A stretch of 52,527 bases of DNA from Dehalococcoidia bacterium (GTDB lineage: Bacteria > Chloroflexota > Dehalococcoidia > GIF9 > AB-539-J10). Location: contig DATKVL010000107.1 of NCBI GenBank assembly GCA_035530115.1, positions 1 to 52,527 on the forward strand. The letters run 5' to 3'. The translations under genes were made by a program, and so were the position numbers. Within the stretch, counting starts at the first letter, position 1, and every line of letters starts with the position of its first letter. A model generated the notes under the pieces. That model did not search any database and was not told where the DNA came from. It saw only the letters and a list, made by a program, of their open reading frames with translations. This document shows, one piece after another, positions 1 through 52,527 of this stretch.

Positions 1-141
1 AATCAAGAAAAGAGGACGTGATACTATGTCAAGGACAGTGAAAATCGAAGATTGTAAGAAGGTAAACTGCTGGGCATTGAGAGAACTAAAATGGGGTGTT
101 CTTTGCATCGCTAAAGAATGCATACACCCAGAGGCTCATAC
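1..141. repeat. Terminal direct repeat copy 1 (exact copy of 52387..52527)
   Basis: Positions 1-141 (aatcaagaaaagaggacgtg...cccagaggctcatac) recur base-for-base as the last 141 nt of the window. Confidence 0.97.
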
Positions 142-181
142 GTCAGAGGAATCCATTAAGAACGGTGGCGATAGGACATGA
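26..181 (+). CDS. Small hypothetical protein (51 aa); its RBS and 5' end lie in the terminal repeat, so the gene bridges the genome junction
   Basis: ATG at 26 preceded by aagaggacg RBS; MSRTVKIEDCKKVNCWALRELKWGVLCIAKECIHPEAH...; stop TGA 179-181 overlaps the next ATG (ATGA). Below the ORF-track length cutoff. Confidence 0.5.
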   Translation: MSRTVKIEDCKKVNCWALRELKWGVLCIAKECIHPEAHTSEESIKNGGDRT

Positions 182-891
182 CACTCAATAAAGCTAAAGG
201 ACGCATGTTCAAGTCCGTGGGCTGGACATGGAACCCAATATGGGGCTGCACTCACGATTGTAAATACTGCTGGGCTAGGGCACTCACTGAGAGATGGGGA
301 AAAGAGTTTCACCCACAGTTCCGAGAAAAATTCCTAGAAGACCCAATGCCAAACGATGAATCCTGGATATTCGTCGGAAGCATGGGTGATGTGTTCTGTG
401 ATGAAGTACCCGACTCTTGGCTATACCAACTAATACTAACCATACTTAGAGACAATTCAAACAACAAGTTCCTACTACAATCCAAGAACCCCCGTCGCTT
501 CCTTGATAAAGATCTTGACCTAGATGCAGTGAAGGAAAAGGTGATTCTAGGTACCACCATTGAGACAAATAGATTAACCCCTTGGACAAAGGCCCCAAGT
601 ACACATGAAAGAGCCTATTGTCTCTCACAGATGAAGCTAAACGGATTCAAAACTTTTCTCAGTTTGGAGCCACTTTCAGACTTCGACTTTGGGGAACTTG
701 CTTCATGGATCATGTCGATACAGCCAGAGGCCATAGAAATAGGTCTAGAGAACTACACAAGCCACACCACAAGACCCACAGATGAAAAAATCTGTCAATT
801 AACAAATTGGCTGGATAAAACATGGTTCGAGTACATTCTAAAAGAAAACGTAGAGTCCATTTGCTGCGCCGAACTAAGGAGGCCCGAATAA
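178..891 (+). CDS. Phage Gp37/Gp68 (DUF5131) family protein with CxxxCxxC motif
   Basis: WTWNPIWGCTHDCKYCWA, IFVGSMGDVF and FLLQSKNPRRF match my recollection of the PF07505/DUF5131 signature. Confidence 0.8.
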   Translation: MTLNKAKGRMFKSVGWTWNPIWGCTHDCKYCWARALTERWGKEFHPQFREKFLEDPMPNDESWIFVGSMGDVFCDEVPDSWLYQLILTILRDNSNNKFLLQSKNPRRFLDKDLDLDAVKEKVILGTTIETNRLTPWTKAPSTHERAYCLSQMKLNGFKTFLSLEPLSDFDFGELASWIMSIQPEAIEIGLENYTSHTTRPTDEKICQLTNWLDKTWFEYILKENVESICCAELRRPE

Positions 892-1523
892 TGAAGTTTG
901 CACAGCCTAAAAACGCGAATTATTATGACCTTGTGAGAACCCCTCACGGTCATATCCCTGCCCCGATGATCAAGTTCTGGTCTTGGCTTCCCATTCCCAT
1001 CAAGGGACAGAGAGATTGGGGAACCTTCCACTGCCCTGTATGTGGTTCACCGAGTTTCTTCAAAACCGGGTATGGCTGTGATGAATGCCAATACGACAAC
1101 GAACAGAAGTGGAAAACCTATCATAATCGAGAGAAAAAGCGTAGGAAGTGGAAACGCCTAGAATATGCAATGCTGCCTCTCCTAGTCTTGATAGGTAAAG
1201 CCTGGTATCTTCCCTCCATCAAATTAACCCTATTCGAACAAAGAGAAAAATACGGCGGCGAGTTCCTATGGGAGCCAGATCCAGAGGAAGTTTACACAGA
1301 CTCAAATTGTGCCATCTGCGGCGACCCAATAACATGGGCCGATGAGATACAAGCCCCAGATCACCCTCAATGCTGCGAAGAACATGGCGACTACCTTGAA
1401 CTCTGCGTTGATTGTTACGAGTATTGGGAAAACCAATCAGACCACAAAGGCTGCATAAGGGCATTCTTCAACAAAAACATTCAGCCCATCGAATACGCTG
1501 AACTCAGGAGGGACACCGAATAA
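891..1523 (+). CDS. Cys-rich (multi CxxC) hypothetical protein
   Basis: In-frame ATG at 891 overlaps previous stop (TAATG) with AGGAGG 8 nt upstream; CPVCG, CDEC, CAICG, CVDC motifs. Track ORF 822..1523 starts inside the upstream gene. Confidence 0.6.
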   Translation: MKFAQPKNANYYDLVRTPHGHIPAPMIKFWSWLPIPIKGQRDWGTFHCPVCGSPSFFKTGYGCDECQYDNEQKWKTYHNREKKRRKWKRLEYAMLPLLVLIGKAWYLPSIKLTLFEQREKYGGEFLWEPDPEEVYTDSNCAICGDPITWADEIQAPDHPQCCEEHGDYLELCVDCYEYWENQSDHKGCIRAFFNKNIQPIEYAELRRDTE

Positions 1524-2032
1524 TCTTCTCAGAGGGCGACCACATAGAGCAGATCAAGGCGGGAACCAAGACACAGACGCGGCGGATCTCAGACAGATAC
1601 GAGGTAGGTAAGCTCTACGCGGTTCAGCCATGCCGAACCTGCAAGGGCATCCCAAACGGTAGAATCTTGATAACCGCTAAACGCCTAGAGGTAAAGATAG
1701 GGCGGCCTCAATGGTGGATGATACTACCAGATGAGGCGGAGGCTGAGGGCGGCTACTCTTCACACGAATATGAGGAACTTTACGAGAAAATGCACCCAGG
1801 CTGGATAGAACGGTGGGCCTACCTTTTTCAGTATTACCCAACTGAGGCAATCGAATTGATAGAAGACGGTGAACTCGATGAGGCCATGACAGTCATGATG
1901 TCCATAGCATCCCAGCAACTTAGGAAAACCAGTGTTTTAAGAAGCGAGTCTGCGGAGCATCCCGACACTGGAGAAGCAGACACACAACCCGTCCCCGCCT
2001 CAAGCGGAAGGGAAAAAGAGGAAAAAACATGA
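1523..2032 (+). CDS. ASCH-domain-like protein; N-terminal half has no canonical start codon (ATC at the TAATG-equivalent position)
   Basis: Frame is open from 1502; IFSEGDHIEQIKAGTKTQTRR...ILPDEAEAEGGYS resembles ASCH; the first ATG/GTG/TTG in frame is TTG 1667 (track ORF 1667..2032), which would delete the conserved N-terminus. Confidence 0.45.
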   Translation: MFSEGDHIEQIKAGTKTQTRRISDRYEVGKLYAVQPCRTCKGIPNGRILITAKRLEVKIGRPQWWMILPDEAEAEGGYSSHEYEELYEKMHPGWIERWAYLFQYYPTEAIELIEDGELDEAMTVMMSIASQQLRKTSVLRSESAEHPDTGEADTQPVPASSGREKEEKT

Positions 2033-2373
2033 ACATGAAAAAAGTAGAACCGCCTAGAAACGAAGTGCTGCTAAAAATATACGACCATGAGAGCCTAGAC
2101 GAAGAATACGAAAACAAGACCAGCATAGAACTTCTTGAGATAATCGACAAGGCACAACTGGCGAAGGAAGGCGAAAAAGTAGACTGGAAGCCAGTCAATA
2201 AGGCAGAGAACGTCTTAATATATCGCCTATCTGGAAACCTTGTAACTGCTTTAAACACCGATTTACGAGAGGAACTAATACGCATAATCGCTAGACAAAA
2301 CGAACTCATAGAAGCATTCCGTAACCATCGCCACGACAAAGACAAGAGCTACACAGAGAAGCCAATCTGGTGA
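2029..2373 (+). CDS. Hypothetical protein
   Basis: ORF track 114 aa; ATGA overlap with upstream stop; tight same-strand packing. Confidence 0.6.
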   Translation: MNMKKVEPPRNEVLLKIYDHESLDEEYENKTSIELLEIIDKAQLAKEGEKVDWKPVNKAENVLIYRLSGNLVTALNTDLREELIRIIARQNELIEAFRNHRHDKDKSYTEKPIW

Positions 2374-2377
2374 TACT

Positions 2378-2623
2378 ATGAACCCCCAATATTTTTTTTG
2401 TACTAACTGCGGTAAAATCCATGAAATATGGAAGAATGATCTACATCATGAACAGTGGGGACTAATCATGCTCTATATAGCTGAAAACACCCCCACCAGC
2501 CTTGAAATCGCCGAAAAGTTTGGGATCCACCGAAGATCAGCCCAATATTATCTTAAAGAGTTCAAAGAGTTGGCTGCGAGCGTGATCAAATCCGTCAACT
2601 CTAAAGGAGAACGAACACAATGA
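2378..2623 (+). CDS. Putative HTH DNA-binding protein with N-terminal CxxC
   Basis: CTNCGK... then TSLEIAEKFGIHRRSAQYYLKEF looks like a helix-turn-helix. Confidence 0.55.
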   Translation: MNPQYFFCTNCGKIHEIWKNDLHHEQWGLIMLYIAENTPTSLEIAEKFGIHRRSAQYYLKEFKELAASVIKSVNSKGERTQ

Positions 2624-2895
2624 AATGTTCAATAGAATACTGTGATCACCCAGAATATGCCGAGGGCGTATGCCTATGGCATTACCCTCTATGGGAAACT
2701 TGGGGATATTCTGGTGGTTATGAGATTTACCAAACTAGAGGACAAGAAGAAGGCAGAAAACAGTTCAAGAAATGGTTAATGCAACAAAGGCACCAGAACA
2801 TAATCGACATTTTCACAGAATATGATTGGAATCTAACTCAGGCAGTCAACGAATCAATGGATTCAGATATTAAGAGGACGATGAAAAATGAGTAA
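2620..2895 (+). CDS. Hypothetical Cys/His-containing protein
   Basis: ORF track 91 aa; ATGA overlap with upstream stop. Confidence 0.55.
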   Translation: MKCSIEYCDHPEYAEGVCLWHYPLWETWGYSGGYEIYQTRGQEEGRKQFKKWLMQQRHQNIIDIFTEYDWNLTQAVNESMDSDIKRTMKNE

Positions 2896-3067
2896 AATGG
2901 ATATTCATAAAATAATCCGTTGGTGGGAAAACGAATTAACAGGCAAAGATCGGACTCGATTGATGGGTTCTTATAAGTGGCATGGAACTGTCCAAGAACG
3001 TCATCAAAAAATTAGAGAAATACATGACTCCGCTAAATCAGATAGTAAGAGGATAGAAATAAAATGA
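2888..3067 (+). CDS. Small hypothetical protein (59 aa)
   Basis: ATG 2888 preceded by aagaggacg; read manually: MSKMDIHKIIRWWENELTGKDRTRL...; stop overlaps next ATG. Confidence 0.4.
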   Translation: MSKMDIHKIIRWWENELTGKDRTRLMGSYKWHGTVQERHQKIREIHDSAKSDSKRIEIK

Positions 3068-3204
3068 CTGATACTGATGGTAAGAAATATCCAGAATGCC
3101 AACCTTCAATGCTTTGTAAATACTGTGATTACGATTTTGAATGTGGGGACATTATGATGGCTGAAAGGACATCCTTAGAGAAACACAGGAAGAGGTCGAT
3201 TTAG
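3064..3204 (+). CDS. Small Cys-rich hypothetical protein (46 aa)
   Basis: ATG 3064 preceded by aagaggata; MTDTDGKKYPECQPSMLCKYCDYDFECGD... Confidence 0.4.
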   Translation: MTDTDGKKYPECQPSMLCKYCDYDFECGDIMMAERTSLEKHRKRSI

Positions 3205-3205
3205 C

Positions 3206-3397
3206 TTGTCAAGAACTATCATAAAAGATGATGATTGGGGGCTATGTCCTGCTGCTAGAGAAGATCCGCTTGGCTGTCCATATGGTGGGGGTTCAAGGTC
3301 TAACTGTACCGATTGTCAAGATTTACCTATATGGTATTTTGATAAAAATAATAGTTCAGAGGAAACCGTAGACGAAACCAAAAAGAGGACGCCCTAA
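3206..3397 (+). CDS. Hypothetical Cys-rich protein
   Basis: ORF track 63 aa, TTG start; C-terminus KKRTP encodes the RBS of the next gene. Confidence 0.5.
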   Translation: MSRTIIKDDDWGLCPAAREDPLGCPYGGGSRSNCTDCQDLPIWYFDKNNSSEETVDETKKRTP

Positions 3398-3738
3398 TGC
3401 CAGCACATTTTGTCTTGAAAAGATATTTAGAAGGGTTTGAGAAGTATGGCGATCTATATGAAGCCATCAAATCAGGTAAAAAGACAGTTGAATATCGTGA
3501 TGCTTCAGATCACTGGTGGAATCGACTTATCGAGAAGAGATCTAGATTACTTGGTCAATTCTACAAAGGAAGAAACATAGTATTTCAAGGCAATCAACTG
3601 AAACACGATAAAGCCGTGTTTGTCGTAGGATACACCAAGTACCCTCGATTAGTAGCCGATGTCACCAAGATCGTTTATCTCTACGATTCAAACCAACTAG
3701 AAACTCACATCACAAACGTAACGGAGGAACTTGGGTAA
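3397..3738 (+). CDS. ASCH-domain-like protein
   Basis: EAIKSGKKTVEYRD...VFVVGYTKYPRLVADVTKI resembles the ASCH/PUA-like G-x-K-T-x-E-x-R pattern. Confidence 0.65.
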   Translation: MPAHFVLKRYLEGFEKYGDLYEAIKSGKKTVEYRDASDHWWNRLIEKRSRLLGQFYKGRNIVFQGNQLKHDKAVFVVGYTKYPRLVADVTKIVYLYDSNQLETHITNVTEELG

Positions 3739-3923
3739 TGCCCCCACTGAAATGTAAATTTACTGAACTTGAATGCACAAAAAACCATGATTGTGATAAT
3801 TGCATCGTTTTCTGGTACGGATACTACAGAGATACTGGGGAAATAGAAAGCAAAGTGAACCCATCCATTAGCTCCCAGCAACTCGGGACCAGAGAATCTA
3901 AAGGAGAAAGGACCGATGCCTAA
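3738..3923 (+). CDS. Small Cys-rich hypothetical protein
   Basis: ORF track 61 aa; TAATG overlap; CKFTELECTKNHDCDNC. Confidence 0.55.
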   Translation: MPPLKCKFTELECTKNHDCDNCIVFWYGYYRDTGEIESKVNPSISSQQLGTRESKGERTDA

Positions 3924-4137
3924 GCTTCCATGCCCTAAATATCCAGAGAAATGTAAAACGGCTCAAAGATGTGGTGTTGACATCGCATCTGGGGCTTGCA
4001 CCTATGACCCTAATATTAAGGGCATGTATAAGAAATGCTGCGTCACAGAAAATACCGAACCACCCGTCATATTGATCAGCTACTCAAAAGAATCCATTTA
4101 CTCCCAGCAATTACGGTCCAAGGAGATGGAAAAATGA
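3916..4137 (+). CDS. Small Cys-rich hypothetical protein
   Basis: ORF track 73 aa; shares a ctcccagcaa-containing 3' segment with the preceding gene. Confidence 0.55.
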   Translation: MPKLPCPKYPEKCKTAQRCGVDIASGACTYDPNIKGMYKKCCVTENTEPPVILISYSKESIYSQQLRSKEMEK

Positions 4138-4487
4138 AAACACGCGAATACAATTTGGAGACCATAGACGACGAAACAGGCGAATACGTCAAATCAGTAA
4201 CTACAGAGACAGACACCATACGCTTCTATCTAGGTCCATTCGGTGAATGGTTCACACCATGCGAAGAGGACCAAGAGAAACTGAAGAAACTACTTGAGAA
4301 GGCTGACCCGCTTTATGTTCTTAAAGAAGCGAATAAGTCAATCAAGTTAGAACGCCACTGGCTAAAAGATGATCATGGATGGAAAGAAATAGAACGCAGA
4401 CAACCAACAATCGACGACTTCAAACGAATCTACGGCTCAGATTGGCAGAAAGTCTATTCTGCATGGCAGGAGGATGACCCCAACTGA
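4134..4487 (+). CDS. Hypothetical protein
   Basis: In-frame ATG 4134 (ATGA overlap, ggagatgg RBS) inside track ORF 4035..4487; MKTREYNLETIDDETGEY... Confidence 0.6.
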   Translation: MKTREYNLETIDDETGEYVKSVTTETDTIRFYLGPFGEWFTPCEEDQEKLKKLLEKADPLYVLKEANKSIKLERHWLKDDHGWKEIERRQPTIDDFKRIYGSDWQKVYSAWQEDDPN

Positions 4488-4576
4488 GCCTTTTTTCCTC
4501 AGACTCAATAAGCGGCATTCAATGGCTTGACCGAGCCGTAGAAAACTTTGATCAAGTATGGCCGATACTAAACAAA

Positions 4577-4858
4577 ATGACGCCCATATCAGATGACCTT
4601 CTATTTGATTTAGCCTTCAAGGAACATTGGAGGCTTCTACAGAACAATTACCCCGACTTTCTATACGGTAAACGAGTGGCGACAACAAAGGAACTTGTGA
4701 ATAAACATTCAAGAGGAAGCAGCTTAATTAGAGCCGCTGGAACAGCTAAAATCCTTGACACCATGCAAGAAGGCGAGACATTGTTTTACTGTGGTGTTGA
4801 GATCACAAAGAGAAACGGCTCCATTATCTCTAAAGAACTTAGGAGAGTGGAAAAATGA
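4577..4858 (+). CDS. Hypothetical protein
   Basis: ORF track 93 aa; follows a T-rich stretch (gccttttttcc) after 4487. Confidence 0.55.
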   Translation: MTPISDDLLFDLAFKEHWRLLQNNYPDFLYGKRVATTKELVNKHSRGSSLIRAAGTAKILDTMQEGETLFYCGVEITKRNGSIISKELRRVEK

Positions 4859-5031
4859 GTCTTAAAGAAGAAGCAAAAACCGTGTTAAACATTCTAATTG
4901 ATGGAATATATCAGCGTCACGGCTCCCAGCCCTATGAAACATTACCAGAACTTGTTGAAGTCTTAGATGAGATAAGAGAGGAGAGACACCAAACACACTA
5001 TAAAATTAAGATGGAGTTCAAAGAAGAATGA
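4855..5031 (+). CDS. Small hypothetical protein (58 aa)
   Basis: ATGA overlap at 4855, aggagagtgg RBS; MSLKEEAKTVLNILIDGIYQRHG... Confidence 0.4.
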   Translation: MSLKEEAKTVLNILIDGIYQRHGSQPYETLPELVEVLDEIREERHQTHYKIKMEFKEE

Positions 5032-5062
5032 CCAGTAACTCAGATACTAAGAGGACGGTGGA

Positions 5063-5506
5063 ATGATGGGGATTAAAGTTAGACATATTGCAGTAGACTT
5101 TGATGGAGTAATATGTCATTATGATGGACACTATGATCCATATAAATTCGGGGAGCCTAATGAAAGCGTAAGGTATTTGCTTGAAGGAATAAAGAAACTT
5201 GGCTATGAAATAGTAATATTCACATGTAGAACTAATGGGCAATGGGAGAATCACGACTACAAGAAAATCAAGGTAGCAATAAAGGAATACCTTGAACATT
5301 ATAATATGCCCTTTGATAAAATCGCCACCCAGATGGATGGAAAGGTATTCGCTACTGCATACATTGATGATAAAGCTATTACTTGGCCTCAGAATCATGT
5401 TTCCCATATTTACGCTAATGAGATATTAACTCAACTCGCTAACTTAGAACCATTAATTCTTGATACATCCATTATCAAACACACTAAACGGATGGAGGTA
5501 GAATGA
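5063..5506 (+). CDS. HAD-superfamily phosphatase / nucleotidase-like protein
   Basis: DFDGV (DxDx[TV] motif I), FTCRT (motif II), YIDDK (motif IV). Confidence 0.75.
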   Translation: MMGIKVRHIAVDFDGVICHYDGHYDPYKFGEPNESVRYLLEGIKKLGYEIVIFTCRTNGQWENHDYKKIKVAIKEYLEHYNMPFDKIATQMDGKVFATAYIDDKAITWPQNHVSHIYANEILTQLANLEPLILDTSIIKHTKRMEVE

Positions 5507-5757
5507 TGAGTAAGCACAGCTACCAAGAAGGCGTGGTTCTCTGCACGGTTGAGGGCAAACGCAGGGCAGTTCATATCAAGATAAACGCCAATAACTTGGT
5601 GGTCTGCCCTGAATGGAAGAAATGCCCGAATCATGGGAAGCCTGACTGTCAGGAAAAACAGATTCATAACGAAATCATAGAGAGAATAAAGAAGAGAAGA
5701 GCCAAAAAGACTTCGCCGAACATCGATGTACTTATGAGGTATTTACTTTCAAGGTGA
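5503..5757 (+). CDS. Hypothetical protein
   Basis: ORF track 84 aa; ATGA overlap. Confidence 0.55.
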   Translation: MMSKHSYQEGVVLCTVEGKRRAVHIKINANNLVVCPEWKKCPNHGKPDCQEKQIHNEIIERIKKRRAKKTSPNIDVLMRYLLSR

Positions 5758-5802
5758 AAAATGAAATGACCCAAGTCGAAACCAAAAAGAGGACATAGAA
5801 AA

Positions 5803-6006
5803 ATGGATAGAGTGTATGATCAATCGAATATAAGGCCCCAAGGTATTCCTGAAGATTCTACTCGGTGTATTGCTGAGGTGGTAGATGAAACTGGCTGGCA
5901 TTTCTATCAATGTAAAAGGAAAAGAGGGTATGGTCCTAACGGTGAATATTGTAAACAACATGCCAAGATAATTGAATCCAGAAGAAAGCAAACAAAGAGG
6001 ACATAA
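5803..6006 (+). CDS. Hypothetical protein
   Basis: ORF track 67 aa; aagaggaca RBS upstream; C-terminus QTKRT encodes next RBS. Confidence 0.55.
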   Translation: MDRVYDQSNIRPQGIPEDSTRCIAEVVDETGWHFYQCKRKRGYGPNGEYCKQHAKIIESRRKQTKRT

Positions 6007-6008
6007 AA

Positions 6009-6623
6009 ATGGAGAAACCAGATGCTACAATAGTTGACTTCACGGCCGGGAACCGTAGTATCTGGACCCTTAAAGATAGCCCACACATACTCTTCTTAGA
6101 TAAAGAACCCGATCTCTCATTGCCCCCTGACCTTCTCTGCGATGCCACTAATACCGATCTCCCCCCAGATTCCAAGTTCTTCGCTGTGTTTGATCCACCA
6201 CATGAATGGGGCAAAAGAAAAAATAGCAGCCTCTTCACCACACCAAACCGAGAAACATGGAACAAGAAATGGCCCTCTCATAGCAGAGAAGCACCGCCGG
6301 TCTATTATGGAGCAGATAAGTACCAAACAAAAACCGAGTTAATGCGATTCATCTACGAAACCCAAAGGGAAATCGCACGAGTCCTAATACCTGGCGGGAT
6401 TCTATTCTTTAAGTGGAGTGAAAACAGCCTAAGCACAAACGAGGTTCTTGAATATCTCCCTCTCTGGGATGTTGCCCTAAGAATCCCCGTAGGATATGCT
6501 GGTAAAACAGCCAAACAATCATACTGGCTTCTAATGATCCAAAAACAAGGGCCATGGCCACAAACAGAGTTATTGGATTTCTTCAAATCCACTAATAGCA
6601 AATCAAAGAGGATAGAGACATGA
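6009..6623 (+). CDS. DNA methyltransferase (N6-adenine/N4-cytosine type, DPPH motif)
   Basis: VDFTAGNRS (motif I-like) followed by FAVFDPPHEW (motif IV DPP[YFWH]) and IPGGILFFKW. Confidence 0.7.
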   Translation: MEKPDATIVDFTAGNRSIWTLKDSPHILFLDKEPDLSLPPDLLCDATNTDLPPDSKFFAVFDPPHEWGKRKNSSLFTTPNRETWNKKWPSHSREAPPVYYGADKYQTKTELMRFIYETQREIARVLIPGGILFFKWSENSLSTNEVLEYLPLWDVALRIPVGYAGKTAKQSYWLLMIQKQGPWPQTELLDFFKSTNSKSKRIET

Positions 6624-6832
6624 GTGAAACTGAATTAAAGAAACTTGTAGAAACCTTCCTTGAAGAGTTCTGGAAGATGAAGCCACTTGAAGATGTGGCA
6701 ATACGTAATCCTCCAAGTAAACATCAACGGAAACTTAGACAGTTAATTGACATGGTTCGGGTATTTGAGGCTAATTATAACTTGAAGTTTTCCGATCCTC
6801 AGAATCTTATCCGTAAATATGAGGGTGCTTAG
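6620..6832 (+). CDS. Hypothetical protein
   Basis: ORF track 70 aa; ATGA overlap. Confidence 0.55.
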   Translation: MSETELKKLVETFLEEFWKMKPLEDVAIRNPPSKHQRKLRQLIDMVRVFEANYNLKFSDPQNLIRKYEGA

Positions 6833-6833
6833 G

Positions 6834-7058
6834 ATGAAAAAAGTAAGAGTTAGAAGGATGGAATGCCCGTTTTGTGATTGGCACACTTGGGGATTTAAAG
6901 ATAATATCCGGCAAACCGATTTTGATAAACTATTGAAAAAAACTGCCGATCATATAAGAGAAGTTCATAATAAACACAGTCCTGAAAGATATGGGAGAAT
7001 GCCATTCATGCCAGATGATTACCCATTAGAAAACGACCTAAAACACGGAGGTGCTTAG
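6834..7058 (+). CDS. Small Zn-ribbon-like protein
   Basis: ATG 6834 in conserved junction gagggtgcttaggATG; MKKVRVRRMECPFCDWHTW... Confidence 0.55.
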   Translation: MKKVRVRRMECPFCDWHTWGFKDNIRQTDFDKLLKKTADHIREVHNKHSPERYGRMPFMPDDYPLENDLKHGGA

Positions 7059-7061
7059 GAT

Positions 7062-7190
7062 TTGTCAAGAACTAAGAAAATACCTGAGTGGGTGCTTTAT
7101 TGGCACGCTTTGGCTTACTTGATAAAACATCCTTGGTTGATTTATCTTTATGATCGTTCAGAGGAAATCCGTAAAGAGGAGGGCGTTTAG
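7062..7190 (+). CDS. Small hypothetical protein (42 aa)
   Basis: TTG 7062 after ggaggtgcttagga junction; ends ...EEGV* in the next conserved junction (gagggcgtttaggatg). Confidence 0.35.
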   Translation: MSRTKKIPEWVLYWHALAYLIKHPWLIYLYDRSEEIRKEEGV

Positions 7191-7191
7191 G

Positions 7192-7431
7192 ATGTCCATA
7201 AGAGAACATCTTGAATCACTGAGAGCCCGTTGCCACATCTGTAATTCTACTCTTAAATTAGATGAAATGGGTTGCCCGAAATGTCCATCATGCGATAAAA
7301 AGTTTTTAGAAGCATCTGATTACGAGGCTTCAGCAGATTGGGCCTTAGAACGCATTGATAATGACTCAGATGAGATATGGGTTCTTGATGCTAAATTAAT
7401 TGACCATAAAGAGGGAGAGCAAGAGGAATGA
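7192..7431 (+). CDS. Small Zn-ribbon protein
   Basis: ATG 7192 in conserved junction; CHICNS...CPKCPSC. Confidence 0.55.
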   Translation: MSIREHLESLRARCHICNSTLKLDEMGCPKCPSCDKKFLEASDYEASADWALERIDNDSDEIWVLDAKLIDHKEGEQEE

Positions 7432-7571
7432 ACAAAATAAAACTAATCTGCGCAGAGTGTGGAGGTAAATGTTTTCACGTTTACCGTGGAAAGGCATCAA
7501 GAAAAATTCATGTTGAATGTATTACATGCGGCTCATCAATCCTAAAAGCGGAGGATGCCAAGGATGGGTAA
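7428..7571 (+). CDS. Small Zn-ribbon protein (47 aa)
   Basis: ATGA overlap at 7428; MNKIKLICAECGGKCFHVYRGKASRKIHVECITCGS... Confidence 0.45.
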   Translation: MNKIKLICAECGGKCFHVYRGKASRKIHVECITCGSSILKAEDAKDG

Positions 7572-7752
7572 ATGCGAGAAATGTGGGTCAGACAACGGTT
7601 CCGGAATCTATTGCACTAGCGAAGAATGTGGGTGTGGTGCATTAAAACATTGGAGTTGCAAATGTGGGCACGTTACGCATTATTTCCATGCGACACGGCT
7701 GGGGCGAGAAGTTCTCCGCATCCTATTAACGGAGGAGTCAAAGGGTGAGTAA
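7564..7752 (+). CDS. Small Cys-rich protein
   Basis: ATG 7564 after gcggaggatgccaagg; MGKCEKCGSDNGSGIYCTSEECGCGALKHWSCKCGH (track ORF starts 7555). Confidence 0.5.
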   Translation: MGKCEKCGSDNGSGIYCTSEECGCGALKHWSCKCGHVTHYFHATRLGREVLRILLTEESKGE

Positions 7753-7936
7753 AAGAACGGTTATAACTAAACCTCATGTTTGCCCCAGATGTGGGAATGA
7801 TGTTCTTGATGAATTACTTGATGGATTGACATATTCAAAGATATTTTGGAGATGCCCAGATTGTCAGTGGGCTACTCCACTTTATCCTTTAGCTAAGTTT
7901 AAAATCCATTATCCGGAGGAGCATAAGGATGAGTGA
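7745..7936 (+). CDS. Small Zn-ribbon protein
   Basis: ORF track 63 aa, GTG start after acggaggag; CPRCGN...CPDC. Confidence 0.55.
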   Translation: MSKRTVITKPHVCPRCGNDVLDELLDGLTYSKIFWRCPDCQWATPLYPLAKFKIHYPEEHKDE

Positions 7937-8165
7937 AAGACACAGGCCCACCAAAGCAAAGGAGAAGCTGAGAATCTACGCCCAGCTTCTCAAGATACCC
8001 GTAGAGCCGCCATGTGATGCCTGCCCCTGGAGGCTTCACCCAGACAGGGTTCAGGGGTGTGATAACTGTGGGTGTGGCTGGATGTACCTCTACAGGGCGG
8101 TGAAGGCATACCAGATTAGGGAGGGCCACGGGGTCCATAAAGCAAACGAGGAAGAGGAGTCCTAA
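7929..8165 (+). CDS. Small Cys-rich protein
   Basis: ORF track 78 aa; ccggaggagcataaggATG junction; CDACPW...CDNCGCG. Confidence 0.55.
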   Translation: MSERHRPTKAKEKLRIYAQLLKIPVEPPCDACPWRLHPDRVQGCDNCGCGWMYLYRAVKAYQIREGHGVHKANEEEES

Positions 8166-8276
8166 GTAGGTACAGGTTGAAGGATTCTCCCCACTCAACC
8201 CATTCATAGATCTTTAAACCATATCCTGACTTCACAAACCATTTTACCGAGAACTGTGAGGACTAAAAGGAACAAA

Positions 8277-8402
8277 ATGGGCAACCTAACCCAGCGTATG
8301 GATGTCCTTGATCTCCTCATAAACTGCCTAACGGAACACGAGAAAACGATAGACGGCCTCATTGATCGCCTAGAGAAAGTCATCGCTGTGATCGAGAGAT
8401 AG
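8277..8402 (+). CDS. Small coiled-coil hypothetical protein (41 aa)
   Basis: ATG 8277 after aaaagga; MGNLTQRMDVLDLLINCLTEHEKTIDGLIDRLEKVIAVIER. Weak; preferred over the antisense track ORF 8204..8425. Confidence 0.3.
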   Translation: MGNLTQRMDVLDLLINCLTEHEKTIDGLIDRLEKVIAVIER

Positions 8403-8424
8403 GCGATGCGCTGAAACCACAACA

Positions 8425-8437
8425 CCTTATTTATATG
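8425..8437 (+). promoter_or_regulatory. TATA box (ccttatttatatg) about 30 nt upstream of ATG 8461; leaderless-type promoter
   Basis: Same CTTAT(A/T)TATA core as the boxes at 13082, 40075, 41439 and 50373, at a similar distance from a start codon. Confidence 0.55.
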
Positions 8438-8460
8438 CTGATGATAACTAATTCAATATA

Positions 8461-8781
8461 ATGAATACACATATCACCCTAATCCTGCTAACCGTCCTCG
8501 GTGCCCTTTTCGTGGCCGTCCTTGGCTGGATAGAATCTGGAGAACCCTTCGACTTCAGGAAATTCGCGGCTAGTATAGGAAGAGCAATACTAGGCGGTTT
8601 CCTTGCAGCTTTAATATTCCGAGACATTGAAAACCCAGACATCTGGATATACCTCGTAGCCCTTTTAACAGGAGCAGGCGTAGATGTCGCAGGCCACCGC
8701 CTCAGTGGGGCCATCAACCAACTCACAAATAATGAAGACTACGGCTACGGTCCCGTTATAATCCGCGATGTCAACGAATAA
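8461..8781 (+). CDS. Integral membrane protein (about 3 TM; holin-like size)
   Basis: ITLILLTVLGALFVAVLGWI, AILGGFLAALIF and IWIYLVALLTGAGV hydrophobic segments; a diverged 3' fragment of a paralog lies at 48188..48250. Confidence 0.7.
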   Translation: MNTHITLILLTVLGALFVAVLGWIESGEPFDFRKFAASIGRAILGGFLAALIFRDIENPDIWIYLVALLTGAGVDVAGHRLSGAINQLTNNEDYGYGPVIIRDVNE

Positions 8782-8832
8782 GTTTAGCCGCCTCCGACAC
8801 CGCGCGAGTGTGGCTCCTAGAGTTGAGTATCA

Positions 8833-9090
8833 ATGCCTCATAAAAGAAGTCGAGACGCCCATATACGGCGAACCGCAGCACGCATCGTCAGCACCCACTC
8901 CCACCGCGACTACGAGAAAGCGGAGGCTATTAACGTCCTCACGCCGGGACAAGTACTCTTCCATCTCATAGAGAAACTGCCCCGACAAAGGATCAACGAT
9001 CTCCTCAAGCATAAAGACATGTTCACGAAAGGCGAGATCCTATCCGATGCGCGCGGCCGGGGATCGCAACAGGCCGTCCCAACCGAGTAA
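8833..9090 (+). CDS. Hypothetical protein
   Basis: ORF track 85 aa; G/C-rich third positions consistent with coding in this GC-rich block; preferred over overlapping 8768..8971. Confidence 0.45.
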   Translation: MPHKRSRDAHIRRTAARIVSTHSHRDYEKAEAINVLTPGQVLFHLIEKLPRQRINDLLKHKDMFTKGEILSDARGRGSQQAVPTE

Positions 9091-9116
9091 CCTGTAGAAC
9101 GGAGAAATGATCGGAA

Positions 9117-9638
9117 ATGACCGACTCTGACCAAAAAGAGACACGGATAACTGCGAAGAAACGAGTCCGAATAGAGAAAGAGTTCGAGGCCATGGGCAGA
9201 GGCATCTGGACCTACGCCGACATAGCGGCAGAGATCGGCGTATCAGAGGTCACTGTCAGGAGAGACATGAAGCACCCCTACGCCTTCAAGTACGTCGAGA
9301 AACTTCAAGAGAGAAGAGGATCTCTCGTAGACCAACTCATAAAAAGACAGATTAATCAAATAGAGAGCGGGGGCGTAACCCCCCACCTCCAGTTGCTCTA
9401 TAGAGGGAAGATGATCGATGGTCTTCTACCCAAGAACGTCATCCAGAAAGTTAGTGGGGAACTTCAACAAAAGATAGAGGTGGAGGGGGTTGAACTCAAA
9501 GGACTTGACGAAGACGCAGTCGGAGCAATCGTTCAGAACTTCATGGACGACGAGGCGAGAAGACTACGTCAACCAGAGCCAGATGCTATACCGGGCGCTA
9601 AAGAACGCCCTGAAGATGGAGTGGATCCCACGGGATAA
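9117..9638 (+). CDS. terS: Terminase small subunit (HTH)
   Basis: Position immediately upstream of and overlapping TerL; YADIAAEIGVSEVTVRRDMK helix-turn-helix. Confidence 0.6.
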   Translation: MTDSDQKETRITAKKRVRIEKEFEAMGRGIWTYADIAAEIGVSEVTVRRDMKHPYAFKYVEKLQERRGSLVDQLIKRQINQIESGGVTPHLQLLYRGKMIDGLLPKNVIQKVSGELQQKIEVEGVELKGLDEDAVGAIVQNFMDDEARRLRQPEPDAIPGAKERPEDGVDPTG

Positions 9639-10911
9639 AGGCAAGAGGCCGTCCGCCAAACAACTGCAGTTCCTTCTGTTGCCTGACTTCGAGGCCTTCT
9701 ACGGAGGCGCAGCTGGCGGCGGCAAATCGGATGCCCTCCTGATGGGTGCCGTCATGTTCTGCCACATACCCAGCTACGCCGCCATCCTATTTAGGAAGAC
9801 CCTGCGGGACCACCAGCTCCCTGAGGGGTTGATTCCACGGGCTCATGAATGGTGGGCGAATAAGGCGAAGTGGAGGGGAGACACCAATACCTACACCTTC
9901 CCCTCAAGCGCCACAGTCACATTCGGCTACATGGATTCACCCCTAGACCACCTCCGATACCAGAGTAGCGCCTACCAGTACGTAGCGTTCGATGAGGTGC
10001 CTCAGCACCGTGAGTTTCAGGTCCGGTACCTGTTCAGCCGGATCAGGCGAACAGAGAAGCTGAAGGACTACAACGTCCCCCTAAGGATGAGGAACGCTGG
10101 CAACCCTGACGGCCCTTACGTGCAATGGGTGAAACGACGCTACGTCGACTACAAGACCGCAGTCGCCCCCTTCATACCCGCGAAGATAGAGGATAATCCC
10201 GGACTCGACAAGGAGACCTATATTAAAAGCCTCATGTACCTCGAACCCGTCACCCGGGCCCGCCTAATGGACGGCAACTGGGACATAAAGGACGTAGGAA
10301 GAATGTTCAGAAGAAGCTGGTTCACAATCCAACTATCCATTCCCTCCGGCTGCCGAGCAATCAGATACTGGGATAAAGCCGCCTCAGAGGAGAGACCGGG
10401 CACGGATCCCTCCTACACCGCCGGTGTCCTCATGGCTATGGACGACGAAGGACGCTTCTACATCCTCGACATCCGGCACACCCGAGGCACACCCAAGACT
10501 ATCGAGGATCTCATAAAGCAGACAGCCGCCCTCGACAGAATGCGGGTTGAAAACGGCGAACTCAGCAGCATCCGAATATACCTGGAGCAGGAGCCCGGCA
10601 GCAGCGGTGTCGATGTCATCGACCACTACACCCGCAAAGTCCTAGTGGGACACGCCTTCTACCCGGACAAGGTGACGGGCTCCAAAGCCGACAGAGCCAC
10701 GCCCCTAAGCAGCACAGCCCAAGCCGGTAACGTCTACCTCGTCCCCGGGATGTGGGATGTAGAAGGCTACCTAGACGAGATGGAGTCATTCCCCGAGGCG
10801 GAGCACAAGGACAGGGCCGACGCCAGCAGCGGGGCTCACAGGATGCTCGCTAAGGGCCGCCGACCGATAGGGGGTTACAGCGTCTACCGTCCCAAGGAGA
10901 TAATGAGATGA
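9583..10911 (+). CDS. terL: Terminase large subunit
   Basis: Walker A YGGAAGGGKSDAL, Walker B-like YVAFDE, C-terminal nuclease-like region. Start uncertain: ATG 9583 or 9616, or TTG 9490 (track) after gaggtggaggggg. Confidence 0.88.
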   Translation: MLYRALKNALKMEWIPRDKGKRPSAKQLQFLLLPDFEAFYGGAAGGGKSDALLMGAVMFCHIPSYAAILFRKTLRDHQLPEGLIPRAHEWWANKAKWRGDTNTYTFPSSATVTFGYMDSPLDHLRYQSSAYQYVAFDEVPQHREFQVRYLFSRIRRTEKLKDYNVPLRMRNAGNPDGPYVQWVKRRYVDYKTAVAPFIPAKIEDNPGLDKETYIKSLMYLEPVTRARLMDGNWDIKDVGRMFRRSWFTIQLSIPSGCRAIRYWDKAASEERPGTDPSYTAGVLMAMDDEGRFYILDIRHTRGTPKTIEDLIKQTAALDRMRVENGELSSIRIYLEQEPGSSGVDVIDHYTRKVLVGHAFYPDKVTGSKADRATPLSSTAQAGNVYLVPGMWDVEGYLDEMESFPEAEHKDRADASSGAHRMLAKGRRPIGGYSVYRPKEIMR

Positions 10912-11087
10912 GCTTCACATTCATAAGTTGCCCTAAATGCGGGGAGGTCATCCACCTTGAACGCATCGGCTCCGCCGGCGTGCCCATGGTCAAGGATAGC
11001 AAGCTCATCAAATGCCTCGCCTGCGGCAAGGTCTTCCGCACCGCCGGGAACACGTGGAAGGAAGAGCACGGACACCTAGAGGATTAG
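10908..11087 (+). CDS. Small Zn-ribbon protein (59 aa)
   Basis: ATGA overlap with terL stop; MSFTFISCPKCGEVIHLERIG...IKCLACGKVF. Confidence 0.5.
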   Translation: MSFTFISCPKCGEVIHLERIGSAGVPMVKDSKLIKCLACGKVFRTAGNTWKEEHGHLED

Positions 11088-11089
11088 AA

Positions 11090-11254
11090 TTGCAGTTCTG
11101 TAAATGCGGGTCCATTATATCCATCGAAGCCTGCCCATCCTGCCCGCCCCAGATATGGACGTGTCCCCAATGCGGAGAGCAGACGCTGGTCGAAGCCGCC
11201 CCCGAGGATCAGTACGCGGACGTGATTAGAAGGTTCAAGGAGAGACAAAGATGA
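11090..11254 (+). CDS. Small Zn-ribbon protein (54 aa)
   Basis: TTG 11090 after gagga; LQFCKCGSIISIEACPSCPPQIWTCPQCGE; the track ORF 11012..11254 start overlaps the previous gene. Confidence 0.5.
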   Translation: MQFCKCGSIISIEACPSCPPQIWTCPQCGEQTLVEAAPEDQYADVIRRFKERQR

Positions 11255-12567
11255 GTAATCCCAACAGGTTCGCCAAGTTCCTGGAAGACGTCTCCACCAG
11301 AGTCATGGGGACACGCCCACCTTACCAGCCCGCCGCCGCGTCGAGACGGATCGAAGGCGAGCGGACGGACTCCTTCTACCTTAATGAACGGGCGAGGTTC
11401 AGGGAGCAGAAGACATCCGATAAGAAAACCAAAGTCACAGGGATCGAAAGCTTCTACACTTGGTATGAGACAGACGGCGTCGTCTTCGCATCCGTCAACG
11501 GATTATCTGAGGCCGCCGTCGGCCAAGGTTATCACACCGCCATCAAGGAGGACGAACCTAAGCAGGCTAAGGAGCTCGTCGACGAGTTCGGCAAGGCCAT
11601 GAACCTCGACGTCCTGCTGCCTAACATCTGCAAGAACATGCTCATCGCCGGGTTCTGCCCCGTCGAGACGAAGATCAACAAAATACCGTCCAAATCCGCC
11701 CTCAAGATCATCCACCCGAAGACCGTCAAGGAAATAGTCCTAAACCAGGACGGCTCGGTAAAGCACCTAATCCAGAAGGCGCAGAACACCGGCGGCGCAG
11801 ACGTCACGATACTCGGAAACACCCTCACCCTCTTCATCCACAACCAGATCGCCAACGACCCCACAGGCACCAGCATCGTAAAACCCGTCGAGTCCCTCCT
11901 CGCCACGAAGAAGACAGCCATATCCAACATCGACAAGATCATAGAGAAACGGATGTTCCCCGACATCATCTGGAAAACCACCCGAGACCCCGCCGGCCTC
12001 AAAGAACTGCTCTCCCAGAAAGAAGTCGACGAAGACCTAGTCCTCGGCTGGCTAGAGGAAGGCGAACTGGCGAACGTCGCCCAGATCATCGAGGTCCGCG
12101 GCAGCACCCGATACGAAGGCTACATTGAACACGTAGACCGCCTCATCTACAAGGGACTCTACGCGCCCGACCTCTACTATTGGAAGGACGCCACCCTCGC
12201 CAGCGCCCGCGAACTCACGGCCATGGTAGACCGCAACATCAACGCCATCCAGCGGAACATGGGCAGAGGCGTGGAAGCAGGGTTCTTCGACCGCCTCATG
12301 GCGGCAAACAAGCTGGAGGCGGAGCCGAAAGCCATCTGGGGCGTTGAGAAGACTGGCGCCGAGGACCTGCAACTTGAGAGCATAGTCGCTACCGCCATAG
12401 AGGTCGGCATGATCGGGCCCAAGCAACTGGCGTTACTTTTGAAGATAATGGGTCTTGACCTCGGCGAGTTGGGTTACGAGGTGCCGCCTGAAGCCCCGGA
12501 GGAAGAGCCCCCAGAGGAGGAGCCTCCTGAAGGGGAGCCTGAAGAAGAACCAGAAGAGGAAAGCTGA
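11251..12567 (+). CDS. Portal protein (putative)
   Basis: 438 aa, directly downstream of the terminase genes, acidic C-terminal tail (EEEPPEEEPPEGEPEEEPEEES); call based on position and size. Confidence 0.65.
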   Translation: MSNPNRFAKFLEDVSTRVMGTRPPYQPAAASRRIEGERTDSFYLNERARFREQKTSDKKTKVTGIESFYTWYETDGVVFASVNGLSEAAVGQGYHTAIKEDEPKQAKELVDEFGKAMNLDVLLPNICKNMLIAGFCPVETKINKIPSKSALKIIHPKTVKEIVLNQDGSVKHLIQKAQNTGGADVTILGNTLTLFIHNQIANDPTGTSIVKPVESLLATKKTAISNIDKIIEKRMFPDIIWKTTRDPAGLKELLSQKEVDEDLVLGWLEEGELANVAQIIEVRGSTRYEGYIEHVDRLIYKGLYAPDLYYWKDATLASARELTAMVDRNINAIQRNMGRGVEAGFFDRLMAANKLEAEPKAIWGVEKTGAEDLQLESIVATAIEVGMIGPKQLALLLKIMGLDLGELGYEVPPEAPEEEPPEEEPPEGEPEEEPEEES

Positions 12568-12574
12568 TTGAATA

Positions 12575-12754
12575 ATGTCTAGATACATCGGTGTCTACAC
12601 TGATCGGGGGATGACAATAGAGCTCCCCGAAATACTCTTAGACGGCAAACTTGTACCGCTCCTCAAACAGGCTGCGACCTACCTCGTCAAGGTAACGGTG
12701 GACACGGACAGCACAGAGGTCGCAATAGTCCTGACATGGTACGAAGTGAGCTAG
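12575..12754 (+). CDS. Small hypothetical protein (59 aa)
   Basis: ATG 12575; MSRYIGVYTDRGMTIELPEILLDGKLVPLLKQ...; abuts the next start. Confidence 0.45.
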   Translation: MSRYIGVYTDRGMTIELPEILLDGKLVPLLKQAATYLVKVTVDTDSTEVAIVLTWYEVS

Positions 12755-13057
12755 TTGAGCCGCCACATTATGATCGGACAGGGAGCCCAGCAACGCGAGA
12801 CCGCCGACCTAACCCGGCGCCTCAAAGGCATCCAGACAAACTACCGGTTCGGCATCATAGACAAGGCAAGGGCCAAGGAGGCGGGCGCCCGAGTCATAGA
12901 AGACCACTACCAGACCCTGCTCAGGCTAACCCGGGGACGCCTCGGCTATTCCTTGGGCCGCCCCGTCACCCTCGCCCCCGAGGATCAGCGCCGCCTAGAC
13001 AGGTGGCGAGACGAAGCCATCAAGGACTGGAACACTATACTGGACGACGTGAAATAA
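12755..13057 (+). CDS. Hypothetical protein
   Basis: ORF track 100 aa (TTG; alternative ATG 12770); the overlapping 12736..13080 frame is Arg/Pro-rich junk. Confidence 0.5.
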   Translation: MSRHIMIGQGAQQRETADLTRRLKGIQTNYRFGIIDKARAKEAGARVIEDHYQTLLRLTRGRLGYSLGRPVTLAPEDQRRLDRWRDEAIKDWNTILDDVK

Positions 13058-13081
13058 CCGAGAAGAAACCCACCAAGTAAA

Positions 13082-13092
13082 CCTTATATAAC
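13082..13092 (+). promoter_or_regulatory. TATA box (ccttatataac) about 27 nt upstream of ATG 13111
   Basis: CTTATATA core; start context ATGGTGAAC resembles the GTGGTGATGAA starts of motif A. Confidence 0.55.
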
Positions 13093-13110
13093 CACGTTGC
13101 ACCCTGTTAT

Positions 13111-13329
13111 ATGGTGAACAGTTTGGGAACAACCAAATATATCAAGGTCTCAGAGGAGACCCACCGAGCTCTGAATGCCCTGAAACGGGGTGGAGAGAGC
13201 AACGACGCAGTGATCCGGCGTCTCATCGTATCCCACGTGAAACCCATCCTCGGCGCACTCACTGAGTGGATGCGGCTCAGTATAGACCCCCTTCTGGCGG
13301 CTGAGGGGTTGAATCAGTCTCCTAATTAA
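13111..13329 (+). CDS. Ribbon-helix-helix / CopG-type antitoxin-like DNA-binding protein
   Basis: KYIKVSEETHRALNALKRGGESNDAVIRRLI matches the archaeal predicted-antitoxin (COG1753-like) RHH pattern. Confidence 0.6.
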   Translation: MVNSLGTTKYIKVSEETHRALNALKRGGESNDAVIRRLIVSHVKPILGALTEWMRLSIDPLLAAEGLNQSPN

Positions 13330-13339
13330 ACAGTGAAAG

Positions 13340-13660
13340 GTGAAGATGATGAAGGCTAAAGGAAGATATACTCCTTGGGTTGGAAGCAACATCTTTATTT
13401 CGAAAGAGGAACTTGAAAAATCCGCAAGAACATTGATAGGTAAACCCGTGAAAGCCAACTTTAAAGAAATAGTTGGAATCATAATTGATGCGGAATATAG
13501 GGATGGAGGCATAGACTACGAAATGGAACTTAATGATCCACGCACAGAATACATGTATCGAGAACGACTTGAAGATAATATCTTTGAAGTTGTTTTTACA
13601 GGCCTCAGTCTTAATGAAGATAAGAGTTTATCCGAAACTAAGATAGGTGAAGATAAGTGA
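13340..13660 (+). CDS. Hypothetical protein; short AT-rich paralog of the N-terminal domain of the 15479..17470 protein
   Basis: SKEELEKSARTLIGKPVKANF versus SDLEEIERSARTLTWRPLNLNHD in the 15479 ORF. Confidence 0.5.
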   Translation: MKMMKAKGRYTPWVGSNIFISKEELEKSARTLIGKPVKANFKEIVGIIIDAEYRDGGIDYEMELNDPRTEYMYRERLEDNIFEVVFTGLSLNEDKSLSETKIGEDK

Positions 13661-14037
13661 CTCGTGAAAAGGATACACGGGAAGCCCCTACGACACCAAC
13701 AGCCGAAAATAAACCATCACCACTAGGATCTGACACTTCATACCCATCTATAATAGAGGCTATAGACATCTACATAGCCCTAGAACACGATAAGAACCAA
13801 ATGATAAAGGATGTATTTCCTAGAGCCCGCACCATACAACCAGAATGGAGTGGGGGAAGCTTCTATGATGCATTAAAAATACTTGGAGAAACGGCACCCT
13901 ACGATCTTGCGATGAAAAGCCAAGACGCACTTCTTCAAACAGTGATTGGAATAGAAAGATACTATGATATAGAAGGCCATGATAACACCGTTGACATTTT
14001 GAATCTAACTAAGCGAATATTACTTTATCATAGTTAA
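13657..14037 (+). CDS. Hypothetical protein
   Basis: ORF track 126 aa (GTG start, overlap with previous stop). Confidence 0.5.
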   Translation: MTREKDTREAPTTPTAENKPSPLGSDTSYPSIIEAIDIYIALEHDKNQMIKDVFPRARTIQPEWSGGSFYDALKILGETAPYDLAMKSQDALLQTVIGIERYYDIEGHDNTVDILNLTKRILLYHS

Positions 14038-14063
14038 CCCACCAAAGAGGTGGAGAAGCATTA

Positions 14064-14405
14064 ATGACCCTATCCCATCTTCACGAATATAATCCGAGGA
14101 CTAGCGACTATTGGCGTTCACCCATCGGGATAGCCCACCGCATAGAGATGCTCAGCCAGAGCTTCACATACCAGATAGTCAACAACAGCCTTATGTTCTA
14201 CGGCTACAGCGCCGGCATAACAAGAGTACGCTGGGCCACAAACCCCGGCGCCTCAAAAACAGGACCATGCGATTACTGTGACTCGCAGAACGGACGCATC
14301 TACCGGAAGGGGCAATTCCTACCGCCCTTGCCAGCTCATAATAAGTGTGTGTGCGGCTGGGAACTCATGTTCGATCCGAAGGAGATACCGAGCTACATAG
14401 TATAA
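14064..14405 (+). CDS. Minor head protein, Mu F / SPP1 gp7-like domain
   Basis: GPCDYCDSQNGRIYRKGQFLPPLPAHNKCVCGWE fits the C-x2-C...G...P-x-H-x-x-C-x-C signature of Phage_Mu_F. Confidence 0.7.
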   Translation: MTLSHLHEYNPRTSDYWRSPIGIAHRIEMLSQSFTYQIVNNSLMFYGYSAGITRVRWATNPGASKTGPCDYCDSQNGRIYRKGQFLPPLPAHNKCVCGWELMFDPKEIPSYIV

Positions 14406-14496
14406 AACTCTATAAACCCCTGGGTCCCCTAAGTGAATGTAGCAGGTACGCCGTCGCCAGTTTTAGTTTTGAGCCTGTAGAGGATAGAAGATATAG

Positions 14497-14730
14497 GTGA
14501 AAACGTTGAATAACGAAGAAGTGTTGAAGATGATCAACAGGCGGATAGACGACCTCTCCAAGTCATACAACGTCCTCAACGATAGCCACCAGAGACTGGA
14601 AAACGGCTTCATCGAGATGAAGACGGAGTGGAGGACCACGAAGAGCTGGGTCAAATTCATATTCGGCACAAGCCTGCTAGGCGCCCTCATAAGCCTGCTG
14701 ACCGTCCTAAGAACGTTCGGGGTGATCTAA
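14497..14730 (+). CDS. Coiled-coil protein with C-terminal TM anchor
   Basis: ORF track 77 aa (GTG); WVKFIFGTSLLGALISLLTVL hydrophobic tail. Confidence 0.55.
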   Translation: MKTLNNEEVLKMINRRIDDLSKSYNVLNDSHQRLENGFIEMKTEWRTTKSWVKFIFGTSLLGALISLLTVLRTFGVI

Positions 14731-15215
14731 TGGTCGACTGCGAGTTCCTCTATCATGAGGTTAAGAAGACCTGCACTAACTGTAGGGGCTGGTTCTGCCT
14801 CTCCCGGGGAAGCCGGAAAAAGCTCCTAGATACGGCGATGTGCACGGACGAGGAGGCGTGGATTGAATGCCCTCGCTACCTTGAAGTCCACCCGGAACTA
14901 GAGCCAGAGGTAGAAGTCATAGAACTGCCGCCCACCGAGGAAGTCATCACCATCACCGGGGTCGACGTGGAAACCATCAGAGTCGTCGTTGAACCCGAGC
15001 CCATAGAAGCACGAGTGCCGACTTCAGTCCCGTCGAGTGACTGCCCCTACCTGGGGCCCATCCCAGAGGGCGAACACGGGTGCTGTGACTACTGGTGTTA
15101 CGCTAAGGACGAGCGGCTTCGAAGCGTTAAAAGCTGTAAGAGCAGGCCGTCGTGGCGAGAGTGTATGCGGCGGCTTAAAGCCGAGAAGGCGGGTGTGAAG
15201 TATGCCTTGGGATGA
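14730..15215 (+). CDS. Cys-rich hypothetical protein
   Basis: ATG 14730 (TAATG overlap) with perfect ggtgatc SD just upstream; MVDCEFLYHEVKKTCTNCRGWFC... Confidence 0.55.
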   Translation: MVDCEFLYHEVKKTCTNCRGWFCLSRGSRKKLLDTAMCTDEEAWIECPRYLEVHPELEPEVEVIELPPTEEVITITGVDVETIRVVVEPEPIEARVPTSVPSSDCPYLGPIPEGEHGCCDYWCYAKDERLRSVKSCKSRPSWRECMRRLKAEKAGVKYALG

Positions 15216-15498
15216 GACGGATGACTACATTCGAAGCGGCCACGGCTCCACGGACTGTGACCGAATGAGAACCAAGACACTGAGCGCCGCCCAAGGTATC
15301 AAGGCCATAATCTGCTTCAAAGGGGACAAGTCCTCAATCCAGAGCTACCTATTCGCAAAGGATAAGGGGTGGACCATGTCGAAGGCGAAGACGTGGTTTA
15401 AAGCCCACAGCGAAAACGTGGAAGAGCAGATCAAATGGATGGATCTGAAAAGCGAGCCGAGACAAAAGGAGGTCTTCATTGGATTCCATACACGTTGA
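15202..15498 (+). CDS. Hypothetical protein
   Basis: ORF track 98 aa. Confidence 0.5.
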   Translation: MPWDETDDYIRSGHGSTDCDRMRTKTLSAAQGIKAIICFKGDKSSIQSYLFAKDKGWTMSKAKTWFKAHSENVEEQIKWMDLKSEPRQKEVFIGFHTR

Positions 15499-17470
15499 CT
15501 TCAAGCGCATCCTAACCGACTTCCTCAGCCTCTTCGGAGAAGCTGGCCGCCGCAAGTACGATGACTTCATAAAACAGTACAGCCTCGATGCGACAAAGTC
15601 CTACGCCTCTCAACTCACCCGAGAATGCCTAAACGGAATATGCGAATCTTTCCAATGGGCGACGCCCCTCATACAATACCTGAAGAAGGACGAGGAAGCC
15701 AAATACTACAAAGTACGAGCCCTCACCGCCACCCTCAGCATGAACGCCAACGACTACAGCGACCTAGAGGAGATCGAACGCAGCGCCCGCACCCTCACAT
15801 GGCGGCCACTCAACCTGAACCACGACCCCCGCCAGATGCTTCCCTTCCCCCAGAACCGCGTCGACTGGGCGGAGTACGAGGACCTAGCCGTCGAAGCCAT
15901 CATACGCATCGACAACGAGCAGGCTGACATCCAGGACAAACTAGACAACGGGGACATAGTCAACCCCAGCATAGAGGGCGAGCCTCGGGGCGGCTACCGC
16001 ACAGAGGACGGACGCAATGTACCGAAGTGGTATAACTTTACCTGTCTCGCCCTCCTAGAGAAAAACGCATCCCTTCCAGGGGTCCCGACGACCATCGGCT
16101 TCGAGCCGCTGTTCCTAAATGAGGCCCTCGGACATAGCCTTGTAGAGAGCCTGAGTATGGAGCAAGAAAAAGAGAAAAACACAATGTCTAACCAAGAAGA
16201 GGTTGAACTCGAAGAGGCGACCGAATACATACTCGCCGAGGCACGGTGGACTAGAGCCTACATCAACGATCTGCCAGACGGCAGCTTCGCCGTAGTCGAG
16301 CCGTGCGCCGACACTCGCAAGGACGCCCGGCACCTGCCTTACAAAGACGCCGCCGGAAAAATAGATCTCCCGCACCTGCGTAACGCCCTGGCCCGTATGG
16401 ACCAGATCATAAGCGTCTGCAACGGAAGCGATGAGGCTCTGCGCCGGAAGGCACGGGCTGAACTGATCCCGCTCGCTAAGAGGCTTCTGCCTAACAGCAA
16501 GTGGGCTCAGGAGAAGACCGTCCAGGAGGCGCTAGCCGAGAAAGGCATACAGGGCATGGACGTCTGCGGCCAATGCAAGTTCTTCACGGACTTGGAGAAC
16601 GTGACCACGGAAGCCCCGGCAGCCCCGGGGAGCGACGCGATCGTGACGCACACCGCCGGAGCCATCGGCCCCGGCATCGGAAACTGCAGCGTCGCCAGAA
16701 GACGCGTAAGGAAGGCCGACTCCGTCTGCACTGACGGGCGGCCTCGAGATCAGCCTACGAACCTGGATAGGACGATTGAAACCATGACCGAGATTAACCT
16801 GAAATCCGAGATAGCGGATCTGAAGAACACCGTCTTACAGGAACGGCAAGCCACCAACGAGGAGCGTCAGAAGAACATCAAAACGCTTCAAGAGATGGTC
16901 GAGAAAGACAACAAGATCGCCAGCCTAACCAAAGACAAGAGCCAGAACACATCCGAGATCAAGCGCCTTAAGGAGGAGCGGCTCCGACTCAGAGAGGAAG
17001 GTGACCGCCAGAAAGAGGATAATACCCGACTGGAGGTCCAGGTAGGGTCTACCGAAAAGGATCTCTCCTTCTACAAGGACGAAAATAAGAGGATCAACGA
17101 ATCCATCGAGGCGACTCGACATACCATCGCAGAGACCAAGGAAGCCCTCACAAAGGCATTGACCAAGACTAACGACGAATCAACGAAACGCGCACAAGCC
17201 GTGCAACAGGCGATCAACGCCGAAACCGACAAGGCACGCGCGATAGAGGAACTCGCCATATCGACCGCCGAGGTCGCCGCCAGGACAAGGGAACTCAGCG
17301 ACTTCGCGATGCGGCTTAACGAGTACGCAAAGAAACAGATCACCGATGGAAAAACCATAGACGAACTGCGGAAGAAACACGGCGACCTAGTCGAGGAATA
17401 CCGGAAACTCAAACAAGACTACAACACATTGAAGGACCGGAAGAAGATCCGGGTCAACGTGAGGACATGA
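15479..17470 (+). CDS. Putative scaffolding protein with an N-terminal globular (protease/DUF2213-like?) domain
   Basis: 663 aa upstream of the MCP; C-terminal ~230 aa is an uninterrupted charged coiled coil (EINLKSEIADLKNTVLQERQ...KLKQDYNTLKDRKK) typical of scaffolds; N-terminal function not established. Confidence 0.5.
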   Translation: MDSIHVDFKRILTDFLSLFGEAGRRKYDDFIKQYSLDATKSYASQLTRECLNGICESFQWATPLIQYLKKDEEAKYYKVRALTATLSMNANDYSDLEEIERSARTLTWRPLNLNHDPRQMLPFPQNRVDWAEYEDLAVEAIIRIDNEQADIQDKLDNGDIVNPSIEGEPRGGYRTEDGRNVPKWYNFTCLALLEKNASLPGVPTTIGFEPLFLNEALGHSLVESLSMEQEKEKNTMSNQEEVELEEATEYILAEARWTRAYINDLPDGSFAVVEPCADTRKDARHLPYKDAAGKIDLPHLRNALARMDQIISVCNGSDEALRRKARAELIPLAKRLLPNSKWAQEKTVQEALAEKGIQGMDVCGQCKFFTDLENVTTEAPAAPGSDAIVTHTAGAIGPGIGNCSVARRRVRKADSVCTDGRPRDQPTNLDRTIETMTEINLKSEIADLKNTVLQERQATNEERQKNIKTLQEMVEKDNKIASLTKDKSQNTSEIKRLKEERLRLREEGDRQKEDNTRLEVQVGSTEKDLSFYKDENKRINESIEATRHTIAETKEALTKALTKTNDESTKRAQAVQQAINAETDKARAIEELAISTAEVAARTRELSDFAMRLNEYAKKQITDGKTIDELRKKHGDLVEEYRKLKQDYNTLKDRKKIRVNVRT

Positions 17471-17481
17471 GGTGATGAGAA

Positions 17482-17898
17482 ATGGCAGCACCAAACTACC
17501 CCGTTGAGGGGCTAATCGGAAAGATAACGCTCGGCGGAACCATCATCGGACACCTGCTCGGTGTAGAGCTGAGCGGCGACCGATCAGTGACACACTACAG
17601 GGCTATGGGGACTTACGACGCCACCACGCTACTCCGCGGCCGTAGGAACTATGAGGGGAGCGCCCGCAAAGCATTCATCTGCGGGGACTTCCTGACGCTG
17701 TTCCGAAACAACTGCGGAACCATAGCAGGCACATTCTACCCCCGCTACGGCCACTGCACAGGCGGCACAGCCGCGTGCGGAACCATAGCAGGCTCACTCA
17801 TCTTCACGGGCTGGCGCCTAACCGGCTGGGAAGCCGAAGCGGAGGCCGCGAAGATCGAAGAGCTAACCTTCGCCATGTACAACGTCAGCCAACCTTAA
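17482..17898 (+). CDS. Hypothetical structural protein (between scaffold and MCP; decoration protein?)
   Basis: ORF track 138 aa; aggtgat SD upstream; function inferred from position only. Confidence 0.45.
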   Translation: MAAPNYPVEGLIGKITLGGTIIGHLLGVELSGDRSVTHYRAMGTYDATTLLRGRRNYEGSARKAFICGDFLTLFRNNCGTIAGTFYPRYGHCTGGTAACGTIAGSLIFTGWRLTGWEAEAEAAKIEELTFAMYNVSQP

Positions 17899-17917
17899 AC
17901 CCCGCTGAAACACCGTC

Positions 17918-17950
17918 CATCCTTCCCCCCCGCCTTTTTATAGGGGATCC
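17918..17950 (+). terminator. C-rich/T5 motif (ccatccttcccccccgcctttttataggggatcc); terminator or TATA-containing promoter upstream of the MCP gene
   Basis: Related copy at 19290..19323 on the other side of the MCP gene; CCCC...T5...GGGG mini-hairpin with oligo-T. Confidence 0.45.
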
Positions 17951-18082
17951 CTGTAGAGTGGAGCTCAAAGTCAAAAGCTGACCGCGCATAAGTGCCTGCG
18001 CGATAAAAATTGTGGCACTCGGCGGACTAAATCGGGCATGCCGCCGTTAAACGCCGCCCACCAAAAAAGGTGATTAAAGAAA

Positions 18083-19273
18083 TTGAGTAAATCCGAAATC
18101 GAATCCCCCATAGAAGTGTCAATCGACACCAAAGGCATGGAAGACAGACTCAACAACAACTTCAACCTCAAGTTCAAGAAGCTAGAGGAGATGCTCACCG
18201 CACAAGAGAAGACAGAGGCTCTCACCGAGAGCGTAGGCGACAACAAGTTCGTCGACTACGACTGGCGTGAAGGCATCGACGAGATGCTCAGAAGCTTCAG
18301 GCCGAGCGACAACATCCGCACCGACGCCTGGCAGGACAGGCGTCCGATCGAGAAGTTAGCCATCCGCACCTACGACGAGAAAACCAAGAAAACCAGCTAT
18401 AAACTATCCGAGAAGCTAGTCGAAACCATCGGAACCATCAGCACGACTACCTGCTGCATCCCCGAGGTGTGGGCCGACAAGATCGAGCGCGACCACGTCT
18501 ACCCGGGCAGCGTCTTCCTAGACGCATGGTTCGTAAGATGGTACGACGACATCAAGGGCAAGCCAGGCGACAAGATCAACATCTGCCGCGTGGCCCCCGC
18601 AGTATGTACCGACCTAACATGCGAGGAACCCGCAACCACGGCACCCGTGGTTACGTGCCCCGCCATCGAACTGCACCACGACGTCTGCGCCACCGCTATC
18701 TGCAAGAACACCATGGAGACCGTGCAGTACGGTCTCGTAGACGCCATCACGGAAGGCCTCGGCAGCTGCCTGCAGGTCTGTGTGGACAACTACTTCTTCG
18801 ACGTCGCCCTCGCCGGCGACAACGCCGGAACACTGACATGCACCGGCCCCATGGCCGGCTCCATAATCGTCGAGGCGATGGGAAGCATGATGGCTGGAAC
18901 TTACAAGCCAGTCAAGATTATCATGCACCCCGTCGTCTGGGCTTCGCTGATGCAGGACACCAACTTCAGCTATGCTAACAGGTTCGGCGCCAGAGACGCC
19001 ATTCTAGGCGGGCGGCTTGAAGAGGCTTACGGCCTCGAAATCAACGTGGCCCCGAAGGGCACGCTGCTCATCGGCGGCGGAACCTACCGGACACTGCTAC
19101 TGGCCAACGGCGCCCTCGCCGGTGCCCTGAAGCACGGGATAACGATCGAGACGGAGTACTCGCCACGCCTCCAGAAGAAGTGGATAATTGCCGACATCAA
19201 GTATGGCGGCACGCGTCTGCACCCTGACGGGATCTTCTGGATCGAGACGGTCGAGTCCCCGTTCTCCTGCTAG
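18083..19273 (+). CDS. Major capsid protein, HK97 fold
   Basis: 396 aa after scaffold-like gene; ggtgat SD 8 nt before TTG start; C-terminal LLLANGALAGALKHGITIETEYSPRLQKKWIIADIKYGG is typical of HK97-family MCPs. Confidence 0.8.
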   Translation: MSKSEIESPIEVSIDTKGMEDRLNNNFNLKFKKLEEMLTAQEKTEALTESVGDNKFVDYDWREGIDEMLRSFRPSDNIRTDAWQDRRPIEKLAIRTYDEKTKKTSYKLSEKLVETIGTISTTTCCIPEVWADKIERDHVYPGSVFLDAWFVRWYDDIKGKPGDKINICRVAPAVCTDLTCEEPATTAPVVTCPAIELHHDVCATAICKNTMETVQYGLVDAITEGLGSCLQVCVDNYFFDVALAGDNAGTLTCTGPMAGSIIVEAMGSMMAGTYKPVKIIMHPVVWASLMQDTNFSYANRFGARDAILGGRLEEAYGLEINVAPKGTLLIGGGTYRTLLLANGALAGALKHGITIETEYSPRLQKKWIIADIKYGGTRLHPDGIFWIETVESPFSC

Positions 19274-19289
19274 CCAACTAGACCAGGCT

Positions 19290-19323
19290 GACCTTCTTTC
19301 CCCCCGGGTTTTTACGGGATAAT
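19290..19323 (+). terminator. C-rich/T5 motif copy 2 (gaccttctttccccccgggtttttacgggataat)
   Basis: Immediately after the MCP stop; CCCG-ggttttta-CGGG hairpin with T5. Confidence 0.45.
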
Positions 19324-19345
19324 AGTTTCATGTATTGATGGAGAT

Positions 19346-21412
19346 ATGAAATTGGAGAAGAGAGAGATCAAAGTAAGTTCAACAAAGAGATTCAAAGGCA
19401 GCGCCCCACCAAACTTCTATTCAAGAGAGTATTTTCTTGAGGGGGAGGGTAGCAACTATGGCAGGGAGCCGTTCGCGCCCTACGACGAGTCGTACCTAAT
19501 AAGAAACCGTGAGCTCGTCAAAAGGATACTATCCGTCGCACCTAGACTAAACACGGTTCTGGTTCTCGGGGCAGCCCGGGGCTACCTGGTCCGTGCCTTC
19601 CGTGAGCGCGGCGTCAACGCCGACGGAGTAGACTTGAGCCGGTGGGCCGTGGAGAACTGCGCCGAAGGCGTCGAGCCCTACATGTATTGGGGCGACGTAT
19701 GCGACCTCAGTAAATGGGTTGACGGGGGGGTTGACCTCGTCGTGGCCCTCGACGTGCTAGAGCATATTCGAGCCCCGGATGATGAAATACCGTATGATGA
19801 ATCGCTCTATAAGGCGCTAGATGAGGCGGTCCGAGTTGGCTGTATGGTGCTGCTTGACGTCCCCATAATGCCCCATGACGATGAGCCCGACCAGAGCCAC
19901 GGCACCGATAAGAGCCACGTAAGCTGCTACTCCAAACACTGGTGGATAAGACAGTTCATGGAGAGGGGTATGGAGCCCTTCGGTCAGCCCAACGAGTACG
20001 CCTATCCAGAGGAGAAGGAGGACTCGCCGTGGCCGGATAAACATGACCACGGCTACACCGTCTGGTTCCGCCGCCCCATCCCCACCCCGACGGCTGAGAA
20101 CATAACGTTAACGCCGGTCGCTAAGGGAAGTCAGGACTTCAAGATTCTGTGGTGGGCTAACGCATTCTTCTGTGGAACCGGGTACGGGGTAGGCACCGCC
20201 GGCGTAGTCTTTGACCTATTAGAACACTATAACGTGCGGAACCTCGCCTTCTACGGGCTTGAAGGAAAAGCAATGGGGTTCAGCACCCCGATAGGCGGTA
20301 CCCCCGTAAAGGGTCGACGCCCACTCATAACGTACCCTAAACGGTTCGACCAGTTCGGGTCGGACGCCGCGAAACTCATCTGCGACCGATGGAAGCCCGA
20401 CATCATGGTCACACTTTTCGACATCTGGATCGACGAGTCACTAAGCCCCATAGGTCCACCGGGTTGGCTGAGCAGCATGCACCCGTACTGGGTGCCGATC
20501 ATACCCGTGGATCATGACCCGATCCCGATGCCCACGTTGGTGCCCGCGAGGAGGGCGTATAAGCCGGTAGCTATGAGCAGGTTCGGGCAGAGGCAGCTTG
20601 AGGCTAACGGCGTCTCCTCAACATACATCCCGCACGGCGTTGAAACATCTGTATTCAAGCCTTCGGAGGACAAAGTGGTGAGTCGGCAGCACCTTCAGGA
20701 CATATCGGTTCCGCTCGTCGCCGGTAAAGCTGAGCCGTGGCCCGAGGACTGCTTCGTCATCGGCAAGGTCGCCGCCAACAAGGACACTAAACGTAAAGGC
20801 TTCGACAAGGACGCCCTGGCTCTAAACATATTCTTCGAGAACAACCCTGACGCTAAGAAGGATACCCGGGTCTTCATGCATACGCTCCCCCGCTTCCCCG
20901 GCGGCTTCAACATAGACCACTGGTACGACATCTGCGGTGTCGCACAATACGTGAAAGTCATAGACGAGTTCTTCTGGTGGCAGGGCTTGACCCCCGAGGA
21001 TATGGCGAAACTCTACGGCGGCTTCGATGTACTATTGAATGCCAGTCGCGGCGAGGGGTTCGGCATACCCATCATCGAAGCAGCCGCCTGCGGGGTGCCG
21101 ACGATAGGAACCAACTTCACGGCCATGCCCGAACTCATAAGAGGGCACGGCTGGCTGGTGGAGAAATATAACCGGGAACTCACGGCGGCGCTCAGTTTCA
21201 TCGCGTCTCCGAGCGAGTACGAGATGGCGCAGCACCTAGAGGATGCCTATAACAACCGCGACAAAACTGCACAATTCGGCGAGGCGTCGAGGAAATTCGC
21301 CCTGAACTACGACTGGCGTAAAGTAATTGTGCCTTTGTGGGTCAACCTCATAGAGGAGATACGGGAGGAGATGCGTCCAAGAACCCTCGCGGAGAGGAGG
21401 ATGATGACATGA
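19346..21412 (+). CDS. Fusion protein: class I SAM-methyltransferase (N-terminal) plus GT-B glycosyltransferase family 1/4-like (C-terminal)
   Basis: VLVLGAARGYL...GVDLS...VVALDVLEHI (MTase motifs I-III); C-terminal DVLLNASRGEGFGIPIIEAAACGVPTIGTNFTAMPELI (E-x7-E GT1 motif). Confidence 0.8.
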   Translation: MKLEKREIKVSSTKRFKGSAPPNFYSREYFLEGEGSNYGREPFAPYDESYLIRNRELVKRILSVAPRLNTVLVLGAARGYLVRAFRERGVNADGVDLSRWAVENCAEGVEPYMYWGDVCDLSKWVDGGVDLVVALDVLEHIRAPDDEIPYDESLYKALDEAVRVGCMVLLDVPIMPHDDEPDQSHGTDKSHVSCYSKHWWIRQFMERGMEPFGQPNEYAYPEEKEDSPWPDKHDHGYTVWFRRPIPTPTAENITLTPVAKGSQDFKILWWANAFFCGTGYGVGTAGVVFDLLEHYNVRNLAFYGLEGKAMGFSTPIGGTPVKGRRPLITYPKRFDQFGSDAAKLICDRWKPDIMVTLFDIWIDESLSPIGPPGWLSSMHPYWVPIIPVDHDPIPMPTLVPARRAYKPVAMSRFGQRQLEANGVSSTYIPHGVETSVFKPSEDKVVSRQHLQDISVPLVAGKAEPWPEDCFVIGKVAANKDTKRKGFDKDALALNIFFENNPDAKKDTRVFMHTLPRFPGGFNIDHWYDICGVAQYVKVIDEFFWWQGLTPEDMAKLYGGFDVLLNASRGEGFGIPIIEAAACGVPTIGTNFTAMPELIRGHGWLVEKYNRELTAALSFIASPSEYEMAQHLEDAYNNRDKTAQFGEASRKFALNYDWRKVIVPLWVNLIEEIREEMRPRTLAERRMMT

Positions 21413-22218
21413 GCGTCATGGTCGGCGTCCCAGTTAAGAACTCGGCGATTTGGCTCGCCCGCTTCCTTGAGCAGCTTGAGAAACTTGAGGACGTGTCCCG
21501 CGTCATATTCAGTTATGGCTTTAGCCGCGACCCTACGCTTAATATCTTACAACAGTATGAGCATGACACTAAGCACCCGACGGAGATAATCGCTGAGCCG
21601 TGGATGCCCGGACCCCTATCCGCCGCTGAGATCGCCCCCGTCTACAAGGACTTCCAGGAGATCATCGGCGAGGAGGGCTGGGAGGAGGAGACCCACTTCC
21701 TGCTTCTCGACGCCGACATAATGCATGCCCCCGCCGACCTGATCCAACGCCTGAAGAAACATGACAAAGACATCATCGCCCCCTTCGTGTGGGTTGACAG
21801 ATCGAACCCCCGCCAGTTCTTCGACATCCACTGCTTCCGAATATATGAACACCGGTTCCACCCCTTCTCGCCACCCGACCCCAACAACGGAGAGCCTTTC
21901 GAGCTAGACAGCGTCGGCAGCTGCTACCTCGCCAAATACGAGCCATTCAAGCTTGTCGACTATGAGAACCCGCACCCACATATACGGTTCTGCGAGAACG
22001 CGTTGAAGGAAGGCTACGAGGTCTGGGCTGACCCAGGCACTGAGGTGCTGCACCTCGACGATATGAAGCTCGGCATAAAGAAGACGGCAATCGAGACGTT
22101 GAGGGGGCAGCCCTTCAACCCACCACCATACATAATGAAGGACGGCACAGTCGTTGACGGCGAGCAGATCGCTAAGGACGCCATCGACGCCTTCGTCTGG
22201 GGGCGAGCACCGAAATGA
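21409..22218 (+). CDS. Glycosyltransferase, GT-A fold (DxD)
   Basis: ATGA overlap; MVGVPVKNSAIWL...HFLLLDADIMH...DSVGSCYL pattern. Confidence 0.6.
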   Translation: MSVMVGVPVKNSAIWLARFLEQLEKLEDVSRVIFSYGFSRDPTLNILQQYEHDTKHPTEIIAEPWMPGPLSAAEIAPVYKDFQEIIGEEGWEEETHFLLLDADIMHAPADLIQRLKKHDKDIIAPFVWVDRSNPRQFFDIHCFRIYEHRFHPFSPPDPNNGEPFELDSVGSCYLAKYEPFKLVDYENPHPHIRFCENALKEGYEVWADPGTEVLHLDDMKLGIKKTAIETLRGQPFNPPPYIMKDGTVVDGEQIAKDAIDAFVWGRAPK

Positions 22219-22379
22219 GGTTCTGTAAATATTGCAACCGGAACGTCCGACCTCATAAAGGCTGGAGCTGGATCGGCTTCATCTTCGGCTTCGGCATATT
22301 CTACCTAATATATTACCTATTGAAGACGCCGTGCTGCCCCATCTGCGGATCCAGACTAGGGCGGCTGAGGCGAGACTAA
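22215..22379 (+). CDS. Small Zn-ribbon/transmembrane protein (54 aa)
   Basis: ATGA overlap; MRFCKYCNRNV...WIGFIFGFGIFYLIYYLL...CCPICGS. Confidence 0.45.
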   Translation: MRFCKYCNRNVRPHKGWSWIGFIFGFGIFYLIYYLLKTPCCPICGSRLGRLRRD

Positions 22380-22380
22380 A

Positions 22381-23193
22381 ATGGCTGTTGAGACCCCGCA
22401 GGTTCACGGCGTGGAGAACCCGGTCTACTCGGTGGTTATCCCCATCCGAGACCGGTGCGGCCACGCCCTCCGTCTCTGCCTGAAAAGCGTGGAACTGCAG
22501 ACGCTTCAACCCCTGGAGCTAATCATAGTCGACTACGGCTCCACCGAGGAAAACCATGAGAAACTGATGAGACTACTCCCAGACTGCACCGTCTACCACT
22601 GTAAGACAGATGCACCCTGGAGCCTCTCCGTCGCCCGAAACATAGGGCTCCGACGGGCCACGGCGAGGACGTCGTGTTCCCTGGATGCCGACCTGATAAT
22701 GGAGCCCCGCGTCCTCGAAGTCGCCCACCGGATACACACCGCCAAACCACGCACCTATATGAGCACCAATGTGACAATCCTAGACTTTGCGGCCGTAGAC
22801 CCCGCCACCCTCACGCTTCCAGAAGACTACGACAAACTAGCTTTAGCACGCTGGACCTTTGGGTCAGAGGGATGGGGCGGCTTCGTGAGCGCCTCCACCG
22901 ATTGGTGGCACGAGTGCCAGGGCTTCGACGAGCGCATGACGGTCTGGGGCTCTGAGGACGTGGATATGTGGAAACGTGCCGCCAGGGCGGGAATGAGTCG
23001 CTACCGGCTCTACGTCGCCGGTGAAGAGGGAACCACCGTATATCACGTGCATCACCCGAGCATACCGGTGAACGCAATTAGGGCTAAAGATAAAAAGGTC
23101 ATAGCGGCCATAAAGCAGAACTCACGGTGGGCTCGAGTCACTAAGGGTGTGAGGCGTAACGACGAAGCCTGGGGGCTGTGGCGTGAAGATTAG
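22381..23193 (+). CDS. Glycosyltransferase family 2
   Basis: YSVVIPIRDR, LIIVDYGST, SLDADLIM (DxD), GFDERMTVWGSEDVDMWKR are canonical GT2 motifs. Confidence 0.85.
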   Translation: MAVETPQVHGVENPVYSVVIPIRDRCGHALRLCLKSVELQTLQPLELIIVDYGSTEENHEKLMRLLPDCTVYHCKTDAPWSLSVARNIGLRRATARTSCSLDADLIMEPRVLEVAHRIHTAKPRTYMSTNVTILDFAAVDPATLTLPEDYDKLALARWTFGSEGWGGFVSASTDWWHECQGFDERMTVWGSEDVDMWKRAARAGMSRYRLYVAGEEGTTVYHVHHPSIPVNAIRAKDKKVIAAIKQNSRWARVTKGVRRNDEAWGLWRED

Positions 23194-24031
23194 CGCCGCC
23201 CTCATCGCCTGGTGTGAGGCGGAGACTATAGACCTCTGCCTTAAATCCCTCAAAGGCCACGCCGACGAGGTCGTGATCTCCGACACAGGTAGCTTCGACG
23301 GAACCGTCGGCAAGGCTCGGGAGTGGCTTGACAGACTAGACTTGCCGGGCGAGGTTTTCAGCGTCACGATTCGAGGGCTCGGTCAGGCCCGCCGGGCAGC
23401 GATAGAGAAATGCACGCATCCGTGGATACAACTGGTAGACGCGAACATCGTCCTCACTGAGGCATTGAAGAAAGAGCTAAGACAGTCTGCTGAGGGAGGG
23501 CGTCCCGGTATGGTTCGCAGCTTAAACCTGATGGGCGACTATGAGCATTACTTCACATCCCTCCCGTTCCATGCTCATCATAACGTATTATTCCCCCGTG
23601 ACGCAATTCGGTGGCGAGATGACTTCGACTACCCTCTTCCAGTCTCGGGGCGAATCCTGCTGAATAATTGGGCAGTGAGCCTCAGCCGGGTAAGGCCGGC
23701 GTGGCGCTACTGGCTCCGAGGTGAGCCCTTCAAACCGGAGACGGGTCGCGAGTGGCGGACGCCGGAGAACCGGCAACTGCAATGGCAATTCTCGGGCGGC
23801 CATCACCCCTCACTCCTGGAGTACGTAGAGGCCGAGGAGGGACTGACCCTTGAGGACGTGAAGCGCATCGCCCCCACCTGGTTCCTAGACCTGTTGCAAC
23901 GCTATGCAGCACCATTAAAGGAGAGTCACCGGCAAGGGCTTCCCGAGGTTATTAGGGAAGAACAGAGAAACCCACGGTACAAGTTGGTCTATGAGGGAGG
24001 TGAAATCGTTGGGCGATGGCCCGAACTCTAA
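23183..24031 (+). CDS. Glycosyltransferase family 2-like
   Basis: EVVISDTGSFDGT resembles the DTGSTDxT motif; GTG start overlaps previous gene. Confidence 0.6.
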   Translation: MKISAALIAWCEAETIDLCLKSLKGHADEVVISDTGSFDGTVGKAREWLDRLDLPGEVFSVTIRGLGQARRAAIEKCTHPWIQLVDANIVLTEALKKELRQSAEGGRPGMVRSLNLMGDYEHYFTSLPFHAHHNVLFPRDAIRWRDDFDYPLPVSGRILLNNWAVSLSRVRPAWRYWLRGEPFKPETGREWRTPENRQLQWQFSGGHHPSLLEYVEAEEGLTLEDVKRIAPTWFLDLLQRYAAPLKESHRQGLPEVIREEQRNPRYKLVYEGGEIVGRWPEL

Positions 24032-24770
24032 TGTAGCTGAATCATCAGGAATCCAATCGTCTAAACCCAAAGTCTCGTTAATAGTGACGAGTCATAACCA
24101 GATTATGTATAGCCAGATGATGTATTCTTCTCTGAAAAAGTACACTCGATACCCCTATGAACTTGTCTGGGTTGATTGTATAAGCACCGATGGAACGAGG
24201 GAGTGGCTTAATTCGGAGCTACACAAGGAAACCGTGAAAGTCTTCGTGCCAAAAATTGGGATAGGCGAGGCGATGAACATCGGCTTCAGTAAATGTAGCA
24301 AAGAAAGCGAATACATTGGTGACTTGGACAATGATTTGATTCTAACAGAAGGTTGGCTTACGAGATTGATCCAGCATATGGAGATGGACAAGAAAATAGC
24401 AGTGTGCCAGGCACTATGGAGTCTCCGTGGAAAAGATCCGGAGAAAATACATGAATTTGCACGGACTATAAAGAATAATAACGGCTTGAAGAAAATGTGG
24501 TGGGTTAATGGGAGCCACACCCTCTTCAGAAGAAGTGCTCTTGAACAAGTTGGACTTTGGAACCCTATTTACTGGATGGGTGAAGATAAGGATATTGGGA
24601 TACGGTTATCAAACGCTGGCTTTAAGAATGTAATTGCTTTGAATACATGTGTTTATCACTTTCAGGGGAGAACTACTAGCGTGATAGAAAAAACTGATCC
24701 AGAATGGAACAAACACAGGATAGAGTCAAAACGTTTATTAGATAAACTGTATGGTTCACGTAAACGGTAG
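23991..24770 (+). CDS. Glycosyltransferase family 2
   Basis: VSLIVTSHNQ, LVWVDCISTDGT, DLDNDLIL (DxD); alternative starts GTG 24000 or TTG 24009; composition turns AT-rich here. Confidence 0.75.
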   Translation: MREVKSLGDGPNSNVAESSGIQSSKPKVSLIVTSHNQIMYSQMMYSSLKKYTRYPYELVWVDCISTDGTREWLNSELHKETVKVFVPKIGIGEAMNIGFSKCSKESEYIGDLDNDLILTEGWLTRLIQHMEMDKKIAVCQALWSLRGKDPEKIHEFARTIKNNNGLKKMWWVNGSHTLFRRSALEQVGLWNPIYWMGEDKDIGIRLSNAGFKNVIALNTCVYHFQGRTTSVIEKTDPEWNKHRIESKRLLDKLYGSRKR

Positions 24771-24787
24771 GCTGGAAAATCGCTGGA

Positions 24788-25882
24788 TTGAATGTAGACT
24801 TGCTAACATATGAAAACGTTCTATCTAGATCCAAGATGAAAAGTGACATAAATAAACACCTGACTCGCCTCTATAAGCTAACTGCCAATATCCCTTTTAA
24901 AGAAAAGGTTGTAGTAGAACTTGGGGTGAGAAGTGGAGAGTCTACAACAGCATTGTTAGCTGCTGTAAACGATACAGGTGGGCGATTAATCAGTGTGGAT
25001 ATAGCAGAATGCAACAAGACTAGAAGACGATTGAAAGGAGAACCCAATTGGTCTTTTATCCATGGAAACGATATAGAGATCATCAAAGAATGGGACAAGC
25101 CAATAGACCACCTATTCATTGATACGAGCCATACCTTTAAACACACTCTTGCAGAACTCCGTGAATGGGGGGACTGGGTTAAAGAAAATGGAATAATGTC
25201 CCTTCACGACACAACTGCACAGAACTATCCTGATCTTATGAAAGCAATAGAAAAATATCTTGAAGAGAATCCAACATTTTTATTTACTAATTATCCCGAG
25301 TGTTTCGGTCTTGGTGTTATACAAAAACAGTCTAATGCTTTACCCAAGGAGTATTGGGAAGCTTGTAGATGGTATTTGAATGATGCTTACGACTTAGATA
25401 TAGATGATAAAACATCTTTTTATCCACAGAGATATTACGAAATTGCTGACGTATTAAAATCATTGGAGCCAAACCCCCAAAAAATATTGGAGGTTGGTTG
25501 CTTAACTGGTTACGGCATCAACATTTTGGAAAGTAGAGGCTTTGAGATCTATGGAATAGAAATTTATGGAAGGGCAATAAGAAAAAGGGTGTCTGATCAC
25601 ATCATTAAGGCTTCAACGGAGACCTTGCCCTTCAGGAACAAAAGTTTTGATGCCGTGATTAGTCTTGGAGTCCTGGAGCATATACACAGATCCGGCTTGG
25701 ATAGGGTCCTCCTTGAAATGGACAGGGTCGGTAAAGCAAACATCCATAGAATACACATGAAAGGTTTTGGTCGGTTTTGGAATCGTTCTTGGCACATAAC
25801 GGTCGAAAACATAGGTTTCTGGAAAACCTTGCTTGAAAAACTTGGGATTGGGGAGCATTGGCACTTGTATCATGAACCTTAA
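24788..25882 (+). CDS. Tandem double SAM-dependent methyltransferase
   Basis: Domain 1: VVVELGVRSGESTTAL...FIDTSHT (Methyltransf_24/O-MTase-like). Domain 2: ILEVGCLTGYGINIL...FDAVISLGVLEHI (Methyltransf_11-like). Confidence 0.75.
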   Translation: MNVDLLTYENVLSRSKMKSDINKHLTRLYKLTANIPFKEKVVVELGVRSGESTTALLAAVNDTGGRLISVDIAECNKTRRRLKGEPNWSFIHGNDIEIIKEWDKPIDHLFIDTSHTFKHTLAELREWGDWVKENGIMSLHDTTAQNYPDLMKAIEKYLEENPTFLFTNYPECFGLGVIQKQSNALPKEYWEACRWYLNDAYDLDIDDKTSFYPQRYYEIADVLKSLEPNPQKILEVGCLTGYGINILESRGFEIYGIEIYGRAIRKRVSDHIIKASTETLPFRNKSFDAVISLGVLEHIHRSGLDRVLLEMDRVGKANIHRIHMKGFGRFWNRSWHITVENIGFWKTLLEKLGIGEHWHLYHEP

Positions 25883-25905
25883 TAATTCTTAGGAGGAAAA
25901 TATTG

Positions 25906-26859
25906 ATGAAATGTCTCGTAACCGGGTCCGTTGGCTTCATTGGAAGCCATCTAGTTAACTACCTGAAATCCAAGGGGCACTGGGTAAGAGGGGCCGACAT
26001 AAAAAGTAGAAGCGATTGCTACCTAGAAACCAAGGAAGACGAGTTTCTACAGATCGATTTGAGGCTCTTCGAGAACGCGGTTTCCGCCCTAACCGACGTT
26101 GACTGGGTCTTCAACTTGGCGGCCGACATGGGGGGCATAGGCTACATCACCGAGTACAACGCCCCGATAATGCATAACAATTCCCTTATCAACCTCAACA
26201 TGCTTAAGGCATCCCGCCTCGCCGATGTGAACCGCTACTTCTTCAGCAGCTCGGCGTGTACCTACAACCGCGACCTCCAAGCGGAACCTCATTCCCCGCC
26301 CCTTAAGGAGAGCAGTGTATTACCGGCCCACCCAGATTCGGCCTACGGGTGGGAAAAGCTGTACGCCGAATTGCTTTGCAAGAGCTACGAACATGACTAC
26401 GGGCTTCCCGTTCGGATTGCCCGATTCCACAATATTTACGGCACCCACGGGACTTACACGGGAGGGCAGGAGAAGTTCCCGGCCGCGGTCTGCAGAAAGG
26501 TGGCCGAGGCTCCTGATGGGGGCTCGATCATTCTCTGGGGTGACGGCAAACAGAGGCGGAGCTACCTCTGGGTGGACGACTGCTGCGAGGGTTTCTACAG
26601 GCTGACTCAAAGCGGTTTCAGTGATCCGGTTAACATCGGCACGAGTCGGAGCGTCGGCGTGGACGAGCTGGCGCACGTGGTTATGGGGATAGCTGGGAAG
26701 AACCTGACGATTGAACACGATCTCTCGAAACCACAGGGTGTCCGAGGAAGGAACGCAGACTTAACCTTGCTTCGCAAGGTTTTGGATTGGGAGCCAAAAG
26801 TCAGTCTTGAAGATGGTATATCTAAACTCTATCACTGGATTGAAGAACGGGTGAATTAA
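25906..26859 (+). CDS. NAD-dependent nucleotide-sugar epimerase, GDP-mannose 3,5-epimerase-like
   Basis: VTGSVGFIGSHL (GxxGxxG); VFNLAADMGGIGYI, FFSSSACTY, SAYGWEKL (YxxxK), RIARFHNIYG, EKFPAAVCRK, WGDGKQRRS and PQGVRGRNAD parallel the plant/bacterial GME sequence as I recall it. Confidence 0.88.
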   Translation: MKCLVTGSVGFIGSHLVNYLKSKGHWVRGADIKSRSDCYLETKEDEFLQIDLRLFENAVSALTDVDWVFNLAADMGGIGYITEYNAPIMHNNSLINLNMLKASRLADVNRYFFSSSACTYNRDLQAEPHSPPLKESSVLPAHPDSAYGWEKLYAELLCKSYEHDYGLPVRIARFHNIYGTHGTYTGGQEKFPAAVCRKVAEAPDGGSIILWGDGKQRRSYLWVDDCCEGFYRLTQSGFSDPVNIGTSRSVGVDELAHVVMGIAGKNLTIEHDLSKPQGVRGRNADLTLLRKVLDWEPKVSLEDGISKLYHWIEERVN

Positions 26860-26875
26860 GAGCTAAAGCTGAACG

Positions 26876-27880
26876 ATGTTATCAGGAAACCCTAAAATGA
26901 AAATCCTGTTTCTAAGACGCCGATGCGAGGGCCTCGTAGGCGCACCAGGAAAGTATCATGAGTTCGAGCAAGCGGTCGGTAAACTAGCAGAATGCCAATG
27001 GGCGGGAGAAGGGTGGCCCCTGCATAAGCCGAACGAGTTCATGAATGAAACCGTGAAACGGGTGATGCCGGACGCCGACTGGGTGTTCGATAGGGACGAC
27101 GGATTCAACCCGCCGAGCAACCGACACTATAAAGTCGGCGCCTTCCTCTCAGATCTACACGGAAAATGGAGTAAAAACATTCAAACCCCACGCGGTTTTG
27201 TGAACTTGATAAACACCGCTGGATACGACGCCGTGTTCCTGAAGTATCTTCACATCTACGGAACCTCGGCGCCTCCAGACCTGTTTCTTAAGAGCCTCAA
27301 TCCCCGCGTATATTTCCTTCCTTGGAGCGTGGACCCAGATAAATTCAAGCCGCTTGAGAAGACGATAGATGCAGCGTTCCTCGGAAGGAAGGGACCCGTT
27401 TACCCGCTTAGAAACAGGTTGTGGAGGGAACTACCCCAATTCTGCGGGGAACGGAGGCTACGGCTGCTTATGAGGGAGCCCCCTAAGCTGGAAAGCTTCA
27501 AGAGAAAAATAAGCGATTACAAGGGGGATAGTCGCTACATTGTCGGTGAAGACTACGAGAAAACGCTAGGGCAGACGAGGATGCTTCTCTTCGGCTCCAG
27601 CAGATACCGTTATGCTATACAGAAATACACGGAGGGCGCAAGCACGGGATGCTTGGTTATGGCTGACGAGCCTAGCGACGCGGCGGCCCTCGGACTCGTA
27701 GATGGCGAAACCTATGTGACCATCACGGCGACCAACTGGAAGCACAAACTGGATTATTACCTGGGTCACCCCTCTGAGGCTGAACGTATAGCGGGCAACG
27801 GCAGACGCTTAATCTTGGAGCGACACACTCATAGGCATCGAGCTGAAGAGTTTCTGAGGAGTTTAGAAGATGGGCTTTAG
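26876..27880 (+). CDS. Glycosyltransferase, CgeB/Glyco_trans_1_2-like
   Basis: C-terminal KYTEGASTGCLVMADEP...GETYVTI...ERIAGNGRRLILERHTHRHRAEEFL resembles the GT1_2 domain; alternative start ATG 26897. Confidence 0.55.
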   Translation: MLSGNPKMKILFLRRRCEGLVGAPGKYHEFEQAVGKLAECQWAGEGWPLHKPNEFMNETVKRVMPDADWVFDRDDGFNPPSNRHYKVGAFLSDLHGKWSKNIQTPRGFVNLINTAGYDAVFLKYLHIYGTSAPPDLFLKSLNPRVYFLPWSVDPDKFKPLEKTIDAAFLGRKGPVYPLRNRLWRELPQFCGERRLRLLMREPPKLESFKRKISDYKGDSRYIVGEDYEKTLGQTRMLLFGSSRYRYAIQKYTEGASTGCLVMADEPSDAAALGLVDGETYVTITATNWKHKLDYYLGHPSEAERIAGNGRRLILERHTHRHRAEEFLRSLEDGL

Positions 27881-27930
27881 AGATGGAGCACGTAGAACCA
27901 TAAAACGGTAACAGGAGAACGTGAGTTAAA

Positions 27931-28602
27931 ATGGCAGCGATTAGATATTGTTCGACCCTAGATGTTAGCATCCTTGGGCAAGTTGAATGGCAGCAACTTG
28001 GCTTCGGATCCATCACCTACTTCAATGACTGGGTGCATGGCACCCTCATCTACAAAGCCATGGACTTCATAGACAACTATTGCCGCCACAACTTTCAGCT
28101 CAACGCGGGAACCATCACAATGGATGGCACGGGAAAGGAGACCCAACACATCCCACCCCACGCCAAAACGACGGGGTTAATGCCACCCCCCTCCTCGGCT
28201 CCATTGACTTCAACGCTTCCCGTCAACCTAATGCCAATCCCTCTCATGGAAATAACGGAAATCAAAATTGAGGGAGTAACACAAACACTAACGAACTTCC
28301 AAACCTATACCGCCCACATCACCCATAGAGACAACGTTTTCGCCCAAGGACGGCAGAACGTCGCGGTCATCGCCACATTCGGCTACGGAACCATTCCACA
28401 CGACATCCAATACGTTTGTGCAGAGTTATGCTCAAACATCATGGCAGACATGATTAGAAGGCGGACACTCGGCGACCTCATAACACCAGTCCTAGAAGGC
28501 GGCGGAAACCTGAACATGCTTTTCAGGTCACCGAAGGTACTCACAGAAAACGAAAAATCGATCTTAAACAAATATCGTTATCACGCGATGGAGATAACCT
28601 GA
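27931..28602 (+). CDS. Head-tail connector (gp6-like adaptor), putative
   Basis: N-terminus YCSTLDVSILGQ...LIYKAMDFIDNYCRHNF fits the gp6-like Y-x-t-x-x-d-l...A-x-x-x-I-x-x-Y-x-x-r-x-F pattern. Confidence 0.5.
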   Translation: MAAIRYCSTLDVSILGQVEWQQLGFGSITYFNDWVHGTLIYKAMDFIDNYCRHNFQLNAGTITMDGTGKETQHIPPHAKTTGLMPPPSSAPLTSTLPVNLMPIPLMEITEIKIEGVTQTLTNFQTYTAHITHRDNVFAQGRQNVAVIATFGYGTIPHDIQYVCAELCSNIMADMIRRRTLGDLITPVLEGGGNLNMLFRSPKVLTENEKSILNKYRYHAMEIT

Positions 28603-29096
28603 TGGCAACGACCACGATCCCAGAGGAGATCATCGCGTCGCTCGCGACGAACTGGGGTTTACTAACGCCCCTTGACGCCGGGCATCTGCATTTTGACGTG
28701 GGTTGGGTGGACCGGAAGCAGCTTAGAGCCACGAACGTGAACGCCCAGATAATCGTCAGCGGCCCGATAGCGTCTCCTATCAGGTATTTCGGATCCGATC
28801 TAGGAGTCGCGCCGGGCACACTGCTTCCGGGGCTGGTCTTGATGAGTTTCCACCGGTACGTGGTGAACGTCTGGGTGCCAATCCCACCGGGCGACGAGAC
28901 GGATACTTGGCGCGACTACGCTGAGCAGATACGGTACGAGGTTGTCCGAATACTGAATGAGGAGAGGACTAACTTCACCTGCACCAAGATAGCTTTCGAG
29001 ATCCCGCTTGACGAGGGCGTAGCGCACCACGAGATGGATGCGTCGCCAAGGATTCTGCGTTACGAAATAACTTTTCAGGTGAATCATGTCAGTTAA
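28602..29096 (+). CDS. Hypothetical neck/tail structural protein
   Basis: ORF track 164 aa, ATGA overlap; its last 10 codons (EITFQVNHVS*) are duplicated at the end of the downstream endonuclease ORF. Confidence 0.5.
   Translation: MATTTIPEEIIASLATNWGLLTPLDAGHLHFDVGWVDRKQLRATNVNAQIIVSGPIASPIRYFGSDLGVAPGTLLPGLVLMSFHRYVVNVWVPIPPGDETDTWRDYAEQIRYEVVRILNEERTNFTCTKIAFEIPLDEGVAHHEMDASPRILRYEITFQVNHVS
29064..29096 (+). repeat. Direct repeat copy 1 (gaaataacttttcaggtgaatcatgtcagttaa)
   Basis: 27/33 identical to 29843..29875; both encode EITFQVNH(V/I)S-stop. Confidence 0.85.
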
Positions 29097-29113
29097 ATGA
29101 GGTACAAGAAACT

Positions 29114-29875
29114 ATGTATAAACAAGGGTTTAAACACTCTGAAGAAACCAAGAGAAAAATGTCCGAGAGTCACCTGAAAAACCCTACACGTTATTGGCTG
29201 GATAAGAAACTATCCGAAGAACATAAAATAAAAATAAGTAATGCCCATAAAGGAAAAACACTATCTAAAGAACACAAACAAAAAATTAGCAGGGTTTTAA
29301 AAGGTATTATTACATGGAATAAAGGGCAAAAAGGAATATACTCAGAGGATCATAGAAGAAAAATAAGTACATCCTCGAAGGGAAACAAACATAATAAGGA
29401 CCGCAAGGCTTCTGAAGATACAAAACGAAGAATGTCGGATGCTCAAAAGAAAATAACTCATTCGGGTAGATTTAAAAAGGGAAACATGCACCGCTATTAT
29501 GAAAAAACATTTTCAGAAGAACATAAAAATAAAATTCGAGAAGCTAGACTAAAACAGGTTTTTCCCCAAAAGGATACTTCTATTGAAGTCGCTATGCAAA
29601 ACGAATTAACCCAACGAGGAATTATTTACGAGAAGCATCTTCCGGTTTGCGGGGTGTGCCAGCCTGACATAGTTTTTCCAGAGAGAAAGATCATTATTCA
29701 ATGCGATGGTGATTACTGGCATAACTTGCCTGAGATGGTCGAGAAGGATAGAAGGCAGGACAAGGCTCTTAGAGCGAATGGGTGGCAGGTTCTTCGTTTC
29801 TGGGAGCACGAAATTAAAGATAATGTTCAAAGATGTGTAGATGAAATAACGTTCCAGGTAAACCATATTAGTTAA
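29114..29875 (+). CDS. Homing endonuclease: six NUMOD3-like repeats plus a Vsr/DUF559-type PD-(D/E)xK nuclease domain
   Basis: Repeats such as GFKHSEETKRKMSESH, KLSEEHKIKISNAHKG and TLSKEHKQKISRVLKG; C-terminal QPDIVFPERKIIIQCDGDYWH...ANGWQVLRFWEHEI. Confidence 0.8.
   Translation: MYKQGFKHSEETKRKMSESHLKNPTRYWLDKKLSEEHKIKISNAHKGKTLSKEHKQKISRVLKGIITWNKGQKGIYSEDHRRKISTSSKGNKHNKDRKASEDTKRRMSDAQKKITHSGRFKKGNMHRYYEKTFSEEHKNKIREARLKQVFPQKDTSIEVAMQNELTQRGIIYEKHLPVCGVCQPDIVFPERKIIIQCDGDYWHNLPEMVEKDRRQDKALRANGWQVLRFWEHEIKDNVQRCVDEITFQVNHIS
29843..29875 (+). repeat. Direct repeat copy 2 (gaaataacgttccaggtaaaccatattagttaa)
   Basis: See 29064..29096; five of the six differences are silent wobble changes and one gives V->I. 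Confidence 0.85.
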
Positions 29876-29891
29876 GTTTGGAGTTGAGACT

Positions 29892-30173
29892 ATGGAGAAA
29901 GTAAGAATCGGAGAAGGTATCCGAAGATACACGTTTGACGAGTTGAAGGAGGAGATGACTGAGGAGGACGCCCTGTTCGCAGGGACCGCCGCCTTCGTCA
30001 TATCTATGAACTGGATCGACTACCAGCGGCTTAAGAAGCATCTGAGCATGATCCCGGAGTTCAGGGTAGTGTACAAGACCTTTTCGACCACCCATCTTCG
30101 AATCGTCAAAGTAGAGCAGTACGACGAATATCTTTTATGGCGGAAAAATAAGGAGAATAAAGATGGAATATAA
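29892..30173 (+). CDS. Hypothetical structural-module protein
   Basis: ORF track 93 aa; GC-rich except the last ~40 nt, which are AT-rich like the downstream HNH gene. Confidence 0.5.
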   Translation: MEKVRIGEGIRRYTFDELKEEMTEEDALFAGTAAFVISMNWIDYQRLKKHLSMIPEFRVVYKTFSTTHLRIVKVEQYDEYLLWRKNKENKDGI

Positions 30174-30861
30174 TAGCGAGTTCATTCAAAAACTAATTGA
30201 AAGACCGATGTTCAGTGTACTAGAAGAGGCTTATAATATACGGGATAGACAGAGTGCAGTTTGTCGTTATTGGGCATACACAGAATCAGAAAAGACGCAT
30301 CGACAAAAGCTACAAAAACAATATTATTTAGAAAATAGAAACAAAATATTAAAACAAAAGAAAGAATACTGCCAGAAAAACAAGGTCAAAAGACTAAGCA
30401 AGGCAAAGGAATATTATTTAGAGAATAGAGATAAAATAAAGAATTATCAAAAACAACACCGCGAAGAAAACGAACCTAGACTTCTTCAAGAGTCAAGAGA
30501 TCGTTATCAGAAAAATAGAGATAGAAATTTACTTTACGCAAAGAAGCGACACCAAATGAATAAAGAAACGGATAATAAAAAATCAAGGAATCGTCGCAAA
30601 GAGATGCGTTTAGAGATCTTAAAAATTCTAGGCGGCGAATGTCAAAGATGTGGTATTACCGATCATCGAGTTTTACAAATAGATCACGTATGTGGTGGTG
30701 GAAAAAAGGAACTCAAAAAAGGTGGAAATTACCACGTAATGAAAAACATTATTAAAAACCCAGAATGCAAACATAAATACCAGTTATTATGTGCAAACTG
30801 CAACTGGATAAAAAGGCATGAAAATAAAGAGTATCAAAAAGGACGAATTAGAGATAACTAG
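30163..30861 (+). CDS. HNH homing endonuclease
   Basis: CQRCGITDHRVLQIDHV...YQLLCANCNWIKRHEN (HNH motif); N-terminal YYLENRxKI repeats; AT-rich island. Confidence 0.85.
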   Translation: MEYNSEFIQKLIERPMFSVLEEAYNIRDRQSAVCRYWAYTESEKTHRQKLQKQYYLENRNKILKQKKEYCQKNKVKRLSKAKEYYLENRDKIKNYQKQHREENEPRLLQESRDRYQKNRDRNLLYAKKRHQMNKETDNKKSRNRRKEMRLEILKILGGECQRCGITDHRVLQIDHVCGGGKKELKKGGNYHVMKNIIKNPECKHKYQLLCANCNWIKRHENKEYQKGRIRDN

Positions 30862-30879
30862 AGTGGAGGAAACATAGAG

Positions 30880-31437
30880 ATGAATGAAATAGGTGACCTA
30901 GATCTATCAGAGGAACAGCTTAAGCGTAAGCTTAAGACAATGAAAACCCAGCCAAAGGAAAAGGAGAAACCAGAGGCCCCTAAGAAGAAGACGCGTGCAG
31001 AGGAAAACATTGAGCGGGAGGCGAGGCTTGAGGGCGCCGTGGATACGGAGGAGAATGAAGAGTCCGCCGACACAGCGGCGCAACTATCCATCCGCGACCG
31101 GTTGATGCGGCGAACCGAGAAGACGGTGTTCAAGACGGTGTTCAGGGATGACCTCGGTGACTTCGCCGTTGAGACCCGGCTGATGACGAGCAGTGAACGC
31201 AGCGACGCGTTGAGGATGAACCAGATGCTTGGGCAGGGTCGGGAGGATCTTTCTAAATACGATGAAGCCATCAAAGGACTGAAGGAGCTTGCCGCGGAGA
31301 TATGTGTGACGCCGGGGCTGGACGAGTACCTGAGATCAGGTGACGTCGGCGACGACGTCGTCGTCGCGATGGTGCTGAGAAGCGTCTACGGGACCCTGGA
31401 AAAGGTGGGGGAAGCCACATCCTTTCGCAAGGAGTAA
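30880..31437 (+). CDS. Hypothetical protein (possible tail assembly chaperone)
   Basis: ORF track 185 aa; Lys/Glu-rich N-terminus; a downstream ORF overlaps in the +1 frame. Confidence 0.45.
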   Translation: MNEIGDLDLSEEQLKRKLKTMKTQPKEKEKPEAPKKKTRAEENIEREARLEGAVDTEENEESADTAAQLSIRDRLMRRTEKTVFKTVFRDDLGDFAVETRLMTSSERSDALRMNQMLGQGREDLSKYDEAIKGLKELAAEICVTPGLDEYLRSGDVGDDVVVAMVLRSVYGTLEKVGEATSFRKE

Positions 31438-31453
31438 TGTCGGCCAGTTCTAT

Positions 31454-31597
31454 ATGGAGCTATGCAGCGTCACCGGTATGACTCTCCGCGAGCTCGGGGA
31501 GCTTCGACGGGTGGATCCTGAGCAATATGCGTTCCTTGAGGAAGGCCTTGCGGAGCGTAATAGGCGTATCATTCAGAGCCGTAGGAGTAGAAGATAA
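31454..31597 (+). CDS. Small hypothetical protein (47 aa), or the frameshift extension of 30880..31437
   Basis: MELCSVTGMTLRELGELRRVDPEQYAFLEEGLAERNRRIIQSRRSRR; its frame is open from 31379, overlapping the upstream ORF. Confidence 0.35.
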   Translation: MELCSVTGMTLRELGELRRVDPEQYAFLEEGLAERNRRIIQSRRSRR

Positions 31598-31600
31598 GCG

Positions 31601-32017
31601 ATGAGTCTCAGATTTTCTATAAAATGGGATAACCTCGACAACTACAGTAGATACCTAGCTTCAGATATGCCTCAGGCATTCGAGGAATCCGTCGTGGAGG
31701 CTCTGGATAAGGGTGCTGACGCCGCACGGGATCGGGCTAAGGAACTTGTCGCTGTTGACACGGGGTCACTACAGAAGAGCATCCGTAAAGAACGCCACGC
31801 GTGGCCCGCAGGTAACATCACTTACGTGGGGATCAGGGCAGGCGGCTATGTGGTGAACCCGAAGACTAAGCGGCTCGTCGACTATGCGATTTATGTTGAG
31901 TATGGCACAAGCAGGCAAAGGCCACAGCCATACATGAGGCCGGCGATCATATGGGCATCCAAGCAGATCGAGGGAAACTTCTGGAAGGCGTTAAGCAGGC
32001 GAGTAAAAGTTGAGTGA
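31601..32017 (+). CDS. HK97 gp10-family neck/tail-completion protein
   Basis: VAVDTGSLQKSIRKE...DYAIYVEYGTSRQRPQPYMRPAI matches the TIGR01725-type pattern (vDTG-L-x-S...YA-x-x-vEyGT...P-pfm-pA). Confidence 0.75.
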   Translation: MSLRFSIKWDNLDNYSRYLASDMPQAFEESVVEALDKGADAARDRAKELVAVDTGSLQKSIRKERHAWPAGNITYVGIRAGGYVVNPKTKRLVDYAIYVEYGTSRQRPQPYMRPAIIWASKQIEGNFWKALSRRVKVE

Positions 32018-34373
32018 AGGACCGATAATCACTGGCCGTTTGCGGCTTAAGGATGAGACAGGTAAGACACTGGACTCGCTTAGAGGTAAAATAGGGTCAG
32101 TCTTCGGCATCATAGCGAAGAGCGTCATGGTCGCCGGCGCCGCCGCCGTGACGGGGATGGGGTTATCCATCAAAGCGGCTGCCGACTTCGAGGAAGCCCT
32201 CACCAGAATCATAGCGGCGTCAGGTAAGACCGGTGAGGAGGCGAAGAACCTTGAAACCGCTTTATCTGACGCAGCCAAGGCGGCGGGCCCCGAGTTCGGG
32301 ATAAGCGCGACGAACGCCGTAGTCGCCCTAGAGGCCCTCGTGAAGGCGGGTCTTGAGGGAGAGGAGGCCATAACAGCGCTTCAGGGGGCGCTGCAGCTCG
32401 CGGCTCTCGAAGGAATGGGTACTGCTGAAGCCTCCAACATGCTCGTATCGGCGATGACGATGTTCGGCCTCGAAGCTGAGGACGCAACCCACATAATCGA
32501 CATGTTCTCGGCTGCCGCTGACGCAGGCATAGACGCCGCAGGGGGCTATGCGGCGGGCCTCTCAAACGTAGGGGCCACGGCTAACGCCATGGGACTCAGC
32601 ATGGAGGAGACGATGGCTGCCCTTGTGCAACTTGACAAAACGTTCGGCGGTGCCCAGGAGTCCGGGACATTCCTCAACCGCATGCTTCTTGACATGACTT
32701 CGAAGGCGGACAAGGCAGGACTCGAACTCTATAATGTGGACGGCTCGATGAGGAGTCTGGACGACATCATGGGGCAGGTTCGTGAGGTCTTACAGGGATT
32801 CGGAGATGACCAGAAGGCAGTCAACGAGTGGCTGGGGCAGTTCGACATGCGAGCCCAGAAAGCCATCCTCGGTCTCGCTGGCTATGATGAAAGCATCTAC
32901 GAGACTCAGAGAGACCTTGAGCAGATGCGGTCGGCGCAGGATAAAGTCAACTTGGTTCTCGACACGTTTGCGGGGCGTATGAAGATAGCGGGGTCTCGCA
33001 TCCAGGTGATGGCTGTGAGTCTAGGGGAGCGGCTGATGCCTTACGCCCTCGGCGTGTTAACCGTATTTGAGGACTGGATGCCAGTGATCAGCGACCTTAT
33101 CGACGACTTCGCCACCTTCGCAACTAAGATTTTTGATGTGGCGGGCGCCCTCGCGGAGGGCGACTGGGACGCAGCGTTCAGAATCATAGAGGAAATCTAC
33201 AGCGGCATATCAAGCAAATTCGTGGAGTGGTTTAACGAGATCGATTGGGATGGGGTGTGGGCTAAAGCCAGGGCGTTCCTCGGAACCCTCTACGAGAGAT
33301 TCATGGGTTGGGCTGGGGACATAGCGTCCTTCTTCATCGCTTGGTGGGGCAAGATTGACTGGATCGCCGTATGGAGTGGACTTCAAACCTTCACTGAGGG
33401 TCTATTCGATACGATCAAAGGGTGGGCCGGCGACATCGCCACGTTCTTCGTTGACTGGTGGGACGCCACAGACTGGGACGAGGTGTGGGGCGGCCTGAAA
33501 AGATACGTCACTTATCTATGGGATAAAGTCGCGGGATGGGCCGGGGACATAAGCACCGCCTTCCTCAACTGGTTCGGAACCGTTAACTGGTCAACCGTCT
33601 TCGGCGGACTAAGCGACTGGATGGACGCTTTCTGGGGTTGGCTCTTCGGCAAGGCGGTGCCGGACATAGAAACGGCTTTCACTGAATGGGTGGGCACGGT
33701 CGACTGGTCCGCCGTCTTCAAGAGCCTGGGATCGTTTGCCGTTAACCTTCCCTTATGGATATTTGAGCAGATCAGTAAAGCCCCTCAAAACATCGGGTAC
33801 TATATAGGCGAGCATATTAGAGAAACAGATTGGCGTGAGGTCTTCAGTGCCATCGGGGACGGGATCGTTGACACTCTTAAGGGCGCCGCGGACACGTTCC
33901 TTGACTGGATGCCAGACTGGCTTAAGGAACTGCTCGGCCTCAAGAAAATAGAGGTTCCTGCACAGCCTAAACCGCCTGCGCCAACACCCCCCGCGCCGAC
34001 ACCGCCAAGAGATGGAGACAGAGATGGGGCGCCAACGCCTCCTGCACCAGCACCGCCCGTACCAACGCCCCCAGCGCCGACGCCACCCACACCATACATT
34101 CCGGAGGGTCCGTGGGGCGGCGCCGAGAGGTTCGCAGTCCAACACGGATTCGAGGGTATGGTGACGAAGCCGACTCATTTCCTCGCCGGCGAAGCTGGGT
34201 CCGAGTACGTGAGCGTCACGCCCCGGGGTGCCCTGGCGGAGCGAGGGAGTGGCGACATCAACATCAATGTGACTGTGGGGTCTATGGAGTCATCGGAGGA
34301 TGCGAGGCGTTACGCCGTCGAGTTCGCTGATGAGGCCGTGAGGGAGCTTAGAAAGAGGGGGGTTACCATGTGA
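32010..34373 (+). CDS. Tail tape measure protein (TP901-family core)
   Basis: 787 aa; FEEALTRIIAASGKTGEE...ATNAVVALEALVKAGL...ASNMLVSAMTMFGL core; W-rich 38-aa tandem repeats; C-terminal FLAGEAGSEYVSVTP motif. Confidence 0.85.
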   Translation: MSEGPIITGRLRLKDETGKTLDSLRGKIGSVFGIIAKSVMVAGAAAVTGMGLSIKAAADFEEALTRIIAASGKTGEEAKNLETALSDAAKAAGPEFGISATNAVVALEALVKAGLEGEEAITALQGALQLAALEGMGTAEASNMLVSAMTMFGLEAEDATHIIDMFSAAADAGIDAAGGYAAGLSNVGATANAMGLSMEETMAALVQLDKTFGGAQESGTFLNRMLLDMTSKADKAGLELYNVDGSMRSLDDIMGQVREVLQGFGDDQKAVNEWLGQFDMRAQKAILGLAGYDESIYETQRDLEQMRSAQDKVNLVLDTFAGRMKIAGSRIQVMAVSLGERLMPYALGVLTVFEDWMPVISDLIDDFATFATKIFDVAGALAEGDWDAAFRIIEEIYSGISSKFVEWFNEIDWDGVWAKARAFLGTLYERFMGWAGDIASFFIAWWGKIDWIAVWSGLQTFTEGLFDTIKGWAGDIATFFVDWWDATDWDEVWGGLKRYVTYLWDKVAGWAGDISTAFLNWFGTVNWSTVFGGLSDWMDAFWGWLFGKAVPDIETAFTEWVGTVDWSAVFKSLGSFAVNLPLWIFEQISKAPQNIGYYIGEHIRETDWREVFSAIGDGIVDTLKGAADTFLDWMPDWLKELLGLKKIEVPAQPKPPAPTPPAPTPPRDGDRDGAPTPPAPAPPVPTPPAPTPPTPYIPEGPWGGAERFAVQHGFEGMVTKPTHFLAGEAGSEYVSVTPRGALAERGSGDININVTVGSMESSEDARRYAVEFADEAVRELRKRGVTM
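33228..33737 (+). repeat. About 4.5 in-frame tandem repeats of 114-117 nt (38-39 aa, W-x-x-x-I/V-D/N-W...GWAGDI...) inside the tape measure gene
   Basis: Unit starts at 33228, 33342, 33456, 33570 and 33687, each beginning TGG; WFNEIDWDGVW / WWGKIDWIAVW / WWDATDWDEVW / WFGTVNWSTVF / WVGTVDWSAVF. Confidence 0.85.
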
Positions 34374-36847
34374 TCGGGAAGATCAAGATCGAAGGCGTCG
34401 AGAAGCCGCACATGGGCCAGTTGAATGTTGAATGGGACGTCAGTACCCTCGACAGCTTTAGGGCTACGCTCCGCGTGGCCGAGGACTTGGCCGGATACGC
34501 TGAGGCCACGATCGAGCGAGACAACATCGAAATATTCGGCGGGCGGATTCAGACCCCGAAAATACGCTTCGGCGCCGAGGGGACGGGTATGACCGTGGAG
34601 GGCTACGACTACACGATTATGCTCCAGGACTACCTGACGCCCGCTCAGAGCATCGTAGACAAGACGACGGCGGCCGCCCTCGCCCTCATATTAACTAACT
34701 GGCCGCACGCCATAGCCCCAATAGATGGGGCTTTCGCCTACATATCGCAGCTAGAGGAATGGGAGACGAGCCTAGAGTTCCTCAGGGACATCGAGCTTTA
34801 CACCGACACCTGCATCGAGTTTGCCATTACCGACCCCGAGATAAACAACGAGTTTCGCACGGGAACCATCCAGTCATACAGTGCAGGGGGGCTGCATAAC
34901 TGCTTCTTCTACGACGGGACGACGCAGCGGTTCTACATATTCTACCGGGAAGGCGGCGACATCTGCTACGACCGCAGCGTCGATGGCGTAACATGGACAC
35001 GGGTGGTCACCCCATACGCCTGCCCGTCCAACCACTTCAGCGTGGCCTGGCATGACAACAAAGTTTACCTCTTCTTTGAGGGTGCTGCGAACGTCACTGA
35101 CCTCTACAGGGGCACGATAAACGACCCGGATGGTGTGATTAACTTCGTTTGGAGAGATGGAGACATATTTGCGAACCCGAATGCGATGAGGTTCGGCCCC
35201 GTCTGGGGCAACGAAGGACATATCTGGGTGGTCGAGGAAGTTGCGAATGGTCGGGCGTGGGAGTCTGAAGACGACGGGGCGAGTTGGAACGCCAGATTCG
35301 TGGGTCCGGCAGACCACAACCTTTGGGGAGTAGTCCCTAGAAGGATTCTGTATGGTGCCGGCGACATGATCGGCTTCGTATTGAATGATGTTGTCGATGA
35401 TTTGGAGGAGTGGCTGTATGATAAGTCGGTGCCCTCATTCACACGCACCAGAAAGATTTGTGATACCACCGGCGACATAGACGCGCTGCAGGCCACGGTA
35501 AGCCACCACTATTACAACCCTTGGGTCTGCTTTCGCGACGGAACCACGATCTATGTTTACAGCCTTTTTGGAGCAGTATGGAGCAGTCGGTACTCTGGCA
35601 CAGTTGGAGATTATGATGGTAGCTTCAGCTTCTGCTGCGACGCAGGTGAAGCGGCTTACCTGATCTATAACCAACCAGCCGGGTCCTTTGTCATTAAGTT
35701 GGGAGGGGCGGGTGATGTTACTTGGCCAGTAACATCCACTTATATGTGGTATCCCTCCGGCACAATTTTTGGAGGATCTAACCCCTTCGCGGAGGAAGGA
35801 GACTTAGGGGTTTTCTTCTGTGCATTAGACTCAGACGCTGACGGTTGGTTCATACTCTTCCCGCCGACGGGGATAAGGCTCCACGAGTTCTCCAATTCCG
35901 GGTCGTTCCGAGCGGACGCCGTTACCACTAGCGGGGTTCAATGGGGGCTACTTACCTCTGAAAACATTGAGGTCCTCGACGACTGGAGCATCCTCGATAA
36001 TGCTAACGTGTTGCTCCTCGACGGCATCGAGACGACCTACGACCTGCACTACGACGGCAGCTTGGACCCGGCTGAGAACGTTGTCAAGGTCAAATGTGAT
36101 TTGTACCGTCTTGTTGCCCAACAGCCATACGTTTCGGCCTTCGCTATTTCGGAGCGCCTTGACGAGGTTACTATGGACACGGACTATGAGGACTGCTTCA
36201 TAGGCGTCTCAAGGCTCGCCGATCTCGCTGGTGCCGAGTTCTGGGTGGAGAAGGCCGGTGGCGTCTACACGCTTTACTTCTCAACTCGGCGGGGTAGTGA
36301 CAAGTCCAACCTTGTGGTGCTGAAAAGTGCCAAGACGGCGGACTACCCCACTGTTGAGCCGAATATAAAGTTTCTGGAGAATACCTTTGACTGGGACCGA
36401 TACGCGAACTGCATAAAGGTGATCGGCGGAACCGTGGACGGAGTCCGAGTCGAGGGAACGGTGAAGGATCCCACGGAGATCGCCGCCTTCGGCCAGGAAG
36501 TCTGGAAGACGCTTCGGGACGCCGACATACTTACGGTGAGCATGGCGGTACAGCGGGGTTACATTGAGCTTCAGAGACGGAATGCTGTGTCGCTTCGCAT
36601 CACGGGGCGTTTCCTCGACGAGTATGATCCGAAGGATATAGAGATCGGTGACAGCGTGACCCTTGTGGCCGAGTGGGATGATGGCGCCCTGAAGATCTCT
36701 GGCTCTCACAGGATCATCCAGCTTTCAAGGGATTACGGCGCGGACGGTGAACAGGTAAGCGCCTCGTTTAGCAACCAGATGAAGGCGGCTGAGTATTGGG
36801 CTTATATGAGCAAGACGGCCACTCTTGAGCGGTGGTTCACAGCGTAG
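34370..36847 (+). CDS. Large distal tail/baseplate protein with an internal Asp-box (BNR) beta-propeller-like insertion
   Basis: 825 aa directly after the TMP; Asp-boxes SVDGVTW (34976..34996) and SEDDGASW (35264..35287); N- and C-terminal parts resemble siphovirus distal tail proteins (positional inference). Confidence 0.6.
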   Translation: MIGKIKIEGVEKPHMGQLNVEWDVSTLDSFRATLRVAEDLAGYAEATIERDNIEIFGGRIQTPKIRFGAEGTGMTVEGYDYTIMLQDYLTPAQSIVDKTTAAALALILTNWPHAIAPIDGAFAYISQLEEWETSLEFLRDIELYTDTCIEFAITDPEINNEFRTGTIQSYSAGGLHNCFFYDGTTQRFYIFYREGGDICYDRSVDGVTWTRVVTPYACPSNHFSVAWHDNKVYLFFEGAANVTDLYRGTINDPDGVINFVWRDGDIFANPNAMRFGPVWGNEGHIWVVEEVANGRAWESEDDGASWNARFVGPADHNLWGVVPRRILYGAGDMIGFVLNDVVDDLEEWLYDKSVPSFTRTRKICDTTGDIDALQATVSHHYYNPWVCFRDGTTIYVYSLFGAVWSSRYSGTVGDYDGSFSFCCDAGEAAYLIYNQPAGSFVIKLGGAGDVTWPVTSTYMWYPSGTIFGGSNPFAEEGDLGVFFCALDSDADGWFILFPPTGIRLHEFSNSGSFRADAVTTSGVQWGLLTSENIEVLDDWSILDNANVLLLDGIETTYDLHYDGSLDPAENVVKVKCDLYRLVAQQPYVSAFAISERLDEVTMDTDYEDCFIGVSRLADLAGAEFWVEKAGGVYTLYFSTRRGSDKSNLVVLKSAKTADYPTVEPNIKFLENTFDWDRYANCIKVIGGTVDGVRVEGTVKDPTEIAAFGQEVWKTLRDADILTVSMAVQRGYIELQRRNAVSLRITGRFLDEYDPKDIEIGDSVTLVAEWDDGALKISGSHRIIQLSRDYGADGEQVSASFSNQMKAAEYWAYMSKTATLERWFTA

Positions 36848-36864
36848 ACATGAGGTGAATTGAT

Positions 36865-37287
36865 GTGACACAGATCGGCGTAGCTGTAGTGGATATTCCG
36901 GAGGAGTATCGTTACAGTCAGTACGGGGTGGTCCTGGGGGGCGCCGTGGACCGGGACGAGGATCTGCATAGCATGAGGGAGCTCTTCGCCCTATGCCGGA
37001 CGGGCACGGCAATACATAACATTCCGGGGCGGCGTCCCATTGGAGAGGATATGGACGAGGAGCTGCGCAACACGCAGTACGTGCAGTTCAGCCATGGCGA
37101 CCGCCCGATAACAGGCTGGTATCTGCTCAGGAGCTTCAGCCTCTTCCAGGACGAGACACCCATGGGTGCCGACCGCGCCACCTATGCCTTCACCGTGGAC
37201 CTATTCTTCCTCGGAACCGTCGCCTATTACGTAGCGGGCTTTGCGTTGAAGGACCTCGAAGCAGCAGTCTCGGATTGGGGGATATAG
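36865..37287 (+). CDS. Hypothetical tail component
   Basis: ORF track 140 aa (GTG after aggtga). Confidence 0.5.
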   Translation: MTQIGVAVVDIPEEYRYSQYGVVLGGAVDRDEDLHSMRELFALCRTGTAIHNIPGRRPIGEDMDEELRNTQYVQFSHGDRPITGWYLLRSFSLFQDETPMGADRATYAFTVDLFFLGTVAYYVAGFALKDLEAAVSDWGI

Positions 37288-37351
37288 ATGGCTGATTACT
37301 TCCACACAATGTCATATGGGAAGGAAGAATCGTTAAAGGAGTTGAAATGAC

Positions 37352-40039
37352 ATGCCGATGGCGGAAATAGGTTTACCTGTCTCAAGTCAGAACCTGAAAA
37401 TAACTCATAACGGCGTCGACTATAACCTCGTCGAATCCGTTTTCACGGCTCCGGCGGTGGCGAGCACTCGTATAGAAGCCAGGTCGAGCAATGCCGTTGA
37501 CAACACGCAGAACCTTGTGGTATATGGCATAGTAGCCGGAGCCCCAGTCTCAGAGAGCTTCGCGCTTAACGGCACCACATGGGTGAATGGAGCCCTGGAC
37601 TTCACCGAGGTCTTCGAGGCCTACCTAGACGCTGTCTGTGCGGGCACCGTCTCGATCAGGGATAGCACCGCCGTCGTCCTCGGAACGATAGCCATCGGCC
37701 GTCGGGTGCTCAGCCCCGACGTATTCAAGCGTGTCGGCAAGGACGGCAACGAGGTTATCCTGCCGCTCTGCGGGGGCTGCGAGTTCGTCGGCGAGGTCCT
37801 TGAGGGCCAATTTAAGAAGGACTGGGACGCCGACATAGTCACCTTCACGGCACGGATCAATGGCGTGGTCACGGGCATGCTGGAGATGGGCGGCGAATCT
37901 GACTCCGATGGCACCTTGAGATATGGCTGGATCAACAACCATCACCCCTTTGTTCTGATGAACAAGGCGGAGCTAACGGTTGAGCTGGAGATCCCGACGG
38001 CGGACACCACTACGCCAACTTATGACATATACTTCGAGTTCTACATACGAGACCAGAAGGAGTTAACCACACCGTCAAATGATCCAAACTTCATCATGGT
38101 ACGACACTTCGTAGACCAGAACGGCCTAATTCTGCAGCTATACAAGGAGGTGGGCGGCGTCAACACGCTTCTGTGGGACGGTTCCACCGCAGACGGCGAC
38201 AGCATCTTCAGCACCACCGCCGACCAGTTCTGGATATTCCGATTCGTCTTCCACGACGGCCACGCCGGCGAGGCGGCCCCGGCGGATGACAGGCACATGC
38301 ACGTCTACGCTAAGCACGGCGCCAGCCGGGCGACCGCTGAGGCGGCGACGGAGGAGGAACTCTATGACACCGTTGGCACCCAGGCGAGCCCCTACGACAT
38401 AAGCGATCTGCTCTTCAAGGTGGGCTACCCGGCGTATCAGATCATAACTGCAAACGAGATATGGTTCGGCGATTCGGTGGGCTCCGGCCTTGAGGCGATA
38501 AGCACTTACCTGCGCACCAGTTACCCCGCCCTCTTCGCGTTGAAGTACGACTTCACGGACGCGGACTATGGGGATGGGGATGTGTGTCTCTACGATGGAG
38601 ATCCGGCGTTAGCGACTTCACAGCGTGTTTACGATGAAGATCACGAATTCGCGTCTGATGCTTACTTACAAAACGGTTTGTTGAGGCTTCACGTAGATGC
38701 GGGTGTTGATGGACTGAAACTATATTATTGGACGGGGGCAGTATGGGCTCAACCAGTTAAAACCATAAATATGGCTCTCGAAACGGACGTCATCTCTTTA
38801 AGGTATGTTCATCTACTTGGGGTGAATCAGGTTTCCCCCGAAAAAACAAGTATACGGCTAAAGTTCACGGAGACAGCGGTTAACAATAATAATTTTTATA
38901 TAATTATGACCATATCGCTTCAGAGGGGAAAATGGTCTTTAGAATGTATCATCACCAACATTCAACCAGAACAACCCACCCAAATTGGAAACTTATCGAA
39001 CATTCCTAAAATGAGGTGGGGATATGTTGGAGATGGTAAAATTGGTGACGAGGATGTATCTGTATCTGGAACAAATACCACGTTCACAGACAACTTTTTA
39101 TTAATATTTGATGATGGTGACGCCGTTGTTTTCACGGTATCTATGAACAAAAAACCAAATAGTGCCCCCTTAAGATTTATTACTTCTACTGGTGGTCTGC
39201 TTGTGGCGGATGCCTTCAGCCCCGCAACAGCATTAGAAAACACATTCTGGTTATCATTAACTCCGTTCCCTCTTGTCGCTAATCTCTTCAAGGAAGCTGA
39301 GGACGCTACGCTGGGCGCTGGGGCGGCGAGGCTGTTCGGGGAGCCGGCGGTTGGGTCAGCGAACTTGCAGGCGTTCAGCGCGGGGGCGGATGTGGGCAAC
39401 GTGTTGACGATCATCGGCGACGTGGGCGGCGTCAGGACGACGGACACGATCACGCTGAACGGCGTCGCCGTGGTTCCCGGCACGGAGGACTTCGACCGCG
39501 TCTACATATTGAAACTAGCCCCGGCGGCGGGTAACAACGTGACGGTGCAGGACAGCCTCGGCAACCCCATACACATCATACCCGCAGGGACGACCCTCGT
39601 GAGTAATTGCGTGATACTGGACGCTATAACCGAGTACGTCCGATACAACTTCACTGCTGGCACCGACCTGCCCGCTGGAAGGTACTTCGCCTTCTTCCGT
39701 GTGGCGGATCAGTTCCAGGTGGCGGACGACATAGCGTTGAGGGTCACCAACGCTACGGATGGTGAGCAGCGGGGCGAGCAGAACAGCGAGTTCACCGTCA
39801 CTGCGCCTGCGGCGTCTGCGTATGGGTACTATGGGGAGGTCTTCGACATACTTGAGGAGGACGTGGCGGGGCTGAATACCATAGGTATGGTGGTGACGAA
39901 AGACACGGGCGGCGGCAACGAAATCTACGTCGACTACTTCCTCTGTATTCCCATCGGAGACGGACGCGATTGGCCGGGTGACCTTGCCCACGCAGCCCTG
40001 CGCACCTTCACGAAGCCGAGGCGCCTCTACGTCCGCTGA
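37352..40039 (+). CDS. Tail fibre / receptor-binding protein (putative), compositionally mosaic
   Basis: 895 aa, last gene of the tail module; duplicated ~65-aa domain near both ends; AT-rich internal segment ~38590..39285. Confidence 0.55.
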   Translation: MPMAEIGLPVSSQNLKITHNGVDYNLVESVFTAPAVASTRIEARSSNAVDNTQNLVVYGIVAGAPVSESFALNGTTWVNGALDFTEVFEAYLDAVCAGTVSIRDSTAVVLGTIAIGRRVLSPDVFKRVGKDGNEVILPLCGGCEFVGEVLEGQFKKDWDADIVTFTARINGVVTGMLEMGGESDSDGTLRYGWINNHHPFVLMNKAELTVELEIPTADTTTPTYDIYFEFYIRDQKELTTPSNDPNFIMVRHFVDQNGLILQLYKEVGGVNTLLWDGSTADGDSIFSTTADQFWIFRFVFHDGHAGEAAPADDRHMHVYAKHGASRATAEAATEEELYDTVGTQASPYDISDLLFKVGYPAYQIITANEIWFGDSVGSGLEAISTYLRTSYPALFALKYDFTDADYGDGDVCLYDGDPALATSQRVYDEDHEFASDAYLQNGLLRLHVDAGVDGLKLYYWTGAVWAQPVKTINMALETDVISLRYVHLLGVNQVSPEKTSIRLKFTETAVNNNNFYIIMTISLQRGKWSLECIITNIQPEQPTQIGNLSNIPKMRWGYVGDGKIGDEDVSVSGTNTTFTDNFLLIFDDGDAVVFTVSMNKKPNSAPLRFITSTGGLLVADAFSPATALENTFWLSLTPFPLVANLFKEAEDATLGAGAARLFGEPAVGSANLQAFSAGADVGNVLTIIGDVGGVRTTDTITLNGVAVVPGTEDFDRVYILKLAPAAGNNVTVQDSLGNPIHIIPAGTTLVSNCVILDAITEYVRYNFTAGTDLPAGRYFAFFRVADQFQVADDIALRVTNATDGEQRGEQNSEFTVTAPAASAYGYYGEVFDILEEDVAGLNTIGMVVTKDTGGGNEIYVDYFLCIPIGDGRDWPGDLAHAALRTFTKPRRLYVR

Positions 40040-40074
40040 GAACAGAGCAAGGAACCGACCAACCCACAAGAACC

Positions 40075-40116
40075 CTTATATATTGTTACCCGTACCCCAA
40101 TGTGGTGATGAATACG
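40075..40116 (+). promoter_or_regulatory. Motif A copy 1: TATA box plus conserved leaderless start (cttatatattgttacccgtaccccaatgtggtgatgaatacg)
   Basis: 38/42 identical to 41439..41480; TATA 26 nt upstream of GTG 40102. Confidence 0.7.
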
Positions 40117-40482
40117 ACAAAAACGCAAATTATGAAGCGCGGTTTACTATTTTTAACCGTTTTCCTAATCACATTAGGAACCATATCAATGGCGCTTCCG
40201 TCAGATAGCCAACTCAGCGAAGTCATTGGATACATCGAGGAATGCCGGGACATACACATATTATGGGTTGATTACCTCACCGAGAATAGCGAATTTGACT
40301 CCTCCCAAGTCGGCGATGTTCAATGGCACCAGGAATGGGTTGAACGATACAACGAAACCCTTGACATCCTGTATGATACGCGCCGTCTAGCCCAGCTGGT
40401 TAACCCGTTCTCCCTTCCCTGGACGCCGAGCGACCGTATATCTGCCTCCCTGATTCTGGCAGCCTCGACCAGCCAACCTTAA
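40102..40482 (+). CDS. Secreted/membrane-anchored hypothetical protein
   Basis: ORF track 126 aa; signal-peptide-like MKRGLLFLTVFLITLGTISMALP. Confidence 0.6.
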   Translation: MVMNTTKTQIMKRGLLFLTVFLITLGTISMALPSDSQLSEVIGYIEECRDIHILWVDYLTENSEFDSSQVGDVQWHQEWVERYNETLDILYDTRRLAQLVNPFSLPWTPSDRISASLILAASTSQP

Positions 40483-40500
40483 AGACGGATAGTTTCTGAC

Positions 40501-40560
40501 CATATTCACCTACGCGTCAGGGGGCTCCTTGTCACGCCCCAAAACCTAATAAAAATAGAT
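40501..40560 (+). repeat. Motif B copy 1: conserved hairpin element (…gtcaGGGGCtccttgtcacGCCCCaaaacc…) followed by an A-rich tract
   Basis: 35/44 identity over the core with 41346..41407; GGGGC/GCCCC stem. Confidence 0.65.
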
Positions 40561-40642
40561 ATTCTAGGCACCATGAAGCAGCACCTTCATACACACAATG
40601 GATTTAAAAACATCTCCCCCCTCCTTCTTTAATTGATGAAAG

Positions 40643-41344
40643 TTGAGTGAAGAGAACCCTATCTGCAGGATCACGAAGCTAGAACATCCCTATACCATGC
40701 CCATCGACGGAGATCTCCAGATTGGAATCGAGTACAATAACACTAGCGTAGAGGGACCAACGTTCTACAGGACGAGAAAGCCTGGCACCTGGGACTTTAA
40801 AATGATGGCGGACATACCCAGCCACAGCCCAGGGGAACTGCATGGAGGCCATACCTACTATGCCGTTCCAAAAGGTCACCTGATCCTTCAGGTCGAGGTG
40901 GGACACGGCACATGGCTTAACCCGATAAAGATCACGGACACCAAGATGATAATCATCCTGCACCCCGACTATCCCGCACCCGATCCAAGCGACACGAAGG
41001 TCATCGTTGACATCGTTACGCCCCCTAAGATGTGGCCTGTAACGCAACGATTCTGGGCGGAGCCTGGATCAACCATAATGGCGGCTTGGATCTACGACAA
41101 CCGAGAAGGGGAACATGCGTGGAGGGTTAAATACAGCCGTACAACTTCCGTTGACATAGGCGTGGTGCCTCTGGACTGGGTTGTGAACGGTGCACCTTTC
41201 GGATCATCATCTGAGGTGTACGAGATCGCCCCAGGGGAGACACATGTGATCGAGGTTAAGGCATCAACACCTGCCGACTACGAACCCAAACTCATTAACT
41301 TCAGAGTGATACCCGTCAACCCAGAGCTTGTGACACCTATCTAG
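40643..41344 (+). CDS. Hypothetical protein (beta-rich)
   Basis: ORF track 233 aa (TTG start). Confidence 0.55.
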   Translation: MSEENPICRITKLEHPYTMPIDGDLQIGIEYNNTSVEGPTFYRTRKPGTWDFKMMADIPSHSPGELHGGHTYYAVPKGHLILQVEVGHGTWLNPIKITDTKMIIILHPDYPAPDPSDTKVIVDIVTPPKMWPVTQRFWAEPGSTIMAAWIYDNREGEHAWRVKYSRTTSVDIGVVPLDWVVNGAPFGSSSEVYEIAPGETHVIEVKASTPADYEPKLINFRVIPVNPELVTPI

Positions 41345-41345
41345 G

Positions 41346-41407
41346 CACATTCACCCAAGGGTCAAGGGGCTTTTTGTCACACCCCAACAGGCAGTAAAAA
41401 ATAAAGG
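41346..41407 (+). repeat. Motif B copy 2 (…gtcaaGGGGCtttttgtcacaCCCCaacagg…)
   Basis: See 40501..40560; starts 2 nt after the stop of 40643..41344. Confidence 0.65.
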
Positions 41408-41438
41408 GCGTATTTACCCACCATATTTTTATGAAAGA

Positions 41439-41480
41439 CTTATATATTGTTACCCGTACCCTTGTGTGGTGATGAAAACG
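41439..41480 (+). promoter_or_regulatory. Motif A copy 2 (cttatatattgttacccgtacccttgtgtggtgatgaaaacg)
   Basis: TATA 26 nt upstream of GTG 41466; drives the RHH gene. Confidence 0.7.
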
Positions 41481-41645
41481 CCGAAACCAGGTTTTAAACA
41501 AATCACCCTTTCCGAGGAACTTAAGGATCAAATCCAGAGCAGAGCTAGAGCCGAGGGGTTGACTATGCCTGACTTACTCCGGAAGCTTCTCGAAACAAAC
41601 TACCCAGATTACCCTGCTCCGGCGGGGGAGGAGAAAGAAAAATGA
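41466..41645 (+). CDS. Ribbon-helix-helix (CopG/Arc-type) regulator
   Basis: Below the track cutoff; (VV)MKTPKPGFKQITLSEELKDQIQSRARAEGLTMPDLLRKLLETNYP...; start is GTG 41466 or ATG 41472. Confidence 0.65.
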   Translation: MVMKTPKPGFKQITLSEELKDQIQSRARAEGLTMPDLLRKLLETNYPDYPAPAGEEKEK

Positions 41646-41767
41646 GCAAGGAGACAAGGTGCCGTGTCTGTGGTCGTCTGCTCACTGTCCCTGAGAGCGT
41701 GGATCGTGGGATAGGGCCCGTCTGTTGGGCACGCCTCAAGGCGAAAAACGGGGAGGCTGATGTATGA
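41642..41767 (+). CDS. Small Zn-binding protein (41 aa), DUF6011-like CxxCGRxL...GxGPxC motif
   Basis: ATGA overlap; MSKETRCRVCGRLLTVPESVDRGIGPVCWARLKAKNGEADV. Confidence 0.5.
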   Translation: MSKETRCRVCGRLLTVPESVDRGIGPVCWARLKAKNGEADV

Positions 41768-42336
41768 TGGTCGAGTACAGGACGGTTAGCATCCCGAAGC
41801 CCCTCGCCGACGACGTCACAGCGCTCATGGAGGAGGTTGGGTACTGGCCGAGCCTCAGCGCCTTCGCCCAGGATGCCATCATCGCAAAGCTCAGGTCTTG
41901 CCGCGCGATGCAGAAGGCCACCAAAGAGAAAGCCGAGGATCATGCCCCGAATCCGGACCCAGGTGTCTGGAAGGAGCTCGTCAACATGGGTCAAGATACT
42001 GAGAGTCAGATGGACCCTAATGAATTATGCCCTAAAGGGTGGGCTTGGTGTATCGGAGACTGTGACTTCCGTCCAGATAATGGTAACTGTGACGACTGTG
42101 GTGAGTCTCTTGCCCCCTGTATGAAGGAGGCTAATGGGCTGATGGATGCGGAGCAAAGGACACATAAGTCTATCAAGTACACCAGAACCGTTCTCCCAAG
42201 CATCCTGCGTAACCCTCTTGCCCTCATAGCGATGTATGTTAATGACGTGGACCCAGATGACCTTCAGGACAAGGGGTACGACATCCTTGAGTACCTAGAG
42301 AAGACAACACCCGAGGAGGTTGAGGACGATGGTTGA
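41764..42336 (+). CDS. RHH-domain protein with a Cys-rich C-terminal extension
   Basis: RTVSIPKPLADDVTALMEEVGYWPSLSAFAQDAIIAKL (RHH-like); later CPKGWAWCIGDCDFRPDNGNCDDCG. Confidence 0.55.
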   Translation: MMVEYRTVSIPKPLADDVTALMEEVGYWPSLSAFAQDAIIAKLRSCRAMQKATKEKAEDHAPNPDPGVWKELVNMGQDTESQMDPNELCPKGWAWCIGDCDFRPDNGNCDDCGESLAPCMKEANGLMDAEQRTHKSIKYTRTVLPSILRNPLALIAMYVNDVDPDDLQDKGYDILEYLEKTTPEEVEDDG

Positions 42337-43147
42337 TGAGGACAGGTCCCTAGCAAACACTGAACAGTTGGCACTCGCCATCCCTATGATGCCCATCGAG
42401 GAACTTACGAAGCTGACGAACTACGTCGCCCAGGTCAAGGAGACCCTGATGACGAAGAACAAGGACTACTTCATCCAAGGAAACAAGCAATACACAGCCC
42501 GCAGCGGATTCGCCAAACTCGCCCAAGGCTTCGACCTGAGCGACGAGATACTATTGGAGAAGGAGATATACCAGGATGGCCGTTTCTACGGGTTCAACTA
42601 CACTGTCTGCGTCTATAACCGACTGGGCAGGAGATCTACTGGAGTCGGCAGCTGCACCATCGATGAGCCGAACCTGATCCACCATAAGGATCGTCCCTAC
42701 CATGACGTCCGATCCATAGCCTTCACCCGGGCTTGGAACCGCGCCGTCAGTAACTTCGTGGGGTCAGCCGATGTCAGCGCCGAGGAGATGAGTCTAGGCC
42801 CAGAGTTTGACACCCCACAAAGAAAAGCACCGGAAGACGCAGTCAGGGTTCAAGACTTCATGAAGCCCGTCGAGCTAAAGCTGCCGGAGTGGCTGCTCGC
42901 TGACGAATTGAACCGTGCAGAGGATTCATGGGACCAAGCCAAGGAGATGACTGAGGGCTGGATGAAGGCGGCGGGCTTCAACCTAGACGACTTTGAGGTG
43001 AAGTCGGACACCGTGAAGATCACCGTGAAACCCATAAAGGCAATCCCAGCGGAGGCAATGCCGGACATAACCGGCGTCATGCTCGCAGCAGGCTTCATAC
43101 AACGCAACAGGATATTCCGGCTGAATAGAAAGGACGTGATCGGATGA
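42329..43147 (+). CDS. Hypothetical protein (possible single-strand annealing/recombination protein)
   Basis: ATG 42329, 8 nt after gaggaggt; ...YTARSGFAKLAQGFDLS...GRRSTGVGSC...IAFTRAWNRAVSNFVG vaguely resembles SSAP cores; weak. Confidence 0.4.
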   Translation: MVDEDRSLANTEQLALAIPMMPIEELTKLTNYVAQVKETLMTKNKDYFIQGNKQYTARSGFAKLAQGFDLSDEILLEKEIYQDGRFYGFNYTVCVYNRLGRRSTGVGSCTIDEPNLIHHKDRPYHDVRSIAFTRAWNRAVSNFVGSADVSAEEMSLGPEFDTPQRKAPEDAVRVQDFMKPVELKLPEWLLADELNRAEDSWDQAKEMTEGWMKAAGFNLDDFEVKSDTVKITVKPIKAIPAEAMPDITGVMLAAGFIQRNRIFRLNRKDVIG

Positions 43148-43368
43148 TGAAGGTAGTTAAACGGATCAGAGTCAACGCCCGGCTGCCTGACTACGAAGGC
43201 AAGTACCGGGACGAGATCACTCAGGAGTTCACCATAGAGCTTGAGGAAGAAAACGACATACTTGACGCCCTTATTGACAGGGTGAACGACGGGATGGCTA
43301 TCCAGTTGGGTACAATGCTTAAAAAGATCGATGAACTGGGTGGCCGTGACTACACGGAGGCGACCTAA
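43144..43368 (+). CDS. Hypothetical protein
   Basis: ORF track 74 aa, ATGA overlap. Confidence 0.5.
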   Translation: MMKVVKRIRVNARLPDYEGKYRDEITQEFTIELEEENDILDALIDRVNDGMAIQLGTMLKKIDELGGRDYTEAT

Positions 43369-43369
43369 A

Positions 43370-43570
43370 ATGGGTGAGCAGAAAATAACTCCGAAGTGCC
43401 CTAGATGCGGCGAGACTACCAACCAATATCTGCGGGGTTGGGAGGAGGGTTACATGAAGTACCGGTGTGGGCATTGTAAGAAATCGTACAAGGTGATGGA
43501 AGATGGGGAGGACATAGTCAAGTCGAGCCAGCTAGGCTTCCAGATAAACGACAAGGAGGCGAATCCATGA
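43370..43570 (+). CDS. Zn-ribbon protein
   Basis: ATG 43370 inside track ORF 43331..43570; CPRCGETTNQ...YRCGHCKKSY. Confidence 0.55.
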   Translation: MGEQKITPKCPRCGETTNQYLRGWEEGYMKYRCGHCKKSYKVMEDGEDIVKSSQLGFQINDKEANP

Positions 43571-43689
43571 GTTCTCTAGACTTCAACAAGGTTGACAGAG
43601 TCATCGTTGACTTGAGGAAGATCAGGGAACTCAAATACCAGAGTTTGCGCCGCCTCGGTAAACTGCTGAACAGGAAACGGCTACCATGA
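43567..43689 (+). CDS. Small hypothetical protein (40 aa)
   Basis: ATGA overlap; MSSLDFNKVDRVIVDLRKIRELKYQSLRRLGKLLNRKRLP. Confidence 0.3.
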   Translation: MSSLDFNKVDRVIVDLRKIRELKYQSLRRLGKLLNRKRLP

Positions 43690-43702
43690 AGGAGGCTGAG
43701 GG

Positions 43703-43885
43703 GTGATAATCACACAGGCCCTCCTGCAGCGACACCAAGGCACTATGCTCTGCAAAGGCTGCGGCGAACCTCTAAAGGAAGGCGAGAACGTTGCGCGACG
43801 TCGCGTAAACAGCCGAGCCCGGTATTTTCACTGGGGCTGCATCTACACAGAGGCGCGTGAGACGGCCGAGGAGGCTGAGGGCTGA
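43703..43885 (+). CDS. Small Cys-containing protein
   Basis: ORF track 60 aa (GTG after ggaggctgagg); CKGCGE...HWGC. Confidence 0.5.
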   Translation: MIITQALLQRHQGTMLCKGCGEPLKEGENVARRRVNSRARYFHWGCIYTEARETAEEAEG

Positions 43886-44193
43886 TGAGAGTAAAGAGCG
43901 TGTCAGACCTCGCCTTTAAAGCACTTGATTTTCTCACCGAGGATGAAGATGAACTCTGGGTGGCCCACATCGTATTCGACGGCCAGGCCAAGGAGACAGG
44001 CAAAATCCAAAAAATTATGAAACAAGACTGCGGGAACTCATACGACTCCGTCCAGCGAACACTGAAACGGCTTGTTGAGAAAGGAATCATCATCCGGGTA
44101 CTTCAAGGCAAATATGAGCCAAACCTGGGGATGCTACTTCCCAAGATGATTGATCTCCTTGAAGCAGAGCAAGAGGCTGAGGGCGTTGAGTGA
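43885..44193 (+). CDS. Winged-helix DNA-binding protein
   Basis: GKIQKIMKQDCGNSYDSVQRTLKRLVEKGIIIRVLQGKY. Confidence 0.55.
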   Translation: MRVKSVSDLAFKALDFLTEDEDELWVAHIVFDGQAKETGKIQKIMKQDCGNSYDSVQRTLKRLVEKGIIIRVLQGKYEPNLGMLLPKMIDLLEAEQEAEGVE

Positions 44194-44455
44194 TCTCGGA
44201 CCCGTCTCTCAGGCTATCCTGGACTACATTCAGGAACGCCCCCAACCCATCGAGATATTCCGGATGATCCACGCCGTCTCCAAGGTAACGAAGACTTCTC
44301 ACTCAAGTAAATGGTATTTCCGTCAACTCGTGGGGCTCCACATCGAGGGCCGCATAGAGGCGTCGATGGTTAGGCAAGGTGACAAGCTGGGCATCAGGTG
44401 GCGACGCCTACCGGAGTTTAAAGAGGCAGAGGGAGAGGTAGGTAAAAGTGAGTGA
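44186..44455 (+). CDS. Winged-helix-like protein
   Basis: TTG 44186 inside track ORF 44150..44455; LSDLGPVSQAILDYIQERPQPIEIFRMIHAV... Confidence 0.45.
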   Translation: MSDLGPVSQAILDYIQERPQPIEIFRMIHAVSKVTKTSHSSKWYFRQLVGLHIEGRIEASMVRQGDKLGIRWRRLPEFKEAEGEVGKSE

Positions 44456-44467
44456 GAGTGCACTCTG

Positions 44468-44540
44468 ATCATTTATTTATATCAACCATTATTTTTATGA
44501 CAATCCATTTAATCAGATAAAAATAAATATATCTACGAAT
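44468..44540. other. AT-rich tract with imperfect inverted A/T repeats; candidate replication origin
   Basis: atcatttatttatatcaaccattatttttatgacaatccatttaatcagataaaaataaatatatc; largest intergenic gap (44456..44658), directly upstream of the wHTH + MCM genes. Confidence 0.4.
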
Positions 44541-44580
44541 CATCCATACTTGGTGCGGTGATCGACATGTATAGGGAAGA

Positions 44581-44657
44581 TTATGCTCCCTCTTCCCTAA
44601 CCCACCAACCCATCAATTTTATATAATAGGGAACCCTCATCCCATTTGGGAGCATAA
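44581..44657. promoter_or_regulatory. 10-bp perfect inverted repeat (TTATGCTCCC ... GGGAGCATAA) bracketing a TATA box (ttttatataata, 44617..44628)
   Basis: Arms at 44581..44590 and 44648..44657; the right arm abuts TTG start 44659. Confidence 0.6.
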
Positions 44658-44658
44658 G

Positions 44659-45282
44659 TTGAATGATCAGGTCCAGTTACAGGACACGCGTAGCCTGACG
44701 GAAAACCTCACTGAAATACTTCTTTCTCTTTCTAGACTAGAAAAAGAAAGTAGTAGTAATAGTAGTAATGTATTCGGCGAGGACGTGAATCGAGCGAAGT
44801 GCCTCATGGCTGCGTATCTCTTACCTGGGGGCGGATGCCTGCAATACATTCTTGAGCGGAAGGCATTCACGATCCCCATAGTGGCCTCCTCCACAGGGGT
44901 TGAAATCAACCTCATCTACAGTGTCGTGGGGAGACTTGTCAGAGGCGGCGTGGCTTATGAACGTTACAGGGTTGGGGGCCAAGGTAGACCTGCCAATCTG
45001 TATGCATTGTACGATGCCTCTGATAGTCAGGTGGTGGAGGCGGCCAACCTCTACAGGGACGCAAACACTGAACACGTTAAGCGTCTTGACGACTATCTGG
45101 TAGATCATGACTACAAAGAGGTAGCGGAGGAAGCTGTGAAGTACCTCAATGAGGAGGGGCAATTAGGTTCGTGGACTCTGGTTAACCTGTTAGCGGTTAA
45201 GCGGATATACGACGATGACGCGTTGCTTGAGGTGCGGCGCATCGTGGCTTCTATGGGATACACCATTGTGGAGGGAGCCTGA
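44659..45282 (+). CDS. Winged-helix protein upstream of MCM (possible origin-binding or regulatory protein)
   Basis: ORF track 207 aa; IYSVVGRLVRGGVAYERYRVGGQGRPANLYAL looks like a wHTH wing. Confidence 0.55.
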   Translation: MNDQVQLQDTRSLTENLTEILLSLSRLEKESSSNSSNVFGEDVNRAKCLMAAYLLPGGGCLQYILERKAFTIPIVASSTGVEINLIYSVVGRLVRGGVAYERYRVGGQGRPANLYALYDASDSQVVEAANLYRDANTEHVKRLDDYLVDHDYKEVAEEAVKYLNEEGQLGSWTLVNLLAVKRIYDDDALLEVRRIVASMGYTIVEGA

Positions 45283-47537
45283 TGGACGCCCTGGACTTGG
45301 ACATGGAACCACTCCGCGAATACCTAACAGGCTGCGGGGCTGTGCCCCCGTTGGATGCAGCCACCATGCGGCTCGACGGGAGCCTAGTGATCAACCTCAC
45401 GGACCTCTACCAGTATAGCACCGAACTCGTGGAGCGCCTAGTCAGTGACACAGATAAAACTCTGTTGGATGTCTCATACCACGTTAAGGAGTTGCTGACG
45501 ATGCGTGTCCCCGAGTTGATCAGGGACCACCCGGTGGAGGTTCATCTAGTCGGGCATCCCGACCAGGAGACTCCCCTTCGGAGTCTACGCAGCCACATGA
45601 TAGGCAGCCTTGCGTCAACGTCCGGCATTGTTGTCAAGATCACGCAAACGGAGCCGAAGATCAGGGAAGCCTATTATATCTGTCAGAAGTGTGGGCAGGG
45701 CATTAGAGTCCCCCAGAAGATGCAGTACAGAAGCGAGCCGTTAGATAGGTGCGATAACTGTAAGGGGAAAAACTGGGTACTCGATCCATCACACAGCGTA
45801 TTCGAGGACATTCAGTTGCTGAAGCTGCAGGAGGCGCCTGAAAGCCTTCCCTCGGGGCAGATGCCTCGCACATTCACCTACGAACTCAGGGGATTGCTCT
45901 GTGGACGTGTCAACGCGGGTGACCGGATTAGGATCACTGCGGTTATCGACGCGGCTATGGCGGGAAAGAGCAGCCCTGAACGCAGACTAGAGATGTATGG
46001 GCGCTGCTTTGGCTTCGGGTATCTAGCCGAAGATGCGGAAGACCTGGAGTGCAGCACCGAGGACGCGCAGAGTTTCAGTGATATGGCTAAGAGGCAGGAT
46101 ATGTTCGCCGCCGTCACCGATAGCGTCGCCCCCAGCATCTACGGGCTCAGGGAGGAAAAGCAGTGCGTCGCCGCCTACCTGATGGGTGGGGAAGCCAAGG
46201 AGATGGAGGATGTCCGCATAAGAGGCGACATAAGCGTCCTACTCATCGGTGACCCTGGTTTGGCGAAGAGTCAACTACTTAAGTTCGCCTCTAAAGCCAG
46301 CCCACGGGGACTCTACACCACAGGCAGGGGCAGCAGTGCCGCAGGTCTCACGGCGGCGGTGGTCAAGGATAAGGACATCGGATACAGCCTTGAGGCGGGC
46401 GCCCTAGTTCTGGCTGACAGGGGGCATGTATCCATCGATGAGATCGAGAAAATGGAAGAGAACGACAGACGCGCCATACACCCCGCCATGGAACAACAAA
46501 TAGTGCCGATCAACAAGGGCGGCATCAACACGACTCTTAACGCACGATGTGGGATATTGGGGGCTGGGAACCCTAAGGATGGGAGGTATAACCCATACCT
46601 TACCGTGGTTCAGAATATCAATCTCGAAGAGACCATACTGAACAGGTTTGACTTAATACGAGTGATGAAGGATCAGCCAAACGAGGAGCGAGACGCAGCT
46701 CTAGCAGATCACCTGCTGAGAGTGCATCGCGGTGAGCAAGTTCAGTCACCTCTCACTCTCAGAGAACTCCGAAAATACGTGGCATATTGCAGAAAACACA
46801 TACACCCTGAGGTACCCCCGACAGTGGGTCAGCAACTTAAGGAATATTACTTAGGTCTCCGACGCACCAAGGAAGGCGACATAGGGGATCCCAAGCAACC
46901 TACCATCATGATCACTCCCCGACAATTCGAATCATGCATACGGGTCACCGAAGCCGTGGCCCGATCCAGGCTCCACGAGGTAGCCACAGAGGACGACGCC
47001 CTCACCGCTCTGGGAATCATCGAGGCAAGCATGGAGCAAGTAGGCGTAGACCCCACCACAGGGGAACGCAACATAGACAGCTGGATGACGGGGAAGCCTA
47101 AAGGGTTACATCAGAAGCTGGAGTTGCTTCGTAACATCATATATGAGATGCAGTGCGAAGCCACTGACGGGCATTGTGACTACCAGACGATGCTGCAGCG
47201 GGTGACCGAGAAGGGGCTCTTCAAGGTATCCGAGCTAAGGAAATTCGTTGAGCAGCTGCTCCTCGAGGATGCGTCAGAGCCTGTGACGGGGAAACTACGG
47301 ATACTTAAGCCGATGGGGTACACGGGGAAGGCGCGGAGCCTCAAGGGTCAGCTACAGAAGACGCTGCAACTGATAGGGGAGATGAGCACTATAGAAAGCG
47401 GTGTCAAGGACGACGACCTGTATGAGGCGTTGCAGGGTCAGGGCGTGACGCGGTCAGAGGCCGCCAAACTAGTAAGCGTACTCATGAAGGATGGCACCAT
47501 ATTCAGCCCCCGCCCAGGCATATATCGCCGCACATAA
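45282..47537 (+). CDS. mcm: MCM replicative helicase
   Basis: Zn motif CQKCG...CDNCKG; Walker A LLIGDPGLAKSQLL; Walker B HVSIDEIEKM; sensor/arginine finger CGILGAGNP...NRFDLI; C-terminal wH region. Confidence 0.95.
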   Translation: MDALDLDMEPLREYLTGCGAVPPLDAATMRLDGSLVINLTDLYQYSTELVERLVSDTDKTLLDVSYHVKELLTMRVPELIRDHPVEVHLVGHPDQETPLRSLRSHMIGSLASTSGIVVKITQTEPKIREAYYICQKCGQGIRVPQKMQYRSEPLDRCDNCKGKNWVLDPSHSVFEDIQLLKLQEAPESLPSGQMPRTFTYELRGLLCGRVNAGDRIRITAVIDAAMAGKSSPERRLEMYGRCFGFGYLAEDAEDLECSTEDAQSFSDMAKRQDMFAAVTDSVAPSIYGLREEKQCVAAYLMGGEAKEMEDVRIRGDISVLLIGDPGLAKSQLLKFASKASPRGLYTTGRGSSAAGLTAAVVKDKDIGYSLEAGALVLADRGHVSIDEIEKMEENDRRAIHPAMEQQIVPINKGGINTTLNARCGILGAGNPKDGRYNPYLTVVQNINLEETILNRFDLIRVMKDQPNEERDAALADHLLRVHRGEQVQSPLTLRELRKYVAYCRKHIHPEVPPTVGQQLKEYYLGLRRTKEGDIGDPKQPTIMITPRQFESCIRVTEAVARSRLHEVATEDDALTALGIIEASMEQVGVDPTTGERNIDSWMTGKPKGLHQKLELLRNIIYEMQCEATDGHCDYQTMLQRVTEKGLFKVSELRKFVEQLLLEDASEPVTGKLRILKPMGYTGKARSLKGQLQKTLQLIGEMSTIESGVKDDDLYEALQGQGVTRSEAAKLVSVLMKDGTIFSPRPGIYRRT

Positions 47538-47571
47538 TCTGTAGGAGAGAACCAAAGGAGGAACACCAGAA

Positions 47572-47886
47572 ATGACTACAAACATGCAATCGACTAGCCT
47601 GGAGGTCTTCTTCGGGGAGGTGCTTCCTAGTCTCAGTGAGAGACAGGGACAAGTCCTCGACATATTCCTAGAGAACCCGATACTTGATTTCACAAACATG
47701 GAGCTCGCCGAGGAGTTGGGGTGGAGCATCAACCGAGTTACGCCCAGAGTCTACGAACTACGTGGCGAAGGCAAACACAATCCTCTCAAACATAATCCGG
47801 TGCTCATAGAGAGCCGCCGACGCGAATGCCTGGTTACAGGACGAAAAGCCATCGCCTGGGCTTTCAACCCAGATAGGGGGAGATAA
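47572..47886 (+). CDS. Winged-helix DNA-binding protein
   Basis: LSERQGQVLDIFLENPILDFTNMELAEELGWSINRVTPRVYELRGEG. Confidence 0.6.
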   Translation: MTTNMQSTSLEVFFGEVLPSLSERQGQVLDIFLENPILDFTNMELAEELGWSINRVTPRVYELRGEGKHNPLKHNPVLIESRRRECLVTGRKAIAWAFNPDRGR

Positions 47887-47887
47887 T

Positions 47888-48085
47888 GTGCAATCTCGGC
47901 CTTACAATAATAATCACAGGTGTCCTGACTGCGGTGAATGGCTAAAGAGGGAAACCCCGAACGGAAGGTATAACTGCAATAACCCGACGTGCCCTGTGAT
48001 CTATGTGAGGTTCTCACGTGTGGCGCCTCAGTACAAGATCACGAGGATAAACAGGGCCGCCGTGCTCGACATGACGTTTAAATGA
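47888..48085 (+). CDS. Zn-ribbon protein
   Basis: ORF track 65 aa (GTG); CPDCGEWL...YNCNNPTCP. Confidence 0.55.
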   Translation: MQSRPYNNNHRCPDCGEWLKRETPNGRYNCNNPTCPVIYVRFSRVAPQYKITRINRAAVLDMTFK

Positions 48086-48099
48086 CCCAAGACCTTGGT

Positions 48100-48126
48100 C
48101 CCGCCCGGAGTTTGACGATGGGCGGG
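48100..48126 (+). terminator. Hairpin CCCGCCC-N13-GGGCGGG after the last gene of the GC-rich block
   Basis: 7-bp perfect stem read directly; no adjacent T-run, so its function is uncertain. Confidence 0.3.
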
Positions 48127-48187
48127 TATGACTTTCTAAGACCAAATAGGTATGGGTAACTGGTGAAATGTTGTTCGGTGAAATTGA

Positions 48188-48250
48188 CGAGGGGCAGGCA
48201 TAGATGTGACAGGCCACCGGCTCAGCGGAGTCTACAACAAAGTCAAATAA
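48188..48250 (+). pseudogene. 3' remnant of a paralog of the 8461..8781 membrane-protein gene
   Basis: ggggcaggcatagatgtgacaggccaccggctcagcgg versus ggagcaggcgtagatgtcgcaggccaccgcctcagtgg (8671..); RGAGIDVTGHRLSGVYNKVK* versus TGAGVDVAGHRLSGAINQL; in-frame TGA immediately upstream. Confidence 0.65.
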
Positions 48251-48313
48251 GGCTTATATGCCCCTTTTTAAATACAAAACCTTAATAACGATAAAACCTA
48301 GAATATAATTACA

Positions 48314-48454
48314 ATGACAAAAAGACAAATAGCCATTGAAGATGAAACATGGATGTCACTAAACCAGTTAAAGGAACCCGGAGACACATTTGACGAAGTT
48401 ATCAAAAAACTGCTAACCTTCTGGTGGAAGAAAAACGAGGAGGGAGAGCCATGA
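48314..48454 (+). CDS. Small RHH/antitoxin-like protein (46 aa)
   Basis: MTKRQIAIEDETWMSLNQLKEPGDTFDEVIKKLLTFWW parallels the N-terminus of the 13111 RHH protein; the antisense track ORF 48298..48573 is rejected. Confidence 0.5.
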   Translation: MTKRQIAIEDETWMSLNQLKEPGDTFDEVIKKLLTFWWKKNEEGEP

Positions 48455-48561
48455 AAGAATTTCCCCGGAAAGAACTTCCCCAAGAATTTCTGATAGAGGC
48501 AACTAGACTCCTGCGACAGATCAATGAGGAGAGGAGGAAAAATGAGCGAATACAATCGTAA
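48451..48561 (+). CDS. Small hypothetical protein (36 aa)
   Basis: ATGA overlap; MKEFPRKELPQEFLIEATRLLRQINEERRKNERIQS. Confidence 0.3.
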   Translation: MKEFPRKELPQEFLIEATRLLRQINEERRKNERIQS

Positions 48562-49408
48562 GGAGTCTACCAAGATCGTGGGTGAGTTATACCCGGTTCT
48601 TGTGGCTAAGGATGGTCAGGTGATTGACGGTTTTCACAGGTTGGAGGATAATCCTGACTGGAAGACTGAGACGCTTGAACACATCGACTCTGAGGAGAAG
48701 CTGTTGTTGGCTAGGGCTATATCGAACTGGCATAGACGAGAGATTCCAAGAACGGAAAAGGAAAAATGGATTAACGGGCTGGCAAAAATCTACCAAAAAC
48801 AAGGACTAAAGATCAAAGGTAGTTTTCCTTTCAAAAACGAAATAGTCGAGAAGCTTGTGGAAGTAACAGCGTTAACACAACAGACTGTAAACAAGTACCT
48901 TGTCTACGAGTTTAAACAACCAGAAAAAGAATCACTTGCGCAAAAAAAGAAACCTACGATTCCCGCTTCTCAGCGGATTGAAACCGCACTTGGCTCAGAC
49001 TATGTTGAACGCCATGAAACCGAGGTCCTAGAGAAAGCATTGAAAGACCCTGACTTCATCGTGAAGGCAATCGAGAAAGCACCTGAGGTACTGTCACCCA
49101 AACGAGTAACTGTAGTGGATCGGCAGGGCTACCATAAGCCAACCATCGAGAGGACCGCGAAGAGAGAGGTAAGAGAGCGGGCCAAGGAAACCGAGGAAGA
49201 GCGTGAAACCTTCAAAGCTTCGCCTGCGATGAGAGACAAGTCACGGCTACTTAAGGCATGGCGATCACTAAGCGTCATACTAGCCTCATCAAAGGATTTG
49301 GTATGCCCCATCTGCGGCGGAGAAGCTGAGGCTATCCTAAGATGCCAAAAATGTGGTGAGATCCCATTATCAGAAGCACAGAGAATAGCACAGGAGGCGG
49401 TACAATGA
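48542..49408 (+). CDS. ParB-like nuclease-domain protein with a C-terminal Zn ribbon
   Basis: ATG 48542 after gaggagga; LVAKDGQVIDGFHRL (ParB N-terminal DG-x-HR motif); C-terminal CPICGGEAEAILRCQKCGE. Confidence 0.7.
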   Translation: MSEYNRKESTKIVGELYPVLVAKDGQVIDGFHRLEDNPDWKTETLEHIDSEEKLLLARAISNWHRREIPRTEKEKWINGLAKIYQKQGLKIKGSFPFKNEIVEKLVEVTALTQQTVNKYLVYEFKQPEKESLAQKKKPTIPASQRIETALGSDYVERHETEVLEKALKDPDFIVKAIEKAPEVLSPKRVTVVDRQGYHKPTIERTAKREVRERAKETEEERETFKASPAMRDKSRLLKAWRSLSVILASSKDLVCPICGGEAEAILRCQKCGEIPLSEAQRIAQEAVQ

Positions 49409-50235
49409 GCTACCTTGAAGCCCTAAACAAAAGGATTCCATCATACCCCTCTATCATCCCAAGAGAGTTTAACTTCATACGCGCCCTAGAACACATCCCA
49501 GACATCATGCCAAAGGCTAAAATAGTCGGAGCCACCGCAATAGCAAGCTCATCCGAGGAAATGAAACGAAGAACGGTTAAAACTGGAACAGACATCGTTT
49601 CAACCGTCAACAGAAACATGTTCAAACCCGACATAGAAGAACCGGGAACCGATTCACCCCTTGATATAGCTATTACTGGAAAAGAACTTGTTGAACAAGC
49701 CACCGAACACAACCCAGATGTCAACACCTGGACAGTAAAATCATTAGCCCTCGTCACGAAGCCTCTCATATCACATGAAAACTTTGACACATTGGATAGC
49801 ATAGTGAGAACCCTTAACGCACATAAGACCCTCGGAAGGAGCGCGGGGTTTACAGGCGTAATGAACCCCTACTACGAAACAAGACACCTGCTACAACAAA
49901 TGGGGCTATGGAGTAAAAAGGTAAGGGCCTCATATCGACCAAGATCAGTCTTGAAAACACATAAAATAATCGGTAAAACAGATGAAAGGTTTAACATAGG
50001 TTACGACACCCTTTTCTCCGAAACCTCTATTGCACAAAAATATTTCACCGAAGCTACAAGAAAAAACTCTAGGTTACTTGACGTAGGCATCCCAGAGCCA
50101 ATAATAAACCAAACCAATGGAGAACAGCTATTAGGTGAAACAGGCGCCATTGTATTCGCCCTAATGAAAAACAGTCAACGAATCGCAGCAGTTCTAGGAC
50201 CAGACATCCCCATCTACACATTTTCAAGGGAATAA
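49405..50235 (+). CDS. Hypothetical protein
   Basis: ORF track 276 aa, ATGA overlap. Confidence 0.6.
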   Translation: MSYLEALNKRIPSYPSIIPREFNFIRALEHIPDIMPKAKIVGATAIASSSEEMKRRTVKTGTDIVSTVNRNMFKPDIEEPGTDSPLDIAITGKELVEQATEHNPDVNTWTVKSLALVTKPLISHENFDTLDSIVRTLNAHKTLGRSAGFTGVMNPYYETRHLLQQMGLWSKKVRASYRPRSVLKTHKIIGKTDERFNIGYDTLFSETSIAQKYFTEATRKNSRLLDVGIPEPIINQTNGEQLLGETGAIVFALMKNSQRIAAVLGPDIPIYTFSRE

Positions 50236-50259
50236 CACCCCCCTCTTTTTTCTAAAGTT

Positions 50260-50313
50260 GACGGTAGGGGGTGGTGACGAAACGACCAAGATAAAGGTAG
50301 TTACCCCTCCGTC
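50260..50313 (+). other. Imperfect hairpin (GACGGtAGGGG ... CCCCTCCGTC) containing a TATA-less copy of GTGGTGACGAAACG
   Basis: Stem arms at 50260..50270 and 50304..50313; the GTGGTGACGAAACG copy at 50271..50284 opens only a 7-codon ORF. Confidence 0.4.
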
Positions 50314-50372
50314 AGTACCTATCTGGGTTAGGAGTATAAAGAGATTTCACCTCAAAACAGATCACCCAAAGT

Positions 50373-50415
50373 TTTATATATTTATTACCCGTACTTCACT
50401 GTGGTGACGAAGACG
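50373..50415 (+). promoter_or_regulatory. Motif A copy 3 (tttatatatttattacccgtacttcactgtggtgacgaagacg)
   Basis: About 35/42 identity plus 1 indel to copies 1 and 2; TATA ~27 nt upstream of GTG 50401. Confidence 0.65.
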
Positions 50416-50607
50416 GCTAACCAGAAATACCCCTCCTGTATCGGCGAGATGTACGAGCTGGGCGAGAAGTACATGGCCTCCAACTGCATGGGTTGCAGGG
50501 CCTTCAACGACTGCAGCGGGATAGGCGGCGGAGTCGAGACCACTAAGGCGAGCGTCCTGATCCCTGAGGAGCCCTCCACATGGGGCGAGATCCATTCGAG
50601 GTGGTGA
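50401..50607 (+). CDS. Small Cys-rich hypothetical protein
   Basis: ORF track 68 aa, GTG start within motif A; the antisense ORFs here are rejected. Confidence 0.55.
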   Translation: MVTKTANQKYPSCIGEMYELGEKYMASNCMGCRAFNDCSGIGGGVETTKASVLIPEEPSTWGEIHSRW

Positions 50608-50658
50608 AGATGGCTAAACTTAACTTGGTTGTCATCATACATAAAGTAGTCAAAGAAG

Positions 50659-50862
50659 ATGAAAACGAAAATGAAGGAAAAAGTGAAAGGCAAGTTCTAC
50701 GGTGACGACCCCCAAACACTACAGATAATCGGGGACCGCATCAGAAACGAGTTTGCCCCCGGCTGTAGCGTAAGCACACCGCTACCCACCGAAAAGGGCG
50801 ACTATCATATCCTGGTGAGCATCTTCACCACGACCCAAAACACATCTGAAAGGAGGACATGA
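50659..50862 (+). CDS. Hypothetical protein
   Basis: ORF track 67 aa; C-terminus SERRT encodes the next RBS. Confidence 0.5.
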   Translation: MKTKMKEKVKGKFYGDDPQTLQIIGDRIRNEFAPGCSVSTPLPTEKGDYHILVSIFTTTQNTSERRT

Positions 50863-50866
50863 GAAG

Positions 50867-51058
50867 ATGGAAAAAATATCCCGCTTTAAGGAAGATCTAC
50901 TAAAGGAAAAACTATGGATAGAATTAGGGAAACCACATCTCCCCTGCGATGATTACCATAATTGTTTAAACTGCATCCGAAAACCAAAATGCCCCATTGA
51001 AATTGAGTGGAAAAAACGTCAATCCATTAACACCCATGAAAGGAGGACAACAGAATGA
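50867..51058 (+). CDS. Small Cys-rich hypothetical protein
   Basis: ORF track 63 aa; aggaggaca RBS. Confidence 0.55.
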   Translation: MEKISRFKEDLLKEKLWIELGKPHLPCDDYHNCLNCIRKPKCPIEIEWKKRQSINTHERRTTE

Positions 51059-51474
51059 ACCTACGTTGTTTGCTAGGCTTCCACGCCTGGTTCTACTATG
51101 ATGAGTTCGGTACATTTGATTGTGATCGCCGCATCTGTCGAAGGTGCGGAAAAATAGAGAGCACATACTTGAACCCAGCCATGTTTAGCATAGATGTATA
51201 TGAGCCATGCGGGTTTGCCTCAAAAGAACAGAAATCACAGATCTTAGACCCGAAATACCAGATCAAAAAATATCAAGCGGCCCTAGATGAACTTATCGAG
51301 AAAAATAAGGAAAGACAACAATTTGAAAAACTATACCCAAACACTACACCAGAATTAACACGAAGTTCCTCAGAGTTGAATTTTCTGGAACGAAAAATAA
51401 TGGCAGATTACAACCAGAAAATCACCGAATTATCCATTGTTACCCATGCCAAGAGGACGGAGGAAACACAATGA
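51055..51474 (+). CDS. Hypothetical protein (N-terminal CxxC pair)
   Basis: ORF track 139 aa; ATGA overlap. Confidence 0.55.
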   Translation: MNLRCLLGFHAWFYYDEFGTFDCDRRICRRCGKIESTYLNPAMFSIDVYEPCGFASKEQKSQILDPKYQIKKYQAALDELIEKNKERQQFEKLYPNTTPELTRSSSELNFLERKIMADYNQKITELSIVTHAKRTEETQ

Positions 51475-51689
51475 AAAAACCCTTTTCGATACTGGATCTA
51501 GTCTGCGACGAGGAAGGAAACCTCGTCAAGACAGAGATTCATGAATACATTAAGAACTTAGAAGGAATAATCCAGAAGGTCAAGATCTGGTTAAATGGTC
51601 TAGGTTACTCAATGAGCCCTGAAACCTTCATCGAGAAGCGATACGAACTTGAATGCATCCTCGAAGGTAGGGAGTACGATCCAGAATGA
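51471..51689 (+). CDS. Hypothetical protein
   Basis: ORF track 72 aa; ATGA overlap. Confidence 0.55.
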   Translation: MKKPFSILDLVCDEEGNLVKTEIHEYIKNLEGIIQKVKIWLNGLGYSMSPETFIEKRYELECILEGREYDPE

Positions 51690-51726
51690 CCATTAACCCC
51701 AACGCCAAGAGGACGGATGGAGAACA

Positions 51727-52047
51727 ATGAGTCTAAAAGAAAAAATATTATCTGAAATGGTATTCCCCAATGAAATAATAGATCAAGCTAGAGAGACATT
51801 CAAAGCACTCCCATCAGAGAAAAAATCCGTACTACGATATGAGTACATAGTTGAGAGACTTGAAAGACAACGCCTATGGAATCTGGTTGCAGAACTCAAG
51901 AAAACTATCCTTGAATGTGACAATAATTACGATCATGATAACATGGACGAAATGGACGCCTTAGAACACTTCCAGAAATACCATGAGATACTGATGTCCA
52001 TTATCTCCACTCCAGAGAATAAACAGGAGGTAAAGATCGTTGGATGA
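51727..52047 (+). CDS. Hypothetical protein
   Basis: ORF track 106 aa; aagaggacgg RBS. Confidence 0.55.
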   Translation: MSLKEKILSEMVFPNEIIDQARETFKALPSEKKSVLRYEYIVERLERQRLWNLVAELKKTILECDNNYDHDNMDEMDALEHFQKYHEILMSIISTPENKQEVKIVG

Positions 52048-52213
52048 AGATATACCTAAAGTCTGCTATTACTGCGGAGATCCACTCGACTATGTGCCGA
52101 GTTGCCCTAACCAGTTAGATGAGGATCGTCCTCTGATAAAGTGGGTCTGCCGAGCCTGTTGGATGGAAAGACATGTTGACAAATCCATTAGATACACGGG
52201 GGTAAGGACATAA
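52040..52213 (+). CDS. Small Zn-finger protein (57 aa)
   Basis: TTG 52040; LDEDIPKVCYYCGDPLDYVPSCPNQLDEDRPLIKWVCRACW...; stop overlaps next ATG (TAATG). Confidence 0.45.
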   Translation: MDEDIPKVCYYCGDPLDYVPSCPNQLDEDRPLIKWVCRACWMERHVDKSIRYTGVRT

Positions 52214-52407
52214 TGGTGGCTACCTGTGACTTTTGTGACAACCCAGCATATAATACAATAACTATGTTCGGGGTAAAACGACTAAGACAACCAGGCGTCC
52301 TTCTTTGTAGAGAACATGATGAGGAATTTCAAGAAAAACTCGTTAAGCTAGTTAATGGTTACTTGGAGAAACGTAAATCCATTAAGAATCAAGAAAAGAG
52401 GACGTGA
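52213..52407 (+). CDS. Small Cys-containing hypothetical protein
   Basis: ORF track 64 aa; its C-terminus NQEKRT lies in the terminal repeat and encodes the RBS of the junction gene. Confidence 0.55.
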   Translation: MVATCDFCDNPAYNTITMFGVKRLRQPGVLLCREHDEEFQEKLVKLVNGYLEKRKSIKNQEKRT

Positions 52408-52527
52408 TACTATGTCAAGGACAGTGAAAATCGAAGATTGTAAGAAGGTAAACTGCTGGGCATTGAGAGAACTAAAATGGGGTGTTCTTTGCATCGCTAA
52501 AGAATGCATACACCCAGAGGCTCATAC
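52387..52527. repeat. Terminal direct repeat copy 2 (exact copy of 1..141)
   Basis: Same 141 nt as the window start; unique genome length 52,386 bp. Confidence 0.97.

Follow-up and report, generated by a model that had tools for sequence, protein, structure and literature searches.

Mosaic receptor-binding proteins (RBPs) follow a principle long established for bacteriophages. Tail-fibre segments are exchanged among P2, Mu, P1, lambda and T-even phages, head domains are exchanged among the RBPs of lactococcal phages, and Streptococcus thermophilus phages such as DT1 reportedly carry a variable region (VR2) in their host-specificity protein. Host recognition is also varied by means of diversity-generating retroelements (DGRs), whose targets include Mtd of the Bordetella phage BPP-1, and by invertible segments, such as the G segment of Mu and the int1 system of the archaeal virus phiCh1. 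To our knowledge, almost nothing is known about host recognition by tailed viruses of uncultured sediment archaea. Neither tail fibres nor receptors are mentioned in the Bathyarchaeia virus paper PMC10848311.

The gene described here, which codes for a putative host-recognition protein of 895 aa at the tail tip, resembles the mosaic tail-fibre proteins and RBPs in the apparent in-frame exchange of a module, with the crossovers located in short stretches of conserved sequence that border the domain, and in the conflict of this module with the rest of the gene in composition and, elsewhere in the family, in phylogeny. Unlike those proteins, to which no sequence relationship and no convincing whole-chain fold relationship was found, it would swap a central module, the middle (M) domain, while keeping a conserved C-terminal domain on the far side; M is predicted to be a beta-supersandwich, whereas their swapped module is usually a trimeric head or knob, and the virus is of archaeal type, not a bacteriophage. 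As in DGR targets and invertible segments, it is the putative host-recognition part of a tail protein that varies, but the variation would come from exchange between genomes and would not be programmed within one.

The window, that is, the whole stretch of DNA analysed (52,527 nucleotides), represents a complete viral genome, that of an uncultured tailed virus whose genes are of archaeal type. Its MCM protein had matches in archaeal viruses only and the top match of its TerL was psiM2, whereas the MAG holding the contig is bacterial, with bacterial rRNA and S6 and without S28e; therefore, the contig was considered mis-binned and the host suggested by binning was rejected. Searches among 60 kin of this MAG gave no match (0/60), an alignment scan of 185,579 species genomes did not find a provirus copy, and the whole 895-aa protein had no tblastn match in 50,697 phage records. 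The gene is the last large one of the tail module, downstream of the tape measure, and the order tape measure, 825-aa gene, 140-aa gene and 895-aa gene was also found in relatives (Table 1).

Table 1. Features of the window around the 895-aa gene, with their positions and the basis of each assignment
Feature	Position	Strand	Basis or remark
Upstream tail-module context	32010..37287	+	tape measure, 825-aa and 140-aa genes
Tape measure	32010-34373	+	PF10145, E = 1e-32
825-aa tail protein with Asp-box motifs	34370-36847	+	phrog_1887 'tail protein', weak match
140-aa protein	36865-37287	+	between the 825-aa and 895-aa genes
895-aa multi-domain tail-tip protein, putative host-recognition	37352..40039	+	uninterrupted ORF
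Optional inserted beta domain 1, ~115 aa (aa 11-125)	37382..37726	+	missing in most relatives
Conserved N-terminal core domain, GC-rich (aa 126-404)	37727..38563	+	GC3 0.78, 78% identical to L001
Left junction, conserved motif DYGDGDVCLYDG (aa 405-416)	38564..38599	+	family-wide conserved columns
Low-GC cassette, middle (M) domain (codons 406-644)	38567..39283	+	GC3 step, divergence, domain model
Polymorphism A/G (N512D) in the cassette	38885..38885	+	the only site in 7.5-8.7 kb at which three other assemblies differ from the window
Right junction, conserved motif TPFPLVANLFKEAEDA (aa 637-652)	39260..39307	+	GC3 back to backbone level
Optional inserted beta domain 2, ~115 aa (aa 656-770)	39317..39661	+	absent or replaced in relatives
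C-terminal jelly-roll-like domain and disordered conserved tail, GC-rich (aa 771-895)	39662..40036	+	GC3 0.78
AT-rich island	29114-29875 and 30163-30861		homing-endonuclease genes
AT-rich island	23991-25882		methyltransferase/glycosyltransferase genes
AT-rich island	13340-14037		low-GC compositional class like M

The ORF reported in the earlier note exists as claimed, with 895 aa and an unbroken frame. The AF2 model of the protein is all-beta (pLDDT 80.5, falling below 50 at aa 870-895). From its short conserved N-terminus the chain passes through a small domain that is optional, the conserved core, M and another optional small domain to a C-terminal jelly roll. The two optional domains are paralogous (30% identity, E = 2e-9); in most homologues only 17-20% of the positions of beta domain 1 are covered, and in place of beta domain 2 relatives carry Laminin_G_3, CBM_11, Endotoxin_C or Lyase_N. 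In the tree of the N-terminal core, which probably serves as the anchor to the tail, the gene studied here (Q) is sister to its nearest relative, L001, with 96% support.

An AT-rich cassette of about 0.7 kb had been claimed at 38,590-39,285, and the profile of the gene confirmed it. GC in 150-nt windows was 0.54-0.71 before ~38,600, 0.37-0.45 over 38,650-39,250 and 0.58-0.70 after 39,250. Fitting two breakpoints to GC3 by likelihood raised the log-likelihood by 56.9 and placed the edges at codons 406 and 644 (nt 38567 and 39283; support ranges, codons 404-420 and 637-656), within about 25 nt of those first proposed, and the sequence strings quoted for both edges are present, at 38599 and 39293. 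Between the breakpoints GC is 0.42 and GC3 is 0.38, a clear step from the GC3 of 0.76 in the flanks; for the segment of aa 413-645, GC1/2/3 is 0.48/0.39/0.38 vs 0.59/0.43/0.76 in the remainder of the gene. Relative to a GC3 reference set of 323 windows of 233 codons from nine GC-rich backbone genes (mean 0.702, sd 0.055, minimum 0.571), the segment has a z of -5.8. Written in the backbone codon usage, the same peptide would be expected to have a GC of 0.546 and a GC3 of 0.716, so the amino-acid composition explains little of the drop.

The comparison with L001 also sets M apart from the other parts of the gene. The N part is 78% identical to L001 (dN 0.145, dS 0.855), insert 2 is 72% identical (dN 0.197, dS 0.725) and the C part 86% (dN 0.101, dS 0.522), while M is 41% identical, with a dN of 0.612 and a saturated dS. 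Similarly, the four-fold sites of conserved residues are unchanged in 58% of the cases in N and 80% in C, and in only 30% in M, where the differences at four-fold sites comprise 7 transitions and 19 transversions and where, relative to L001, GC-to-AT changes outnumber AT-to-GC changes by 14 to 2. The AU test on the M alignment left a Q+L001 clade unrejected (p = 0.26) and rejected the four-member N clade only marginally (p = 0.046), and the M tree appears too saturated for placing the Q allele; since tree topology alone gives no proof, the case for import in Q rests on composition and synonymous saturation.

Nucleotide identity to L001 falls from 0.93 at aa 400-409 to 0.53 at aa 410-419 and is regained by aa 660. 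Motifs conserved in all family members lie at both borders of M, DYGxGDV.L.DG on the left and PF.LVANLF.EAED on the right, and the right-junction residues P638, L645, E648 and E650 are invariant or near-invariant. Other family members carry large insertions at the left junction, the right junction is a recurrent breakpoint in the pairs Q/L001, L005/L023 and L001/L028, and breakpoints recur in family pairs at aa ~400-450 and ~645-650. The search for flanking repeats returned only chance-level repeats of 14-19 nt.

In the context of the family, a separate search of the segment, as the earlier note had advised, did find homologues, all of the same family and none above 47% identity. For example, the segment was covered to 88-100% in 30/30 homologues, and all of the 107 representatives retrieved by exhaustive phmmer (107/107) have M within the same family context, at identities of up to 47%. 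The donor search found no donor and reached at best 46-47% identity, both in a word-indexed search of 5.8 billion proteins with aa 405-650 and in exhaustive phmmer over 1.84 billion representatives. Since every family member carries M, the event would have exchanged one allele of this domain for a distant one, and no foreign type of domain would have been gained.

In the family as a whole no module diverges more than M. The end branches of its star-like tree have a median of 1.0, vs 0.39 in the tree of N. The small inserts are optional, and the C-terminal domain, judged by its 86% identity to L001 vs only 43-48% to L002 and L007, is a shuffled module itself. Exchange of M occurs elsewhere in the family: L005 and L023 are alike in M (73% identity) and not in N (40%), where the data reject a clade of the two (AU p = 2e-4), so that this pair shows an unambiguous swap, and the trees of L004/L025 and L010/L011 are also incongruent.

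The GC content of M differs among the relatives as well. It has a GC3 of 0.57-0.75 in L001, L002, L028, L005 and L023, all in GC-rich genes, and of 0.37-0.42 in L003, L004, L006, L007, L008 and L010, and where relatives have a GC-rich N part, the GC3 of M hardly ever exceeds that of N. In L006, L007 and L010 the dip runs on through the C-terminal domain, which looks like a longer imported tract. Relatives with the same dip and a conserved sequence had been named as the observation that would speak for a structural constraint; the dips found sit in unrelated alleles (26-45% identity), the low-GC ones being mutually unrelated, which, together with the five relatives that have a GC-rich M, argues against such a constraint. 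That M is low in GC in six other GC-rich relatives requires import to have happened repeatedly, out of a pool that is mostly low-GC, and could point to a local process.

The in-frame replacement of a central domain, which the earlier note had proposed, is supported by composition, divergence and family comparison, and we give a probability of about 0.8 to the reading that Q, through an in-frame replacement of M, the likely host-contact part, acquired a very distant allele from a low-GC member of its own viral protein family. Both crossovers would lie in or beside the two short conserved motifs at the M borders, and the replaced tract would begin at about nt 38,567-38,580 and end at about nt 39,283-39,330. 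The import would still be in the codon usage of its donor, that is, not ameliorated. Such an exchange of M among lineages would be expected of a part that touches a variable structure of the host surface, probably a glycan. As the closest match to the imported allele is only 46-47% identical, we infer the transfer from its footprint, and likewise its direction and recency and recombination as its mechanism. Such a swap is the ordinary way in which tailed viruses reshuffle parts with a likely role in host recognition.

Among the other explanations for this pattern, an assembly chimera of a GC-rich and an AT-rich virus present in one sample had to be considered because the contig is metagenome-assembled and mis-binned into a bacterial MAG. 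However, it is excluded by four independent assemblies: the gene is identical bar one SNP in JGI 3300030714, JGI 3300030719, ENA ERZ27256827 and Logan SRR8554504, and different pipelines recovered the gene with its flanks (7.1-8.7 kb) from four other datasets with no more than 2 base differences, the fourth assembly having one further difference, at 37222. The junctions are physically real; neither the frame nor the conserved junction motifs are disrupted, and analogous mosaics occur in independent relatives. Local AT-biased hypermutation, either of the deaminase type or by error-prone repair aimed at the host-recognition domain, could have produced both divergence and AT-richness, as the 14:2 bias towards AT and the recurrence of dips in relatives might suggest, but it is very improbable. 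The same bias is equally expected for any comparison of a low-GC with a high-GC sequence, the excess of transversions (19 vs 7 transitions) is unlike deamination and led to the rejection of a deaminase-type process, and no reverse transcriptase was found among the scanned ORFs, nor a template repeat or a paralogous cassette in the genome. Moreover, the single SNP in the 7.5-8.7 kb compared over five assemblies indicates a stable strain. Programmed variation was also rejected: tblastn and blastn searches with each domain for a second copy of M or of other domains in the window genome gave self matches only, which, with no reverse transcriptase among the scanned ORFs and no template repeat, dismissed a DGR, and an invertible or site-specific switching cassette was discarded as no recombinase, invertase or flanking inverted repeats were found.

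Alternatively, M may never have been replaced and may have diverged quickly in place under diversifying selection as a host-contact surface. This would fit the divergence of M in the whole family, including its uniformly low-GC members (62-69% identity in N vs 28-37% in M), the failure of the M data to reject the Q+L001 clade and the location in M of both amino-acid variants of the population, N512D and the second one, T613P. Selection on the protein, however, neither saturates synonymous sites nor shifts GC3 from 0.78 to 0.38, the pair L005/L023 shows real exchange in the family, and identity to L001 falls stepwise at a conserved motif, with no gradient, so we consider this reading improbable. 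Somewhat less probable still is that the low GC of M was selected per se, for slow translation during folding of the beta-sandwich, for mRNA structure or for an embedded signal, with relatives converging on it. The rarity of relatives with a GC-rich N part in which M exceeds N in GC3, and the clear dips of six of them besides Q, would agree with such selection, but five relatives maintain a GC-rich M in GC-rich genes, the dips of L006, L007 and L010 reach through the C-terminal domain like longer imported tracts, and the loss of amino-acid identity would be left unexplained.

Regarding the function of the module replaced by the distant allele, the M model (pLDDT 88.9, pTM 0.87) presents a predicted beta-supersandwich whose Foldseek matches were the GH38 alpha-mannosidase 7UFU/7UFT, GH129 5OPQ, GH101 EngBF 6QFO and the periplasmic P1 domain of YidC 5Y82 (E = 4e-5 to 1e-3, probability 1.0, TM ~0.4-0.5 over about 250-290 columns). 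The predicted fold is thus like the galactose-mutarotase-like beta-supersandwich domains of glycoside hydrolases and YidC P1; M is only 10-16% identical to these matches, with moderate TM, and stands without a catalytic domain alongside, its sugar binding being putative. The full-chain model had matches to legume lectins (Foldseek probability 1.0) and weak ones, with a TM of about 0.1, to phage tail fibre and host-specificity proteins in BFVD. Since the lectin matches were obtained with the full model and none with M alone, the legume-lectin/ConA-like fold likely belongs to the N-terminal core, to which it was assigned by exclusion.

A receptor-binding role of the tail-tip protein is inferred. 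The label of receptor-binding protein, given to it from the start, agrees with the position in the tail module, the fold and the mosaic behaviour, M having by its model a fold of the ligand-binding type (that of glycosidase accessory domains) and relatives having CBM_11 and Laminin_G_3 inserts; no sequence-level match backs it, as the 895-aa protein matched no Pfam family, no PDB sequence and, among the PHROGs, only those of unknown function. Since mosaic RBPs are long established for bacteriophages, these results would carry the known rule over to a new group of viruses without changing it. The gene family provides a defined candidate, a modular tail-tip protein with a hypervariable central beta-supersandwich apparently exchanged at fixed junctions, and M lends itself to recombinant expression, to assays of glycan binding or cell labelling and to use as a marker for following host-range modules in metagenomes. 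A broader proposal, that M is a standardised exchange cassette of a sediment archaeal virus family, with the two invariant linker motifs as universal crossover points and a mainly low-GC pool repeatedly drawn on by a GC-rich lineage, is speculative and, on balance, unlikely. If true, the cassette would imply gene flow, perhaps with host switching, between viruses of archaea of very different genome composition, and would be a marker from which the host specificity of unculturable viruses could be read directly in the sequence.

Finally, the genome carries other AT-rich islands (Table 1), which show that it repeatedly took up DNA from a low-GC pool. These islands have a GC3 of 0.28-0.46 against a backbone GC3 of 0.65-0.80 and belong to the same compositional class as M, with its GC3 of 0.38; they consist of whole genes or gene insertions, whereas in the cassette a homologous domain would have been replaced in frame, within a gene.

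The AT-rich cassette within the gene of the 895-aa tail-tip protein, which the earlier note had read as an in-frame domain swap, withstood the analysis of composition, divergence and family members, and this reading can now be specified as replacement by a homologous allele, with conserved motifs at the junctions. The compositional step and the uninterrupted frame described in that note were borne out, its coordinates and quoted strings being correct: the 895-aa ORF is unbroken, and the GC content of 150-nt windows was 0.37-0.45 across ~38,650-39,250, versus 0.54-0.71 on both sides. The segment comprising aa 413-645 presented GC1, GC2 and GC3 of 0.48, 0.39 and 0.38, versus 0.59, 0.43 and 0.76 in the rest of the gene, and its GC3 stood at z = –5.8 relative to 233-codon windows of nine backbone genes (mean 0.702, sd 0.055, none below 0.571). 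A two-breakpoint likelihood fit delimited the middle domain (M) at codons 406 and 644, with a log-likelihood gain of 56.9. Since the segment peptide recoded with backbone codon usage would reach a GC3 of 0.72, it is synonymous sites that carry the shift, and amino-acid content is not its cause. At the gene level, the composition of the window is bimodal, with backbone genes at GC3 0.60-0.80 and the low-GC islands and block listed in the table at 0.28-0.50; the composition of the cassette is that of these islands.

Features of the viral genome and divergence of the tail-tip protein domains from the nearest relative, L001
Feature	Position (nt)	Description	Identity to L001 (aa)	dN	dS	Four-fold sites unchanged
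Low-GC block	48.5 kb through end to 8 kb
Large terminase	9490-10911
Low-GC island	13340-14037
Low-GC island	23991-25882
Low-GC island	29114-30861
Tape measure	32010-34373	PF10145
Tail protein after tape measure	34370-36847	825 aa
Tail-tip protein gene	37352-40039 (+)	895 aa
Insert 1	37382-37726	~115-aa beta domain	75%	0.213	1.614
N core		aa 126-404	78%	0.145	0.855	58%
M	38567-39283	low-GC middle domain	41%	0.612	saturated	30%
Insert 2	39317-39661	~115-aa beta domain	72%	0.197	0.725
C domain	39662-40036		86%	0.101	0.522	80%
Stretch shared with contig C476	43886-44168	286 nt
MCM helicase	45282-47537	full-length

As a check for an assembly artefact, the gene was compared together with its surroundings (7.1-8.7 kb) with four other assemblies from different pipelines, and was the same in all of them apart from SNPs. 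The only within-gene difference was A/G at 38885 (N512D), in a poly-Asn loop of M; it was also the only difference from three of these assemblies across 7.5-8.7 kb, while the fourth has one more SNP, located at 37222 and thus upstream of the gene. The cluster contains a second variant, T613P, which likewise falls in M; the two variants together weakly suggest that M is still under selection. Checks for programmed variation revealed no further copy of M in the window, no reverse transcriptase, invertase or integrase among the ORFs scanned, and no meaningful repeats flanking M.

In the comparison with L001, nucleotide identity dropped from 0.93 at aa 400-409 to 0.53 at aa 410-419 and had climbed back to 0.77 or more at aa 660. 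The synonymous saturation and the change in codon usage observed in M are both predicted for an imported tract; positive selection acting in place predicts neither. Four-fold sites of M differed from L001 by 7 transitions and 19 transversions, an excess of transversions that looks like old, saturated divergence and unlike deamination. A pressure on composition specific to this domain would be another explanation, as low-GC M (GC3 0.37-0.42) occurs despite a GC-rich N core in six relatives (L003, L004, L006, L007, L008 and L010), the low-GC tract of L006, L007 and L010 running on into the C-terminal domain. However, a dip with conserved sequence, named in the earlier note as what would refute a swap, was looked for and not observed: these low-GC alleles are 26-45% identical to one another and to the query, and L001, L002, L028, L005 and L023 combine GC-rich M (GC3 0.57-0.75) with a GC-rich N core. 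Thus, there is neither a conserved AT-rich sequence nor an obligatory low GC in M, and such a pressure is highly improbable. More distant family members are uniformly 40-47% GC. The pattern found in relatives fits repeated imports of M from the family pool, mostly of low GC.

The tail-tip protein family is known from metagenomes only; an indexed search yielded 30 homologues, and an exhaustive one 107 representatives. M was present in every member (coverage 88-100%), always bordered by the conserved motifs DYGxGDV.L.DG...RV.DEDH on the left and PF.LVANLF.EAED on the right; the cassette is therefore an allele of a domain already resident in the family and not a foreign domain type. The N tree was resolved, with the query as sister to L001, and the M tree was star-like, with end branches ~2.5x longer than those of N (median 1.0 versus 0.39). 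L005 and L023 have a common M allele (73%) and N cores 40% identical, their clade being rejected by the N data (p-AU = 2e-4), and their identity profile rises and falls at about the M borders of the query; between L001 and L028, divergence begins exactly after aa ~645. M is therefore a discrete module that is exchanged and whose junctions recur. Formally, the swap case is weakest in the AU test on M for the query, the M tree being too saturated to decide (query plus L001, p = 0.26; four-member clade, p = 0.046). Mosaic receptor-binding proteins are textbook biology of tailed phages; the same rule now extends to archaeal viruses of a poorly known group, here with the exchanged module central and not terminal.

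In five relatives (L014, L015, L034, L019 and L037), the span aligned to aa 405-652 is 1.2-2.3 kb versus 0.74 kb, with gaps at the N/M junction (between FTDA, DY, GDGDV and LYD), so this junction would also be a hotspot for domain insertion. The two inserts on either side of the core are paralogues, with 92 aa aligned at 30% identity (E = 2e-9), and both are optional, insert 1 being absent from most relatives and insert 2 absent or replaced in many. When homologous parts of L002, L007 and L028 were compared, the C domain and insert 2 were shuffled themselves, the former being 43-48% identical to L002 and L007 and the latter 19% to L007.

M modelled alone with 22 homologues gave a confident beta-supersandwich (pLDDT 88.9, pTM 0.87), whose best structural matches (E = 4e-5 to 1e-3, TM ~0.4-0.5) were accessory beta-supersandwich domains of GH38 alpha-mannosidases, GH129 and EngBF, and the YidC P1 domain. 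The full-length model, all-beta and multi-domain (pLDDT 80.5), matched legume-type lectins with probability 1.0; these matches were absent for M alone and so probably stem from the N core. Known tail fibres were matched at low TM only, and the protein had no Pfam family or PDB sequence match. Inserts in the relatives' proteins include CBM_11, Laminin_G_3, Endotoxin_C or Lyase_N, and adjoining genes encode, among others, a beta-helix protein and one with Laminin_G_3. These relatives, the folds and its place as the last large tail gene suggest a putative glycan-recognising tail-tip protein, with a presumed role in host recognition. The tail protein following the tape measure, with no Pfam or PDB sequence match, carries two Asp-box (BNR-type) motifs, SVDGVTW and SEDDGASW, suggestive of a sialidase-like beta-propeller insert.

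The 52.5-kb genome has all its major genes on a single strand and also encodes a glycosylation island, homing endonucleases and an HK97 gp10-like connector protein. Its MCM matched archaeal viruses only among 50,697 phage records, and its terminase best matched that of Methanobacterium phage psiM2 (40.8%); it is therefore treated here as a putative archaeal tailed virus. An independent assembly (ENA ERZ27256827 k141_1278220) is also 52,527 bp long with its start shifted by ~11.1 kb, consistent with a complete genome that is circular or circularly permuted. The MAG holding the contig (G000, in which it is C107; contigs concerned, C106, C289 and C259; 85% complete, 7% contaminated) is bacterial, carrying two rRNA operons of bacterial type as well as ribosomal protein S6 and lacking S28e, whereas the MCM and terminase affinities are archaeal-viral; a host assignment from binning was thus rejected, and the contig was probably mis-binned owing to its averaged 51% GC. 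The stretch shared with another contig of this MAG (C476, 16095-16377; 75.5% identical) had no Rfam match and falls within the gene of a 102-aa winged-helix regulator (Penicillinase_R-like, E = 4e-5); a mobile element related between the two contigs, or a repressor gene common to both, could account for it.

What the first reader, a model, noticed from the sequence alone, without database searches (positions are those of the whole stretch)
40075..41480. Conserved 42-nt promoter-plus-start element (motif A) present three times, extending into the coding sequence
cTTATATATTGTTACCCGTACCCnnnTGTGGTGATGAAnACG occurs at 40075..40116 and 41439..41480 (38/42 identical). A diverged third copy lies at 50373..50415. 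In each copy the TATA box is ~26 nt upstream of GTG-GTG-ATG/ACG, implying leaderless mRNAs that begin at the conserved GTGGTGA(T/C)GAA. Conservation runs through the spacer and the first five codons of three unrelated proteins (a secreted protein, an RHH regulator and a Cys-rich protein). The element therefore acts at the nucleic-acid level, as a shared operator, initiator or 5'-terminal GGTGAT ribosome-binding signal. One of the three genes is an RHH repressor-type protein, which suggests an autoregulated regulon.
Basis: partly seen in the sequence, partly recalled or inferred. Interest (0 to 1): 0.66.

Follow-up and report, generated by a model that had tools for sequence, protein, structure and literature searches.

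The report
Shared promoter-operator cassette of an archaeal virus
Three operons of this uncultured head-tailed archaeal virus start with the same ~45-bp signal (TATA box, an invariant near-palindromic protein-binding box, and a GGTGAY ribosome-binding/start box), which is conserved in six related viruses and most likely lets one small viral repressor control all three; this is a clean example of a kind of control already known from other archaeal viruses.

Summary
Motif A occurs exactly three times in the window (40075-40116, 41439-41480, 50373-50415), always on the + strand, in an intergenic gap, at the head of a gene cluster. It is not a local duplication: 13 non-redundant copies occur at orthologous positions in 7 related uncultured viruses, whose flanks are otherwise unalignable. 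Three blocks are invariant: a TATA 8-mer; TTACCCGTAC, which contains the near-palindrome TACCCGTA (a perfect palindrome TACGCGTA in one relative); and GGTGAYGA. The spacer and the first GTG are not conserved. GGTGA starts 21-23 nt after the TATA box, where an archaeal transcription start is expected. In two relatives the ORF is out of frame with GTG/ATG and can only start at ATG/TTG 3 nt after GGTGAT. The "first five codons" are therefore a nucleic-acid signal (initiator plus 5'-terminal Shine-Dalgarno-like box), not conserved coding sequence. Best reading: a regulated archaeal promoter, operator and translation-start cassette. The RHH protein encoded right after copy 2 is the leading candidate autorepressor, because it co-occurs perfectly with the motif. 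This is a new member of a known kind (virus-specific early-gene regulatory sequences; F55, SvtR, AvtR, Aca8). Transcription starts, start codons and the binding protein are inferred, not shown.

The parts
40075..40116 (+). Motif A copy 1. TATA 8-mer CTTATATA 40075-40082; box TTACCCGTAC 40086-40095; variable spacer 40096-40103; GGTGATGA 40104-40111; ACG 40114-40116.
   Evidence: An orthologous copy follows the homologous tail gene in L099.
40105..40482 (+). Gene headed by copy 1: a small protein with a signal-peptide-like N-terminus (MKRGLLFLTVFLITLGTISMA from ATG 40132). Possible starts are GTG 40105, ATG 40108, ACG 40114 and ATG 40132.
   Evidence: No Pfam family. In L099 a non-homologous 2-TM protein takes its place behind the same motif.
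41439..41480 (+). Motif A copy 2. TATA 41439-41446; box 41450-41459; spacer 41460-41467; GGTGATGA 41468-41475; ACG 41478-41480.
   Evidence: Orthologous copies lie upstream of the RHH gene in L001, L003, L007, L096 and L099.
41469..41645 (+). RHH (CopG-type) gene, first gene of the replication-module operon (RHH, DUF6011 Zn-ribbon ... MCM 45282-47537). It is the candidate autorepressor that binds the box.
   Evidence: Pfam RHH_1 E 6.4e-5, 23.2 bits, above the 20.5 cutoff. Best solved relative by sequence profile is AvtR 4hv0, E 0.0025. It co-occurs with the motif.
50373..50415 (+). Motif A copy 3. TATA TTTATATA 50373-50380; box 50385-50394; spacer 50395-50402; GGTGACGA 50403-50410; ACG 50413-50415.
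   Evidence: Orthologous copies are in L001, L002/L003, L004 and L096.
50404..50607 (+). Cys-rich 67-aa gene headed by copy 3. It is the first gene of a long run of small, mostly Zn-finger genes that continues across the circular junction to about 8165.
   Evidence: The 141-nt terminal repeat shows a circular or terminally redundant genome.
50255..50320 (+). Conserved upstream element holding a half-copy of the 3' block (GGTGGTGACGAAACG, 50270-50284) inside a possible hairpin. It has no TATA box at promoter distance.
   Evidence: RNAalifold support is weak. No Rfam match (whole-window gathering scan).

Best explanation
Motif A is a composite expression cassette of a small clade of head-tailed archaeal viruses, whose hosts are probably Bathyarchaeia. 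It has three parts. (1) An archaeal core promoter: a purine-rich BRE-like AAG/TAG followed by the TATA box YTTATATA. (2) An invariant 10-bp box, TTACCCGTAC, whose core TACCCGTA is an 8-bp near-palindrome. It sits at about -20 to -10, between the TATA box and the start site. A bound dimeric protein there would block TFB/RNA polymerase recruitment, so it is a repressor operator. (3) A GGTGAYGA box that begins 21-23 nt after the TATA box and is always preceded by a pyrimidine. It therefore coincides with the predicted transcription start (Y-1/G+1) and gives mRNAs that begin 5'-GGUGAY. GGUGAU is the core of the archaeal Shine-Dalgarno sequence. Translation then starts either on the GUG/AUG inside the box (leaderless-type) or on the codon 3-4 nt downstream (SD-type; certain for the two out-of-frame relatives). 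In the window the three copies head three transcription units: a small secreted protein, the RHH-replication (MCM) module, and a long run of small Zn-finger/accessory genes. This places all three under one regulator. The most likely regulator is the RHH protein encoded immediately after copy 2, which would repress its own operon and the other two. Shown: the sequence anatomy, copy number, positions, conservation across 7 viruses, the frame data and the co-occurrence. Inferred: the transcription start, the start codons, that the box is protein-bound, repression rather than activation, and the identity of the binder.
For: There are exactly three copies, all on the + strand, all intergenic and all at the head of a gene cluster. 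There are 13 non-redundant copies in 7 related viruses at orthologous positions. The flanks are unalignable and third codon positions downstream vary, but the TATA box, TTACCCGTAC and GGTGAYGA are invariant. The only variant of the box, TTACGCGTAG in L096 copy 2, turns TACCCGTA into the perfect palindrome TACGCGTA. The distance from the TATA end to GGTGA is 21-23 nt in all 13 copies, and the preceding base is always T or C. The three motif-A genes lack the AGAGGAC/GGAGG Shine-Dalgarno sequence seen 6-8 nt before most other ATGs. The ORFs of L003 copy 2 and L099 copy 1 are in the GGT-GAT frame, with TTG/ATG 3 nt after GGTGAT as their only start. In the window's own genes the start codon lies mostly 3-6 nt after the position aligned with the T of GGTGAT, and 17482 uses GAGGTGATGAGAA-ATG. 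GGUGA is the Sulfolobus SD consensus (Tolstrup 2000, as cited in PMC11627041). The RHH assignment rests. The RHH orthologue and one Zn-ribbon protein are the only proteins present in every motif-A virus that covers the region and absent from the motif-less relatives L091-L093 and L098. The RHH beta-strand residues F-x-Q-(I/V)-T are invariant in motif-A viruses. The divergent RHH of L091 reads Y-T-T-V-S, and its promoter carries ACATGT repeats instead. Precedents exist for virus-specific promoter-plus-operator consensus sequences and for RHH autorepressors in archaeal viruses (PMC11065993; PMC5569661).
Against: There are no transcript, footprint or binding data. A single 8-bp site per promoter is short for an RHH repressor, which usually binds several adjacent sites cooperatively (PMC5569661). 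The co-occurrence of RHH and motif rests on about 5 versus 4 genomes and is confounded by phylogeny. The Zn-ribbon protein 43331-43570 shows the same pattern. The window encodes other DNA-binding candidates: wHTH 43885-44193, TrmB-like 44659-45282 and a second RHH-like/VapB-like protein at 48314-48454. Copies within one genome are sometimes more alike than orthologues (L003 copies 2 and 3 are almost identical over about 45 nt), so intragenomic homogenisation contributes to the similarity. The function of the conserved GAA-N-ACG after GGTGAY is unexplained.
Confidence: 0.6

Rival explanations
1. It is a strong constitutive promoter with a leaderless start and has no dedicated regulator. TTACCCGTAC would be a promoter-proximal element tuned to the host TFB/RNA polymerase, and the copies stay alike through gene conversion.
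For: The TATA geometry fits. Strong BRE/TATA promoters are shared among early genes of other archaeal viruses and highly expressed host genes (PMC11065993). Near-identity of copies within one genome (L003 copies 2 and 3) suggests homogenisation.
Against: The -20 to -10 region is not normally a sequence-specific contact of TBP/TFB. The box is GC-rich and palindromic, and its one variant increases the palindrome. Other TATA promoters in the same genome (for example 44618, 8436) lack the box. The exact pattern is absent from 185,579 archaeal and bacterial species genomes, and the relaxed hits are at chance level. So it is not a general host promoter element.
Confidence: 0.17
2. The architecture is the same, but the box is read by a factor other than the RHH. 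This could be the co-occurring 79-aa Zn-ribbon protein (43331-43570), a wHTH/TrmB-like viral protein or a host regulator, and it might activate rather than repress.
For: The Zn-ribbon protein has the same phyletic pattern as the RHH. Several other DNA-binding candidates are encoded. Zn-finger regulators are known in archaeal viruses (PMC5569661).
Against: The RHH gene is the only one that is always directly fused to a motif copy. A compact 8-bp palindrome suits one RHH dimer (MetJ-type 8-bp boxes; my own knowledge). A position downstream of TATA is typical of repressors, not activators (established knowledge).
Confidence: 0.15
3. The cassette is a module-boundary or recombination linker. The conserved 45 bp would serve mainly as homology for swapping downstream gene cassettes between co-infecting viruses.
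For: Behind copy 1 the window and L099 carry non-homologous genes, although the upstream tail genes are homologous. In L001 an extra Zn-ribbon ORF is inserted behind copy 3 while the first about 27 nt are kept. L004 is a mosaic of the window.
Against: Homology-driven exchange does not require an invariant TATA box at a fixed distance from GGTGA, a palindromic box or strict + strand gene-start placement. Mosaicism is better seen as a by-product of a conserved regulatory cassette.
Confidence: 0.05
4. The copies are replication-origin or initiator-binding repeats (ORB-like or iteron-like) for the viral MCM-based replication module.
For: GTGGTGACGAA loosely resembles archaeal ORB cores (recalled from memory, not tested). 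The genome encodes an MCM. A half-copy lies 130 nt from copy 3.
Against: The copies are 1.4 and 9 kb apart, all in one orientation, each locked to a TATA box and a gene start. They flank no AT-rich unwinding element, and the AT-rich stretch at 44470-44535 has no motif. MCM-sharing relatives L100-L102 lack the motif, while motif-bearing L001, L096, L099 and L004 showed no MCM match in the fetched parts of their contigs.
Confidence: 0.02

Closest known systems
Virus-specific early-gene (anti-defence gene) regulatory sequences of Sulfolobales viruses, e.g. SIRV2 with Aca8 (Bhoobalan-Chitty et al. 2024, PMC11065993)
   Same: A consensus of a strong BRE/TATA promoter plus flanking virus-specific conserved sequence precedes several unrelated small genes in one genome. 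The gene of the putative repressor itself always carries the motif. The consensus differs between viruses and is thought to co-vary with the regulator.
   Different: The host lineage (likely Bathyarchaeia) and virus type (head-tailed Caudoviricetes) differ. Here there are 3 copies heading long operons rather than many single genes. The specific element lies downstream of TATA and is an 8-bp near-palindrome. The candidate regulator is an RHH, not the wHTH Aca8. The conservation also covers the transcription and translation start. Early timing and anti-defence function are unknown here.
SSV1 F55 (RHH) repressor and its sites in the T5, T6, Tind and Tlys promoters
   Same: A small viral RHH protein binds repeats in a handful of promoters, including its own, overlapping the TSS/BRE, and switches a set of early operons (PMC5569661).
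   Different: F55 sites are tandem direct repeats (ATAGATAG), two per site. Here there is a single palindromic box per promoter. No integrase or lysogeny module was found in the window, so a lysogeny switch is not implied.
SIRV1 SvtR and AFV6 AvtR (RHH autoregulators of archaeal viruses)
   Same: These are RHH regulators that repress their own promoter and a few other viral promoters. AvtR is the best solved-structure match to the RHH profile by sequence (E 0.0025).
   Different: Their sites are longer imperfect inverted repeats, often distal to the promoter, with oligomerisation along the DNA. Binding here is untested.
Sulfolobus-type dual translation initiation (leaderless first genes; GGUGA Shine-Dalgarno for internal genes; Tolstrup 2000, cited in PMC11627041)
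   Same: The first genes of the operons have a TATA box about 25 nt before the start region and no upstream SD. Internal genes of the virus use SD motifs. GGUGA(U) is the SD core.
   Different: Here the SD core itself sits at the predicted 5' end of the mRNA. In two relatives it must serve a start codon 3 nt downstream. This is a hybrid 'ultra-short leader with 5'-terminal SD' arrangement rather than a classic leaderless AUG.
Start-associated sequences (SAS) of cluster K mycobacteriophages (own knowledge, not checked here)
   Same: These are repeated conserved motifs that overlap the ribosome-binding site immediately before the start codons of unrelated genes in one phage genome.
   Different: SAS are bacterial, 13 bp, present in 10-20 copies and not tied to a promoter. 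Their function is also unproven.

Membership tests
Archaeal core promoter (BRE/TATA/initiator) | An 8-bp TATA box of TTTAWATA type with a purine-rich BRE just upstream | tested here: met
   YTTATATA, TTTAAATA or GTTATAAA is present in all 13 copies, preceded by AAG/TAG/GAAC. The consensus is taken from PMC11065993.
Archaeal core promoter (BRE/TATA/initiator) | A transcription start about 22-25 nt downstream of the TATA box, at a purine after a pyrimidine | not testable with these tools
   The geometry fits: GGTGA starts 21-23 nt after the TATA end and the base before it is T or C in 13/13 copies. No transcript data are available.
Repressor operator of an RHH autoregulator (F55/SvtR/AvtR/CopG type) | The regulator gene has an RHH fold | tested here: met
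   Pfam RHH_1 scores 23.2 bits against a cutoff of 20.5. A profile of the orthologues hits AvtR, MazE6, VapB26 and NikR.
Repressor operator of an RHH autoregulator (F55/SvtR/AvtR/CopG type) | A symmetric or repeated site within the regulator's own promoter | tested here: met
   TACCCGTA (7/8 palindromic) lies between the TATA box and the start of the RHH gene in 6/6 viruses. In L096 it is the perfect palindrome TACGCGTA.
Repressor operator of an RHH autoregulator (F55/SvtR/AvtR/CopG type) | Specific binding of the protein to the site and repression of transcription | not testable with these tools
   Only indirect evidence exists: perfect co-occurrence and invariant beta-strand residues.
Repressor operator of an RHH autoregulator (F55/SvtR/AvtR/CopG type) | Multiple adjacent sites that allow cooperative binding | tested here: not met
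   There is one box per promoter. TACSSGTA occurs only 4 times in the window, 3 of them in the motif.
Leaderless mRNA start | A start codon at or within a few nt of the 5' end, in frame with the ORF | tested here: inconclusive
   An in-frame GTG (and ATG in the T-type copies) exists in 11/13 copies. In L003 copy 2 and L099 copy 1 the ORF is in another frame, with TTG/ATG at +10.
Shine-Dalgarno-led start | Complementarity to the 16S 3' end at the spacing used by other genes of the genome | tested here: inconclusive
   GGTGAT matches 6 nt of the SD sequence. The codon 3-4 nt downstream lies in the main spacing range of the window's genes (3-6 nt). That codon is ACG in 9/13 copies, ATG in 2 and TTG in 1. 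The host 16S rRNA is unknown.
Early-gene / anti-defence regulatory sequence (PMC11065993) | The same promoter-plus-flank consensus precedes several unrelated genes of one virus, including the regulator gene | tested here: met
   Three unrelated genes are involved, including the RHH gene.
Early-gene / anti-defence regulatory sequence (PMC11065993) | Immediate-early expression and an anti-defence function of the downstream genes | not testable with these tools
   There are no expression data. The downstream genes have no informative families.

The most novel reading that the evidence does not exclude
The mRNAs begin with a 5'-terminal Shine-Dalgarno core (GGUGAY), and translation of most motif-A operons starts on the conserved ACG codon 4 nt downstream. 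This would be a near-cognate, deliberately weak start that is replaced by ATG or TTG in some relatives. It would mean non-AUG/GUG/UUG initiation and an 'SD at nucleotide +1' mode of ribosome recruitment in viruses of Bathyarchaeia. The conserved half-copy in the upstream hairpin (50270-50284) might act as a decoy or competitor for the same factor.
Probability: 0.1. Interest if true: 0.7.

Novelty: new member of a known kind. Interest (0 to 1): 0.4.

Why it matters
Almost nothing is known about gene regulation in viruses of uncultivated sediment archaea such as Bathyarchaeia. This cassette gives a precise, testable regulon: three promoters, one 10-bp box and a 57-aa RHH candidate. It also provides a sequence tag (TTACCCGTAC-N8-9-GGTGAYGA) that identifies members of this virus clade in metagenomes. 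It marks which genes are likely to be co-regulated, and possibly early or accessory. The frame data also make a small but concrete point for gene callers: the annotated GTG-GTG-ATG starts are not reliable, and an SD-like box at the very 5' end of an archaeal mRNA may direct initiation 3-4 nt downstream.

Tried and rejected
Chance or a purely local duplication is rejected (conservation in 7 viruses). No known RNA family matches: the whole window at gathering threshold gave nothing, nor did 39900-41700 at E<=1, and there are no tRNAs. The predicted 5' mRNA regions have no unusual structure (z from -0.5 to +0.7). A host-genome promoter element is unlikely: the strict pattern is absent from genome contigs, and the relaxed pattern gave 71 hits in unrelated bacteria, consistent with chance. 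L005, L008-L019, L024 and L069 share no proteins with the window and were treated as chance matches. IMG/VR protein-anchored scans with the MCM and with 40697-41344 found nothing, and blastn against isolated phages and archaeal viruses found nothing. More distant relatives (L091-L093, L098; anchor 53-58% identical) and MCM-sharing viruses (L100-L102) lack the motif. The GTGGTGACGAA inside the tail gene at 39890 is not conserved in L099 and was dismissed as chance. The hairpin around the half-copy looked to have compensatory changes when read by eye, but RNAalifold found no double-sided covariation, so it remains unresolved. An att site or lysogeny switch is unlikely, because no integrase was found among the larger ORFs. 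The origin/ORB idea is rejected on geometry and phyletic pattern.
Full report
WHAT THE WINDOW IS. The first and last 141 nt are identical, so the window is a complete circular or terminally redundant genome of 52,386 bp. Essentially all genes are on the + strand. It encodes:
- a T4-type large terminase (9490-10911);
- a tape-measure protein (32010-34373);
- large tail proteins running up to 40039;
- an 8.5-kb glycosylation gene cluster;
- an MCM helicase (45282-47537).

The terminase is closest (41% identity) to that of Methanobacterium virus psiM2. The nearest cellular relatives of the MCM (41-44% identity) are from Bathyarchaeia. The contig is in GenBank, binned into a 'Dehalococcoidia' MAG. 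That is almost certainly a binning error, because this is a head-tailed archaeal virus.

THE OBSERVATION.
- Copies 1 and 2 share an exact 22-mer; 0.01 matches are expected in shuffles.
- The 16-mer TGTGGTGAYGAANACG matches exactly at the three sites and nowhere else.
- A profile HMM built from nine copies finds three hits at E<1e-15, and the next hit is at E=0.2.
- The 10-mer TTACCCGTAC occurs only in the motif.
- Each copy lies in an intergenic gap on the coding strand, directly in front of a gene: 40105-40482 (signal-peptide protein), 41469-41645 (RHH; Pfam RHH_1 above threshold) and 50404-50607 (Cys-rich protein).
- These three genes lack the AGAGGAC/GGAGG Shine-Dalgarno motifs found 6-8 nt before most other start codons of the genome.

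CONSERVATION ELSEWHERE. An exact-pattern scan of JGI metagenomes returned six loci. Five encode relatives of the window's proteins; the sixth, L005, shares none. A relaxed scan of IMG/VR added L007. Contigs encoding homologues of the neighbouring 275-aa protein added L096 and L099. After removing duplicates there are 13 copies in 7 viruses:
- upstream of the RHH gene in all six viruses whose fetched DNA covers that region;
- upstream of the Cys-rich gene region in five;
- after the homologous tail gene in the window and L099.

In the alignment of the six RHH promoters, the upstream DNA of L003, L007 and L099 cannot be aligned with the window, and third codon positions in the RHH gene vary freely. 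The TATA box, TTACCCGTAC and GGTGATGA are nevertheless invariant. The motif has limits. More distant relatives (L091-L093 and L098, with the anchor protein 53-58% identical) and viruses that share only the MCM (L100-L102) do not have it. The strict pattern is absent from 185,579 species genomes, and relaxed hits there are at chance level.

ANATOMY.
- Block 1 is a TATA 8-mer (YTTATATA, TTTAAATA or GTTATAAA) preceded by AAG/TAG. This matches the archaeal BRE/TATA consensus quoted in PMC11065993.
- After 3-5 variable bases comes block 2, TTACCCGTAC, identical in 12 of 13 copies. Its core TACCCGTA is a 7/8 palindrome. The single variant (L096 copy 2, TTACGCGTAG) makes it the perfect palindrome TACGCGTA.
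- An 8-9-nt spacer follows that is not conserved.
- Block 3 is GGTGAYGA. It reads T in the RHH and copy-1 promoters and C in all copy-3 promoters.
- Block 3 is usually followed by A-N-ACG.
- The distance from the end of the TATA 8-mer to the first G of GGTGA is 21-23 nt in all 13 copies, and the preceding base is always a pyrimidine. For archaeal promoters, whose TATA box is centred near -26/-27 (established knowledge), this places the transcription start on GGTGA with a Y(-1)/G(+1) initiator. This is an inference; no transcript data exist.

CODING OR SIGNAL? Translating all frames shows that this holds for 11 copies but not for two.
- In L003 the RHH ORF is in the frame GGT-GAT-GAT-TTG, and the GTG/ATG frame stops after 17 codons.
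- In L099 copy 1 the membrane-protein ORF is in the frame GGT-GAT-GAA-ATG, and the GTG/ATG frame stops after 8 codons.

In both cases the only available start codon lies 3 nt after GGTGAT. In L001 copy 3 an ATG replaces the ACG 4 nt after GGTGAC.

I then measured the Shine-Dalgarno register in the window's own genes. For the 41 genes with at least 5 contiguous matches to AGGAGGTGATCC, the start codon lies mostly 3-6 nt after the position aligned with the T of GGTGAT. One internal gene (17482) uses GAGGTGATGAGAA-ATG. GGUGA is the recognised Shine-Dalgarno core in Sulfolobus (Tolstrup 2000, as cited in PMC11627041).

Block 3 is therefore a nucleic-acid signal. It looks like an initiator plus a Shine-Dalgarno core at the extreme 5' end of the mRNA. 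In at least two viruses it must serve a start codon 3 nt downstream. For the other copies the choice between GUG/AUG within the box (leaderless-type) and the downstream codon cannot be made from sequence. That downstream codon is ACG in 9 of 13 copies, and its third position never varies, even where neighbouring codons do. An ACG start is the most novel reading that the data do not exclude. I give it about 10%.

WHAT BLOCK 2 IS FOR. Four features are what is expected of an operator for a dimeric DNA-binding protein acting as a repressor: it is an invariant, GC-rich, palindromic 8-10-mer; it sits between the TATA box and the start; it is absent from the other TATA promoters of the same genome (for example 44618 and 8436); and it is absent from cellular genomes.

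The RHH protein is the leading candidate binder.
- Its gene is fused to a motif copy in every virus whose fetched DNA covers that region.
- It and one 79-aa Zn-ribbon protein (43331-43570) are the only proteins whose presence tracks the motif across nine related viruses.
- Its predicted DNA-reading beta-strand residues (F-x-Q-I/V-T) are invariant among motif-A viruses, although overall identity is only 46-70%.
- The divergent RHH of L091 reads Y-T-T-V-S, and that gene's promoter carries four ACATGT palindromes around its TATA box instead.
- The best solved-structure relative of the RHH profile by sequence is AvtR, an autoregulator from an archaeal virus.

The weak points are as follows.
- There is only one short site per promoter, whereas RHH repressors usually bind several sites cooperatively.
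- The phyletic sample is small and phylogenetically confounded.
- Other DNA-binding proteins are encoded.
- There is no binding experiment.

REGULON. In the window the three copies head:
(i) a small secreted protein placed right after the tail genes; in L099 the same motif at the same place drives a non-homologous two-TM protein;
(ii) the operon carrying RHH, the DUF6011 Zn-ribbon protein, several other genes and the MCM;
(iii) a run of some 40 small, often Cys-rich genes that crosses the genome junction and ends near 8165, before the structural module.

In L001 an extra Zn-ribbon ORF has been inserted behind copy 3 while the first about 27 nt after GGTGA were kept. The cassette thus behaves as a portable unit, and mosaicism around it is probably a by-product of its conservation.

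COMPARISON WITH WHAT IS KNOWN. The closest described phenomenon is the virus-specific consensus regulatory sequence found in front of early or anti-defence genes of Sulfolobales viruses. It consists of a strong BRE/TATA promoter plus flanking conserved sequence. The repressor gene (Aca8) always carries the motif, and different viruses have different flanks that presumably match different regulators (PMC11065993). RHH autorepressors that control a few viral promoters are also well documented: F55 of SSV1, SvtR of SIRV1 and AvtR of AFV6 (PMC5569661). Motif A fits this kind. The differences are the virus type and probable host lineage, the position and form of the specific element (a single 8-bp near-palindrome downstream of TATA), the fact that it heads long operons, and the extension of conservation into a 5'-terminal SD-like start box. 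I therefore rate it a new member of a known kind, with one unusual detail (block 3 and the ACG) that deserves an experiment.

VERDICT. Confidence in the composite promoter-operator-start cassette is 0.6. Within that, confidence that it is a promoter is about 0.85, and confidence that the RHH is the binder is about 0.4. Interest is 0.4.

Noticed in passing
window 50255-50351 (and L001 9899-9995, L002, L004, L096): A conserved ~60-nt element lies between gene 49405-50235 and motif A copy 3. Read by eye, it has an outer stem GACGG(T)AGGGG/CCCCTCCGTC (ACTGAGGGG/CCCCTCAGT in L002 and L096) and an inner stem ACC/GGT (GCC/GGC in relatives). The loop carries GGTGGTGACGAAA(C/A)G, the same 3' block as motif A. 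It is followed by a conserved AGTATAAAGAnnTTTCACC, possibly a second TATA box. RNAalifold gave only weak support and there is no Rfam hit.
   Followed up: partly
window 40500-40577 and 41345-41425 (also L001 711-800, L096 ~9260-9330): A second repeated intergenic element ('motif B') sits after the stop codons of 40102-40482 and 40643-41344. It reads ATTCACC..., then a hairpin GGGGC-N10-GCCCC with a T-run in the loop, then A-rich AATAAAAATA and CACCAT. It could be a terminator plus a further promoter, or a small RNA.
   Followed up: no
window 50600-52527 and 1-8165: Many junctions between the small genes carry the repeat AATCCATTAA (stop codon included), N10-15, AAGAGGAC, N6, ATG (repeat families D3, D4, D12, D15, D16). 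Conservation at the nucleotide level across unrelated gene ends and starts suggests a shared translational-coupling or processing signal.
   Followed up: no
window 19346-27880: An ~8.5-kb glycosylation cluster lies inside the structural module of a tailed archaeal virus. It comprises six glycosyltransferase genes (one fused to a methyltransferase domain), a double-methyltransferase gene and an NAD-dependent epimerase/dehydratase gene. The 24-26 kb stretch has markedly lower G+C (0.41 against about 0.57).
   Followed up: partly
window 29114-29875 and 30163-30861: There is a NUMOD3 + Vsr/DUF559 homing-endonuclease-like gene, with internal ~35-nt and 67-nt repeats nearby (29201-29535, 30315-30471). 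They lie in a low-G+C island just before the tape-measure gene.
   Followed up: no
window 44470-44535 and 44618-44665: An AT-rich stretch lies upstream of the TrmB-like and MCM genes and is a possible replication origin or unwinding element. A separate TATA promoter (TTTATATA 44618-44625) has its predicted start falling on GGGAGC, 11 nt before a TTG start. This is a second case of an SD-like sequence at a predicted mRNA 5' end.
   Followed up: no
whole window; protein P0001/P0075: The contig is deposited in GenBank as part of a 'Dehalococcoidia bacterium' MAG (locus tag VMW50_03235). It is a complete archaeal head-tailed virus genome, so this is a likely binning error.
   Followed up: partly
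L091 7350-7435: In a more distant relative that carries an integrase, the RHH gene's promoter has four ACATGT palindromes around its TATA box and a divergently transcribed 77-aa gene. This is a lysogeny-switch-like arrangement with a different operator sequence.
   Followed up: partly
L004 (Ga0307375_10020580) vs window 44250-50849: L004 is 86-100% identical to parts of the window but joins 44409 to about 48006 through unrelated DNA. It therefore lacks the MCM block, which points to recent module exchange within this virus population.
   Followed up: no
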